Assembly (NCBI GenBank): GCA_030390025.1
Contig: CM059432.1
Coordinates: 26,352,001 to 26,416,000, forward strand
Source of the DNA: Squalus acanthias
Taxonomy: Eukaryota
Direction of reading: 5' to 3'
Length of the DNA stretch: 64,000 bases
A program made the position numbers and the translations under genes. This document shows, piece by piece, positions 1 to 64,000 of the stretch. The notes under the pieces were generated by a model. It was not told the origin of the DNA and ran no database searches. It saw only the letters and a program-made list of their open reading frames with translations. Within the stretch, counting starts at the first letter, position 1. The number at the start of each line of letters is the position of its first letter.

Positions 1-3000
1 TGTATGTTGCCTCCCTGGTGCCAGGGTCAAGGATGTCACTGAGTGGCTGCAGAACATTCTGGGCTTGGAGGGTGAACAGCCAGAGGTCATGGTCCATATT
101 GGCACCAATGACATAGGTAGAAAGAGGGATGAGGTCCTACAGGCAGACTTTAGGGAGCTAGGAAAGAGATTAATAAGCAGGACCTCAAAGGTACTAATCT
201 TCATATTACACCCGGTGCCACGGGATAATGTGTACAGAAATAGGAGGAGAGAGCAGATGAATGCGTGGCTGGAGAGATGGTGCAGGAGGGAGGGCTATAG
301 ATTCTTGAGGCATTGGGACCAGTTCTGGGAGAGGTGGGACCTGTACAAGCTGGATGAGTTGCACCTCAACAGGGATGGGATCAATATACTTGCGGGCGGG
401 GGGTGGGTGGGGGAGGGCGGCGTGGTTGCTAGTGCTATTGGGTAGAGTTTAAACTAGCTTGGCAGGGGGATGGGAACCTGAGCAAAGATTCAGAAGGGAG
501 AGAAGCAAAGCCGGAAATGGAAGGCAGAAAATTAGTAAGCGAGTTTGGAAGGCAGAGGAAACAAAGGCTAGAAAATAGGCAAGTTTGGCAGTGCTTAATG
601 GTATATACTTCAATGCAAGGAGTCTAGTGAATAAGGAAAATGAGCTGAGGGCACAGATAAACATGTACAAGTATGATATCATAGCTATTACTGAAATATG
701 GCTGAAAGAAGGGCAGGAATGGAAGCTCGACATTCCTGATTACAGGGTATTCAGATGAGATAGAGAGGGGGATGAAAAATGAGGGGGGGGTCACAATATT
801 GGTTAAAGAAACAATTACAGCTGTGAGGCAGGATGATATGTTAGAAGGATTATCAAATGAGGCCATATGGGTTGAACTGAAGAACAAAAATAGGGGCAAT
901 CACACTGCTGGGAGTGTACTGTAGACCCCCAAACAATCAGAGGGAGATAAAGAGCAAATATGTAGGCAAATTTCTGAGAATTGCAAAAACAATAGGGCAG
1001 TATTAGTAGGAGATTTCAACTATCCTAATATTGACTGGGATAGAATCAGTGTAAAAGGTATAGAGGGCGCAGAATTCTTAACATGCAGTCAGGATAACTT
1101 TTTTAGCCAGTATGTAGGAAGCCCAACAAGAGATGGGACAGTTCTGGACTTAGTTTTAGGGAATGAAACTGGGTAGGTGAAAGGGGTATCAATGGGGGAG
1201 CATTTTGGTGATAGTGATCATAATTCAGTTAGATTTAGCATAGTTATGGAAAAGGACAAAGATAGATCAGGAGTAAGCATTCTCAATTGGGGAAAGGCCA
1301 ATTTTACTAAGCTGAGATGTGATTTAGCAAAAGTGGACTGGAAACAGCTACTTGAAGGTAACTCAGTGTCAGAGCAGTGGGAGGCATTCAAGGAGGAGAT
1401 AGTGAGGGTTCAGAGCAAATATGTTCCCAAAAAGAAAAAAGGTGGGACTCCCAAATCTAGAGCCCCCTGGAAGTCAAGGTGCATACAGGGTAGGATAAGA
1501 CAAAAAAGGGAAGCTTATGTCAGATACTGAGAGCTCAATACGGCAAAAAGCCTAGAGGAGTATAGAAAGTGCAAGGGGTGAAATTAAAAAGGAAATTAGG
1601 AAAGCAAAGAGAGGGCATGAAAAAATATTGGCAAGTAAAATCAAGGATAACCCAAAGATGTTTTATAAATACATAAAGAGCAAGTAACGAAAGAGTCGGG
1701 CCTATTAGAGACCAAAAAGTAACTTGTGTGTGGAGGCAGAAGATGTGGGTCTGGTTTCTAATGAATACTTTGCATCTGTCTTCACAAAAGAGAAGGACGA
1801 TGCAGACATTGTAGTTAAGGAGGAGGTGTGTGAAATATTAGATAGGATAAACATAATGAGAGAGGAAATATTAAGGGGTTTAGCATCTTTGAAAGTAGAT
1901 AAATTGCCAGGCCCGGATGAAATGTATCCCAGGCTTTTAAGAGAAGCAAGAGAGGAAATAGCCGAGGCTCTGACCATCATTTTCCAATCCTCTCTGGCTA
2001 CAGGCATGGTGCCTAAGGACTGGAGGACTGCTAATGTTGTACTGTTGTTTAAAAAGGGAGAAAGGGATAGACTGAGTAATTACAGGCCAGTCAGTCTAAC
2101 CTCAGTGGTGGACAAATTATTGAAAAAAATTCTGAGGGACAGTATTAATCGTCATTTAGAAAGGCAGATTAATCAAGGACAGTCAGCATGGATTTTTAAG
2201 GGAAGGTCATGTCTGCTAACTTAATTGTTTGATGTAGTCTACATTGATATTAGCAAGGCTTTTGACAAGGTCCCACATGGTAGACTGGTCAGAAAAGTAA
2301 AAGCCCATGGCATCCAAGGGAAGGTGGCAAGTTGGATCCAAAATTTGCTCAGTGGCAGGAAGCAAAGGGCAATGGTCGACGGGTATTTTTGTGACAGGGA
2401 GGCTGTTTCCAGTGGGGTTCCGCAGGGCTCAGTACTAGGTCCCTTGCTTTTTGTCGTATTTATCAATGATTTAGACTTCAATGTAGAGGGCATGATTAAG
2501 AAGTTTGCAGTTGATACAAAAATTGGCCGTGTGGTTGATAGAGAGGAAGGTAGCTGTAGATTGCAAGAAGATATCATTGGACTGGTCAGGTGGGCAGAAA
2601 AGTGGCAAATGGAATTGTGAGGTAATACATTTGGGGTGGGCTAACAAGGCAAGGGACTACACAATAAATGGTAGGATACTGAGAAGTGTAGAGGAAAAGA
2701 GAGACCTTGGAGTGCCTGTCCACAGATCCCGGAAGGTAGCTGGACAGGTAGATAAGGTGGTTAAGAAGGCACATGGGATATTTTCCTTTATTAGCCGAGG
2801 CATAGAATATAAGAGCAGGGAGGTTACGCTAGAACTGTATAAAACACCAGTTAGGCCACAGCTAGAGTACTGCATACAGTTCTGGTAACCACATTACAGG
2901 AAAGATGTGATTGCACTAGAGAGGGTACAGAGCAGATTTACGAGGATGTTGCCAGTACTGGAGAATTTTAGCTATGAGGAAAGATTGGATAGGCTGGGGT

Positions 3001-3335
3001 TGTTTTCTTTGGAACAAAGGAGGCTGAGGGGGGGGATTTTATTGAGATGTATAAAATTATGAGGGGCCAAGATAGAGTGGGTAGGAAGGACCTATTTGCC
3101 TTAGCAGAGAGGTCAATAGACAGAGGGCATAGATTTAAAGTAATTGGTATAAGGATCAGAGGGGAGCTGAAGAGAAACTTTTTAACCCAGAGGGTGGTGG
3201 GGGTCTGGAACTCAGTACCTGAAAGGGTGGTAGAGGCAGAAACCTTCATCACATTTAAAAGGTACTTGGATGTGCACTTGAAGTGTCATAACCTACAAGG
3301 GTACGGACCAGGAGCTGCAAAGTGGGATTAGTGGA
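1..3335 (+). mobile_element. CR1-clade LINE, degenerate (end of ORF1 esterase, then APE and RT of ORF2); 3' UTR missing
   Basis: ORF 65-445 has the SGNH motif HIGTND. Downstream frames give the APE motif GDSDHN and RT motifs YRPVSLTS, KAFDKVPH, GVPQGSVLGP, plus RNFLTQRVV. Many stops and frameshifts. Confidence 0.95.
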
Positions 3336-3970
3336 TTCCATTCGTAACCACTCATTGTGTAAAAAAAGTTTCTCCTTCTGTCGCCTCCGGTTCTTTTGCC
3401 AATCTCTTTAAATCTGTGCCGTCTGGTTATCGAGCCAACCGCCATTGGAAACAGTGGGGGAAAAATTTGGTACCTTAGCACCTCCCGTTAGCTCCAGAAG
3501 ATGCCGCTAATGGGGTGCTAGGGCAGAATCGCTGGGGCGAGGCGAATCCAACACCGCAAGCCAAATCCCGCCCCCCCCCCACCCCCCCCAGCAGCGCCAC
3601 TGCTAACAGTTATCGTCGGGAGCCTCAATGCCAGGTGGATCGTGACATCAGTGAGTGTGCAACATTCACTGGCTGCCCGATCTGCAAAATTGATTGTCGC
3701 CACCTATCTTAGCGCCTGGAGTAAACCACGACAGTGAGAGCTGACGTGAAGCAGCAGGAAGGCAACTCCAGGGATGTTATTTAAAGAGATCATCAGTAAT
3801 GAGTCACAGCTATGGGTTAGTGGAGTGTCCGTGCTTGCTTGTCAGTTTCACATAGTGCATAAGTCTCATTCCGTAATTTCAAGGTTATTTAGTATCAGGA
3901 GTGTTGTGGCAACTAAAAAGTAGCTACACTTATTCTTAAAAAAATCAAACTGCCACAATTGGTTACATTA

Positions 3971-4980
3971 ATGTGGGCTGTACTGGCAGTCGACCTCGCC
4001 CTCCAGAATCTATGGTGGAGGGAGCGGAGGCAGCGAGAAAGACTAGAACATGTGGCCAGAGGGAGGAGGAGGGCCATCAGGGATCCCAACAGGAGGCCTT
4101 ACCATCTGAGGGTATTCCGAGAGAACTTCACCGACCTCCAATTAAGCGAGGAGCAGTGTATTAGAAGGCTCTGCTTCACCAAGGAGGTGGTCACTGAACT
4201 CTGCCACCTCCAGCAACCAGACCTCAAGCCTCAGATCAGGGCAACCAGACTCTCTCAGTGGCAGTCTTCCCCATCACAAGAGAGAAGCAGGACGAGCGTG
4301 CATGTGGCTTTGCTAGGATAGCGGGATTCCCGGTGGCGCAGGGCGCCATTGACTGCACCCACGTAGCTTTGTGGACGCCGCATAACAATCCTGAGATCTT
4401 CCGTAACTGCAAGGGCTACCACTCACTTAATGTGCAGTTGGTGTGCAACCACAGACAGCTAATCCTCAATGTCAATGCCCGCTATCCTGGCAGCAGCCAC
4501 GATGCCTTCATCCTGTGCCAGACTGGTGTGCCAGCACTCCTCCAGCCACCATGTCAAGCTCGCGGCTGCCTGTTCGGAGACAAGGGCTACCCGCTCTGCA
4601 CCTGGCTTATGACTCCCCTCCGCAACTCCAACACTCCTGCCCAGCACTCATATAATGAGAACCATGCTGCCACCAGGAACACCATCGAGCTGACCATCGG
4701 GGTGCTCAAGCAATGGTTCTGCTGCCTTGACCACTCAGGAGGAGCCCTCCAGTACTTGGCTGAGTGGGTGTCCCATTTCGTGGTGGCCTGCTGCATGCTC
4801 CACAACTTGGCCATCATGAGGGCCCAGTCCTTACTAACAGGGATTGCGGGACCACCTCAGGAGGAGGAGGATGAGGAGGACAAGGAGGAGGAGGAACGGG
4901 AGTGAGGGAGGTGGCGGCCACTCAATCGGCCTTCCAGAAGGGCAGTCCGTGACTGCCTCATCAGACTGCGATTCAAATGA
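3971..4980 (+). pseudogene. Harbinger transposase pseudogene (family B)
   Basis: Motifs GAIDCTH, GDKGY, IELTIGVLK and CCMLHN are present. Internal deletion with frameshift near 4265 and a premature TGA at 4903-4905. Confidence 0.9.
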
Positions 4981-5223
4981 ATTAAACCCCAGATCCCCAT
5001 TGCTCACCACATCCCCATCATTCCATCCCTGTTGCAGGCCATTTCACAGCACAAAGCTGAAATGAGACACATCACAAAATAATCCAAACTGAATTAATAA
5101 ATTGATCAAAAATCAGTGAAAACATATATTTACAATAAAAATATTAATTATTCATCCTTGTGGAATCCCTTAGTGCCTCTCGTTACTGTGCCTTTGCCTA
5201 CTCTAGTGCTCCTACGAAGTGTT

Positions 5224-5833
5224 AGAAACATAGAAAAATAGGAGCAGGAGTAGGCCATTCGGCCCTTCGAGCCTGCTCCGCCATTCAATATGATCATGGC
5301 TGATCCTCTATCTCAATACCATATTCACGCTCTCTCCCCATACCCCTTGATGCCTTTTGTGTCTAGAAATCTATCTATGTCCTTCTTAAATATATTCAGT
5401 GACTTGGCCTCCACAGCCTTCTGTAGTAGAGAATTCCACAGGTTCACCACCCTCTGAGTGAAGAAATTTCTCCTCATCTCAGTCCTAAATGTCCTACCCT
5501 TTATCCTGAGACTGTGACCCCTTGTTCTAGACCCCCCCAGCCAGGGGAAACATCCTCCTGCATCCAGTCTGTCTAGCCCTGTCAGAATTTTATACGTTTC
5601 AATGACATTCCCTCTCATTCTTCTAAACTCTAGTGAATACAGGCCTAGTCGACCCAATCTCTCCTCATACGACAGTCCTGCCATCCCAGGAATCAGTCTG
5701 GTGAACCTTCTATGGCAAGTATATCCTTTCTTAGGTAAGGAGACCAAAACTACACACAGTACTGAAGGTGTGGTCTCACCAAGCCCCTGTACAACTGTAG
5801 TAAGAAATCCTTGCTCCTGTACTCAAATCCTAA
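5224..5833 (-). mobile_element. 5'-truncated CR1 3' fragment inserted in Harbinger B
   Basis: RT C-terminus RFTRLIPGMAGLSYEERL...; 3' UTR and (TTCTATGT)n-type tail at 5224; short GTT duplication at the flanks. Confidence 0.9.
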
Positions 5834-7124
5834 GTTGGCCCAGTAGCTGCAGCACGGCTGCTGGAAGGCTGCTGAGTGTCCGTGCGGGAGACTTCAGATG
5901 GCCTTGCAGGATGCCCTCGACCAGCTCTGGGCCTGGAAGGCCCGGCTGTAGACTGCACTACCTCAGCATGGGCAGCAGCAGTCTGGGCTGGCTGGATGAC
6001 AGGCAGCGACAAGGGCAATGGTGGAAAGGCACTGGTGGGAGCAGGAATGTTGTCATCCTAAGAGAGGACAGCAGGTTTCTGCTCCACTGACCCACTGCCA
6101 CTCTCCCGGAGCAGCACCTCAGCATCCCTAGCAATCTGTTGGAGCACAGATTGTTGGCCTGCTGCGACACCATGAAAGCCCCAGTCGACGGTGGTAGACC
6201 CAGCCATGATGGCAGCAGTCAGAGCTTGCATGGCATCAAGCTGAGACTGCATGAGAGCAGTTTAAGATTGGATGCCACCAAGCATAGACTGCATTACAGC
6301 ACTAAGATGTTGTGTCGCTTCCACCTGTGCTGCAATGGAAGCTGCCAGATCGCCCATCGCACGCGACATCTGGTCTGGGTTGCCACAGTCTCTCTGGGAG
6401 TCTACGATCCTTTGCAGACTGGAAATGATGGGCTCCATGGTGTGCGCAATGTCGGAGGCGGACTCCTCCATGCTCCTTATCATTGAGGGCATCCTTGCTA
6501 TTGCACCTATCATTTCCATGTGCATGCCCATCACCCTTCTTCTAAACACCTCCCCATCGAGGTCCTCACCTGAGTCCTGTGCAGCAGAACTTACGAGAGA
6601 ACTCACCCTCTGGAGAGCTGGCTCCCGAGCTACCCTTTCCCCCTGGCCTTGCTGCAGCCCACTCGCCCCCGGTACCTCACCCTGTGCAGATCGCGCTACT
6701 ATATTAGCCTCTAAACATAGAAACATAGAAACATAGAATCTAGGAGCAGGAGTAGGCCATTCGGCCCGTCGAGCCTGCTCCACCATTCAATACGATCATG
6801 GCTGATCATCCAAATCCAGTACCCTGTCCCTGCTTTAATCCCCACAGTACACATATCCCACCCTACCCCCGTAACCCCACGTATTTAATTCCCCCTAACA
6901 TATCCCATCCTATCCCCATAACCCCACATATTTAATCCCCCCCTAACACTAAGGGGTAAAAATTCACTTGGTTGCGCCTCCCGTTAGCGCCTTAAGAGGG
7001 CGCTAATGGGGCGTTAAGCCGCTAACGCCCGGGCGCAGCGCTGTTTGCGCCGCTCGAGAACTTAACTTGAGATTGTGCGGCGGCGCTAAAACTTACCGCT
7101 GCGACCACCTGCGCGCGCAGATTG

Positions 7125-7269
7125 TGACGTCATTCCATGGTGCAACGCCCTTGGGGCGCCCCGGAGCGGAAATTGAGTGGCGCCCCCTGCCTTACCGCCT
7201 GGCGCTTCCAACGACCGGAAGACTGGAACGTTATCAATCGGTGTGGGGCTGGGGGGGGCGCTATTTAAA
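7125..7269 (+). promoter_or_regulatory. Putative transposase promoter: CRE-like TGACGTCA (7125-7132) and TATA-like TATTTAAA (7262-7269)
   Basis: Both motifs are kept in all three A copies (TATA also at 18730 and 27280) and in related MITEs, about 200 nt upstream of the ATG. Function is inferred only. Confidence 0.5.
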
Positions 7270-7463
7270 GGGGGCCTCTTCCTGTCTTTTTCTGTGGTCG
7301 ACATTTATGCACCACTCGTTCTGAGAGAGAGAGAGAGATTCGGAGAGAGAGAGAGAGAGACTTCTACATTGACTCAACGCTTTGTGAGGTAGTTTTGCCT
7401 ATTCATCCTAACTTTGTTGCTACTTTAGTTGCTGTACCTCATTACTTTTCTGGCAAAGAGAAT

Positions 7464-8624
7464 ATGGGGGCTGCAATGATTGGGGGCGTCGTCCTGCTCC
7501 AGCTGAATCGGAGGATACCAAGATGCAGACAGAGAGTGGCAATGATGGCCAGACGGAGGAGGGCCATCAGGCGCATGTACAGGAGAGCTTACCCTCCCAG
7601 GGTATATCGTGAACAGCTCTCCTACATCCATATGTCCGAGGAGCTGTGTTTGCGAAGGCTGCGATTCAGCAAGGAGGTGGTCACTGAGCTCTGCCACCTG
7701 CTGCAGCCAGATCTGCAGCCTCAGCTGAGGTCCAGGACGTCTCTGTCGGTGGCAGTGAAGGTCACAGTGGCTTTGAACTTCTACGCCACTGGCTCATTCC
7801 AAGCTGCTGTTGGGGACCTCGCCAATATCTCCCAGTTTGCGGTGCATCGCTGCATCTGGCAGGTCACCAATGCCCTCTTCAGAAGGAGACGAGACTTCAT
7901 CTCTTTCCCTATGACCCCAGACAAGCAGCGTGACCGTGCTCTGGGCTTTGCGAGGGTAGCGGGCTTCCCCATGGTGCAGGGCACCATTGACTGCACGCAT
8001 GTGGCTTTGCGTGCTCCGCGAGAGAATGCAGAGGAATTCAGGAACAGAAAGGGGTTCCATTCCTTGAATGTGCAGTTGGTCTGTGACCACAGACAGGTGA
8101 TACTCGCTGTCAATGCCCACTATCCGGGCAGCTGCCACGATGCTTTCATCCTGCGCCAGACTACTGTGGCAGAAGTTTTCGAGGCACCGCATCAGCCAGT
8201 TGGTTGGCTTCTGGGGGACAAGGGGTACGCATTGAGCACCTGGCTGATGACACCGCTCCGTACGCCAAACAACCCTGCTGAGCTGCGGTACAATGAAAGC
8301 CATCAAGCAACCAGGAACATTATTGAGCGCACAATCGGCGTGCTGAAACAACGGTTCCGCTGTCTGGACCATTCCGGAGGAGCCCTGCAGTACTCGCCTG
8401 AGCAAGTTTCGAACTTCGTAGTCGTGTGCTGCATGTTGCACAACATGGCAATCCTCAGGACCCAGCCAATGCCACCAGGCCTTGTAGCACCACCAGAGGA
8501 GGAGGAGGAAGAGGAGGAAGAGGACGAGGACGATGATCATCAGCAGCACCAAGGCAGGAGGGCGGCCCACAATGGTCAAACTGCAAGGGCCGTCCGTCAA
8601 CGACTAATAGCAAGCCACTTCTAG
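7464..8624 (+). CDS. Harbinger/PIF DDE transposase (HARBI1-like family), 386 aa, open
   Basis: First ATG at 7464; catalytic motifs GTIDCTH, GDKGY, IERTIGVLKQRF; CCMLHN; acidic tail; no stops. Confidence 0.95.
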   Translation: MGAAMIGGVVLLQLNRRIPRCRQRVAMMARRRRAIRRMYRRAYPPRVYREQLSYIHMSEELCLRRLRFSKEVVTELCHLLQPDLQPQLRSRTSLSVAVKVTVALNFYATGSFQAAVGDLANISQFAVHRCIWQVTNALFRRRRDFISFPMTPDKQRDRALGFARVAGFPMVQGTIDCTHVALRAPRENAEEFRNRKGFHSLNVQLVCDHRQVILAVNAHYPGSCHDAFILRQTTVAEVFEAPHQPVGWLLGDKGYALSTWLMTPLRTPNNPAELRYNESHQATRNIIERTIGVLKQRFRCLDHSGGALQYSPEQVSNFVVVCCMLHNMAILRTQPMPPGLVAPPEEEEEEEEEDEDDDHQQHQGRRAAHNGQTARAVRQRLIASHF

Positions 8625-8918
8625 GGCCCCTGCCATTGCTACAAACACTAATCAACCCAGCACGCAACCCCTAAGCCGGCCAAGGCACCAATAATTCCAA
8701 CCACCAGCCATGTATATTTTGAATACAGAAACTTATTTATTTTACAAACTCTGTGTGTGTCAATTCCTCATGACAAACTCATAGAAATAAACACAAAAAA
8801 ACAGTCAATAACATAACTGGTTCTCACAACCTGGAGATAATGTCCAAAACACTAAACAAAAGTTGGACCATGAACCTCGGCCTTTAATAAAAAAATGACC
8901 AGCATTTTGGCACACCTC

Positions 8919-10688
8919 CTACTTTTTGCCCTTCGAGGGTGATCTCCTTCCCTTGCGCACTTCCCCCCTTCTAACCCTACTGCTCCTCCGTAATGGGACC
9001 TCAGTGGCTGCAGCAAGGCTGGTGGAAGGCTGCTGCTCGTCAGACCCTGACACTGCAGATGCCCCTGAAGGACGGCCTCGACCACTTCTGGGCCTGGAGG
9101 GCCCGGCTGCAGACTGCACCAACTCTGCATGGGCGGCAGCAGTCTGTCCTACAGGCGGTGGCAAGTGCAGTGGAGAAGTGACAGTGTTGGCAGCAGGAAT
9201 GCTGTCATCGTGAGAGAGGCCAGCAACTCCCTGCTCGCCCGACACACTGGCACTCCCACGGGGCAGCACTTCAGCATCCGGAGCAATTTGCCGGAGAACA
9301 GATTGCTGGCCTGCTGCGGCGCGGTGACAGCCCCGGGGACATGTGCACGAACCATCGAGGTTGGCAGCAGTCTGTGCTCGCGTGGCCTCCATCTGAGTCT
9401 GTATGAGAGCAGTCAGAGGTGGGATCACGGCAGCCAGTGACTGAATTGCAGCACTAAGCGTTAGTGTGGCATCCGCCTGTGCTACAGCGAAGTGCTCCAC
9501 ACTCCTTGCCAGTGACTCAATGCAATCGGGCACCCTTCCCACTGCACCCATGAGCTCAGTGTGCATGCCCACCGCCTGGGTGTTCATTTCTGCAATCAGC
9601 CGCTCCTCCTCTGCGTCCATTGCAGTAGGAGTGTCTGGCATACTCTCCCTCTGGGGAGAAGGCCCCCGTTCTTCCCTACCGCCCCCCATGGCGTTGCTGC
9701 AGCCCGCTGGGTCCTGGAGCTTCACCATCATCAGCCCCTTCCCCCCTGCTCCCCTCCGGGGAAGGCGTGTTCCCAGTGTGGGCATGGGCTTCCTCGGGAG
9801 AGGGTGGCACTGATGCTCTGGCTTCCTCTTCCTCCTCAGCTGCAGCATCACTCCCAGTGGCAGCTTCAGGGCCCGTCTCCTCAGCTGGTGAATCACCATC
9901 TGAAACCAGGGAGGTACAAGAGTGGCTTTAGCGTGAGGACAGGGTGGCAGTAAGGGAGGAATAAGTGCAGCGAGTTAGCAAGTTGGATTGAAAGTGTCAA
10001 AGGCTGGTATTGTGAGGGACAAGTGGAAGACAAGAGGACAAAAAGGTGATGACCTTACCATTGCTGTCCACAACGGGGTCGGCGTCTCCAGTGGCGACGG
10101 GACCGATCACCCGGCTTGCCACAATCCTGTGGACGCGCTCCTCCAGATCGCTGAGGGGTTGCAGCTGAAGCCGCCCTCCACCCGTCCGTTGCTGCTGTCT
10201 CCGATTATGAGCCAGCTTAGCCTGCAAGAAAAAGGACAGCATCTGAGTAAATATACAGCCATGGTCTTGCCTGATGTGCCTCCCATAGGTGAATAGCCCT
10301 TACTGTATGCAAAGTGTGGAATGTGCGTGTGTGTTTGATGAAAGGGCCATAGGTGTTGGATGAGTGTTGTGCATTGGGGTTTTAAGACCCTCTGGCCATA
10401 GAGTGAGGTTGAGATGGAGGGATGGAGAGGTATTGAGAAAAAGCCACTCACCCTGACGACCCGAGTGAGGTCGTTGAACTTTTTGCGGCATTGAGTATGG
10501 GTCCTGGGCACCATGCTCCTGGAGGAGACGCTCTGAGCCAGCTCCCTCCACACTCTTCTGAACTCGCGTGGCAAAGGCCTCCTGCCACTCTCAGGGAACA
10601 GCATACATCGTCTGCGCTCCACTGCATCAACCAGAGCATCCAAGGCCCGCTCGGTGAAGCGATGAGCGCGTACTCTCACCCTCTCCAT
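8919..10688 (-). pseudogene. Myb/SANT-like gene of Harbinger A copy 1; exons 10688-10452, 10221-10059, 9899-8919; +1 frameshift near 9680
   Basis: FTERALDALV..W..RTHTQCRKKFNDL trihelix/Myb signature; canonical GT-AG introns; one extra base in the C-run near 9680 relative to copy 3. Confidence 0.85.
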
Positions 10689-12742
10689 GCTTGGCAGCAA
10701 AATGGATTACAGGTCTCTCCAGGCTGAGATTCAAGGCTGCAATGAGCAGGGTGTGGCTGGGGAGCAAGTGGCCCCCCCCCCGCTTTAAGAAGTGTCCGGC
10801 GCCAGTGTGTCTGTGTTCCCTCGCTAACTGGCAGCAGCTGCGCTGCGCTCGTGCGCTGAGTTAGCGCCTCACTCCTTGGCCTTTGCGCCTTAAGAGAGGT
10901 GTGCAGCGCCTGCTTTAGCGCTCCACTCACCTCCCGGGGCGGTAAAAGTGAAGTTTCCTGTCAGTGCCGATAATTAGCGCCAGGCGCTAATATTTGCGTC
11001 CAGACGATATTTGCGCCCCAAATGGGGCGCGACCTAATTTCTACCCCTAAGGGTTAATTTTATCATAGCCAAATCAACCTAACCCGCACATTTTTGGACT
11101 GTGGGAGGAAACCGGAGCACCCGGAGGAAACCCACGCAGACACGGGGAGAATGTGCAAACTCCACACAGACAGTCACCCGAGGTCAGATTCGAACCCGGG
11201 TCTCTGGCGCTGTGAGAAGAATGCGTCGTGCCAGTATCTGGGTGAGACATGCAGTGATGCGGTATCTTCTTCCTCCTCCTCTTCTCCTGCCTCACTCTCT
11301 ACGGTACCCTCAGGGACAGGCTGCTCAGGTGCTTGCTCATTATCTGAAATCATAAAGCACAAGAGTTGGGTTAAGGTGAGGGGAGGAGGGCAGGAAAGGA
11401 GAAATGCTGGAAAATGCGAAATGCTTGTGGGGTGAGGGGGATGTGAGAAGAAGGAGTAGGGATGAACAACCGTTGTTGTCCCCAAGGGGGTCAACGTCAC
11501 CAGTGGCCATGGCACCCACCACCTGGCGCCCTATAATCTGCAACACTCGAGTCTCTAGTTCAGACAGTGGTTGGGTGTCGGCTTGTCCCCCACTGGCGCT
11601 CCTGTTCCCTCTTGTTGTGATCCACTTTGGCCTGCAAGAGAAAGGAAAGTGTGTGAGTGAGTGTGGGGCAATGTGTTTGGGTGATGTGCCTGCCATAGTT
11701 GAAAAGCTGTCATTGTGTGCAAGGTGTGAGATGTGGGTGTGAGTGTTGTAGGTAGAGATTGTTGGTTGGTGAGTGCTGGGGATGTGGTGCTTTGGGCAGT
11801 GTGTGAAGACTGTGGTTCAGATCGTGGTATGTGTCATTTGTTGAAGCATTCGCTCACCCTGACCACCCAATTGAGGTTGTTAAATTTCTTCCTGCACTGT
11901 GTGTGGGTCCTGGGGACCACAGTGCTGCCCAAGACGTGCTGTGCTACCTCCCTCCACATGGAGTGAAAGACTTGCAGTGAGGACCTCCTGCCACTTGTCA
12001 GCTAGAGCACTGCCCTCCGTCTCTCCACAGCGAAAACCAATGCTTAATTGCAGAATCTGCTGGGCTCGCTCCCTGGGGCGTGGATCTACCATGAGTACAG
12101 CTGCTTCAGTCCTCTGGCTCCTTCTCCTTGACCTGCTGTTGCTTGCTGAGGCAGCTACACAGCCAGCAATGCTGAGTACGAGGTTCTGCAGCATTAATGA
12201 ACCTCCCCTTTAAGAACTGGAAAAAGCCTGTGGCAATCATGACTTGCGATTAGACTGCACCTGATATTGGTCCACCCTTTGAGTGTAATGCCAATGACCT
12301 TGGGCTTAAAGACTTGAATTAGCGCTCCAATCATTTCTTTGAGCAGTGAGCATGAATTTTCTGTGCAGTCAAAAGCATTAGCGCCTGGCGCAAATTCTCC
12401 AACTTTTCTAATTTTACTGTCCATTCCTGGGCTCTAATGAATTTCTAGCTCAAGATTCTCTTCATTTACTCTAACTAAACCCTTCATAATTTTAAACACC
12501 TCTATCAAATCTCCTGTTAGCCTTCTTTGCTCTAAGGAGAACAACACCAGCTTCTCCAGTCTATCCACGTAACTGTAATCCCTCATTCCTGGAACCATTC
12601 TAGTAAATCTCTTCTGTACCCTCTCCAAAGCCCTCATGTCCTTCCTAAAGTGTGGTGCCCAGAATTGGACACAATACTCCAGCTGGGGCTGAACTAGTGT
12701 TTTATGTAGGTTTAGCATAACTTCCTTGCTTTTGTACTCTAA

Positions 12743-13634
12743 GGGGTAGAAATTAGGTCGCGCCCCATTTGGGGCGCAAATATCGTCCGGACGCAAATAT
12801 TAGCGCCTGGCGCTAATTATCGGTACTGACAGGAAACTTCACTTTTACCGCCCCGGGAGGTGAGTGGAGCGCTAAAGCAGGCGCTGCACACCTCTCTTAA
12901 GGCGCAAAGGCCGAGCAGTGAGGCGCTAACTCGGAGCGCTGGCGAAGCTCATGTAATGTCAGTCAGCAATGGAACACACACACAATGGCACGGGCCAGTT
13001 CTTAAAGGGGATGGTTAATCTTGCTTTCCATCCACATCCTGTTCATTGCTGCCTTGAATCTCGGCCTGGAGAGACTTGCACATCAAATGTGCTGGAAAGA
13101 ACAATGGAGCGTACCAGGCAAAGAGCTCAGAGTGCAGCTCCCACAGTCTCTGCTAAATCGATACAAGGAATGGCAAATCAAAATGAACCTGCAAAGTGCT
13201 GCTCAGTACCCAAAATCCTTCACACAACGTTGAATCTCTCCAGAAGTCTCTCCCTCTCTCTCTCAGAATGCGTAGTTCAAAAATGCCACCAACAATAAAA
13301 GACAGGAAGAGGCCCCCTTTAAATAGCGCCCCCCCCAGCCCCACAGCGATTGATAGCGTTCCAGTCTTCTGGTCGTTGGAAGCGCCAGGCGGTAAGGCAG
13401 GGGGCGCCACTCAATTTCCGCTACGGGGCGCCACAAGGGCGTTGCACCATGGAATGACGTCACAATCTGCGCGCGCAGGTGGTCGCAGCGGTAAGTTTTA
13501 GCGCCGCCGCACAATCTCAAGTTAAGTTCTCGAGCGGCGCAAACATCGCTGCGCCCGGGCGTTAGCGGCTTTGCGCCCCATTAGCGCCCTCTTAAGGCGC
13601 TAACGGGAGGCGCAACCAAGTGAATTTTTACCCC
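12743..13634 (-). mobile_element. Non-autonomous Harbinger (MITE, 892 bp) with family A termini
   Basis: TIRs GGGGTAGAAATT / AATTTTTACCCC; TSD TAA at 12740-12742 and 13635-13637; no transposase. Confidence 0.95.
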
Positions 13635-13934
13635 TAAGCCTCTATTTATAAAGCCCAGGATCTTATATGCTTTAATAACTGCTTTGTTAACCTGTCCTGC
13701 CACCTTCAAAGAATTGTGCACAAGCACTCCCAGGTCTCTCTCTTCTTGCACCCCCTTCTAAATTGTACCAATTAGCATGTATTGTCTCTCCTCATTCTTT
13801 CTACCAAAATGTATCACCTCACACTTTTCTGCATTGAATTTCATCTGCCACGTGTCCGCTGATTCCACCAGCTTGTCTACATTCTCTTGACGTCTATTAC
13901 TATCTTCCTCAGTGTTTACTACACTTCCAAGTTT

Positions 13935-15820
13935 CATAGAAACATAGAAGATAGGAGCAGGAGTAGGCCATTCAGCCCCTCGAGCCTGTTCTGCCATTTA
14001 ATGAGATCATGGCTGATCATCCAAATTCAGTACCCTGTCTCTGCTTTCTCCCCATATCCCTTGATACCTTTAGCCTTAAGAAATATATCTAACTCCTTCT
14101 TGAATATATTTAATGAATTGGCCTCAACTGCCTTGTGTGGTAGAGAATTCCACAGGTTCACCACTCTCTGGGTGAAGAAATTCCTCCTCATCTCAGTCCT
14201 AAATGGCTTATCCCTTATCCTTAGACTGTGACCCCTGGTTCTGGACTCCCCCGCCATCGGGAACATCCTTCCTGCATCTAGTCTGTCTAGTCCTGTTAGA
14301 ATTTTATAAGTTTCAATGAGATCCCCTCTCATTCTTCTAAACTCTAGCGAATATAAGCCTAATCAACCCAATCTCTCTTCATACGTCATTCCTGCCATTA
14401 CAGGTATCAGTCTGGTGAATCTTCGCTGCACTCCCTCCATGGCAAGAACATCCTTCCTCAGGTAAGGTGACCAAAACTGCACACAATACTCAAGGTGTGG
14501 TCTCACCAAGGCCCTGTACAACTGCAGCAAGACATCTTTGCTCCTGTACTCGAATCCTCTCGCTATGAAGGCCAACATACCATTTGCCTTCTTAACCGCC
14601 TCCTGCACCTGCATGCTTACCTTCAGCGACTGGTGCACAAGGACACCCAGGTCTCGTTGCTCTTCCCCTTTTCCCAATCTATTGCCGTTCAGATAATAAT
14701 CTGTGTTCCTGTTTTTGCCACCAAAGTGGATAACCTCGCATTTATCCACATTATACTGCATCTGCCATGCATCTGCCCAATCACCCAATCTGTCCAAATC
14801 ATACTGGAGTTTCTCTGCATCCTCCTCACAGCCGACACGCCCACCCAGCTTTATGTCATCTGCAAACTTGGAGATATTACATCTAGTTCCCTCGTCTAGA
14901 TCATTAATATATATTGTGAATAGCTGGGGTCCTAGCACCGATCCCTGCGGTACCCTACTAGTCACTGCCTGCCACTCGGAAAAAGACCCGTTTATTCCAA
15001 CTCTTTGCTTCCTGTCTGCCAACCAGTTTTGTATTCAAGTCAGTACCTTACCCCCAATCCCATGTGCTTTAACTTTGCACGCTAATTTCTTATGCGGGAC
15101 CTTATCGAAAGCCTTCTGAAAGTCCAAATACACCACATCCACTGGTTCTCCCTTATCTATTCTACCAGTTACATAATCAAAAAATTCCAGTGGATTAGTC
15201 AAGCATGATTTACCTTTTGTAAATCCACGTTGACTTTGTCGGATCCTGTCACTGTTTTCCAAGTGCTCTGCTATTACATCTTTTATAATGGACTCTATCA
15301 TTTTCCCCACTACCGATTCAGGCTTACCGGTCTATAATTCCCCGTTTTCTCTCTCCCACCTTTTTTAAATAGTGGGGTTACATTAGCTACCCTCCAATCC
15401 ATGGGAACTGTTCCAGAGTCTATAGAATTTTGGAAGATGACCAGCAATGCATCTACTATTTCTAGGGCCACTTCCTTAAGTACCCTAGGATGTAGATTAT
15501 CAGGCCCTGGGGATTTATCGGCCTTCAATCCTGTCAATTTCCCTAACACCATTTCCCTACAAATACTGATTTCATTTAATTCCTCCCTCTCATTAGACCC
15601 TATGTTCCCCGACATCTCTGGGAGGTTATTTGTGTCCTCCTTTGTGAAGAAAGAACCAAAGTATGTATTTAATTGCTCTGCCATTTCTTTGTTCCCCATT
15701 ATAAATTCCAGTGAGTCTGACTGCAAGGGACCTACACTTGACTTCACCAATCTTTTTCTCTTCACATATCTATAGAAGCTTTTACAGTCAGTTTTTATGT
15801 TCCCTGCAAGCTTTCTCTCA
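13935..15820 (-). mobile_element. 5'-truncated CR1 LINE (RT and 3' UTR)
   Basis: RT motifs across ORFs 15310-15765, 15035-15310, 14363-15022 (KFADD) and 14027-14332; tail near 13935. Confidence 0.95.
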
Positions 15821-15973
15821 TGCCATGTGCAAATTTCAAAATTGTGTCCTGCGCCACCAAGTCCAAGTTATTGATGTATATCAAAAACAGCAGTGGTCCT
15901 AGTACTGAACCCTGGGGAACTCCACTGTATACCTCACTCCAGTCTGAAAAACAGCTATTTACCACAACTCTCT

Positions 15974-16735
15974 GGGCAAGAAATTCGGTATCACCCTGTT
16001 TGGGGCGCTAAATTTTGAAAGCCAGAAAAATTAGCGCCAGGTGCTAATCATTCTCGGATTTTGGTATATTCAGTGTTAGTGCTCCAGGAAGGAAGTGGCG
16101 CGCTAAATCAAGTGCTACCAATTCCCTTCTGGAGCGTTACACCAAGCAGGGGGCGCAGTAGAGGTGCAGCGCTGCACAATGACCACTGCAGCGCTGTCGG
16201 GATCCGAGGGCTCCTTTCCTCCCTTAAAGAGAAGGGCTATTGCTGCAGGCTCTGCATTTGAATGATCTCCCTCATCGCCGATGGCATCCGGGATCCTCGA
16301 CGATTAGCCCCAAGCACTCTAACAAAGTGCAGGGCTGATCAATCCTGCCATTTAAAAATTTTCCAAATGCACCCTGAAGGAAGGAAACACATTTCTACTT
16401 AAGACCAGCGGCCTTACCTTTAATTAGCGCTCCCGAAGTGCCCGGCCTCCCGAACAATGCCTCCTGCAGCTATTGGTGTTATCGCCCCGCGATACTGCAA
16501 GGGGCGGAACCACATTTTGGGTCTGGAGCGCTAACGGGGCGCTGTGCAGCCAGATAAAGTCACGATCTCCGGGCGCAGCAGAGCATGGCGCTAGGGGTTA
16601 CTGCCACTGCAAACCGCCAGGTGAATTTCGCGAGCAGCGGCAGCATTGCCGCGCCCCGGTGGTAAGTCATTAGCGTCCTGTTATCACCCCCCAGAGGCGC
16701 TAATGGGAGGGGCTAACCAACCGAATTTCTCCCCC
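15974..16735. mobile_element. Non-autonomous Harbinger-type MITE (762 bp)
   Basis: TIRs GGGCAAGAAATT / AATTTCTCCCCC; TSD TCT; TAGCGCC-rich subterminal regions. Confidence 0.9.
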
Positions 16736-17282
16736 TCTGTTTTCTATCCCTTAGTCAATTTTGTATCCATGCTGCTACTGCCCCTTTTATCCCATGGGCT
16801 TCAACTTTGCTGAAAAGCCTAATATGTGGTACTTTATCAAACACCTTTTGAAACTCCATATACACAACATCAACTGCATTGCCCTCATCCACCCCATCCA
16901 CAATAGGGCTGATACCCTAAGCGGGTGCTCCCAGGTCATGCTGTCGTGGGCCCACAGAGATTTCAAAGGTGAGTGAGAGCGGCTGGAGAGCGCCAAACCT
17001 CGGGAGATTTCAAAGGTGAGCTACAACGGACCGGTGAGTGTAAAAAAGTAAAAAGTAATCGAAGTGTGACACCACCAGAAAGCAGGTAAGTAATTGGTTG
17101 GTGAGTATTTCTCTCTTTCTCCTTTTTTCCATACGTAAATTCTGTGGTTTATAGTTTCTAGATTCTCTGTGGTGTAGCGGGGACTGCTGTTAAGCAAGGG
17201 CCCTTGAGTCTCTCATTTAATTGAAGTGAAATTGGTGGGATTCATTTAATTTAATTTTAATTAATTAATTAAAGGGTAAGTC

Positions 17283-18233
17283 ATGGCAGGAGAGCTCCAC
17301 CCCGTGATATGCTCCTCCTGCTATATGTGGGAAATCAGGGATGCTTCCTGTGTCCCTGACGACCATGTGTCTGGGAACTGTATCCAGCTGCAGCTACTGA
17401 CGGACCGCATTGCGGCGCTGGAGCTGCGGATGGATGCATATTGGAGCATTTGCGACGCTGAGAACGTCGTGGATAACACGTTTAGTGAGGTGGTCACACC
17501 GCAGATAAACAGTGTACAGGCAGGAAGTGAATGGGTGACCACCAGGCAGAGTAAGAGGTGCAGGCAGGTAGTGCAGGGGTCCCCTGTGGCCATCCCCCTC
17601 TCAAACAGATATACCACTTTGGATGCTGTTGGGGGGGATGACTTATCACGGGAAAGCAGCAGCAGCCAACTTCCTGGCACCATGGGTGGCTCTGCTGCAC
17701 AGGCTGGGAGGAAAAAGTGTGGAAGAGCTATAGTGATAGGGGATTCAATTGTAAGGGGAATAGATAGGCATTTCTGCGGCCGCAAACGAGACTCCAGGAT
17801 GGTGTGCTGCCTCCCTGGTGCAAGGGTCAAGGACGTCTCGGAGCGGCTACGGAACATTTTGGAGGGGGAGGGCGAACAGCCAGTTGTCATGGTGCACATA
17901 GGCATCAACGATATAGGTAAAAAACGGGATGAGGTCCTAAAAGCAGAATATAGGGAGTTAGGAGGTAAATTAAAAAATAGGACCTCAAAGGTAGTAATCT
18001 CAGGTTTGCTAGCAGTGCCACGTGCTACTCAGAGTAGAAATTGGAGGATATTTCAAATGAATACGTGGCTAGAGGAATGGTGCAAGGGGGAGGGATTCAA
18101 ATTCCTTGGACATTGGAACCGGTACTGGGGGAGGTGGGACAAGTACAAACGGGACGGTGTGCACCTGGGCAGGGCCGGGACCGATGTCCAAGGGGGAGTG
18201 TTTGCTAGTGCTGTTGGGGAGGGTTTAAACTAA
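17283..18233 (+). CDS. CR1 ORF1p: N-terminal Cys motif, coiled coil, SGNH esterase domain; 316 aa, open
   Basis: CSSC motif, heptad leucines, and SGNH blocks IGDSIVR, HIGINDIG, DGVHL. Confidence 0.9.
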   Translation: MAGELHPVICSSCYMWEIRDASCVPDDHVSGNCIQLQLLTDRIAALELRMDAYWSICDAENVVDNTFSEVVTPQINSVQAGSEWVTTRQSKRCRQVVQGSPVAIPLSNRYTTLDAVGGDDLSRESSSSQLPGTMGGSAAQAGRKKCGRAIVIGDSIVRGIDRHFCGRKRDSRMVCCLPGARVKDVSERLRNILEGEGEQPVVMVHIGINDIGKKRDEVLKAEYRELGGKLKNRTSKVVISGLLAVPRATQSRNWRIFQMNTWLEEWCKGEGFKFLGHWNRYWGRWDKYKRDGVHLGRAGTDVQGGVFASAVGEGLN

Positions 18234-18931
18234 AGTGGCAGGGGGTTGGGAACCTGAGCAGGGAGACAGAGGAAAGGGAAACAAGGATAAAAGCTAAAGA
18301 GAGGAAGGAGAAAAACAAAAGCAGAATGCAAAGAACTCAACAGTTTAAATCAAACATGGTCACAGTAAATAATAATTCATATAGTTCTGAGAGCGTTAAA
18401 AAAACAAACCTGAAGGCTTTGGGGTAAAAATTCAGTTGGTTGCGCCTCCCGTTAGCGCCTTAAGAGGGCGCTAATGGGGCGCAAAGCCGCTAACGCCTGG
18501 GCGCAGCGATGTTTGCGCCGCTCGGGAACTTAACTAGAGATTGTGCGGCGGCGCTAAACCTTACCGCTGCGACCACCTGCGCGCGCAGATTGTGACGTCA
18601 TTCCATGGTGCAACGCCCTTGTGGCGCCCCGGAGCGGAAATTGAGTGGCGCCCCCTGCCTTACCGCCTGGCGCATCCAACGACCGGAAGACTGGAACGCT
18701 ATCAATCGCTGTGGGGCTGGGGGGGGCGCTATTTAAAGGGGGCCTCTTCCTGTCTTTTTCTGTGGTCGACATTTTTGCACCACTCGTTCTGAGAGAGAGA
18801 GAGAGATTCGGAGAGAGAGAAAGAGAGACTTCTGCATTGACTCAACGCTTTGTGAGGTAGTTTTGCCTACTGATCCTAACTTCATAAGTACTTTAGTTGC
18901 TGTCCTTCATAACTTTGCTTGCAAAGAGACT

Positions 18932-20092
18932 ATGGGGGCTGCACTGATTGGGGGCGTCGTCCTGCTCCAGCTGAATCGGAGGACACAGAGACGCAAAGAG
19001 AGAGTGGCAATGATGGCCAGACGGAGGAGGGCCAACAGGCGTATGTACAGGAGAGCTTACCCTCCCAGGGTATATCGTGAACAGCTCTCCTACCTTCATA
19101 TGTCTGAGGAGCTGTGTTTGCGAAGGCTGCGATTCAGCAAGGAGGTGGTCACTGAGCTCTGCCACCTGCTGCAGCCAGATCTGCAGCCTCAACTGAGGTC
19201 CAGGACGTCTCTGTCGGTGGCAGTGAAGGTCACAGTGGCTCTCAACTTCTACGCTACTGGCTCATTTCAAGCTGCTGCTGGGGACCTCGCCAATATCTCC
19301 CAGTTCGCGGTGCATTGCTGCATCCGGCAGGTCACAAATGCCCTCTTTAAAAGGAGACGAGAGTTCATCTCTTTCCCCATGACCCCAGACAAGCAGCGTG
19401 ACCGCGCTCTGGGCTTTGCGAGGGTAGCGGGCTTCCCCATGGTGCAGGGCGCCATTGACTGCACACATGTGGCTTTGCGTGCTCCGCATGAGAATGCCGA
19501 GGAATTCCGGAACAGAAAGGGGTTCCATTCCTTGAATGTTCAGTTGGTCTGTGACCACAGACAGCTGATACTCGCTGTCAATGCCCACTATCCTGGCAGC
19601 TGCCACGATGCTTTAATCCTGCGCCAGACTACTGTGGCAGAACTTTTCGAGGCACCGCATCAGCCAGTTGGTTGGCTTCTCGGGGACAAGGGGTATGCAT
19701 TGAGCACCTGGCTGATGACACCGCTCCGTACGCCCAACACCCCTGCTGAGCTGCGGTACAATGAGAGCCATCAAGCTACCAGGAACATAATTGAGCGCAC
19801 AATCGGCGTGCTGAAGCAACGGTTCCGCTGTCTCGACCATTCTGGAGGAGCCCTGCAGTACTCGCCTGAGCGAGTATCGAACTTCGTAGTCGTGTGCTGC
19901 ATGTTGCATAACATGGCAATCCTCAGGACCCAGCCAATGCCACCAGGCCTTGCAGCACCACCAGAGGAGGAGGAGGAAGAGGAGGAAGAGGACAAGGAGG
20001 ATGATCATCAGCAGCACCAAGGCGGGAGGGCGGCCCACAATGGTGAAACTGCAAGGGCCGTCCGTCAACGGCTAATAGCAAGCCGCTTCTAG
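18932..20092 (+). CDS. Harbinger DDE transposase, 386 aa, open
   Basis: GAIDCTH, GDKGY and IERTIGVLKQRF motifs; no stops. Confidence 0.95.
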   Translation: MGAALIGGVVLLQLNRRTQRRKERVAMMARRRRANRRMYRRAYPPRVYREQLSYLHMSEELCLRRLRFSKEVVTELCHLLQPDLQPQLRSRTSLSVAVKVTVALNFYATGSFQAAAGDLANISQFAVHCCIRQVTNALFKRRREFISFPMTPDKQRDRALGFARVAGFPMVQGAIDCTHVALRAPHENAEEFRNRKGFHSLNVQLVCDHRQLILAVNAHYPGSCHDALILRQTTVAELFEAPHQPVGWLLGDKGYALSTWLMTPLRTPNTPAELRYNESHQATRNIIERTIGVLKQRFRCLDHSGGALQYSPERVSNFVVVCCMLHNMAILRTQPMPPGLAAPPEEEEEEEEEDKEDDHQQHQGGRAAHNGETARAVRQRLIASRF

Positions 20093-20402
20093 GGCCCCTG
20101 CTGTGGAAATGGCTTCTGCCATTGCTAACAACATCAATGAACCCAGCACGCAACCCCTAAGCCGGCCAAGGCACCAATAATTCCAACCACCAACCATGTA
20201 TATTTTGAATACAGAAACTTATTTATTTTACAAACTCTGTGTGTGTCAATTCCTCATGACAAACTCAGAAATAAACACAAAAAAACAGTCAATAACATAA
20301 CTGGTTCTCACAACCTGGAGATAATGTCCAAAACACTAAACAAAAGTAGGACCATGAACCTCGACCTTTAATAAAAAAATGACCAGCATTTTGTCACACC
20401 TC

Positions 20403-22276
20403 CTACTTTTTGCCCTTCGAGGGTGATCTCCTTCCCTTGCGCACTTCCCCCCTTCTAACCCTACTGCTCCTCCGTAATGGGACCTCAGTGGCTGCAGCAA
20501 GGCTGGTGGAAGGCTGCTGCTCGTCAGACCCTGACACTGCAGATGCCCCTGAAGGACGGCCTCGACCACTTCTGGGCCTGGAGGGCCCGGCTGCAGACTG
20601 CACCAACTCTGCATGGGCGGCAGCAGTCTGTCCTACAGGCGGTGGCAAGTGCAGTGGAGAAGTGACAGTGTTGGCAGCAGGAATGCTGTCATCGTGAGAG
20701 AGGACAGCAACTCCCTGCTCGCCCGACACACTGTCACTCCCACGGGGCAGCACTTCAGCATCCAGAGCAATCTGCTGGAGAACAGATTGCTGGCCTGCTG
20801 CGGCGCGGTGAGAGCCCCGGGGACATGTGAACGAACCATCGAGGTTGGCAGCAGTCTGTGCTCGCGTGGCCTCAATCTGAGTCTGCATGAGAGCAGTCAG
20901 AGATGGGATCACGGCAGCCAGTGACTGAATTGCAGCACTAAGCGTTAGTGTGGCATCCGCCTGTGCTACAGCGAAGTGCTCCACACTCCTTGCCAGTGAC
21001 TCAATGCATTCGGGCACCCTTCCCACTGCACCCATGAGCTCAGTGTGCATGCACACCGCCTGGGTGTTCATTTCTGCGATCAGCCGCTCCTCCTCTGCGT
21101 CCATTGCAGTAGGAGTCTCTGGCCTACTCTCCCTCTGGGGAGAAGGCCCCCGTTCTTCCCTACCCCCATGGCATTGCTGCAGCCCGCTGGGTCCTGGAGC
21201 TTCACCCTCATCAGACCCTTCCCCCCTGCTCCCCTCCAGGGAAGGCGTGTTCCCAGTGTGGGCATGGGCTTCCTCGGGAGAGGGTAGCACTGATGCTCCA
21301 GCTTCCTCTTCCTCCTCGGCTGCAGCTTCACTCCCAGTGGCAGCTTCAGGGCCCGTCTCCTCAGCTGGTGAATCACCATCTGAAAGCAGGGAGGTACAAG
21401 AGTGGCTTTAGCGTGAGGACAGGGTGGCAGTAAGGGAGGAATAAGTGCAGCGAGTTAGCAAGTTGGATTGAAAGTGTCAAAGGCTGGTGTTGTGAGGGAC
21501 AAGTGGAAGGACAGAGGACAAAAAGGTGATGACCTTACCATTGCTGTCCAGAACGGGGTCGGCGTCTCCAGTGGCGACGGGACCGATCACCCGGCTTGCC
21601 ACAATCCTGTGGACGCGCTCATCAAGATCGCTGAGGGGTTGCAGCTGAGGCCGCCCTCCACCTGTCCGTTGCTGCTGTCTCCGATTATGCGCCAGCTTGG
21701 CCTGTAAGAAAAAGGACAGCATCTGAGTAAATATACAGCCATGGTCTTGCCTGATGTGCCTCCCATAGGTGAATAGCCCTTACTGTATGCAGCCATGGTC
21801 TTGCCTGATGTGCCTCCCATAGGTGAATAGCCCTTACTGTATGCAGCCATGGTCTTGCCTGATGTGCCTCCCATAGGTGAATAGCCCTTACTGTATGCAA
21901 AGTGTGGAATGTGTGTGTGTGTTTCATGAAAGGGCCATAGGTGTTGGATGAGTGTTGTGCATTGGGGTTTTAAGACCCTCTGGCCATAGAGTGAGGTTGA
22001 GATGGAGGGATGGAGAGGTATTGAGAAAAAGCCACTCACCCTGACGACCCGAGTGAGGTCGTTGAACTTTTTGCGGCATTGAGTATGGGTCCTGGGCACC
22101 ATGCTCCTGGAGGAGACGCTCTGAGCCACCTTCCTCCACACTCTTCTGTACTCGCGTGGCAAAGGCCTCCTGCCACTCTCAGGGAAGAGTATACATCTTC
22201 TGCGCTCCACCGCGCCAACCAGAGCATCCAAGGCCCGCTCGGTGAAGCGATGAGCTCGTTCTCTCACCCTCTCCAT
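20403..22276 (-). CDS. Myb/SANT-like DNA-binding protein, spliced, predicted 458 aa; exons 22276-22040, 21701-21539, 21379-20403
   Basis: GTGAGT and GTAAGG donors with CAG acceptors; intron phases 0 and 1; 237+163+977 = 1377 nt open to the stop; N-terminal Myb/trihelix domain and basic C-terminus (RRSSRVRR..KGKK). Confidence 0.85.
21736..21897. repeat. 54-bp tandem repeat x3 in intron 1 of the Myb-like gene
   Basis: Unit CAGCCATGGTCTTGCCTGATGTGCCTCCCATAGGTGAATAGCCCTTACTGTATG. Confidence 0.97.
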
Positions 22277-25200
22277 CCTTGGCAGCAAAATGCATTCACA
22301 GGTCTCTCCAGGCCGAGATTCAAGGCTGCAATGAGCAGGGTGTGGCTGGGGAGCAAGTTGGCCCCCCCCCGCTTTAAGAAGTGGCCGGCGCCAGTGTGTC
22401 TGTGTTCCCTCGCTAACTGGCAGCAGCTGCGCTGCGCTCGCGCGCTGAGTTAGCGCCTCACTGCTCGGCCTTTGCGCCTTAAGACAGGTATGCAGCGCCT
22501 GATTTAGCGCTCCACTCACCTCCCGGGGCGGTAAAAGTGAAGTTTCCAGTCAGTGCCGATAATTAGCGCCAGGCGCTAATATTTGCGTCCAGACGATATT
22601 TGCGCCCCAAATGGGGCGCGACCTAATTTTTCCCCCTTTGTGTCTTAATGCAAGGAGCATTCGGAACAAGGTGGATGAATTAGCTGCGCAAATAGAGGTA
22701 AATGAATACAATTTGATTGGGATTACAGAAACATGGCTCCAGGGTGGCCAAGGCTGGGAACACAACATCCAGGGTTATTCAATATTTAGGAAAGATAGGC
22801 TAAAAAGAAAGGGAGGTGGGGTAGCATTGCTGGTTAAAGAGGGGATTAACACAATTAAAAGGAAGGATATTAGCTCTGATGATGCGGAATCCGTATGGGT
22901 AGAACTGAGAAATAACAAGGGGCAGAAAACGTTAGTGGGAGTGGTATATAGACCTCCAATCAGTAATACGGAGGTTGGGGACGGCATTAAAAGGGAAATT
23001 AGAGAAGCATGCAGTAAGGGCACAGCAGTCATCATGGGTGACTTTAATTTACATATAGATTGGGCTAACCAAATTAGTAAAAATACTGTGGAGGAGGAAT
23101 TCCTAGAATGTTTACGGAATGGTTTTCTGGAACAATATGTCGAGGAACCAACTAGAGATCAGGCCATCTTAGACTGGGTATTATGTAACGAGAAAGGATT
23201 AATTAGCAATCTTGTTGTACGAGGCCCCTTGGGTCAGAGTGATCATAATATGATAGAATTCTTCATTAGGATGGAGAGTGAAGTAGTTGAATCAGAGACT
23301 AGGGTCCTGAATTTAAATAAAGGAAACTATGATGGTATGAGGCGCGAATTGGGTAGGATTGATTGGGGAATGTCACTCAAGGGGTTGACGGTGGACAGTC
23401 AATGGCAAACATTCAAAGACTGCATGGATGAACTACAGAATTTGTTCATCCCAGTGTGGCATAAGAATAAAACAAAAATGGTGACTCAACCGTGGCTAAC
23501 AAGGGAAATTAGGGATAGCATAAGATTCAAGGAGAGGGCATATAAATTGGCCAGAAAAAGCGGTAACCCTGAGGATTGGGAGCAGTTTCGGATTCAACAA
23601 AGGAGGACAAAGGGATTAATTAAGAAGGGGAAAATAGAATATGAAAGTAAGCTTGCTGGGAACATAAAAACTGACTGTAAGAGCTTTTATAGATATGTGA
23701 AGAGAAAAAGATTAGTGAAATCAAGTGTAGGTCCCTTGCAGTCAGAAGCGGGGCAAGTTATAATGGGGAACAAAGAAATGGCAGACCAATTAAATGCATA
23801 CTTTGGTTCTGTCTTCACAAAGGAGGACACAAATAACCTCCCAGAGATGTTGGAGAACATACGATCTGATGAAAGGGAGGAACTGAAAGAAATCAGTATT
23901 TGCAGGGAAATGGTGTTAGGGAAATTGACAGGATTGAAGGCCGATAAATCCCAGGGCCTGATAATCTACATCCTAGGGTACTTAAGGAAGTGGCCCTAGA
24001 AATAGTAGATGCATTGCTGATCATCTTCCAACATTCGATGGAATCTGGAACTGTACCCATGGATTGGAGGGTAGCTAATGTTACCCCACTATTCAAAAAG
24101 GGTGGTAGAGAGAAAGCGGGGAATTACAGACCGGTAAGCCTGACATCGGTAGTGGGGAAAATGCTAGAGTCCATTATAAAGGATGTAATAGCTGAGCACT
24201 TGAAAAACAGTGACAGGATCGGACAAAGTCAACATGGATTTACAAAAGGTAAATCGTGCTTGACTAATCTACTGGAATTTTTTGAGGATGTAACTGGGAA
24301 AATAGATAAGGGAGAACCAGTGGATGTGGTGTATTTGGACTTTCAAAAGGCTTTCGATAAGTTCCCGCATAAGAGATTAGCATGTAAAGTTAAGGCACAT
24401 GGGATTGGGGGCAAGTTATTGACTTGGACAGAGAACTGGTTGGCGGACAGAAAGCAGAGAGTAGGAATTAATGGGTCTTTTTCCAAGTGGCAAGCAGTGA
24501 CTGGTGGGGTACCACAGGGATCGGTCCTTGGACCCCAACTATTCACAATATACATTAATGATCTAGATAAGGGAACTAAATGTAATATCTCCAAGTTTGC
24601 AGATGACACAAAGCTGGGTGGGAGTGTGTGCTGCGAGGAGGATACCGAGAAACTCCAGGATGATTTGGACAGGTTGGGTGAGTGGGCAGAAGCGTGGCAG
24701 ATGCAATATAACGTGGATAAATGCGAGGTTATCCACTTTGGTGTCAAAAACAGAAAGGCAACTATTATCTGAATGGCAATAGATTGGGAGAAGGGGAAGT
24801 GCAACGAGAGCTGGGTGTGCTTGTGCACCAGTTGCTGAAAGTAAGCATGCAGGTGCAGCAGGCGGTGAAGAAGGCAAATGGTATGTTGGCCTTCATAGCG
24901 AAAGGGTTTGAGTATAGGAACAGGGATGTCCTGCTGCAGTTGTACAGGGCCTTGGTGAGACCACACCTTGAATACTGTGTGCAGTTTTGGTCGCCTTATC
25001 TGAGGAAGGATGTTCTTGCCATGGAAGGAGTTCAGCGAAGATTCACAAGGCTGATACCTGGGATGGCAGGAATGACATATGAGGAGAGATTGGGTCGATT
25101 GGGCTTATACTCGCTGGAGTATAGAAGAATGAGAGGGGATCTCATCGAAACATGTAAAATTCTGACAGGTCTGGACAAACTAGATGCAGGAAGAATGTTC

Positions 25201-26284
25201 CCGATGGTCAGGGGTCATAATCTAAGGATAAGGGGTAAACCATTTAGGACAGAAATGAGGAGGAATTTCTTCACCCAGAGAGTGGTGAACCTGTGGAATT
25301 CTTTACCACAGAAGGCAGTTGAGGCCAATTCATTAAATATATTCAAGAAGGAGTTAGATATATTTCTTAAGGCTAAAGGGATCAAGGGATATGGGGAGAA
25401 GGCAGGGACAGGGTACTGAGTTTGGATGATCAGCCATGATTTCATCGAATGGCGGAGCAGGCTCGAGGGGCCGAATGGCCTACTCCTGCTCCTATCTTCT
25501 ATGTTTCTATGTTTCTATGTCCTCTGATTTCCCGTCCAATTTGGATGAATGAAAAATCAGGATCTGCAGGCCTGCAATTTCCCACATAGTGAACCATGGG
25601 GTGCTGCCCCTTACCAGGAGCACCTGATTGGAGAATCAGCCCTAATATTCTAACCATTGCCTAACCGTTGTCTTGCGCAAACGTCTTTAAAACAAAAGAT
25701 ATCTCATCTCAACAAATTTTGTTTCAAGCATTTTTCTCACAGTATAAAATGTAGAAAATATTCATACATAGAAATAATTTTGCCATGTGGGATATTTCAC
25801 TTCAAAGGATTTCATTATGCAGAAGTTCAACAGTACTTTATCAGCTCACTATCATCAAATGTTAATTACTTTTAAACCTAGATTCAATATATCAAATAGA
25901 ATTATAAAATGAAAGAACTCCTATCGCTGTAAAATTAAAAATGAAACCAGCAATTTCAAGAGATGTTAATGAATGTACCTATATCAGGTACAGTAGCGTA
26001 GTGGTTATGCTACTGGAATAATAATCCAGAGAATATGAGTTTAAATACCACCATGGCAGTTTGAGAATTTGAATTCAGTTTAAGTTCTTTTTTTCTTTCT
26101 TGCTCTCATTTTTCTCTAAAGTTCATTAACCCATCTTTGGAGCTGCAGATATCAACAAGTACTGCACTTTTTAATTATTTATTTTTTGTTAAAAGACATG
26201 AAGGGAGTTGATGAAGAGAGTAAAATTGTCCCCTTCCGAAGTGACAAAAGCTAAAATGAGGAGCACAGTGTGTTCCTGTCAAAT

Positions 26285-26430
26285 AATAAAAGACCTCGGA
26301 GTGACTTGCAATTGAATGAAAGATCAGGTACACATACAAACCAGAAGATGCAAGGTTCAATTCCCGGTCTATGCTGAGTTAACTGATCTCAGCTAGGGCA
26401 AGAGTTGGGGTGATAAAATTGGCCTAATTT
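26285..26430 (+). repeat. Old SINE-like repeat with a B-box-like motif; a second local copy (26925-26970 plus 31279-31385) is split by Harbinger A copy 3
   Basis: GGTTCAATTCCCGGTCTATGCTGAGTTAACTGATCTCAGCTAGGGCAAGAG recurs near 31310; related sequence at ~43750-44050 (-), ~56890 and ~62690. Confidence 0.55.
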
Positions 26431-27481
26431 TAGCCTTTATGAGATAAAGATGTATTCAGGCAGGCTTACCGCCTTCAGGAGGTGACAAACAGAATGCGGC
26501 CCTACCAAAAAAAAATAAAGCATAGTGGAGAATCTATGCAGAAAGAGCCTACATCTGATCTGAATTGAACACGATTGTCAGACCAATCAGACCACAAATA
26601 GAGGAAGTCTCAATTCTAAATGAAGGTATGATATTCTTCTTTCCAAAAGCTTTCTGATTATAATTTACCTTTAAGTAGGTTGCCTGCTTCATTAAACATG
26701 GAGTGGGATTAAGAAAAGATGAAACTAATCTCCAACAGGCTTAAGATATGCAGACAGACTCAAACCTACAACATTGAACCTACTAAAAGGCAAAAATCCT
26801 TCCAATGCTGGTTCAGTAAAAAATAAATAAGGATAAGGGGAGCTTGAGAGTTCTATTGTCTAAATGGAGATAAAGTAATTGACATTGTGTTACTGAATCA
26901 TTGCCTACAGTAAGTCTCTCTGAAATTATAAAAAGACCGAGGAGTGACTTGTAATTAAATAATAGATCAGGGGGGAAAAATTCACTTGGTTGCGCCTCCC
27001 GTTGGCGCCTTAAGAGGGCACTAATGAGGCGTTAAGCCGCTAACGCCCGGGCGCAGCGATGTTTGCGCCGCTCAAGAACTTAACTTGAGATTGTGCGGCG
27101 GCGCTAAAACTTACTGCTGCGACCACCTGCGCGCGCAGATTATGACGTCATTCCATGGTGCAACGCCCTTGGGGCGCCCCGGAGCGGAAATTGAGTGGCG
27201 CCCCCTGCCTTACCGCCTGGCGCTTCCAACGACCGGAAGACTGGAACGCTATCAATCGGTGTGGGGCTGGGGGGGGCGCTATTTAAAGGGGGCCTCTTCC
27301 TGTCTTTTTCTGTGGTCGACATTTATGCACCACTCGTTCTGAGAGAGAGAGAGAGATTCGGAGAGAGAGAGAGAGAGACTTCTACATTGACTCAACGCTT
27401 TGTGAGGTAGTTTTGCCTATTCATCCTAACTTTGTTGCTACTTTAGTTGCTGTACCTCATTACTTTTCTGGCAAAGAGAAT

Positions 27482-28642
27482 ATGGGGGCTGCACTGATTG
27501 GGGGCGTCGTCCTGCTCCAGCTGAATCGGAGGATACCGAGACGCAGACAGAGAGTGGCAATGATGGCCAGACGGAGGAGGGCCATCAGGCGCATGTACAG
27601 GAGAGCTTACCCTCCCAGGGTATATCGTGAACAGCTCTCCTACATCCATATGTCCGAGGAGCTGTGTTTGCGAAGACTGCGATTCAGCAAGGAGGTGGTC
27701 ACTGAGCTCTGCCACCTGCTGCAGCCAGATCTGCAGCCTCAGCTGAGGTCCAGGACGTCTCTGTCGGTGGCAGTGAAGGTCACAGTGGCTTTGAACTTCT
27801 ATGCCACTGGCTCATTCCAAGCTGCTGTTGGGGACCTCGTCAATATCTCCCAGTTTGCGGTGCATCGCTGCATCCGGCAGGTCACCAATGCCCTCTTCAG
27901 AAGGAGACGAGACTTCATCTCTTTCCCTATGACCCCAGACAAGCAGCGTGACCGTGCTCTGGGCTTTGCGAGGGTAGCGGGCTTCCCCATGGTGCAGGGC
28001 GCCATTGACTGCACGCATGTGGCTTTGCGTGCTCCGCGAGAGAATGCAGAGGAATTCAGGAACAGAAAGGGGTTCCATTCCTTGAATGTGCAGTTGGTCT
28101 GTGACCACAGACAGGTGATACTCGCTGTCAATGCCCACTATCCGGGCAGCTGCCACGATGCTTTCATCCTGCGCCAGACTACTGTGGCAGAAGTTTTCGA
28201 GGCACCGCATCAGCCAGTTGGTTGGCTTCTGGGGGACAAGGGGTACGCATTGAGCACCTGGCTGATGACACCGCTCCGTACGCCAAACACCCCTGCTGAG
28301 CTGCGGTACAATGAAAGCCATCAAGCAACCAGGAACATTATTGAGCGCACAATCGGCGTGCTGAAACAACGGTTCCGCTGTCTGGACCATTCCGGAGGAG
28401 CCCTGCAGCACTCGCCTGAGCAAGTTTCGAACTTCGTAGTCATGTGCTGCATGTTGCACAACATGGCAATCCTCAGGACCCAGCCAATGCCACCAGGCCT
28501 TGTAGCACCACCAGAGGAGGAGGAGGAAGAGGAGGAAGAGGACGAGGACGATGATCATCAGCAGCACCAAGGCAGGAGGGCGGCCCACAATGGTCAAACT
28601 GCAAGGACCGTCCGTCAACGACTAATAGCAAGCCGCTTCTAG
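27482..28642 (+). CDS. Harbinger DDE transposase, 386 aa, open
   Basis: Catalytic motifs intact; 10 amino-acid differences from copy 1 by manual comparison. Confidence 0.95.
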   Translation: MGAALIGGVVLLQLNRRIPRRRQRVAMMARRRRAIRRMYRRAYPPRVYREQLSYIHMSEELCLRRLRFSKEVVTELCHLLQPDLQPQLRSRTSLSVAVKVTVALNFYATGSFQAAVGDLVNISQFAVHRCIRQVTNALFRRRRDFISFPMTPDKQRDRALGFARVAGFPMVQGAIDCTHVALRAPRENAEEFRNRKGFHSLNVQLVCDHRQVILAVNAHYPGSCHDAFILRQTTVAEVFEAPHQPVGWLLGDKGYALSTWLMTPLRTPNTPAELRYNESHQATRNIIERTIGVLKQRFRCLDHSGGALQHSPEQVSNFVVMCCMLHNMAILRTQPMPPGLVAPPEEEEEEEEEDEDDDHQQHQGRRAAHNGQTARTVRQRLIASRF

Positions 28643-28936
28643 GGCCCCTGCCATTGCTACAAACACTAATCAACCCAGCACGCAACCCCTAAGCCGGCCA
28701 AGGCACCAATAATTCCAACCACCAGCCATGTATATTTTGAATACAGAAACTTATTTATTTTACAAACTCTGTGTGTGTCAATTCCTCATGACAAACTCAT
28801 AGAAATAAACACAAAAAAATAGTCAATAACATAACTGGTTCTCACAACCTGGAGATAATGTCCAAAACACTAAACAAAAGTTGGACCATGAACCTCGGCC
28901 TTTAATAAAAAAATGACCAGCATTTTGTCACACCTC

Positions 28937-30920
28937 CTACTTTTTGCCCTTCGAGGGTGATCTCCTTCCCTTGCGCACTTCCCCCCTTCTAACCCTACTG
29001 CTCCTCCGTAATGGGACCTCAGTGGCTGCAGCAAGGCTGGTGGAAGGCTGCTGCTCGTCAGACCCTGACACTGCAGATGCCCCTGAAGGACGGCCTCGAC
29101 CAGCTCTGGGCCTGGAGGGCCCGGCTGCAGACTGCACCAACTCTGCATGGGTGGCAGCAGTCTGTCCTACAGGCGGTGGCAAGTGCAGTGGAGAAGTGAC
29201 AGTGTTGGCAGCAGGAATGCTGTCATCGTGAGAGAGCTAGCAACTCCCTGCTCGCCCGACACACTGGCACTCCCACGGGGCAGCACTTCAGCATCCGGAG
29301 CAATCTGCCGGAGAACAGATTGCTGGCCTGCTGCGGCGCGGTGACAGCCCCGGGGACATGTGAACGAACCATCGAGGTTGGCAGCAGTCTGTGCTCGCGT
29401 GGCCTCCATCTGAGTCTGTATGAGAGCAGTCAGAGGTGGGATCACGGCAGCCAGTGACTGAATTGCAGCACTAAGCGTTAGTGTGGCATCCGCCTGTGCT
29501 ACAGCGAAGTGCTCCATACTCCTTGCCAGTGACTCAATGCATTCGGGCACCCTTCCCACTGCACCCATGAGCTCAGTGTGCATGCACACCGCCTGGGTGT
29601 TCATTTCTGCAATCAGCCGCTCCTCCTCTGCGTCCATTGCAGTAGGAGTGTCTGGCATACTCTCCCTCTGGGGAGAAGGCCCCCGTTCTTCCCTACTCCC
29701 CCCATGGCGTTGCTGCAGCCCGCTGGGTCCTGGAGCTTCACCATCATCAGCCCCTTCCCCCCTGCTCCCCTTCGGGGAAGGCGTGTTCCCAGTGTGGGCA
29801 TGGGCTTCCTCGGGAGAGGGTGGCACTGATGCTCTGGCTTCCTCTTCCTCCTCAGCTGCAGCATCACTCCCAGTGGCAGCTTCAGGGCCCGTCTCCTCAG
29901 CTGGTGAATCACCATCTGAAAGCAGGGAGGTACAAGAGTGGCTTTAGCGTGAGGACAGGGTGGCAGTAAGGGAGGAATAAGTGCAGCGAGTTAGCAAGTT
30001 GGATTGAAAGTGTCAAAGGCTGGTGTTGTGAGGGACAAGTGGAAGGACAGAGGACAAAAAGGTGATGACCTTACCATTGCTGTCCAGAACGGGGTCGGCG
30101 TCTCCAGTGGCGACGGGACCGATCACCCGGCTTGCCACAATCCTGTGGACGCGCTCCTCCAGATCGCTGAGGGGTTGCAGCTGAAGCCCCCCTCCACCTG
30201 TCCGTTGCTGCTGTCTCCTATTATGAGCCAGCTTAGCCTGCAAGAAAAAGGACAGCATCTGAGTAAATATACAGCCATGGTCTTGCCTGATGTGCCTCCC
30301 ATAGGTGAATAGCCGTTACTGTATGCAGCCATGGTCTTGCCTGATGTGCCTCCCATAGGTGATTAGCCCTTACAATATGCAGCCATGGTCTTGCCTGATG
30401 TGCCTCCCATAGGTGAATAGCCCTTACAATATGCAGCCATGGTCTTGCCTGATGTGCCTCCCATAGGAGAATAGCCCTTACTGTATGCAGCCATGGTCTT
30501 GCCTGATGTGCCTCCCATAGGTGAATAGCCCTTACTGTATGCAAAGTGTGGAATGTGTGTGTGTGTTTGATGAAAGGGCCATAGGTGTTGGATGAGTGTT
30601 GTGCATTGGGGTTTTAAGACCCTCTGGCCATAGAGTGAGGTTGAGATGGAGGGATGGAGAGGTATTGAGAAAAAGCCACTCACCCTGACGACCCGAGTGA
30701 GGTCGTTGAACTTTTTGCGGCATTGAGTATGGGTCCTGGGCACCATGCTCCTGGAGGAGACGCTCTGAGCCACCTCCCTCCACACTCTTCTGAACTCGCG
30801 TGGCAAGGGCCTCCTGCCACTCTCAGGGAACAGCATACATCGTCTGCGCTCCACTGCGTCAACCAGAGCATCCAAGGCCCGCTCGGTGAAGCGATGAGCG
30901 CGTTCTCTCACCCTCTCCAT
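28937..30920 (-). pseudogene. Myb/SANT-like gene of copy 3; exons 30920-30684, 30237-30075, 29915-28937; 1-nt deletion near 29236 alters the C-terminus
   Basis: Same splice sites as copy 2; GAGAGAGCTAG here versus GAGAGAGGCCAG in copy 1. Confidence 0.85.
30272..30541. repeat. 54-bp tandem repeat x5 in intron 1 of the Myb-like gene
   Basis: Same unit as 21736-21897 with a few substitutions. Confidence 0.97.
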
Positions 30921-31621
30921 GCTTGGCAGCAAAATGGATTCACAGGTCTCTCCAGGCTGAGATTCAAGGCTGCAATGAGCAGGGTGTGGCTGGGGAGCAA
31001 GTGGCCCCCCCCGCTTTAAGAAGTGTCCGGCACCAGTGTGTCTGTGTTCCCTCGCTAACTGGCAGCAGCTGCGCTGCGCTCGCGCGCTGAGTTAGCGCCT
31101 CACTCCTTGGCCTTTGCGCCTTAAGACAGGTGTGCAGCGCCTGCTTTAGCGCTCCACTCACCTCCCGGGGCGGTAAAAGTGAAGTTTCCTGTCAGTGCCA
31201 ATAATTAGCGCCAGGCGCTAATATTTGCGTCCGGACGATATTTGCGCCCCAAATGGGGCGCGACCTAATTTCTACCCCCAGGTACTCATACAGACCAAAA
31301 GATGCCAGGTTGAATTCCTGGTCTGTACTGAGTTAACTGATCTCAGCTAGGGCAAGAGTTGGGACATTAGAATTGGCCTCAGAACCCTGGACCCTGGAGA
31401 AATTCAGCTGTGGCTCCCACTCTTGCTTGGTTTCCAGTGACCCCCTTCTGCAAATTGTGGACATCGGGTGAAAGCAGGGCATTGTCAAATAGCTGCTGGC
31501 AATCACTATTCTGCTCACAGATGAGGAATGGTCACTTAAGCTCCTGTGGAACCATACACCGTCAAGAGTTTCCACCTTCAGGGAAAGAGGCTAGAAAAGA
31601 GACAGATTGGGGAAAACAGCT

Positions 31622-33115
31622 ACATAAGAACATAAGAACATAAGAAATAGGAGCAGGAGTAGACCAATCGGCCCCTCGAGCCTGCTCCGCCATTCAATGA
31701 GATCATGGCTGATCGGATCCAACCTCAACTCTAAAGAACACAAGAAGCAGGAGAAGGACCAGGCCACTCGGCCCCTGGGCTCGCTCCACCACCCACAGGG
31801 CCTTGACCGATCCGAACTCAAACTCATGTCCAATTTCCAGCCCGCTCCCCGTAACCCCTGATTCCCTTTACTTCTAGGAAACGGTCTATTTCTGTTTTAA
31901 ATTTATTTAATGATGTAGCTTCCACAGCTTCCTGGGGTAGCAAATTCCACAGACCCACTACCCTCTGAGTGAAAAAGTTTCTCCTCATCTCAGTTTTGAA
32001 AGAGGAGCCCTTTATTCTAAGATTATGTCCCCTAGTTCTAGTTTCACCCATCATTGGGAACATCCTCACCGCGTCCACCCGATCAAGCCCCTTCACAATC
32101 TTATATGTTTCAATAAGATCGCCTCTCATTCTTCTGAACTCCAATGAGTAGAATCCCAATCTACTCAACCTCTCCTCGTATGTCCACTCCCTCATCCCCG
32201 GAATTAACCGAGTGAACCTTCTTTGTACTGCCTCGAGAGCAAGTATGTCTTTTCTTAAGTATGGACACCAAAACTGTATACAGTACTCCAGGTGCGGTCT
32301 CACCAATACCCTATACAACTGCAGCAATACCTCCCTGTTTTTATATTCTATCCCCCTAGCAATAAAAGCCAACATTCCATTGGCTTTCTTGATCACCTGC
32401 TGCACCTGCATACTAACTTTTTGATTTTCTTGCACCAAGACCCCCAGATCCCTTTGTACTGCAGTACTTTCCAGTTTCTCGCCATTAAGATAATAACTTG
32501 CCCTCTGATTTTTCCTGCCAAAGTGCATAACCTCACATTTTCCAATATTGTATTGCATCTGCCAAATCTCTGTCCACTCACCCAGCCTGTCTATATCCCC
32601 TTGTAGGTTTTTTATGTCCTCCTCACTCTCTACTTTCCCTCCCATCTTTGTATCATCTGCAAACTTTGATATGTTACACTCGGTCCCCTCCTCCAAATCG
32701 TTAATATAGATTGTAAAGAGTTGGGGACCCAGCACCGACCCCTGCGGAACACCACTGGCTACTGGTTGCCAGTCCGAGAATGAACCATTTATCCCAACTC
32801 TCTGCTTCCTGTTAGATAACCAATCCTCCACCCATGCCAGAATATTACCCCCAATCCAGTGATTTTTTATCTTAAGTAATAATCTTTTATGTGGCACCTT
32901 GTCGAATGCCTTCTGGAAGTCTAAATACACTACATCCACTGGTTCCCCTTTATCCACCCTGTACGTTATGTCCTCAAAGAACTCGAGCAAATTTGTCAGA
33001 CATGACTTCCCCTTCATAAAGCCATACTGACTTTGTCCTATTAAATTATGTTTATCTAAATGTTCCGTTACTGTCTCCTTAATAATAGACTCCAAAATTT
33101 TACCCACCAGAGATG
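31622..33115 (-). mobile_element. 5'-truncated CR1 LINE, (TTCTTATG)n-tailed subfamily; RT portion open (31824-33107, 427 aa)
   Basis: Continuous RT ORF with QGSVLGP and FADD; tail CATAAGAACATAAGAA on the + strand near 31623. Confidence 0.95.
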
Positions 33116-33775
33116 TTACGGTAGGTTTGGGATGGAAAATATTCTTGTAATATATTATTTTTCTGTAACACTTGCCTTTTTGTCACATGTGGAGGAAGAA
33201 CTAGTTGGTATGAGAAGGCATTATAATTATATTTGTGAAGATTTCATCTTCACTGTGTTACCACGATAAGACCAAGCACTTCCTGTTCTTGTATAATTGT
33301 CCCTTTCTATTGAATAATTTCACCTTTCAGGTAAAGTTTGGCAACTGTTATGTTGGAGTATGATCAGTATTGGGCTCAGCAGTAGTACACCTCATGGTCA
33401 AATAGCCTGAAAACATTCTGAGGAAGAAATTCATTATAGCCCAGGAATGGGCGGTAACTTTTGAAAAGTTTGAGAACTAGTGCCAGGTGCTAATGCTTCA
33501 GACTGCATGCAAAATTCAGTCTCATTGCACAAAGAAAGGATTGGAATGCTAAATCAAGTGCTAATGGCCTAGCTCTGTGGCATTAAACTCGAAGCACTGA
33601 CCAATATCAGATGCAATCTAATCACAAGTCATCATTGCCACAGGCTCTTTCCAGTTCTTAAAGGGGAGATTGATTAATGCTGCAGAACCTCATTCTCATC
33701 ATTGCTGGCTGTGCAGCCATCTCAGCCAGCAGCAGCAGATCAAGGAGGAGGAGCCTGATGACTCAAGCAGCCGTA

Positions 33776-35655
33776 ATGATGGCAGATCCACGCCCCAGGG
33801 AGAGAGCCCGCAGATTCTGTGAACTTGCATCGGAGGCGTTGGTGATCGCAGTGGAAAGATGGATGGCGGTGCTCTACCCGACAAGTGACAGGGGGCCCAC
33901 GCCGTAAGACTTCCGCACCATGTGGAGGGAGGTAGCCCAGCATGTCTCGGACAGCACTGTGGTCCACAGGACCCACACACAGTGCAGGAAGAAATTTAAC
34001 GATCTCACTCGGATGGTCAGGGTGAGTCAATGCTTCAACAAATGCTGCATACCACCATCTGAACCACAGTCTACACACACTGCACAAAGCACCACACCCC
34101 CAGCACTCACCCACCAATAATCTCTACCTACCAACACTCACACCCACATCTCACACCTTGCACACAATGACAGCTATTCAACTATGGCAGGCACATCACT
34201 CAAATACATTGCTCCACACTCACTCACACACTTTCCTTTCTCTTGCAGGCCAAGGTGGCTCACAACAGGAGGAGCAGGAGCGCACAGGCGGGGGACAAGC
34301 TGGCACCCAACCACTGTCTGAACTAGAGACTCGAGTGCTGCAGATTATTGGGCGCCAGGTATTGGGTGCCGTGGCCACTGGCAACGTTGACCCCCTTGGG
34401 GACAACAATGGTATGTTCATCCCTACTCCTTCTTCTCACATCCCACTTCCCCCTCACCCCACAAGCCTTTCGCACTTGCCAGCTAATCATGCTGTATGCA
34501 TGCATTTCTCCCTTCCTGCCCCCCTCCCCTCACCTTAACCCAAATCTTGTGCCTTTATGCTTTCAGATAATGAGCAAGCACCTGAGCAGCCTGTCCCTGA
34601 GGGCACTGTAGAGAGTGAGGTGAGAGAAGAGGAGGAGGAAGAACAGACCGCATCACTGCATGTCTCACCCGCAGGCACCAGCTCAGATATTGGCACTATG
34701 CGTTCTTTAGATGCTAGTATAGTAGCGGGATCTGCACAGGGTGATGCACCGGGGACGAGCAGGCTGCAGCAAGGCCAGGGGGAAAGGGTAGCCCAGGAGC
34801 CAGCTCCCCAGAGGGCGAGTTCACGCACGAGTTCTGCTGCACAGGACTCAGATGAGGAGCTCAATGGGGAGGTGTTTAGAAGAAGAGTGATGGGCGTGCA
34901 CACGGAGATGACAGGTGCAATGGGAAGGGTGCCCAAGAGCCTCTCGGCAATGGTAAGGAGCGTGGAGGAGTCCACCTGCAACATTGCACAGAGCTCTGCG
35001 CACACCATGGAGACCATCATTTCCAGTCTGCAAAGGATGTTAGATTCCCAGACAGACTGTAGCGACCCAGACCTGATGCCGCATGTGATGGGCGATCTGG
35101 CATCTTCCATTGCAGCACATGCATAAGCAACGCAACGTCTTAGTGCTGTAATGCAGTCTATGCTTGGTGGCATCCAATCTCAGACTGCTCTCATGCAGTC
35201 TCAACTTGAAACAACACAAGCTCTGACTGTTGCCACCGTTGACCGGGGTTTTCAGCAGGCCAGCAATCTGTGCTCCAACAGATTAGTAGTGATGCTGAGG
35301 TGCTGCCCACGGGGAGTGGCAGTGGGTCAGTGGAGCAGGAAGCTGCAGTCCTCTCTCAGGATGACAGAATTTCTGCTCCCACCACTGCCACTCTGCCATT
35401 GCCCTTGTGCTGCCTGACATCCAGCCAGCCCAGACTGCTGCCGCCCATGCTGAGGTGGTACAGTCGACAGCCGGGACTTCCAGGCCCAGAGCTGGTCAAG
35501 GGCGTCCTCCAAGGCCATCTGAAGTCTCCCACACGGACACTCAGCAGCCTTCCACCAGCCGTGCTGCAACCACTGGGCCAATACTTTGTAGGAGCACTAG
35601 AGTAGGCAAAGGCACAGTAACGACAGGCACTAAGGGATTGCACAAGGGTGAATAG
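33776..35655 (+). pseudogene. Myb/SANT-like gene of Harbinger B copy 2, three exons, with stops and frameshifts
   Basis: MADPRPRERARRF..; WREVAQ..RTHTQCRKKFNDL; donor near 34022, acceptor near 34248, donor 34411, acceptor 34567. Confidence 0.85.
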
Positions 35656-35820
35656 GTAATATTGTTGTTGTAAATATGTGTTCACTGATTATTGATAAAT
35701 GTATTCATTCAGTTTGGAATATTTTGTGGTGTGTCTCATTTCAGCTTTGCGCTGTGATATGGCCTGCGACAGGGATGGCATGATGGGGATGTGGTGAGCA
35801 ACGCGGATCTGGGGTTTAAT

Positions 35821-37004
35821 TTATTGGAACCGCAGTCTGATGAGGTGGTCATGGACCGCCCTTCCGGAAGGCCGATTGAGTGGCTGCCTCCTCCCTCGCT
35901 CCTGTTCCTCCTCCTCCTCATCTTCCTCTTCCTCCTCATCCTCCTCCTCATCTCCCTCTTCCTCCTCTGAGGTGGTCCCGCAATCCCTGGTGGGAAGGGC
36001 TGGGCCCTCATGATGGCCAAGTTGTGGAGCATGCAGCAGACCACCACAAAATGGGACACCCGCTCAGCCGAGTACTGGAGGGCTCATCCCGAGCAGTCAT
36101 GGTAGCGGAACCATTGCTTGAGCACCCCGATGGTCTGCTCGTTGATGTTTCTGGTGGCGGCATGGCTTTCATTATATGAGTGCTGGGCAGGAGTGTTGGG
36201 GTTGTGGAGGGGAGTCATGAGCCAGGTGTTGAGCGGATAAACCTTGTCTCCGACCAGCCAGCCATGAGCCTGACGTGGTGGCTGGAAGAGTGCTGACATA
36301 CTAGTCTGGCGCAGGATGAAGGCATCGTGCCTGCTGCCAGGATAGTGGGCATTTACATTGAGGATTAGCTGTCTGTGGTCGCACACCAACTGCACATTAA
36401 GTGAGTGGTAGCCTTTGCGGTTACGGAAGATCTCAGGATTGTTATGCGGTGCCCACAAAGCCACGTGGGTGCAGTCAATGGTGCCCTGCACCATGGGGAA
36501 TCCCACTATCCTGCCAAAACCACATGCACGTTCTTCCCACTTCTCTCTAATGATGGGGAAGGAAATGTAATCCCTTCTCCTACTGTAGAAAGCCTCTGTG
36601 ACCTCCCGGATGCAGCAATGGACGGCGAACCGCGAGATGTTAGCTATATCTCCTGTTGCAGATTGGAAGGATCTGCTGGCGATGAAATTGAGGGCGACGG
36701 TGACCTTGACTGCCACTGAGAGAGCCGTGGTCGCCCTGATCTGAGGCTCGCGGTATGGTTGCAGGAGGTGGAAGAGTTCTGTGACCACCTCCTTGGTGAA
36801 GCAGAGCCTTCTAATACACTGCTCCTTGCTTAACTGGAGGTAGGAGAAGTGCTCTCAGAATACCCTCGGAGCTTAAGGCCTCCTGTTGAGAGCCCAGATG
36901 GCCCTTCTCCTTCCTCTGGCCACATGTTCCAATCTTTCTTGCTGCCTCCGCTCCCTCCGTCATAGATCCTGGAGGGTGAGGTCGACTGCCAATACAGCCC
37001 ACAT
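35821..37004 (-). pseudogene. Harbinger transposase pseudogene (family B copy 2)
   Basis: GTIDCTH, GDKVY, NEQTIGVLK and CCMLHN motifs; stops and frameshifts. Confidence 0.9.
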
Positions 37005-37419
37005 TAATGTAACCAAGTGTAGCACTTTGATATGTTTTGAGAATAAATGTAACTAATTGTTAGTAGCCACAACACTCCTGATACTAAACAACCTTTAAAT
37101 GACTGTGCAACAGTTTATTTCAATGTCAAACTGACAAGGAAGCAGTGAAACAGTACTAATCTGACAGCTGTGACTCGTTACTCATGATCCCTTTAATTAG
37201 CACCCCTGGAGCCGGCATCCACCTGCTTGATGTCTCCTCTCCCTGTCGCTGTCGGGGCGAGGCACTAAGAAAGGGGGCAACAATATATTTTGCAGATAGG
37301 GCACCCAGTGAGCGTTGCATGCTCACTGGTGTCACGATCTGCCTGGCGCTGAGGTCCCCAGCGGTAACTCGTAGCAGTGGTGCTATGGGAGGGTGGGTGT
37401 CGGATTTGGCGTGTATCGC

Positions 37420-37736
37420 AAGCTCCCACAAATAGCAATGTGATAATGACCAGATAATCTGTTTTTGTGATGTTGATTGAGGGATAAATATTGGCCAGGA
37501 CACCGGGGAAAACTCTCCTGCATTTTTTCAAAATAGTGCCATGGGATGTTTTACGTCCAACTGAGAGAGCAGACGGGACCTCAGTTTAACATCTCATCTG
37601 AAAGACGGCACCTCCAACTGCCTCATTACTGCACTGGAGTGTCAGCCTAGATTTTTGTGCTCAAGTCAATGAAGTAGGACTTAAACCCACAACCGTATGT
37701 CTCAGAGGCAAGAGTGCTACCATCTGAGCCACGGCT
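37420..37736 (-). mobile_element. Deu-domain SINE (SacSINE1/AmnSINE1-like)
   Basis: Minus strand has a tRNA-like head (GTGGCTCAGATGGTAGCAC) and a Deu-type core (CCCATGGCACTATTT..GGTGTCCTGGCCAATATTT). Confidence 0.75.
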
Positions 37737-38697
37737 ATTAAAAAAATTATAAAAGCACAAAAGTATGTTAAAATTAATGATAATTCTTTATAAACGATTG
37801 ATTATTCCGAAGGTGTACCAATGTTCACAGTAGTATTTTATGCAATAAAATGGAGGAGTGAACCAGCAAAAGTTGATGAATCCTAATATTAAATATTTGA
37901 TGGAGTAATGGATCTAAACACTTGTACAAAGGCTTCAGTCAATAAACCGTATCTACAAAGTGAATAAGAATTGAATTCCAGGAACTTCAAGCTCCTGTTA
38001 TTGACCTCCAAACAGTATAAATACAGCTACCACATCACTTTGCTATTGATTTCATTTTCTGCACTATGGATCTTACCTCCTTGGGGTCTTAATATCTACA
38101 TTACAATGGAGTGGAAGAAGTCAACCACTTTGCTCCCTTTTCTCATCCAACCCATGGCAGAGTGTTCTATTGCACACTAATCTTTCTTGGATCATATGGA
38201 CACCCAAATCACGAGGGTCATTAAAAAAGTTGCATTGCTGCATCTCTGTCATGAGTTCACAGGGTGGTTTTAGTCCATCGCCGCCACAGGTCATACATCC
38301 TTTGCTCGATACCTCAGCCAGACAAGCTTGCAGTACTGCAAGGCACTGTTGATGATTGACTGGCTCACTGAGCATGGAGGAGTAGGCCTATCACTTGGCA
38401 GTGAGGGATGTTTCCCACAAGGCTCCAGATACCTCTGCAAGCCAATGGCCTGGCAGGTAGATTGGTTCTGGCTGGTAAACAATGGGAAGCTTATCAATGC
38501 TCTGTGCTGGTAGGCCACTTGGCTTTAGTTGGTTAAAGTCCAGTGGTATGGTGTACCGGTAAACTGTCTGAACTTAGGTAAGTTAAATATGTCCTTACAG
38601 GTAGAGTATGCACTAAATATTGTCGATTTCTCAGTAGCTTGGTTTGAAAAGTCTTCAAACATTGTGATGGGTTTCCATACAGGCTGACCAAAAAAAT

Positions 38698-39468
38698 ATT
38701 GGCCCAGAAATTAAACATCGATGGTTCCCGCGGGGGTAAGGATTCCCCGCGATATCGCACTCCGCGCCTACCTTTTTGTTTGGGGCCCACACGAACTTTA
38801 GTTTCAGAGCCTCTCCCTGTTGCAACCGTGCAGTGCTTGCGTGTCCCAGAGGCGCAATTAGTTCGTGCAAGCTCTGGGATCACGTGATTCAGTTAGAGCC
38901 AATGGCAGCACACCATCTTTCATTCATAGTTTTGACAGCAAGGGCTGTCAAAGCTATGAATACTACAGGCCCCCAAAAGAACAGCTAAACCTCAATTAAA
39001 TTTAAAAAAAAGCCATCACATTAATAAAATAAGTATAGTTAAATAAATTAACCACTTTAAACAAAAAATTAAATTTTTGAAAAAATTTAAAATCTTTTTA
39101 AAAGTTATAAAAATAAACTTACCTTTCTTTTAAAGTCTCTAAAAAAGATAAAGCTGTTGAAAATTTTTTTAAATAACACTTAATTAACTACTTACCTTGT
39201 TAAAAGGGGGTCCTACGCCTGCTTTCTTTATGTGTAAAATCTTCACCACTTACCTGCGCATTCAAACCTGAAAAAAAAACTAAGTGCACTGCGTGCGCAC
39301 AACCTGTAGCGCGCACGCGGTTCACTTAGGAACCGCCCCCTTTGCAATACATGAAGTACCGGTTTCCCGCGCATGCACAGTGCATGCAGGAAACCGGCAA
39401 TTCGGGACCTAATACGCGAGAGTACACAGTGCGTACTCTCGCGTATTAGGTTTAATTTTCGGGCCAAT
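38698..39468. mobile_element. Non-autonomous TIR element (Harbinger-like MITE, 771 bp)
   Basis: Left ATTGGCCCAGAAATTAAAC, right GTTTAATTTTCGGGCCAAT; AAT on both flanks; AT-rich centre and several hairpins. Confidence 0.75.
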
Positions 39469-39704
39469 AATGCTTGATCCATGTAATGGATATTGTAGCA
39501 TTACACTGCGTGGTCACTGATTTATTTCAGACATCAGGTCAAAATGGTGGGGAGATTTTCCACTCGTGCATTCCCTGTGGAAACTGGAAGCACATATTCT
39601 TGGTTGAAGAATCATTGGCTGCGGGTGCTATTTCCTGATATGTGCTCTCAGCATGTGCTGGGAGTACCCAAATGGTAAATAACCCCTTTAATGGAAGAAA
39701 AAAA

Positions 39705-40120
39705 TGAACTAGCATTTATAAAACGTCTTTCATGTCCTCAGGATGTCCCAAAGTGCTTCACAGTCAATTAAATACTTCTAAAGTGTAGTCACTGTTGTAA
39801 TGTGTAGGAAATGTGGCGGCTAATTTGCACACACTAATGAGATAAATGACCAGTTAATCTGTTTTGGTGGTGTTGGCTGGGGGATATATGTTGGCCAGAA
39901 CATCGGGAGAATTTTCTTGCTCTTCTCTGAATAGAGCCATGAAATCGTTTATGTCCACCTGAGAGGGCAGACGAGGCCTCGGTTTAACATCTCATCCAAA
40001 AGATGCCATTTCCAACAGTGCAGCACTCCCTCAGTACTGCACTGATACGTCAGACTTAATTAAGCGCTATGAACTCATGACTTTCTGACTCAAGGGTTGA
40101 GAGTGCTAACACTGAGCCAA
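39705..40120 (-). mobile_element. Deu-domain SINE, near full length
   Basis: Same core and tail as the copies at 37420 and 60735. Confidence 0.7.
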
Positions 40121-40859
40121 CAGCACTCCTGGCTGTTCTGGTGCTGGAGCAGCTGTCTTGCTACAGTACCAGCAGAATTCTCTCTTCTGTTGATCAAGCT
40201 CCCTCTCAGTGGTGATGATCCCGCTGGGAGCCCGCCCTGTCAAGGAGATGATTTTGCTGTGGTAATGGAGCAGCTGGAACACCACTGCTGGGAGGAGAAA
40301 CCTGGCCTCACCGTGCTGCTTGATTATTTTCAAGAAGGAAATTAAGGGTACATTTTTGCTTGGAACTGCAGCATGGAACTGCACCCTTCTGGAGTGCAAA
40401 TTGGGGAATTGGACATCTGCAGCCAGTTATTTTCCATCCAATCATAGACTACGGATGCACAATTTCCTGATACATGCTCTCGGCAAGCACACTTTCGTGC
40501 CAGGAATGCTCAAGTGGAAAATTCCCCATTTAGTGTTCCTTAAAGTAGAGCATCAACAGATAGTGATTGCAGGGAAGTCAATATGGACTTGGAATGGCAC
40601 AGGCTTAAATGGCGTTTTCTTGCTGCAGACTTTCTTATGTTCTTCAGTAATGATGCCATATGCAGGTGATTTGTAACACCAAATATAGGATGACTCCCCG
40701 GCTAATTTCACCTGTAACAGGATTTTTGTTATTAAAAAGCCTACGTAAAGAGCCAAAGTTCATTGTTAAACTTTAGTTATTCCTTTATATTCTCCTCTCC
40801 TGGTTCAACTAATTTACTTCAGTTAGATAAGGGAAACTTTTTTAAATTCAAAATGGCTG

Positions 40860-42590
40860 AAAGAAGTTATGAGACATGAAGGGGGCGATTTTCCCAGCCC
40901 TGGGGAGGCGGGTTTGAAGGCGGGACTGCTGGGAAAATGGCAGAATCTGGGAGCGGGTACCCATCCTGCCCCCAACCCGCCTCCGTGCCATCTTCCCGGG
41001 AGGCGGGTACCCGATCCACACCGGGTCCCGTCTCCTCGAGGCGGGAAGGGGATTACAGCCACTTAACTGCCTGTTAACAGGTAGTTAACAGGCAGTTAAG
41101 AGGATTATCCCCATTTTTCCAACAGAAGTGCGGGCTTCCCGATGTCAGGAAACCCCGCCCAGGTCAGCGAGGCGAGCAGTGGGTCTGCGGGGGTCGGAGG
41201 GGCCGAAAAGTGCGCTGTGGAGGTGAGTGATGGGTGCAAGTGTGGAGAGGTAAGTATGTGAGGTGAGTGAAAAGTGTTAGAAAAAGTTTCCTTACCTTTG
41301 TTTCTTCCTGCAGGCTTCAATCGTTGGGGATCCGGAGGCTCCGGCATCTCCACAGAAGAGATGACAGAATGGCTGCTGCATTCTCCGATGCAACAGCCAT
41401 CTGCTTTCTGCTCAGGAAAAAGGTTTGGTGAGTTTTACAAGAACTCACCAAACAACAGAAAATGTCAGTGTTTGACAGCTTCTCAAAGCTGACAATTAAG
41501 GGAAAGCTGGTGACAGATGAAACGTTATACGCTGACGTTCTCTGTCACCAGCTTTCCCTTAATTGGCCTGCTAAACCCGCAGGGCGGGCTTAACAAGGTC
41601 AATGAAGGGAAAATAGCGTGGGTTGGCCAGACGTCGATAGAGGCGGGACTGAAACCTGACAAGCAGCAGTCCCACCTCCAACGCGCCTCCATTGATAAAA
41701 TTCCCCCCGAAGAGTCTGCAAAGGGATATAGGTAGACTATGTGAGTGGGCAGTAAGGTGGCAGATGGAGTATAATTTAGGGAAATGTGAGGTTATTCACC
41801 TTGGTAGGAAGAATAGAAAAACAGAATATTTTTTAAATGGTGAGAAACTTTCAAGTGTTGGCGTTCAGAGAGATTTGGGTGTCCTCATGCAAGAAAAAAA
41901 GAAAGCTAGCATGCAAGGTACAGCAAGCAATAAGGAAGGCAAATCGTATGTTGGCCTTTATTGCAAGGGGGTTGGAGTATAAGAGTAAGGAAGTCTTGCT
42001 ACAATTGCACAGGGCCTTGGTGAGACCACACCTGGAGTACTGTGCACAGTTTTGGTTTCCTTATCTAAGGAAGGATATAATTGCCTTGGAGGCAGTGCAA
42101 CGAAGGTTCACTAGATTGATTCCTGGGATGAGAGGGCTGTCCTATGATGAGAGATTGTATAGAATGGGCCTATATTCTCTGGAGTTTAGAAGAATGAGAG
42201 GTGATCTCATTGAAACATACAAGATTCTGAGGGGATTGACAGGGTAGATGCTGAGAGGTTGTTTCCCCTGGCTGGAGTGTCTAGAACTAGGGGGCATAGT
42301 CTCAGGATAAGGGGTAGGCCATTTAAGACTGAGATGAGGAATTTCTTCACTCAGTGGGTTGTGAATCTTTGGAATTCTCTGCCCCAGAGGGCTGTGCATG
42401 CTGAGTCTTTGAGTATATTCAAGGCTGAGATAGATTTTTGGAATCTAGGAGATTCAAGGGATATGGAGATCGGGCGGGAAAGTGGAGTTGAGGTCGATGA
42501 TCAGCCATGATCTTATTGAATGGTGGTGCAGGCTCGAGGGGCCGTATGGCCTATTCCTGCTCCTATTTCTTATGTTTGTATGTTCTTATG
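40860..42590 (+). mobile_element. 5'-truncated CR1 (RT C-terminus and 3' UTR) with a MITE inserted near its 5' end
   Basis: KSLQRDIGRL..WQMEYN..RPHLEYC; tail TTCTTATG ending at 42590. Confidence 0.9.
40881..41708. mobile_element. Non-autonomous Harbinger-type MITE of a distinct family (828 bp)
   Basis: TIRs GGGGGCGATTTT / AAAATTCCCCCC; TSD GAA at 40878-40880 and 41709-41711. Confidence 0.85.
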
Positions 42591-43749
42591 AAATTGTACC
42601 TCTGTAGTTGTATGAAGTATATTAATTTTGTTTCACAACAAAGTTTTATTTGATTGAGTTTGACTGTTTATGGGGCTACAATGATGCATTCTGAGAGATT
42701 GGACATAAATGGTACTAAGTGAAGGAGGACAAAGGTTAGGAGAAATTTCTTTACACAGAGGGTAATCATAATAGACTGGATAAGTAGGACTTGGTCTATG
42801 AGGAAAAAATCAGGATCTAGCCATGAGAGAATTAAAAAACCCAAAACATTTTTATCAGAGGTCTACTGTTCCCAAGGTAACAGAGAGTTCAAAAGTAAGA
42901 AAGGTCAACTTCCCTTTATTCCTGGACGAACAAAGTTGGATGCTGATAGGCTGCAGATCGATATGGATGAACTGACTTACAAGCTTAGAGACCTGCAAAG
43001 GTCCAGTGAATTGAAGATATCCTCAGCAGAATTTTCCAGAGCTTATTAGACTTAAGTTCAGGCAGCTAGAGAGTTATCAGTTTTGCAACATCTGTCTCCT
43101 TTCCTGTACTCTCATTTTTGCTGAAACCCTTCACATGTTTATATATCTGCCTCGAAGAACTGGGCTTTCCTTCTTAGGATATGCTGCAGGTGATCAAAAG
43201 GGATTAGACATGAAAGTGTTTGTGAATCTGAGGTGAGAAATAAAATCAGGCGACCTGGACTATTTCTCAGAAATAGACACATCATATGGAACTAAATCCT
43301 TTAAAGTAGCTTTTATGTGGTATTTAGTAGGTTGCCTCATCTGTTAAATAGGATTAATAGTCAAGTACTGTGGTAAGGTTTTGCTTATATTGTTAATGCA
43401 TTTTCCGTTGCTTCCCCACTTTAAAAGTTGTTTGTTGGAATACAAGTTCCTTTATGTCGTATTTGTAACACATTGGTTAACTTATTTATTTTAACCAGGT
43501 TAAAGGCACAGTAAAATTACCAAAAAGCATTTTACCTGAACACATTAATTAAAAATGGCATGCATCTTCTTCCCCTTTAAGCTTTTGCAGGTCTCCCAAT
43601 TATATATATTCTTTCCCAATCAAGAGATGAGAGGACTGGCTGTCTATATCTCCCAATGTCATTCTCTTTTTTTCCTTATTAACTGCCATTTACTCCTTTC
43701 CTCTTAGTTCCACAGATGTTGCAAGCCTTCCAATATCTCATCAACAGCT

Positions 43750-44050
43750 CATTCTTTGTGTGTGAGCCTAGCATTTAGTACTGGCAGGCTATTCAACCAT
43801 GGAGGCACACTGCATCTTAGCCCGACCCTATGCTTCCCCATTATGTATACAAACACAACAGCATGAATCAATGGATAGCAATCAATAGCAGGAAACCTAA
43901 TTGATTGTGTTCCCTTCCCAGAAATCAACCTTAGTGTCCTTAACTTCTGGTTGAGATCAGATAACTCAGCACGTGATCGAACCTGGGGTCTCTCTGGTCT
44001 GCAGGACTCAACGCAACTGGGCAGTGCATGCACCCACCAAGCCATTGGGA
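43750..44050 (-). repeat. Old SINE-like repeat (same family as 26285 and 62690)
   Basis: Minus strand GGTTCGATCACGTGCTGAGTTATCTGATCTCAACC..TTGAATAGCCTGCC. Confidence 0.5.
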
Positions 44051-44769
44051 CACTCCCCAGTGATACGCTTTGAATAGCTAATACAAGATTCCTTGAGAAC
44101 AGGTTGACTCGTGCTCTGGGTTTTCCCATCCTGGACCGCCTGTGCTCACTGCCTGTCTCACAGCTGGAGCCAGAAACTCAGCATGAAGCAAATCAATGGG
44201 ACAAATCCACATTCAGCACTGCGATTTTTTTCAGGTGTTATCTGAAGGAAAACATCCTTTCCATGTTGAAAGCTGAGAAGAGTATTTCAACACTGACTAT
44301 ATATTTTAAACATTAAATCTAACTTGACTCTTAAAAGACCATATCCTTTCAATTTTTTTTTGACACTTACACCTCACAACATTGGCCCCTATGACCTGAC
44401 AAGGTATTGACTGGAACTCTTCACAGCATGCTGATGTGAAATTGTGATTGAATTTGAGAATTTCAATGTCATTTTTAATGTGGATTCTGTAATACCAGGT
44501 ACTGTGATTACAACATCAAAGGACAGGGCACTCTTTATGCAAATTAGGGCAAAGGTGCCTAATGAGAAAAGAAAGTAACTTGTATTCATATTATGCATTG
44601 TCATATCCACACAATTTCTCAAATTAGTTTATAAGTAATGCATTGCTTTAGAAGCGATAGCACTGTTATGCAAGCAAACACAGCAGCTGCACCAATGATT
44701 TGTATAGGTTTAGTATTACTTCTGTGCTTTTGAACTCTGTACCCCCGTTTGTAAAATTTAGGATCCTAT

Positions 44770-45433
44770 AGGGGAAAAATTTGGTGCTACTCTTAGCGCC
44801 CCGAAAAAGTTAGCACCCCAGCGCCCGAAATTCAATGGTAACGCCCCAAGTAGGAGGCAGGGCGTTACTGGAAGCACTTGGGGCACTCCCAGTGAATATC
44901 GCGGTGCTACGTGCAGTAGCGGTACTGCAGGCCTCCCTCCCCTGATTAAAGGGGCGGGGCCTAGCGCTGCGAGCACCGGGGCCCTGCCGGACCACCGGGG
45001 AGCGGGGTGCCGGCAAAAGAGCCCGGCACTCAAGAGGAGTGCCCGGCTGACCGATCGCGGCCGGCACCCCGCAGGGGGCGGCGAGAGGGGGCAGGTGCTG
45101 GCAGGCGGCCCCAAAAAAATGGCCGCCCAGCACCTGCCCTTTAATTATCTGCCTCAGCCACAAAAACGCCCCCCTGACCCTGTTGGACATAGCGTCTGGC
45201 GGTAGGCCAGGGGGCGTAAGCCAAGTTTGCGGCCGGGGCGCAAGCGGGGCGCTGCGCACGGTGATGACATCATCGCCGGAGGCGCAGCACTGCAGGGCGC
45301 TACCGGCTACTGCCGCCGCTAACCTCCTGCTGAATTTCGTGGGAGGTGTTAGCGGCGCTGCGACTGGGCGCTAGGTGCTTTGCGCCCCATAGGGGCGCTA
45401 ACAGGAGGCGCAAAGCAACCAAATTTTTCCCCC
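44770..45433. mobile_element. Non-autonomous Harbinger MITE (664 bp, GC/CpG-rich)
   Basis: TIRs AGGGGAAAAATT / AATTTTTCCCCC; TSD TAT. Confidence 0.88.
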
Positions 45434-45814
45434 TATATGTTTTTCTGCAGCTCTTTCAACTTGTCCTCCCACTTTTAAAGGGTTGTGTATTGGAACTCCT
45501 AAGCTTCTCTTCTCCTGTATTCCATTTATTATTTTACTATTTAATGTATGTCTCCTCTCCTTATTCTTTACCCCCAAAATAATATCACCTCACATTTCTC
45601 CACACTAAATCTATCTGCCTAATATACTTTCCTGTCTATGTCCTCCTGAAGTCATTTAGAGTCCTCTTCGCAGTTTGCTGTGCTACCTATATTTGTGCCA
45701 TATGGGCTTGTTGAACAGCAATCAGCAGCAGGAAACCTGTTTAATTTTTGTTCACCTCCCTAGACCAGGGACACTGAGGCCAAATGTAGCACCCCTATTG
45801 ATGCCCCGTGATAC

Positions 45815-48800
45815 TGCTGCTCCTGTCCTTCTCAGTGGTAGAGGTCACAGAAGAAGGAGTAACTTTGCTGAGTTGCTGCAGTGCATCCTATAGATTGTAC
45901 ATCAAGAGTTTAAATCAAACATGGCCACAGTAAATAATAATTCTAAAAGGTCTAAGAGTGTTAAAAAAACAAGCCTGAAGGCTTTATGTCTTAATGCGAG
46001 GAGCATTCGTAATAAGGTGGATGAATTAGCTGCGCTAATAGAGGTAAACGGATATGATATGATTGGGATTACGGAGACATGGCTCTAGGGTGACCAAGGC
46101 TGGGAATTCAACATCCAGGGGTATTCAATATTCAGGAAAGACAGGCAAAAAGGAAAAGGAGGTGGGGTAGCATTGCTGGTTAAAGAGGGGATTAACACAA
46201 TAGTAAGGAAGGATATTAGCTCTGATGATGTGGAATCCGTATGGGTAGAAGTGAGAAATACCAAGGGGCAGAAAACGTTAGTGGGAGTGGTATACAGACC
46301 CCCAAACAGTAATGCAGAGGTTGGGGATGGCATTAAACAGGAAATTAGAGACACGTGCAATAAGGGCACAGCAGTTATCATGGGTGACTTTAATCTACAT
46401 ATAGATTGGGCTAACCAAATTAGTAACAATACTGTGGAGGAGGAATTCCTGGAGTGTATACGGGATGGTATCCTGGACCAATATGTCGAGGAACCAACTA
46501 GAAACCAGGCCATCTTAGACTGGGTGTTATGTAACGAGAAAGGATTAATTCGCAATCTTGTTGTGCGAGGCCCCTTGGGGCGGAGCGATCATAATATGAT
46601 AGAAATCTTCATTAAGATGGAGAATGAAATAGTTGACTCAGAGACTAGGGTCCTGAATTTAAATAAAGGAAACTACGATGGTATGAGGCACGAGTTGGGT
46701 AGGATAGATTGGGGAATGTTACTCAAAGGGTTGACGGTGGATAGGCAATGGCAAACATTCAAAGACTGCATGGATGAACTACAGAATTTGTTCATCCCTG
46801 TCTGGCATAAAAATAAAACAAAAAAGGTGACTGAACCATGGCTGACAAGGGAAATCAGGGATAGCATAAGATCCAAGGAGAGGACATATAAATTGGCCAG
46901 AAAAAGCAGTAAACCTGAGGACTGGGAGCAGTTTAAGATTCAGCAAAGGAGGACAAAGGGATTAATTAAGAGGCGGAAAATAGAGTACGAGCGTAAGCTT
47001 GCAGGGAACATAAAAACTGACTGTAAAAGCTTTTATAAATATGTGAAGAGAAAAAGATTGGTGAAGTCAAGTGTAGGTCCCTTGCAGTCAGTATCAGGGG
47101 AATTTATAATGGGGAACAAAGAAATGTCAGACCAATTAAATACATACTTTGGTTCTGTCTTCACAAAGGAGGACACAAATAACCTCCCAGAGATGTCGGG
47201 GAACATAGGGTCTAATGAGAGGGAGCAACTGAATGAACTCAGTATTTGTAGGGAAATGGTGTTAGGGAAATTGACGGCATTAAAGGCCGATAAATCCCCA
47301 GGGCCTGATAATCTACATCCCAGGGTACTTAAGGAAGTGGCCCTGGAAATAGTAGATGCATTGCTGGTCATCTTCCAAAATTCTATAGACTCTGGAACAG
47401 TTCCCATGGATTGGAGGGTAGCTAATGTTACCCCACTGTTCAAAAAAGGTGGTAAAGAAAAAACAGGGAATTATAGACCGGTAAGCTTGACATCGGTTGT
47501 GGGGAAAATGCTAGAGTCCATTATAAAAGATGTAATAGCAGAGCACTTGGAAAACAGTGACAGGATTGGACAAAGTCAACATGGATTTACAAAAGGTAAA
47601 TCGTGCTTCACTAATCTACTGGAATTTTTTGAGGATGTAACTGATAGAATAGATAAGGGAGAACAAGTAGATGTGGTGTATTTGGACTTTCAGAAGGCTT
47701 TCGATATGGTCCCGCATAAGAGATTAGCGTGTAAAGTTAAGGCACATGGGCTTGGGGGCAAGGTACTGACTTGGATAGAGAACTGGTTGGCAGACAGGAA
47801 GCAAAGAGTTGGAATAAACGGATCTTTTTCCGAGTAGCAGGCAGTGACTAGTGGGGTTCCGCAGGGATCGGTGCTAGGACCCTAGCTATTCACTATATAT
47901 ATTAATGATCTAGACGAGGGAACTAGATGTAATATCTCCAAGTTTGCAGATGACATAAAGCTGGGTGGGAGTGTGTGCTTCGAGGAGGATGCCAAGAAAC
48001 TCCAGTATGATTTGGACAGGTTGGGTGATTGGGCAGAAGCATGGCAGATGCAGTATAATGTGGATAAATGCGAGGTTATCCACTTTGGTGGCAAAAACAG
48101 AAAGGCAGATTATTATCTGAATGGCAATAGATTGGGAGAAGGGGAAATGCAATGAGACCTGGGTGTCCTTGTGCACTATTCGCTGAAGGTAAGCATGCAG
48201 GTGCAGCAGGCGGTTAAGAAGGCAAATGGAATGTTGGCCTTCGTAGCGAGAGGGTTTGAGTACAGGAACAAGGATGTCTTGCTGCAGCTGTACAGGGCCT
48301 TGGTGAGACCACACCTTGAATACTGTGTGCAGTTTTGGTCGCCTTATCTGAGGAAGGATGTTCTTGCCATGGAGGGTGTGCAGCGAAGATTCACCAGACT
48401 GATACCTGGGATGGCAGGAATGACATACGAGGAGAGATTGGGTCGATTGGGCTTATACTCGCTGGAGTTTAGGAGAATGAGAGGAGATCTCATTGAAACT
48501 TATAAAATTCTAACAGGGCTAGACAGACTAGATGCAGGAAGGATGTTCCCGATGGCGGGTGAGTCCAGAACAAGAGGTCACAGTCTAAAGATAAGGGGTA
48601 AGCCATTTAGGACAGAAATGAGGAGGAATTTCTTCACCCAGAGAGTGGTGAACCTGTGGAATTCTCTACCACAGAAGGCATTTGAGGCCAATTCATTAAA
48701 TATATTCAAGAAGGAGTTAGAGATATTTCTTAAGGCTAAAGGGATCAAGGGATATGGGGAGAAGGCAGGGACAGGGTACTGAGTTTGGATGATCAGCCAT

Positions 48801-49150
48801 GATCTCATTGAATGGCGGAGCAGGCTCGAGGGGCCGAATGTCCTACTCCTGCTCCTATCTTCTATGTTTCTATGTTTCTATGTACATTGTGTCAGTGATG
48901 AAGAGGATGATTATTGAGTCCAGTGGCAGTGCTGTCAATGAAGCTAACTGCTCTGTTCTGGATGCTGTCAAGATTCTTGATTGTTGTTGCATCTCCACCC
49001 ATCCAGGCGAGTGGTGAGTATTCTATCGCATTCCTGGCTTGAGCTTTATAGATGGTGGAAAGGCTTTAAGTGGTCATGAGGTGAGACACTTGTTGCAGAG
49101 TAGCCAGCCTCTGCCTTGCTCTTATAGCCACAATGTTGATATGATTGAGA
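45815..49150 (-). mobile_element. Old LINE (CR1/L2 group) fragment, 45815-45902 plus 48881-49150, host of a younger CR1
   Basis: Colinear with 54800-55510 and with the LINE at 59836-60390. Confidence 0.6.
45903..48880 (+). mobile_element. CR1 LINE, 5'-truncated near the ORF2 start; APE-RT in one frame with three nonsense codons
   Basis: ORFs 46173-47837, 47973-48155 and 48171-48782; stops near 46086, 47835 and 48153; flanking TGTACAT at 45896-45902 and 48881-48887. Confidence 0.95.
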
Positions 49151-49793
49151 TCAGCTAACTTAGGACAGGGTGGCGATTAAACATTCCAGCCTGTACCATT
49201 TAACTTAGAGTCTGAACATTGAACTGGAGGACATGTTTAAACTAATTTGGCAGGGGGATGGGCACCAGGATGTAGCATTAGAAAGGAGGAACAAGGTACA
49301 CAAAGGATTGGGAGAGACAGATAACACTAGAGTAAGAAATAGTATGGTATTATGTGGGGTCAAACTAAGAGAGAATACAAGAAGGTGTTAGATAGGTTTA
49401 CAGTGCATGTGTGTAAACGCACGAAGCGTGGTAAATAAGATTGGTGAGCTCCAGGTGCAAATAGCCACATGGGAATATGATGTTGTGGCGATAATGGAGA
49501 CCTGGCCCAAAAAAGGGCAGGATTGGGTACTAAATATTCCTGGATATAAGATGTTGAAGAAAGATAGGGAAGGAAAGAAAGGAGGTGGGATGGCAGTATT
49601 GATTAAGGAGAATGTTACAGTGCTGGAGAGAGAGGATGTCCTGGAGGGGTCAAGGGCAGAATCTATTTGGTTAGAGTTATGAAATAATAGAGGTGCCATT
49701 ACACTACTGGGTGTATTCTATAGGCAGCATCTAGTGGGAAGGATATAGAGGAGCAAATTTGCAGGGAAATTGCAGAGAGGTGCAAGAACTATA

Positions 49794-50578
49794 GGGGGAA
49801 AAATTCAGTTGGTTACGCCTCCCGTTAGCGCCTTAAGAGGGCGCTAATGGGGCGCAAAGCATCTAGCGCCCAGGCGCGGCAAAGTTTGCGCCGCTCGCGA
49901 AATTAACTAGACATTTTGCGGCGGCGCTAAACACTACCGCCACGATCTCCTGCGCCGGCAGATCATGACGTCACTCGAGTGCACAACGCCCCGGTATCGC
50001 CCTGGAGCGGATATTGAGTGGCGCCCCCTGCCTTACCGCCTGACGCTAGCAACGACAGGTTGAGGGGAGCGTTCTGCAGTCATGAAGGGCAAGGGGGAGC
50101 GCTATTTAAAGGTGTCCGCTTCCTGCCTTTTATTGTTGGTGCCATTTTTGAACTACGCATTCTGAGAGAGAGAGGGAGAGACTTCTGGAGAGATTCAACG
50201 TTGTGTGAAGGAGTTTTGGGTACTGAGCAGCACTTTGCAGGTTCATTTTGATTTGCCATTCCTTGTATCGATTTAGCAGAGACTGTGGGGGCTGCACACT
50301 GAGCTCTTTGCCTGGTACTCTCCATTGTTCTTTCCAGCACATTTGATGTGCAGGTCTCTCCAGGCCGAGATTCAAGGCTGCAATGTGCAGGATGTGGATG
50401 GAAAGCAAGATTAACCATCCCCTTTAAGAACAGGCCCGTGCCATTGTGTGTGTGTTCCATTGCTGACTGACATTACATGAGCTTCGCCAGCGCTCTGAGG
50501 TAGCGCCTCGCTCCTTGGCATTTGCGCCTTAAGACAGATGTGAAGCGCCCAAATGGGGCGATACTGAATTTCTCCCCC
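49794..50578 (+). mobile_element. Non-autonomous Harbinger MITE (785 bp)
   Basis: TIRs GGGGGAAAAATT / AATTTCTCCCCC; TSD ATA; internal core shared with 12743-13634. Confidence 0.93.
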
Positions 50579-52634
50579 ATAGAGTAGTAATAATGGGGGA
50601 CTTCAACTATCCTAATATCGACTGGGATAGTAATAGTGTAAAGGGCAGAGAGGGGGAAGAATTTCTGAAGTGTGTTCAGGAGAACTTTCTTGATCAGTAC
50701 GTTTCCGGCCCAACGAGGAAGGAGGCATTGCTGGATCTGGTTCTGGGGAATGAGGTGGGTCAAGTGGAACAAGTGTCAGTAGGGGAACATTTAGGGAACA
50801 GTGATCATAGTATCGTAAGATTTAGATTAGCTATGGAAAAGGACAGGGAGCAATTGAGAGTAAAAATACATACTAACATAAAAGGGAATCCAAAAGTTTT
50901 CTATAGGCATATAAATAGTAAACGGGTATTAAGAGGAGGGGTGGAGCTGATTGGGGACCAAAATGGAGACCTACGCATGGAGGCAGAGGGCATGGCTGAA
51001 GTACTAAATGAGTACGTTGCATCTGTCATTACCAAAGAAGAAGTAAAAATACTTAATTGGAGGAAGGCCAATATCAGTGGGTCGAGAATTGATCTGGCCT
51101 GGGTAAATTAGAATCAAAAATTGGCAGACAAATCTGTAATTGAACAATGGGCTGCCTTTAAAGAGGAGATACTTCAGGTACAGTCAGGGCATATTCCATG
51201 AGGGGGAAAGGTAGGGCAACCAAAGTCAGAGCTCCCTGGATGACAAAAAAATAGAGTAAGTTGAAGCAGAAAAAGGGGGCATATGACAGCTGTCAGGTTG
51301 AGAATACAAGTGAGAACCAGGCTGAATATAGAAAGTTCAGAGGGGAAGTGAAAAAGGAAATAAGAGGGGCAGAGAGAGAGTATGAGAATAGATTGGCAGC
51401 TAACATAAAAGGGAATCCAAAAGTCTTCTATCGGCATATAAATAGTAAACGGGTATTAAGAGGAGGGGTGGAGCTGATTGGGGACCAAAATGGAGACCTA
51501 CGCATGGAGTCAGAGGGCATGGCTGAAGTACTAAATGAGTACTTTGCATCTGTCGTTACCAAAGAAGAAGATGCTGCCAATGTCATAGTGAAAGAGGAGC
51601 TAGTTGAGATACTGGATGGGATAAAAATTGATAAAGAAGAAGTACTGGAAAGGCTGGCTGTACTTAAAGTAGATAAGTCACCAGAACCGAATAGGATGCA
51701 TCCTAGGATGCTAAGGGAAGTAAAGGTGGAAATTGCGGAGGTACTGGCCATAATCTTCCAATCCTCCTTAAATACGGGGGTGGTGCAAGAGGACTGGAGA
51801 ATTGCAAATGTTATACCATTGTTTAAAAAAGGGTGTAAGCATAAACCCAGCAACTAAAGGCCAGTCAGTTTAACCTCAGTAGTGGGGATGCTTTTAGAAA
51901 CGAAAATCAGGGACAAAATTAACAGTCACTTGGACAAGTGTGGATTAATTAAGGAAAGCCAGCACGGATTTGTTAAAGGCAAATCATGCTTAACTAACTT
52001 GATTGAGTTTTTTGATGAGATAGTGGGGGGTTGATGAGGGCAATGTGGTTGATGTGGTGTACATGGATTTCAAAAGGCGTTTGATAAAGTGCCACATTGT
52101 AGGCTTGCCAGCAAAGTTGAAGCCCATGGAATAAAAGGGACAGTGGCAGCATGGATACAAAATTGGCTAAGTGACAGGAAACAGTGTAGTGGTGAACAGT
52201 TCTTTTTCGGACTGGAGGAAGGTATACAGTGGTGTTCCCCAGCAATCGGTACTCGGACCACTGCTTATCTAGATATATAGTAATGACTTGGACTTGGGTG
52301 TACAGGGCACAATTTCAAAATTTGCAGATGACACAAAACTTGGAAGTATAGTGAACAGTGAGGAGGATAGTGATAGACTTCAAGAGGACATAGACAGGCT
52401 GGTGGAATGGGCAGACACATGGCAGATGAAATTTAATGCATAAAAGTGCGAAGTGATACATTTTGGTAGGAAGAACAAGGAGAGGCAATATAAACAAAAG
52501 GGTACAATTCTAAATGGGGTGCATGAACAGAGAGACCTGGGGGTATAGGTACACAAATTGTTGAAGGTGGCAGGCCAGGTTGAGAAAGCGGTTAAAAAAG
52601 CATACAGGATCCTGGGCTTCATAAATAGAGGCAT

Positions 52635-53465
52635 GGGGGAGAAATTCGGTATCGCCCCGTTTGGGGCGCAATTATCGGCTGGGCGCAAAGTTTACTGCCT
52701 GGCGCTAATTATCGCCTCTGACTGCAAACTTGGCTTCTATCGCCCCTGGAGGTGATTGGAGCACTAAATCAGGTGCTACACACCTCTCTTAAGGCGCTAA
52801 CGCCAAGGAGCGAGGCACTACCTCAGAGCACTGGCGAAGCTCATGTGATGTCAGTCAGCAATGGAACACAGACACACTGGCGCCGGCCAGTTCTTAAAGG
52901 GGAGGGTTGATCTTGCTCTCCATCCACACCCTGCTCATTGCAGCCTTGAATCTCAGCCTGGAGAGACCTGTACATCAAATCTGCTGGAAAGAACAATGGA
53001 GAGACCCAGGGAGAGAGCTCAGAGTGCAGCCCCATAGTCTCTTCTAAATCGATGCAAGGAAGTTCAAATCAAAATGAACCTGCAAAGTGCTGCTCAGTAC
53101 CCAAAACTCCTTCACACAGCGTTGAATCTTTCCAGAAGTGTCTCTCTCTCTTTCTCAGAATGCGTGGTGCAAAACTGTCGCCGACAAAAAAAGGCAGGAA
53201 GCGGTCACCTTTAAATAGCGCTCCCCCAGTCACTTCCCGACTGCAAAACACTCTCCTCAACCTGTCATTGCTAGCGGCAGGCAGTAAGGCAGGGGGCGCC
53301 ACTCAATATCCGGTCCGGGGTGCTACCAGGGCATTGCACGCTCGACTGACATCACGATCTGCGGGCGCAGGAGATCATGGCGGTAGTGTTTAGCGCCACC
53401 ACAAAATGTCTGGTCAATTTCGCAGGGTGCTAACAGGAGGCGCAAAGCAACTGAATTTTTCCCCC
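52635..53465 (-). mobile_element. Non-autonomous Harbinger MITE (831 bp)
   Basis: TIRs GGGGGAGAAATT / AATTTTTCCCCC; flanks GC-AT and ATA-GAG (TSD ATA with one base lost on the left, or CAT); related internal core. Confidence 0.92.
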
Positions 53466-54569
53466 ATAGAGTACAAAAGCAAGGAAGTTATGATGAACCT
53501 TTATAAAACACTGGTATGGCCTCAACTGGAGTATTGTGTCCAATTCTGGGCACTGCACTTTAGGAAGGATGTGAAGGCCTTAGAGAGGGTGCAGAAAAGA
53601 TTTACAAGAATGGCTCCAGGGATGAGGGACTTCAGTTACGTAGATAGACTAGAGAAGCTGGGGTTGTTCTCCTTAAAGCAGAGAAGGTTGAGAGGAGATT
53701 TAATAGAGGTGTTCAAAATCATGAGGGGTTTATACAGAGTTGATAGAGAGAAACTGTTCCCATTGGCTGAAGGGTCGAGAACCAGAGGACATAGATTTAA
53801 GGTGATTGGTAGAAGAACCAAAGGCGACATGAGGAATAATGTTTTTCCGCAGTGAGTGATTAGGATCTGGAATGCACTGCCTGAAAGGGTGGTGGAGGCA
53901 GATTCAACTGCGGCTTTCAAGAAGGAATTGGATAAGTACCTGAAGGAAAAAAATTTCCGGGCTAAGAGGAAAGAGCGGGGGAGTGGGATTAGCTGAAGTG
54001 CTCTTGCAGAGAGCCGGTATGGGCTGGATAGGCCAAATGGCCTCCTTCTGTGCTGTAAGCATTCTATGATTCTATGAGCATAGAATTAATAGGCTTCAAG
54101 TAGTTTTGTACAATAAACCCCCAGCAAAAGCAGCTAATGCCTTGCCAATTAACTTTTTTAACTCTGTTCCTGTTTCTTTGTACACTGTATTTACTTTAAG
54201 GGAGCATAGAAACTTTGGAGAAAACTTATTCAGCAGATTAAATGAGTAAAGTCCCTGACAGACTGTGTGCATAGTCTGTGGGAGGAATGGATTTGGCTCT
54301 TTTATGTTTTCTCTTGAACCATTCTAATATGCTTGAAAAGTGGATCAATCAAGTTGTTAAGATATTGGGGCCAATTTTCACTTCTGGCAGTGGCGGTAGC
54401 GGTTCAGCCGCCCGATTTACACTCCGCTGGATTTTTCTTTTGCATTGGCAAAGGCACTGAGGCCAATTATCCTTTGCTGAACTGGCACTGGGATTCCGCA
54501 AAAGTGGAAAATCCTGGCTATAATCTTCTCATTGTGGAACAGAAGGATAATTGGAAGAGCCACCTGTTT

Positions 54570-55830
54570 TTTCTTATTTATTTTTGGGATATGGGAAATG
54601 CCAGCAAGGCTGTAATTATTGCCCATCCCTAGTTGCCCTGAAAAGGTGATGATGGGCCTTCTCCTTGAATCCTGCAATCTTCTCGTAATGGTACTCCTAC
54701 ATTGGTGTTAGATAGGGAATTTTGAGATTATAAGCAGTGACGATGAAGGAATGGTGATATATGTGCAAGTTAAGATGGTATGTGACTTGGAGAGGAACAT
54801 TGCTGCTCCTGTCCTTCTCAGTGGTAGAGGTCTGTGCATGCTGAGTCTTTGACTATATTCAAGGCTGAGATAGATAGATTTTTGGACTCTAGGGGAATCA
54901 AGGGATATGGAGATTGGGCAGGAAAGTGGAGTTGAGGTCAATGATCAGCCATGATCTTATTGAATGGCGGAGCAGGCTTGTGGGGCTGTACTCCTGCTCT
55001 TATTTCTTATGTTCTTATGTTACATGAGAGGGTGTAACTTTGGTGAGTTGCTGCAGTGCATCCTGTAGATTGTACATTGTGTCAGTGATGGTACGAGCAC
55101 ACGGAATGCAGCGGTTCAAGAAGGTGGCTCACCACCATCTTCTCAAGGGCAATTCGTGATGGGCAATAAATGCTGGCCTTGCCAGCGACGCACACATCCC
55201 ATAAACTAATATTTAAAAAAAGGATGATTATTGAGTCCAGTGGCAGTGCTGTCAATCAAGCTAACTGCTCTGATCTGGATGCTGTCGAGATTCTTGAGTG
55301 TTGTTGCATATTCACCATCCAGGCGAGTGGTGAGTATTCTATCGCATTCCTTGAGCCTTATAGATGGTGGAAAGGCTTTGAGTGGTCACGAGTAGAGCCA
55401 CTTGTTGCAGAGTACCCAGTCTCTGCCTTGCTCTTATATTATATTATGATTTCAAATAAAACTGTTGGACTATAACCTGGTGTTGTGCGACCTCTCAATT
55501 TTGCTCTTATAGCCACAGTGTTGATATGATTGGTTCTGTTCAGTTTCTGGACAATGGTAACACCCAAAATGTTGATGGTGTGGGGACTCGGTAATGAAGG
55601 TGCCATTGAAGGTCAAGAGGTAATGACCGGATTTTCTCTTATTCAAGATGGTCATCACCTGGCACTTACATGGGGCGAATGTTACCTACCACTTATCAGC
55701 CCAAGCTGTAGGTTGGCATGGGCTGTTTTATTATTAGAGGAGTTGTGAATGGAGCTTAACATTATGGAATTGTCAGCGAACAAGCCCATTCCTGACATCA
55801 TGATGGAGGGAAGACCATAGATGATGCAAC
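54570..55830 (-). mobile_element. Old LINE (CR1/L2 group) 3' fragment with nested short inserts: CR1 tail at ~54833-55021 (+) and a LINE 3' end at ~55092-55215 (+)
   Basis: GCCCATCCCTAGTTGCCCTGAAAAGGTG resembles 59855-59885; the nested CR1 3' UTR ends in TTCTTATG. Confidence 0.65.
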
Positions 55831-55927
55831 TGAATATGAGGACACTATATTCAGCTATCTTTCATCCTTCAATAGAAGCAGCTCTTACTTGTCTCCTAGT
55901 GTAGGCAAAACAGCAGAAAAATGCCGC

Positions 55928-56400
55928 CTTCTTCTGAGGCAGTGCCTTGGAACCGAGGATGACTTGCTTCCATGTTAAAAATGAGTTCTCAGGTGACTGA
56001 TGAGTCCAATGCGGGACCTACAGTCTCTGTGACAGGTGGGGCAGACGGTGGTTGAAGGGGCAGGTGGGTGGGGTGCTTGGGTTGACGTGCGCTCCTTGCG
56101 CTGCTTGCGCTTGGCTTCCGCTTGCTCCCGGCGAAGAGACTCGAGGCGTTCGGCGCCTTCCCGGATGCTTCTCCTCCACTTTGTGCGGTCTTGGGCCAGG
56201 GATTCCCAGGTGTCGGTGGGGATGTTGCACTTTTTCAAGGAGGCTTTGAGGGTGTCTTTGAAGCATTTCCTCTGCCCACCTGGGGCTCTCTTGCCGTGTC
56301 AGAGCTCCGAGTAGAGTGCTTGTTTTGGGAGTCTCGTATCGGGCATGCGGACGATGTGACCCGTCCATCGGAGCTGATCGAGTGTGGTCAAAGCTTCGAT
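55928..56400 (-). mobile_element. RTE-clade LINE 3' fragment
   Basis: GHIVRMPDTRLPKQ..; WESLAQDRTKWR..; CPTCHRDCRSRIGLISHLRTH (C2H2 motif typical of RTE); short GAA-type tail. Confidence 0.85.
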
Positions 56401-57141
56401 ACTTTTGAAGACAGTGTCAGCTGCCAATTCAAGCTGCTGTAAAGATCCATGCACACATGCTGCCCTGTAAGAGTATCCTCAATCAATCATGTCAAGGTAT
56501 CCGCTATCTCAATGGAAAATACACCACTCAGCGTGCTGCTTCTCGTAAGTAAAGTGCAGCTTCCTGGTATTTTTCATGTCCTCATGCGCTAGTGACCCTT
56601 AGCAAAGGGAGCTGTACTGATCAATGTACTGGAGTTTGCAGGGAACCTCACACCTCATGCCCCCTCTGTCTGTGAACGCTCCTGGCTTGATATATCTGAG
56701 AAACAGTATCATTCCTAACTTTTTGGTCAGTTACTTAGGGGGGAAATGTTCAGGAATTGATTATGAAACAAGCAACCATGTAGGAATTGAAACTGCAAGG
56801 CTGTTCGAAATGTGCAAATCTTCCACCCACCCACCATTGTGGTTTAGTTGGTAAATGCACCGCTCAGTGTGGTAGTCATACAGCTACTAGGTTCCAGTTT
56901 GGATCCCCGTTCTGTGCTTGAATTAGTGGATTTCCCCCCCCCCTCAAACTCCTGTATTAGGAGGGGGCAAATTAATCAGCCAGGATTTTCATCCTGATTG
57001 CTATCCAGTCACCTGCTGTTAGGTATGTGTGGTGCACATTAGGTCATGAGAATATTGGGCCTGATTACGATTCCCTCCCTAATCTTATCTCAGATATGAA
57101 GAATGCACATGTGGAAAAGTTAACCAGATGGCTGCCTGCTC

Positions 57142-57222
57142 AGCATGACTCAGCATCTTCAGGAAATAAGCATGAATCGGCATCTTCAGGAGATGAGCAT
57201 CATTCAGTGTCCTCAGGACCTT
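57142..57222. repeat. 27-bp imperfect tandem repeat x3
   Basis: AGCATGACTCAGCATCTTCAGGAAATA / AGCATGAATCGGCATCTTCAGGAGATG / AGCATCATTCAGTGTCCTCAGGACCTT. Confidence 0.8.
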
Positions 57223-57359
57223 CTTTCTGCTGCTGCTGTTGCTGATGTCTGAAGTCCATTTTCGTGGGAACTTGCATTGCTTTGTGAAAATGAACAACTC
57301 CCAGCCTGGTTCAGTTTCTTAATCCTAGTCTGTAGTCACCAACCTCAATAAGCTTCTTT

Positions 57360-57655
57360 CAAGCCTCGTCTGCTCTCTCAGGTGACGTAAAAGATCCATG
57401 GCACTATTTCGAAGAAGAGCAGGGGAGATATCCCCGGTGTCCTGGCCAATATTTATCCCTCAATCAACACAACAAAAAACAGATTATCTGGTCATTATCA
57501 CATTGCTGTTTGTGGGAGCTTGCTGTGTGCAAATTGGCTGCCGTGTTTCCCACATTACAACATTGACTACACTCCAAAAGTACTTTATTGGCTGTAAAGC
57601 GCTTTGAGATGTCCAGTGGCCAAGGCTCTATATAAATGCAAGCCTTCTATTCTTT
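57360..57655 (+). mobile_element. Deu-domain SINE, 5'-truncated
   Basis: GTCTGCTCTCTCAGGTGACGTAAAAGATCCATGGCACTATTTCG..GGTGTCCTGGCCAATATTT, followed by the SINE tail. Confidence 0.75.
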
Positions 57656-58392
57656 CGATGTGCATTCTGTAATTGTAGTAAGACCCCAGTGAGACTGCGA
57701 TTGGATCAATGTTTTCTTTCGTCCAGGAGCTCACACTTTGCCTGTCAGGCTTCTACTCCCTCCCTGTTAAAATTTAATTTGTAACCCTGTAGAGTCAAGA
57801 AAACTGTCAAACAAAAACAAATGTCAGTCAGCTCCCTACCAGGCAGCTTGAATCCTGAAGTGACATCCGGTATGTGGGACCTCCTGGCCACACCTTCCCT
57901 CTGAACCTCTCCAGCAACAGGTATTCCCATCGCTCCTGGCTGCAAACATTATGAAAGCTTTGGAGGTATAGAAATGAACACTTTATGCCTTCTAGGATTC
58001 CAGACCGCACAGTTGCTACCAAAAACACATCCCCATTTCAGCACACAACCGGGTCAGGCAGGGAATTATTACAGAGTTTCATCACCACAAATAACTCCAG
58101 AGATTGAAGTAAGGCTGCTCTTTGCTCTGGTCAATGCTCCATCCAAGCTGTTTCACATACAGGACAGCTGGGAAACTAGTAATAGTTGACTCACAACATA
58201 AAAAAAACTGAAACACCGTCTGAAATCTGACAACTCAAAAGCAGGCCTCTGTGTTAGCCTATAACATGTAATTACACTGAAAGTGCAGTAGAGCACAAGT
58301 TGTCATAGCTTAAGTTGCAGGTATACCTAACATTCTATCACTTGTATAGTGGAAAATAGTGGCAAAAACTTCCCCGCTTCCTCCAGTTCATT

Positions 58393-60390
58393 TTTTTAAT
58401 TCGTTCATGGGATGTGGGCGTCGCTGGCATGAAGGGATAATTACTAGTCCTAGCTCTTTTCGGGCTACCCCGGATCAGGCGTATTCCCCAGACGTTCACC
58501 TTCAACTAAAGTTAGAGATAGCCGAATCCTAGAGACACTTAATTGGGTCTAAAGGTTCAGACTATCTCTCCCTAAAGGAAAGGAACAACTTGAAGATGTT
58601 ACCGTCCTCCAGATAACACTTTTAATAAGTTTAACTAGACTGTAACCTTCCGGATATTATGAGGGTCCAGAAAACTCCCCCAGAATTCTGCAACTCCTCA
58701 CCAAAGAGTGTACAGAGATTGAGTTCGCAAGTTTGATACAGAATTACTATGTGAGACAATTCTAAAAATATATAGATTTATTAGTAGTTAACAGCTGGTG
58801 AGTCAATCGCTACTTTAACAGTTCAAAATACAAATAGCTTACAATTCTTCTCAGAGATCCTTATTCTCAAATCTTAACTTCGTTACATTTTTACATTTCG
58901 TACTTATTTCTAATCCAGAATATCCACCAAAATCAAATACCTTTGATTACCCGAGACTCAAAGAGTTGAAAACTTACAGAGCTTGCCTCTGAAGTTGAGA
59001 ATCGCTTGCCCCTTCCAGCGACTTCTCTTTTCCCATTTGAAAATCCTATCTTTTATACTCTTTCTCAGTGGTATATCCTTTGAAGTTTTCTGCTGATGTA
59101 AGCTAATTATCTCTAGTCATATTTCTGTTGACTTCTTTCTATTCTTACTGTCAGTTCGGCTGTTAGCTTGCAGACTTGTGTCTGCTGTATAGGTGTTCGA
59201 TACTTATCATAAAAACTGATGTATCTATTTGATGCCATTCTTACGAAGGTCTTCCATTCAATTCTTAAATCACCTCAGCTGGTTATAAGCAGATGTCGTG
59301 TCTCCTAACTGTTCCAAGTTCAATACAAACACAATGTGATTGCTTGGTGCATCTATTGATGTCATATTTACAAAGTCTTTTGTTTGTATCTTTTACAACA
59401 TGTAAATTAAAAACACTTCAACTAGGTGATCTATGCAATTCGTATTTGCCTCAGTTAGTTATATTACAGACTTATGTAATATTTATGAAGGCATATTATT
59501 CTTTAATGTTCTGTGTTTCTGTTTGAAGTGTTAGTTTTATGACACCTTAAACTGGGGATTCCATTGTGTTCTTCCGAAAGCTCAGACTTTCTGGAAGCTC
59601 CAATCTCCTGCTTCAATGAGGCTTTTGTTTCAGTGTCAACAACTGATCTTTATCTCAAAAGCCGGTATGGTGTTTACAGCTTTGTGTTAACAACTCATCT
59701 TATCTCAGAAGCCTGTATTTACAGCTTTAGCTTGTTAAGGCTTCCAGATTTTTAAACCCAGTTTGTCATGTTTTAATAATCAAAATTCTTTCATAGGATG
59801 GTGTATTTTTCTGAAATATGGCTATTCCTTTACAGGCAAGGCCAGCATTTATTGCCCATCCCTAATTGCCCTTGAGAAGGTGGTGGTGAGCCACCTTCTT
59901 GAACCGCTGCAGTCTGTGTGGTGAAGGTACTCCCACAGTGCTGTTAGGTAGGGAGTTCCAGGATTTTGACCCAGCGACAATGAAGGATCGGCGATATACT
60001 TCTAAGTCAGGATGGTGTGTGACTTGGAGGGGAACTTGGAGGTGGTGGTGTTCCCATGCGTCTGCTGCCCTTGTCCTTCTAGGTGGAAGAGGTCGCGGGT
60101 TTGGGAGGTGCTGCCGAAGAGGCCTTGGCGAGTTGTTGCAGTGCATCTTGTAGATGGTACACACTGCAGCCACGGTACGCTGGTGGTGGAGGGAGTGAAT
60201 GTTTAAGGTGGTGGATGGGGTGCCAATCAAGCGGGCTGCTTTGTCCTGGATGGTGTCGAGCTTCTTGAGTGTTGTTGGAGCTCCTTACTTGTGCCTTGTA
60301 GATGGTGGAAAGGCTTTGGGGAGTCAGGAGGTGAGACACTCGCCGCAGAATACCTAGCCTCTGACCTGCTCTTGTTGCCACAGTGTTTAT
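58393..60390 (-). mobile_element. LINE (CR1/L2 group) 3' fragment, interrupted by the solo LTR
   Basis: ORF fragments RAGQRLGILRR..LSTIYKAQVR and SLHHQRTVAAV..WNSLP; host sequence GCTGGCA|AGGCCAGC is restored when the LTR is removed. Confidence 0.8.
58430..59834 (-). mobile_element. Solo LTR (1405 bp) of an LTR retroelement or endogenous retrovirus
   Basis: TG...CA termini with short imperfect inverted repeats; 4-bp TSD GGCA at 58426-58429 and 59835-59838; minus-strand TATAAAA (59057-59051) and AATAAA (58782-58777). Confidence 0.85.
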
Positions 60391-60394
60391 GTGG

Positions 60395-60725
60395 CTGGTC
60401 ATGCTGGCACTCTCTCCCTCTCCCTCTCTCTCTCCAGTTCATTCAGGCTCTCTCTCCATCTCTCCTCAGTTCATGCTGGTATTCTTTCCCTGCTGCTACC
60501 CAGTTCATGTTGGCATTTTCTCCTCCTACAACCTCATGCTTGCTCTCCTCCTCTTATACCTCCCAGCAGTGAAGCTGGCATTCTCGCTCTCTCCCCTCAG
60601 TTCATCCTCGGCACACTTTTCCTCCTGCATGCTCACACTTTCTCCTCCTCCACCCCCGTTCACGCTAGCACTCTCCTTCCATTTTCCCCTTCGCAGTTCA
60701 CACTGGCCCTCTCCCTCCCTGCAAA
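60395..60725. repeat. Degenerate pyrimidine-rich minisatellite
   Basis: Recurring CAGTTCATGCTGGCA(C/T)TCTCTCC-like unit of about 30-35 nt. Confidence 0.65.
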
Positions 60726-60734
60726 CCCTGAAAG

Positions 60735-61255
60735 GAAAAAAAGAAAGACTTGCATTCATATAGCACCTTTCAAGACCTCAGGACATTCCAAAATGCTTTA
60801 CAGTCAATGGAGTACTTTAAAAATAAAAACAGAAAATGCTGGAAATACTCAGCAGGTCAGGCAGCATCTGTGGAGAGAGAAACAGAGCTAACGTTTCAGG
60901 TCAATGACCCTTCATCAGTACTTTAAAAGTGTAGTCACTGTTGTAATGTAGGAAATGCGGCAGCCAATTTGCACACAGCGAGGTCCCACAAACAGCAGTG
61001 TGATAATGACCAGATAATCTGTTTTTTATGTTAATTGAGGAATAAATATTGGCCAGGACACTGGGGATAACTCCCCTGCTCTTCTTTGAAATAGTGCCAT
61101 GGGATCTTTTAAGTCCACCTGAGAGAGCAGACGGGGCCTCGGTTTAACGTCTGATCCGAAAGATGGCAACTTCGACAGTGCAGAACTCCCTCAGTACTGC
61201 ACTGAAGTGTCAGCCTAGATTTTTGTATTCAAGTCTCTGGAGTGAGGCTTGACAA
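60735..61255 (-). mobile_element. Deu-domain SINE with a nested Penelope-like fragment
   Basis: Deu core and tail as in the 37420 copy; insert at ~60823-60918. Confidence 0.78.
60823..60918 (-). mobile_element. Penelope-like pseudo-LTR fragment with a minimal hammerhead ribozyme core
   Basis: Minus strand CTGATGA-AGGGTCATTGACCT-GAAA-CG-TT; AGTACTTTAAAA duplicated at the flanks. Confidence 0.7.
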
Positions 61256-61490
61256 CGACTTTCATCTGTTTTTTATTATTTTTGTTAGCTAGGCAATAGC
61301 AATGGCTTAAATTATCTTCAGCACTTTTGCAGAAATGAGAACTAAAGCAAAAAAGTTCCTTATTTATTTTGTGTCTGATCTTTATTGTTTCTGAATATTA
61401 TATTATTCTGTTATTTACTCCTCTTCCCACTCCATGCCATTCCCAGATGAAAACATTGTGATTTCCTGTTGTTGTCGTGCTGTAATTAAC

Positions 61491-61824
61491 TGCAGGGAAA
61501 TTCGGCTCCTTTGTGCCTGCCGTTAGCACCTCCAGGGGGCTTCGTGGTGGCCCTTGGCATGGTCCTAGTGTGGGCCATCAGAGGCCTTGCAGAGCTCACA
61601 GCGTCTACTTTTAGCATCCCGAAAAAGTTACCACCCCCGCACCCAAACTTCAATGGTAGTGTAGTGCCGTGGTACTGCAGGCCTCCCTCCCCTGATTAAA
61701 GGGGAGGGGCCTAGCGCAGCACACACCGGGGCCCTGCTGGACCACCGGGGAGTGGGGTGCCGGCAAAAGAGCCCGGCACTCAAGGGAGCTAACGGGAGGC
61801 GCAAAGCAACCGAATTTTTCCCCC
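61491..61824. mobile_element. Internally deleted Harbinger MITE related to 44770-45433
   Basis: Shared GGTACTGCAGGCCTCCCTCCCCTGATTAAAGGGG.. block; right TIR AATTTTTCCCCC; left end degraded. Confidence 0.75.
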
Positions 61825-61899
61825 TTAGTCTTCAGAACCTATATATGTGTAAACTTGGCACCGTTGGTATTATTTGTAAGTTTGAATAAGAAAGTTTTG

Positions 61900-62290
61900 A
61901 ATTCAAAACCCCACTCCTAGAATTGAGCACATAATCTAGGTTGACACCCCAGTGCAATATTGAGGGAGTGTTGTGTATCTGGAGGTGCTGTTCTTCAAAC
62001 AAGATGTTAAACTGAGGTCTTGCCTGCTGAATGTTGAAGATCCCATGATGTTATTTCTCTTGCTGTACTGGCCAAAGTTATTTCTCTTGCTGTTACTGGC
62101 CAAAATTCCTCCCTTAACCTACAAAAAGAGTGCTCATTTGTCTCTTTTCTTTTTGTGGGATCTTTCTGTGTGCTGATTGCTGCCCTGTTTGCTTATGTAA
62201 CAATAGTCACTGCAGTTCCAAAAGTAACTCATTGTGTAGCACTTTAGGTATTTTTGAGAGATGTGCTAAGTTATCATGTAAATTCAAGTC
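61900..62290 (+). mobile_element. Old, diverged Deu-domain SINE
   Basis: GATGTTAAACTGAGGTC..GATCCCATG..CTGGCCAAAATT, plus a diverged tail. Confidence 0.55.
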
Positions 62291-62419
62291 ATACATTCTT
62301 TTTAACCTTTAACAGTTGGCTGAAATGATAAATGAGTATATGTTTACCTTTAGCTTAGCGACGGCATAAAATTACAATGCGTGAATATGAACTGTGGTGT
62401 GTTTACAGACCAGCATTCA

Positions 62420-62520
62420 CCCAGCAGACCTGCTGAGTATTTCCAGCATTTTCTGTTTTTATTTTGAAAGTACTTCATTGGCTGTAAAGCACTTTGGAAT
62501 GTCCTGAGGTCATGAAATGG
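62420..62520 (+). mobile_element. Penelope-like 3' fragment fused to a Deu-SINE tail
   Basis: GACCTGCTGAGTATTTCCAGCATTTTCTGTTTTTATTTT followed by GAAAGTACTTCATTGGCTGTAAAGCAC. Confidence 0.6.
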
Positions 62521-64000
62521 TAGCTGCACACCCACATTATACCAGTATGTGGCACAATGTATTGAAGTGCTGACAGTGCACAAGACAGCACTTTAATGAC
62601 CAAGTGAATATGAGAAAAATTTACGGTTCTGCCCCCAATGGCACAGTTGCTAAAAATCCTACCCATTGTGTCACTGAGCCATACAGGACAGGAAGGTCCC
62701 AGATTTGGGCTGAGTTAGCTGATCTCATTGGCAGTTGGATCACTACAATTCACCTCAGTGCCTCTAATCTAAGGAGGTAGGGGCAAATCAAAAATCAGCT
62801 TTTGTTCCCACTCCTGATTGTCATCCAGTAACTTCAGCTGTAAGGTATACATGCATGCACACTAAGTGAGGACAAGATAGAGCTGAGCTGTGGTATTCCC
62901 ACACTGTTGAATAGCCTGCTAATACTCACTGCCTAGACTTGTGAAGATGTACCAGCTGGCTCTGCTGACCAGGGAGCCAGCCAAGGAAATAAATGGTGGA
63001 AGAGTGGGTGAGGATAAATTCAAGGCTCTCAGTAACATCCTTTTAATCAACAGAACATTCTCCTGATTTCTAATTCCGAGCACTAGCTCATTTTTGTACA
63101 CTTTATCTAGAGGAGTGAAAACAAATTTCAAAGTGGATATTTTCCAATTACTCGCAGGCATCCATTAGGGAGATCATTAGTGGCCATGTGTCACCAGATG
63201 CTGATGGTGATTGGGTTTTTACTGCTGGCTGGTTGAGCCTGCACGCATGGGAAATAAGAAATATCAACCACACCTGATTTATCAGGGCATCAAAGATTTT
63301 TGTTCTGCAGGAACACAGACTTCTCTCACCTCTAGCCTCAAGTCTCATTCCCTCTGCCTCACGCTTCCCTGTCTTTCTCCATGTTATTAATGCTGCTGTG
63401 GTCATTGGGTGTGAGCCTTTGGCTTTGTGGTAGTATTCCCACCTCTGAGTCAGAAGGGAAAGGTTTGAGCCCCTCTCCAGACAGTCCCAGTGAGTGAAGA
63501 CTAGAATATGGGCCTGGAATTTCCTGGGGATTTGCATCCAAAGACTCGTGCAATCGTGGCGTAAAGACGATTTCCGGCATAAAAAGATTGAGGAAGTTTG
63601 GACGCAAGTGTGTTACGCATATACTTATTGTATGGCCAAATGTCTTAATCTATTCTGGCCGTTCACCAAGACCTTCACATGATGACTCATTATCATGGCT
63701 CTGCCCCCCTGGTAGAGAGCAGTACATGCGAATGTTATGGGATTACATCGGTTCAAAACAGGTGTAAATTTACACCCAGAATTTTAGGTGCAGCATTTAC
63801 ATTTCTAACATTTAATGGCAATTTTTTCAGCGGTTTTCTTGATTTCCCGTCACTGACATCTGAATACATTTTTATGGCATCAGAATGAGTTACATTAAAG
63901 ACTGCAAAGCTTTCACAATTGCATTTTTGTAAACATGCTGCGTCTAATGTGGATAAATGATAGTTAGATGGCTTCAAACTTCAATGTTCATGCTTGAAGA

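Follow-up and report, generated by a model that had tools for sequence, protein, structure and literature searches.

Among the transposons described so far, the zebrafish elements Harbinger3_DR and Harbinger3N_DR (Sinzelle et al. 2008) have the same make-up as the shark family treated here, with a DDE transposase, a Myb-like gene and a target-site duplication (TSD) of 3 bp (PMC2836001, PMC9710019, PMC9392472, each in part). Both proteins are required for the transposition of Harbinger3_DR and Ping/Pong, and Harbinger3_DR, as a preliminary description of the present locus correctly stated, was reconstructed and shown to be active (PMC2836001, in part); the shark family, in contrast, contains natural copies with both genes open, is known from sequence, and is likened to Harbinger3_DR by its genes and its target. 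A natural vertebrate burst that left both genes intact in many copies is Harbinger-Snek of the sea kraits (Laticauda): L. colubrina has 269 such copies, the intact copy of L. laticaudata is expressed across its two genes, short non-coding derivatives occur, and the activity is inferred (PMC8437027, in part). Naturally intact Harbingers of vertebrates had thus already been published. Harbinger-Snek differs in its horizontal transfer and in occupying 8-12% of the genome (PMC8437027, in part), whereas the full-length copies of the shark family, reckoned as a lower bound from 3,188 x 4.2 kb, fill about 13 Mb, or some 0.4% of the assembly. As for cartilaginous fish, no Harbinger was found in the elephant shark and a search of other species was called for (PMC9179366), and two shark genome papers name the superfamily and describe no family.

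The window, that is, the whole stretch of 64,000 nucleotides of Squalus acanthias DNA that was analysed, contains at position 18421 a full-length two-gene element of the PIF/Harbinger type (PHIS) of cartilaginous fish (Table 1). It has the features of the PHIS superfamily, namely a Harbinger-type DDE transposase, a Myb/SANT-like gene, short terminal inverted repeats (TIRs) that start with G and a 3-bp TSD. The 12-bp TIRs noticed earlier are present and start with GGGG, but they match at 11 of 12 bases and not perfectly; the same ends recur across the copies of the family, and the 3-bp TSDs match in 36 of the 39 best hits and in 28 of 40 position-ordered copies. The 7-mers GCGCTAA and GGCGCTA each occur seven times in the terminal 400 bp (both ends pooled) and not once in the 3.3-kb interior, and such GCGCTA/TAGCGC-type subterminal repeats are putative Myb-binding sites. 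The two genes announced in the preliminary description are borne out by a transposase domain in the open 386-aa frame (PF13359, E=3e-39) and by three Myb-like exons whose introns have GT-AG ends and which join into 458 codons plus a stop. Exon 1 matches PF13873 (E=2e-9), and once intron 1 is removed the frame matches a sawshark homologue over 109 aa instead of 75.

Table 1. Coordinates within the window of the Harbinger element at 18421-22636, its host LINE and its relatives.
Feature	Position	Strand	Remarks
Host CR1-type LINE, esterase-type ORF1 interrupted by the transposon	17283..18233	+	PF13472
Same LINE, endonuclease and reverse-transcriptase part, beginning at the insertion site	22640..24772	+	PF03372, PF14529, PF00078
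Left TSD, TTT	18418..18420	.	Empty LINE site with a single TTT
Left TIR, GGGGTAAAAATT	18421..18432	+	11/12 identity to right TIR
Left subterminal region, repeated GCGCTA/TAGCGC-type motifs	18433..18760	.	Putative Myb-binding sites
DDE transposase ORF, 386 aa	18932..20092	+	D176, D226, D252, E288 present; private F228L
Myb-like gene exon 3, 977 nt with stop codon	20403..21379	-	
Intron 2, 159 nt, GT-AG	21380..21538	-	Junction in RNA-like contigs
Myb-like gene exon 2, 163 nt	21539..21701	-	Sawshark homologue match
Intron 1, 338 nt, GT-AG	21702..22039	-	54-bp tandem repeat with variable copy number
Myb-like gene exon 1, Myb/SANT-like domain, 237 nt	22040..22276	-	Private E49K
Right TIR, GGGGGAAAAATT (minus-strand reading)	22625..22636	-	
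Right TSD, TTT	22637..22639	.	
Sister copy, A-type subfamily	6953..11047	+	TSD TAA; Myb +1 frameshift at 9-base G-run
Sister copy, A-type subfamily	26971..31278	+	TSD CAG; exon 3 of Myb frameshifted by -1
892-bp non-coding derivative, MITE-like	12743..13634	-	TSD TAA; related lineage

The element interrupts a LINE that we take to be of the CR1 type from its esterase-bearing ORF1. The start of ORF2 in this LINE, where the 18421 copy lies, is an insertion hot spot (707 filled and 5,755 empty sites among genome matches), and the empty sites, together with a LINE copy at 45902-46106 of the window in which both flanks are joined with one TTT, confirm the TTT duplication proposed earlier. Empty-site reads in other sequencing runs were considered as insertion polymorphism and set aside, since the flanks belong to a LINE of which thousands of copies are empty. 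The target consensus from 102 sites is palindromic, A-R-A-S-A-C-[WWW]-G-T-S-T-Y-T, and its flanks, ARASAC and GTSTYT, fit the 15-bp palindrome AAACAC-CWG-GTCTTT of Harbinger3_DR, in which, however, the central triplet is CWG, against WWW in 69 and CWG in 2 of the 102 shark sites (PMC3016246, in part). Neither the CWG duplication of the NuwaI group nor the TWA of the narrow PIF/Harbinger group (Han et al. 2015, in part) describes the family, in which TWA occurs at 23 of the 102 sites and the 18421 copy has TTT. The NuwaII group, as compared by TSD and TIR features, shares the two ORFs, a TIR that starts with GG, and a C before and a G after the 3-bp duplication (56 of the 102 sites here); its TNA is found at 26 of the sites and the full C-TNA-G at 10 (PMC4482050, in part).

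The four acidic catalytic residues of the transposase are all kept in the 18421 copy, and an AlphaFold2 model (mean pLDDT 80.9) places them on strand and helix positions that match the description in PMC4482050 (in part). A profile search of the PDB gave no solved relative (one chance hit, E=0.5), and a Foldseek search with the model gave nothing at E<=0.001, its rows being weak DDE transposases and integrases. The 75 best protein relatives are all from sharks and rays (47-66% identity) and lend no support to horizontal transfer; in a word-share comparison, with small-share metagenome rows left out, eight other organisms contain 0.53-0.71 of the words. The closest proteins are shark and ray models named 'putative nuclease HARBI1' (P0001, P0002), which are 61-66% identical, none reaching 90%. 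Several models of that name have lost the catalytic E or another acidic residue, all of which the 18421 copy keeps, and these are, by their residues, decayed copies or domesticated genes.

Two private substitutions of the 18421 copy fall at conserved sites. Residue 228, next to D226, is F in 48 of 49 copies in which both genes are open and aromatic (F or Y) in 105 of 113 homologues, with L in 3 of 113; residue 49 of the Myb-like protein, in its Myb domain, is E in 134 of 137 family copies, and K is private to the 18421 copy among the 49. Because few Myb homologues are available (one hit in one search and none in another), the conservation of E49 is judged from family copies and from two proteins in which this residue is E or D. 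Judged by conservation, F228L and E49K are likely to weaken this copy. It differs from the column majority at 16 amino acids, nine of them private, whereas the cleanest copies, L070 and L018, differ at 1-3, and in 13 of the 49 neither the conserved transposase sites nor Myb residues 7-113 carry a rare change. Since copies with both genes open are also common, the claim that the 18421 copy stands out is not supported; it is an ordinary member of an abundant family and no special master element.

Exact genome matches to an exon-3 marker number 2,061 for the 5-G type, 851 for the 8-G type and 276 for the 9-G type, and their total of 3,188 is a lower bound on copy number. Of the 39 best other hits, 23 have both genes open. 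In two position-ordered samples this holds for 9 of 40 and for 9 of 20 copies, from which about 460 (220-790) plus about 380 (200-580), or roughly 800, such copies are estimated genome-wide. In the window, the 18421 copy is the only one of three with both genes open; in each of the two sister copies, as described earlier, the transposase is open and exon 3 of the Myb gene is frameshifted by a net 1 nt. These frameshifts had been called private, which may hold for the -1 of the 26971 copy, absent from 39 A-type copies (a B-type copy, L040, has lost 1 nt within the same stretch of exon 3), but not for the +1 of the 6953 copy, in which a run of eight G has become nine, a form common to about 276 copies by exact matches and present in 27 of 39 look-alikes. 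An impression that most A-type copies are frameshifted in Myb came from a biased sample and was overturned by the exact counts (276 versus 851). Because the G-run variants are intermixed on the tree of copies, they are as likely to stem from recurrent slippage or from assembly error as from a single frameshifted sublineage.

Of the two splice junctions predicted earlier, 21539/21379 (intron 2) is seen for the family, in contigs of five of six RNA-like runs from two studies and in neither of two runs of unknown kind, but 22040/21701 (intron 1) is absent from all eight. Contigs can show presence and not absence, so the missing junction is not evidence of retention. The intron 2 splicing in these RNA-like runs makes it likely that the family is transcribed. 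The spliced contigs are mostly of the sister subfamily, which 24 of the 32 listed differences of RNA contigs inside the element match, and they are family-level evidence that is not assignable to one locus.

The 18421 copy is probably one of a very abundant two-gene PHIS family that expanded in a past burst and is now decaying neutrally. The private changes of individual copies seem neutral by dN/dS: in the best-hit set it is 0.90 for the transposase and 0.98 for Myb, and the position-ordered sets give 1.18 and 0.88. In the latter sets they seem neutral by their stop codons as well (13 observed versus 10.3 expected, and 3 versus 4.8). Between subfamilies dN/dS is 0.17 and 0.44, values to be expected had selection operated only for as long as the lineage moved. 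No near-identical pair lies at unrelated sites among 128 full copies; the only pairs with fewer than nine differences, L021/L022 and L096/L097, share their flanks and were rejected as recent jumps in favour of local duplication. For these two reasons, neutral private changes and the lack of such pairs, the burst is likely to be millions of generations old, an age reckoned with the mutation rate of a different shark (tenfold interval). Assembly errors may inflate the private differences, given the 14 gaps in 4.7 kb between L096 and L097. Since neutral decay at 0.3-0.6% divergence leaves frames open, open frames are not evidence of a special role.

By analogy with zebrafish Harbinger3_DR and with Ping/Pong of rice, the family's Myb-like protein would bind both the transposase and the subterminal repeats, and would carry the former to the nucleus and to the element ends, where the DDE enzyme would cut at the TIRs, insert at the palindromic site and duplicate 3 bp. 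As the proteins presumably act in trans, frameshifted copies and MITEs could use any competent copy, among which the 18421 copy, with F228L and E49K, would probably be a weakened donor.

Continued germ-line mobility of the family, with some of its estimated hundreds of doubly open copies, not necessarily the one at 18421, moving frameshifted copies and MITEs, is rather unlikely. The clean copies and the intron 2 splicing described above agree with mobility, as do some terminal branches of just 0.05-0.1% and MITE copies with as few as 2 differences in 892 bp; against it stand a median private divergence of 0.25-0.6%, the absence of identical pairs at unrelated sites among the 128 full copies or 210 MITE pairs, and the absence from all eight runs of the intron 1 junction, which the full Myb protein needs. 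A small and very young sublineage could be missed among the more than 3,000 copies, of which 141 were examined. We give a similarly modest chance to the broader proposition that several hundred natural two-gene copies have been kept, some of them able to jump, and that the 15-bp target preference drives insertion into the LINE.

That the 18421 copy itself is a naturally competent mobiliser of the local MITEs, as the preliminary description proposed, is very improbable. Its open frames, catalytic residues, splice sites and TIRs speak for competence, as does its being the sole doubly open copy in the window, but its amino acid changes and the sister-subfamily origin of most RNA-contig differences do not, and its terminal branch is ordinary (0.66% versus a median of 0.61%), its nearest neighbour being 32 differences away and close offspring being absent. 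The ends of the MITE at 12743 are 94% and 88% identical to its own, against about 99% within the subfamily, so this MITE derives, by its ends, from a related lineage, and mobilisation of the local MITEs by the 18421 copy is not supported. A domesticated HARBI1/NAIF1-like pair of host genes is brought to mind by the database name of the relatives and by those shark relatives that are without catalytic residues; it is refuted by the TIRs and TSD, the thousands of dispersed copies with varied duplications and the neutral private changes, and hardly deserves further consideration.

As a single copy the element has little significance, and the interest lies at the level of the family. A large Harbinger family with many doubly open copies in a shark answers the small open point raised by PMC9179366. 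The family also shows that an open frame is a poor indicator of activity in sharks, whose old copies stay intact because mutation is slow. If the cleanest copies, L018 and L070, transpose, they would be the first unreconstructed vertebrate Harbinger shown to do so; should this succeed in cells, the copies would be available at once as reagents for a two-component transposase without a close solved structure and for studies of the 15-bp target preference. If mobility holds true, the family would provide a natural sequence-preferring insertion tool, with a large share of its insertions at one base of an abundant LINE, and a model for the persistence of DNA transposons in slowly mutating genomes.

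The two-gene anatomy proposed for the Harbinger transposon termed here the 18421 copy holds: its open transposase ORF of 386 aa matches PF13359, and its Myb-like gene on the minus strand, with three exons, GT-AG ends and PF13873 in exon 1, yields 458 aa when spliced. Intron 1 of this gene is supported by homology, because with it removed a sawshark protein aligns over 109 rather than 75 aa (97 rather than 63 bits). An RNase H-like core is confidently predicted for the transposase, the model of which resembles solved DDE enzymes only weakly. The terminal inverted repeats (TIRs), previously described as 12 bp long, are imperfect, agreeing at 11/12 bases, but the TTT target-site duplication (TSD) that flanks the copy on either side is confirmed by a second LINE copy within the window, in which the flanks are joined by a single TTT as an empty site. 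The host LINE is split between its esterase ORF1 and its endonuclease/RT ORF2. A 54-bp tandem repeat in Myb intron 1, which differs in copy number, explains most of the length variation among elements.

Features of the window, in window positions
Feature	Position	Remark
18421 copy	18421-22636	element under study
LINE insertion site of 18421 copy	18418-18420 / 22637-22639	start of CR1-type LINE ORF2
54-bp repeat, Myb intron 1	21736-21899	
6953 copy	6953-11047	A-type sister
Exon 3 G-run of 6953 copy	~9680-9690	
26971 copy	26971-31278	A-type sister
12743 MITE	12743-13634	892-bp non-coding derivative
Diverged Harbinger family	3456-~12450; ~33400-37040	at least two decayed copies
MITE-like element	44770-45433	GGGG(G/T)ARAAATT ends; TSD TAT matches
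MITE-like element	49794-50578	GGGG(G/T)ARAAATT ends; TSD ATA matches
MITE-like element	52635-53465	GGGG(G/T)ARAAATT ends; CAT/ATA, no TSD match
MITE-like ends	near 16735 and 61824	GGGG(G/T)ARAAATT type

The target consensus from 102 sites is A-R-A-S-A-C-[WWW]-G-T-S-T-Y-T, with TSDs of the classes WWW (69), TWA (23) and CWG (2), and the flanks of the Harbinger3_DR target, AAACACCWGGTCTTT (PMC3016246), fit it. The start of ORF2 in the CR1-type LINE is a strong insertion hot spot. The same LINE base as in the 18421 copy is occupied by 11/127 fetched copies (one duplicate included, a partial twelfth match left out). These copies lie in either orientation and represent the two subfamilies. Exact matching across the genome gives 707 sites filled by a family-type end and 5,755 empty ones, an occupancy of ~11%.

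Possession of two open genes, for which the 18421 copy had been considered special, is shared by 49 of the 141 copies examined. A DNA search of the 3.7-Gb genome returned 3,035 first-look candidates, and the 40 that were scored are all 99-100% identical. The best-match set, which is skewed toward intact transposases, holds 39 copies besides the 18421 copy, with a matching TSD in 36/39, an open transposase in 36, an open Myb frame in 25 and both in 23. The G-run in Myb exon 3 has 2,061 exact matches with 5 G, 851 with 8 G, which is in frame, and 276 with 9 G, a +1 shift; these counts are lower bounds, and the 18421 copy, itself of the 5-G type, mismatches the pattern. Samples independent of score were drawn as 40 consecutive 5-G matches on one contig (the first, near the contig start, being skipped) and 20 consecutive 8-G matches (skipping L070, a both-open copy). 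Both genes are open in 9/40 and 9/20 of these, respectively, seven in each sample also having both ends and a matching TSD, which extrapolates to ~460 (95% range 220-790) both-open copies of the 5-G type and ~380 (200-580) of the 8-G type.

Nor does the 18421 copy stand out as a candidate by its sequence, since its terminal branch of 0.66% compares with a median of 0.61% among position-ordered copies and it carries private changes at conserved residues. Sixteen of its residues depart from the column majority, nine of these being private changes; such departures number one in L070 and three in L018, another fetched copy. Transposase F228L lies two residues past D226, at a position that is F or Y in 105/113 homologues (L in 3) and F in 48/48 other both-open copies. 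Myb E49K reverses the charge of a residue that is E in 134/137 copies and acidic (E or D) in two homologues. From this conservation, we infer that both changes would damage the copy, and 13/49 both-open copies are without such rare changes. The 18421 copy is therefore an ordinary member of the family and probably ranks below the best candidates for activity.

The sister copies at 6953 and 26971, both frameshifted in Myb exon 3, belong to a second subfamily (A-type), because they differ from the subfamily of the 18421 copy by ~3.9% and from each other by 1.3%. In the A-type subfamily the G-run is extended from 5 G to 8 G, in frame. The +1 frameshift of the 6953 copy, said in the preliminary description to be private, sits inside this run and recurs: 9 G occurs in 27/39 matches picked for likeness to the region, and in the 276 exact genome matches as against 851 in-frame ones. 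Slippage or assembly error may contribute to the length variation, since 8-G and 9-G lengths are intermingled on the tree, whereas the C that interrupts the run of the 6953 copy argues that its length is real. The 276 9-G copies would yield a Myb protein ending at 207 aa, and the G-run is a built-in frameshift hot spot.

Nineteen sequencing runs were listed, and each of eight organisms contained over half of the words sampled. Of the two splice junctions proposed for the Myb gene, the joint of the 159-nt intron 2 (CT..AC) was recovered in five RNA-like runs (X1, X2, X3, X4 and X7), the RNA label being a guess of the tool; only in X2 does the shorter arm of the joint exceed 30 bases. The joint was not found in X6, nor in X14 and X17, larger runs without a kind label. 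The intron 1 joint was found in 0/8 runs. Among the best-supported 40 of 213 differences, 32 lie inside the element and 24 of those agree with the A-type sisters. The family is thus likely to be transcribed and spliced, with no transcript tied to the 18421 locus. In X2 and X7, from one study, the exon 2 donor (window positions 21539 and 10059) is joined to identical foreign sequence, possibly a Myb exon spliced into host or other sequence. X17 (organism H) covers 9700-11100 with long contigs at a flat depth of 15-20; 28/35 listed differences are those of the 18421 copy's subfamily and six are absent from the three window copies, which suggests a close variant, at low complexity, in another organism.

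The two genes, TIRs, TSDs, target preference, dispersal, neutral decay and, in RNA-like contigs, intron 2 splicing are directly supported. By analogy with Harbinger3_DR and Ping/Pong (PMC2836001; PMC9710019; PMC9392472), the Myb-like protein would bind the element ends and the transposase and import the latter, the DDE transposase would perform cut-and-paste, and both would act in trans. The 12743 MITE, with 352 exact genome matches to an internal 30-mer, comes from a related lineage, because identity with the 18421 copy is 94% at one end and 88% at the other, and similar with the sisters. Both ends and a TSD are present in 20/20 consecutive copies of this type; identical pairs number 0/210 among 21 copies, the nearest having two differences. 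Since TIR and subterminal motifs are held in common, cross-mobilisation of this MITE by 18421-type elements is plausible. Another Harbinger family, diverged to 72-76% DNA identity, is also present in the window, and the 6953 copy appears nested within its copy at 3456-~12450.

Sharks and rays account for all of the top 75 protein relatives of the transposase, with identities of up to 66%, and the first bony fish ranks 76th. Three near-identical pairs of transposase-like proteins from distant sharks and rays (P0004/P0005, P0024/P0026 and P0042/P0043) have lost catalytic residues and look like domesticated Harbinger genes of cartilaginous fish. In a sawshark gene model (P0007), a single protein of 523 aa combines a Myb/SANT domain with a Harbinger transposase, which may be a prediction artefact or reflect a head-to-tail gene layout. 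A natural both-open Harbinger is not new to vertebrates, because 269 fully intact Harbinger-Snek copies are reported from Laticauda colubrina, and the intact copy of L. laticaudata is expressed (PMC8437027). Families with two intact ORFs have been given as 88 PIF/Harbinger, 11 NuwaI (a group mostly from bony fish) and 22 NuwaII (PMC4482050), and activity has been shown in a nematode (PMC13668399). The superfamily is listed in papers on the whale shark and grey reef shark, and an elephant shark study found no Harbinger (PMC9179366). Among mostly open-access papers on sharks or intact vertebrate copies, no description of the shark family was found, and none in which a naturally occurring vertebrate Harbinger was assayed. 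The shark family is real and likely uncatalogued in print, within a superfamily already known.

The tree of 128 full-length copies is star-like, and the only pairs with fewer than nine differences have common flanks. Singleton divergence is 0.29% (0.25% without CpG sites). At the epaulette shark mutation rate of 7e-10 per generation (CI 1.4-14.1e-10; PMC10587355), 0.35-0.61% divergence corresponds to 5-9 million generations (range 2.5-44 million), a rough age, given that the rate is another species', from five mutations, and that assembly error inflates private differences; with divergences of 0.05-0.1%, the youngest copies found would be considerably younger. For changes confined to one copy, the best-match set gives dN/dS of 0.90 for the transposase and 0.98 for Myb; the values are 1.18 and 0.88 in position-ordered sets of 38 and 17 copies from which shortened copies were removed; stop codons in the latter are near neutral expectation (13 versus 10.3; 3 versus 4.8). 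Because these private values are approximately neutral whereas dN/dS between subfamilies is low (0.17 and 0.44), the codon changes indicate that selection was active during transposition of the lineage and was gone after insertion.
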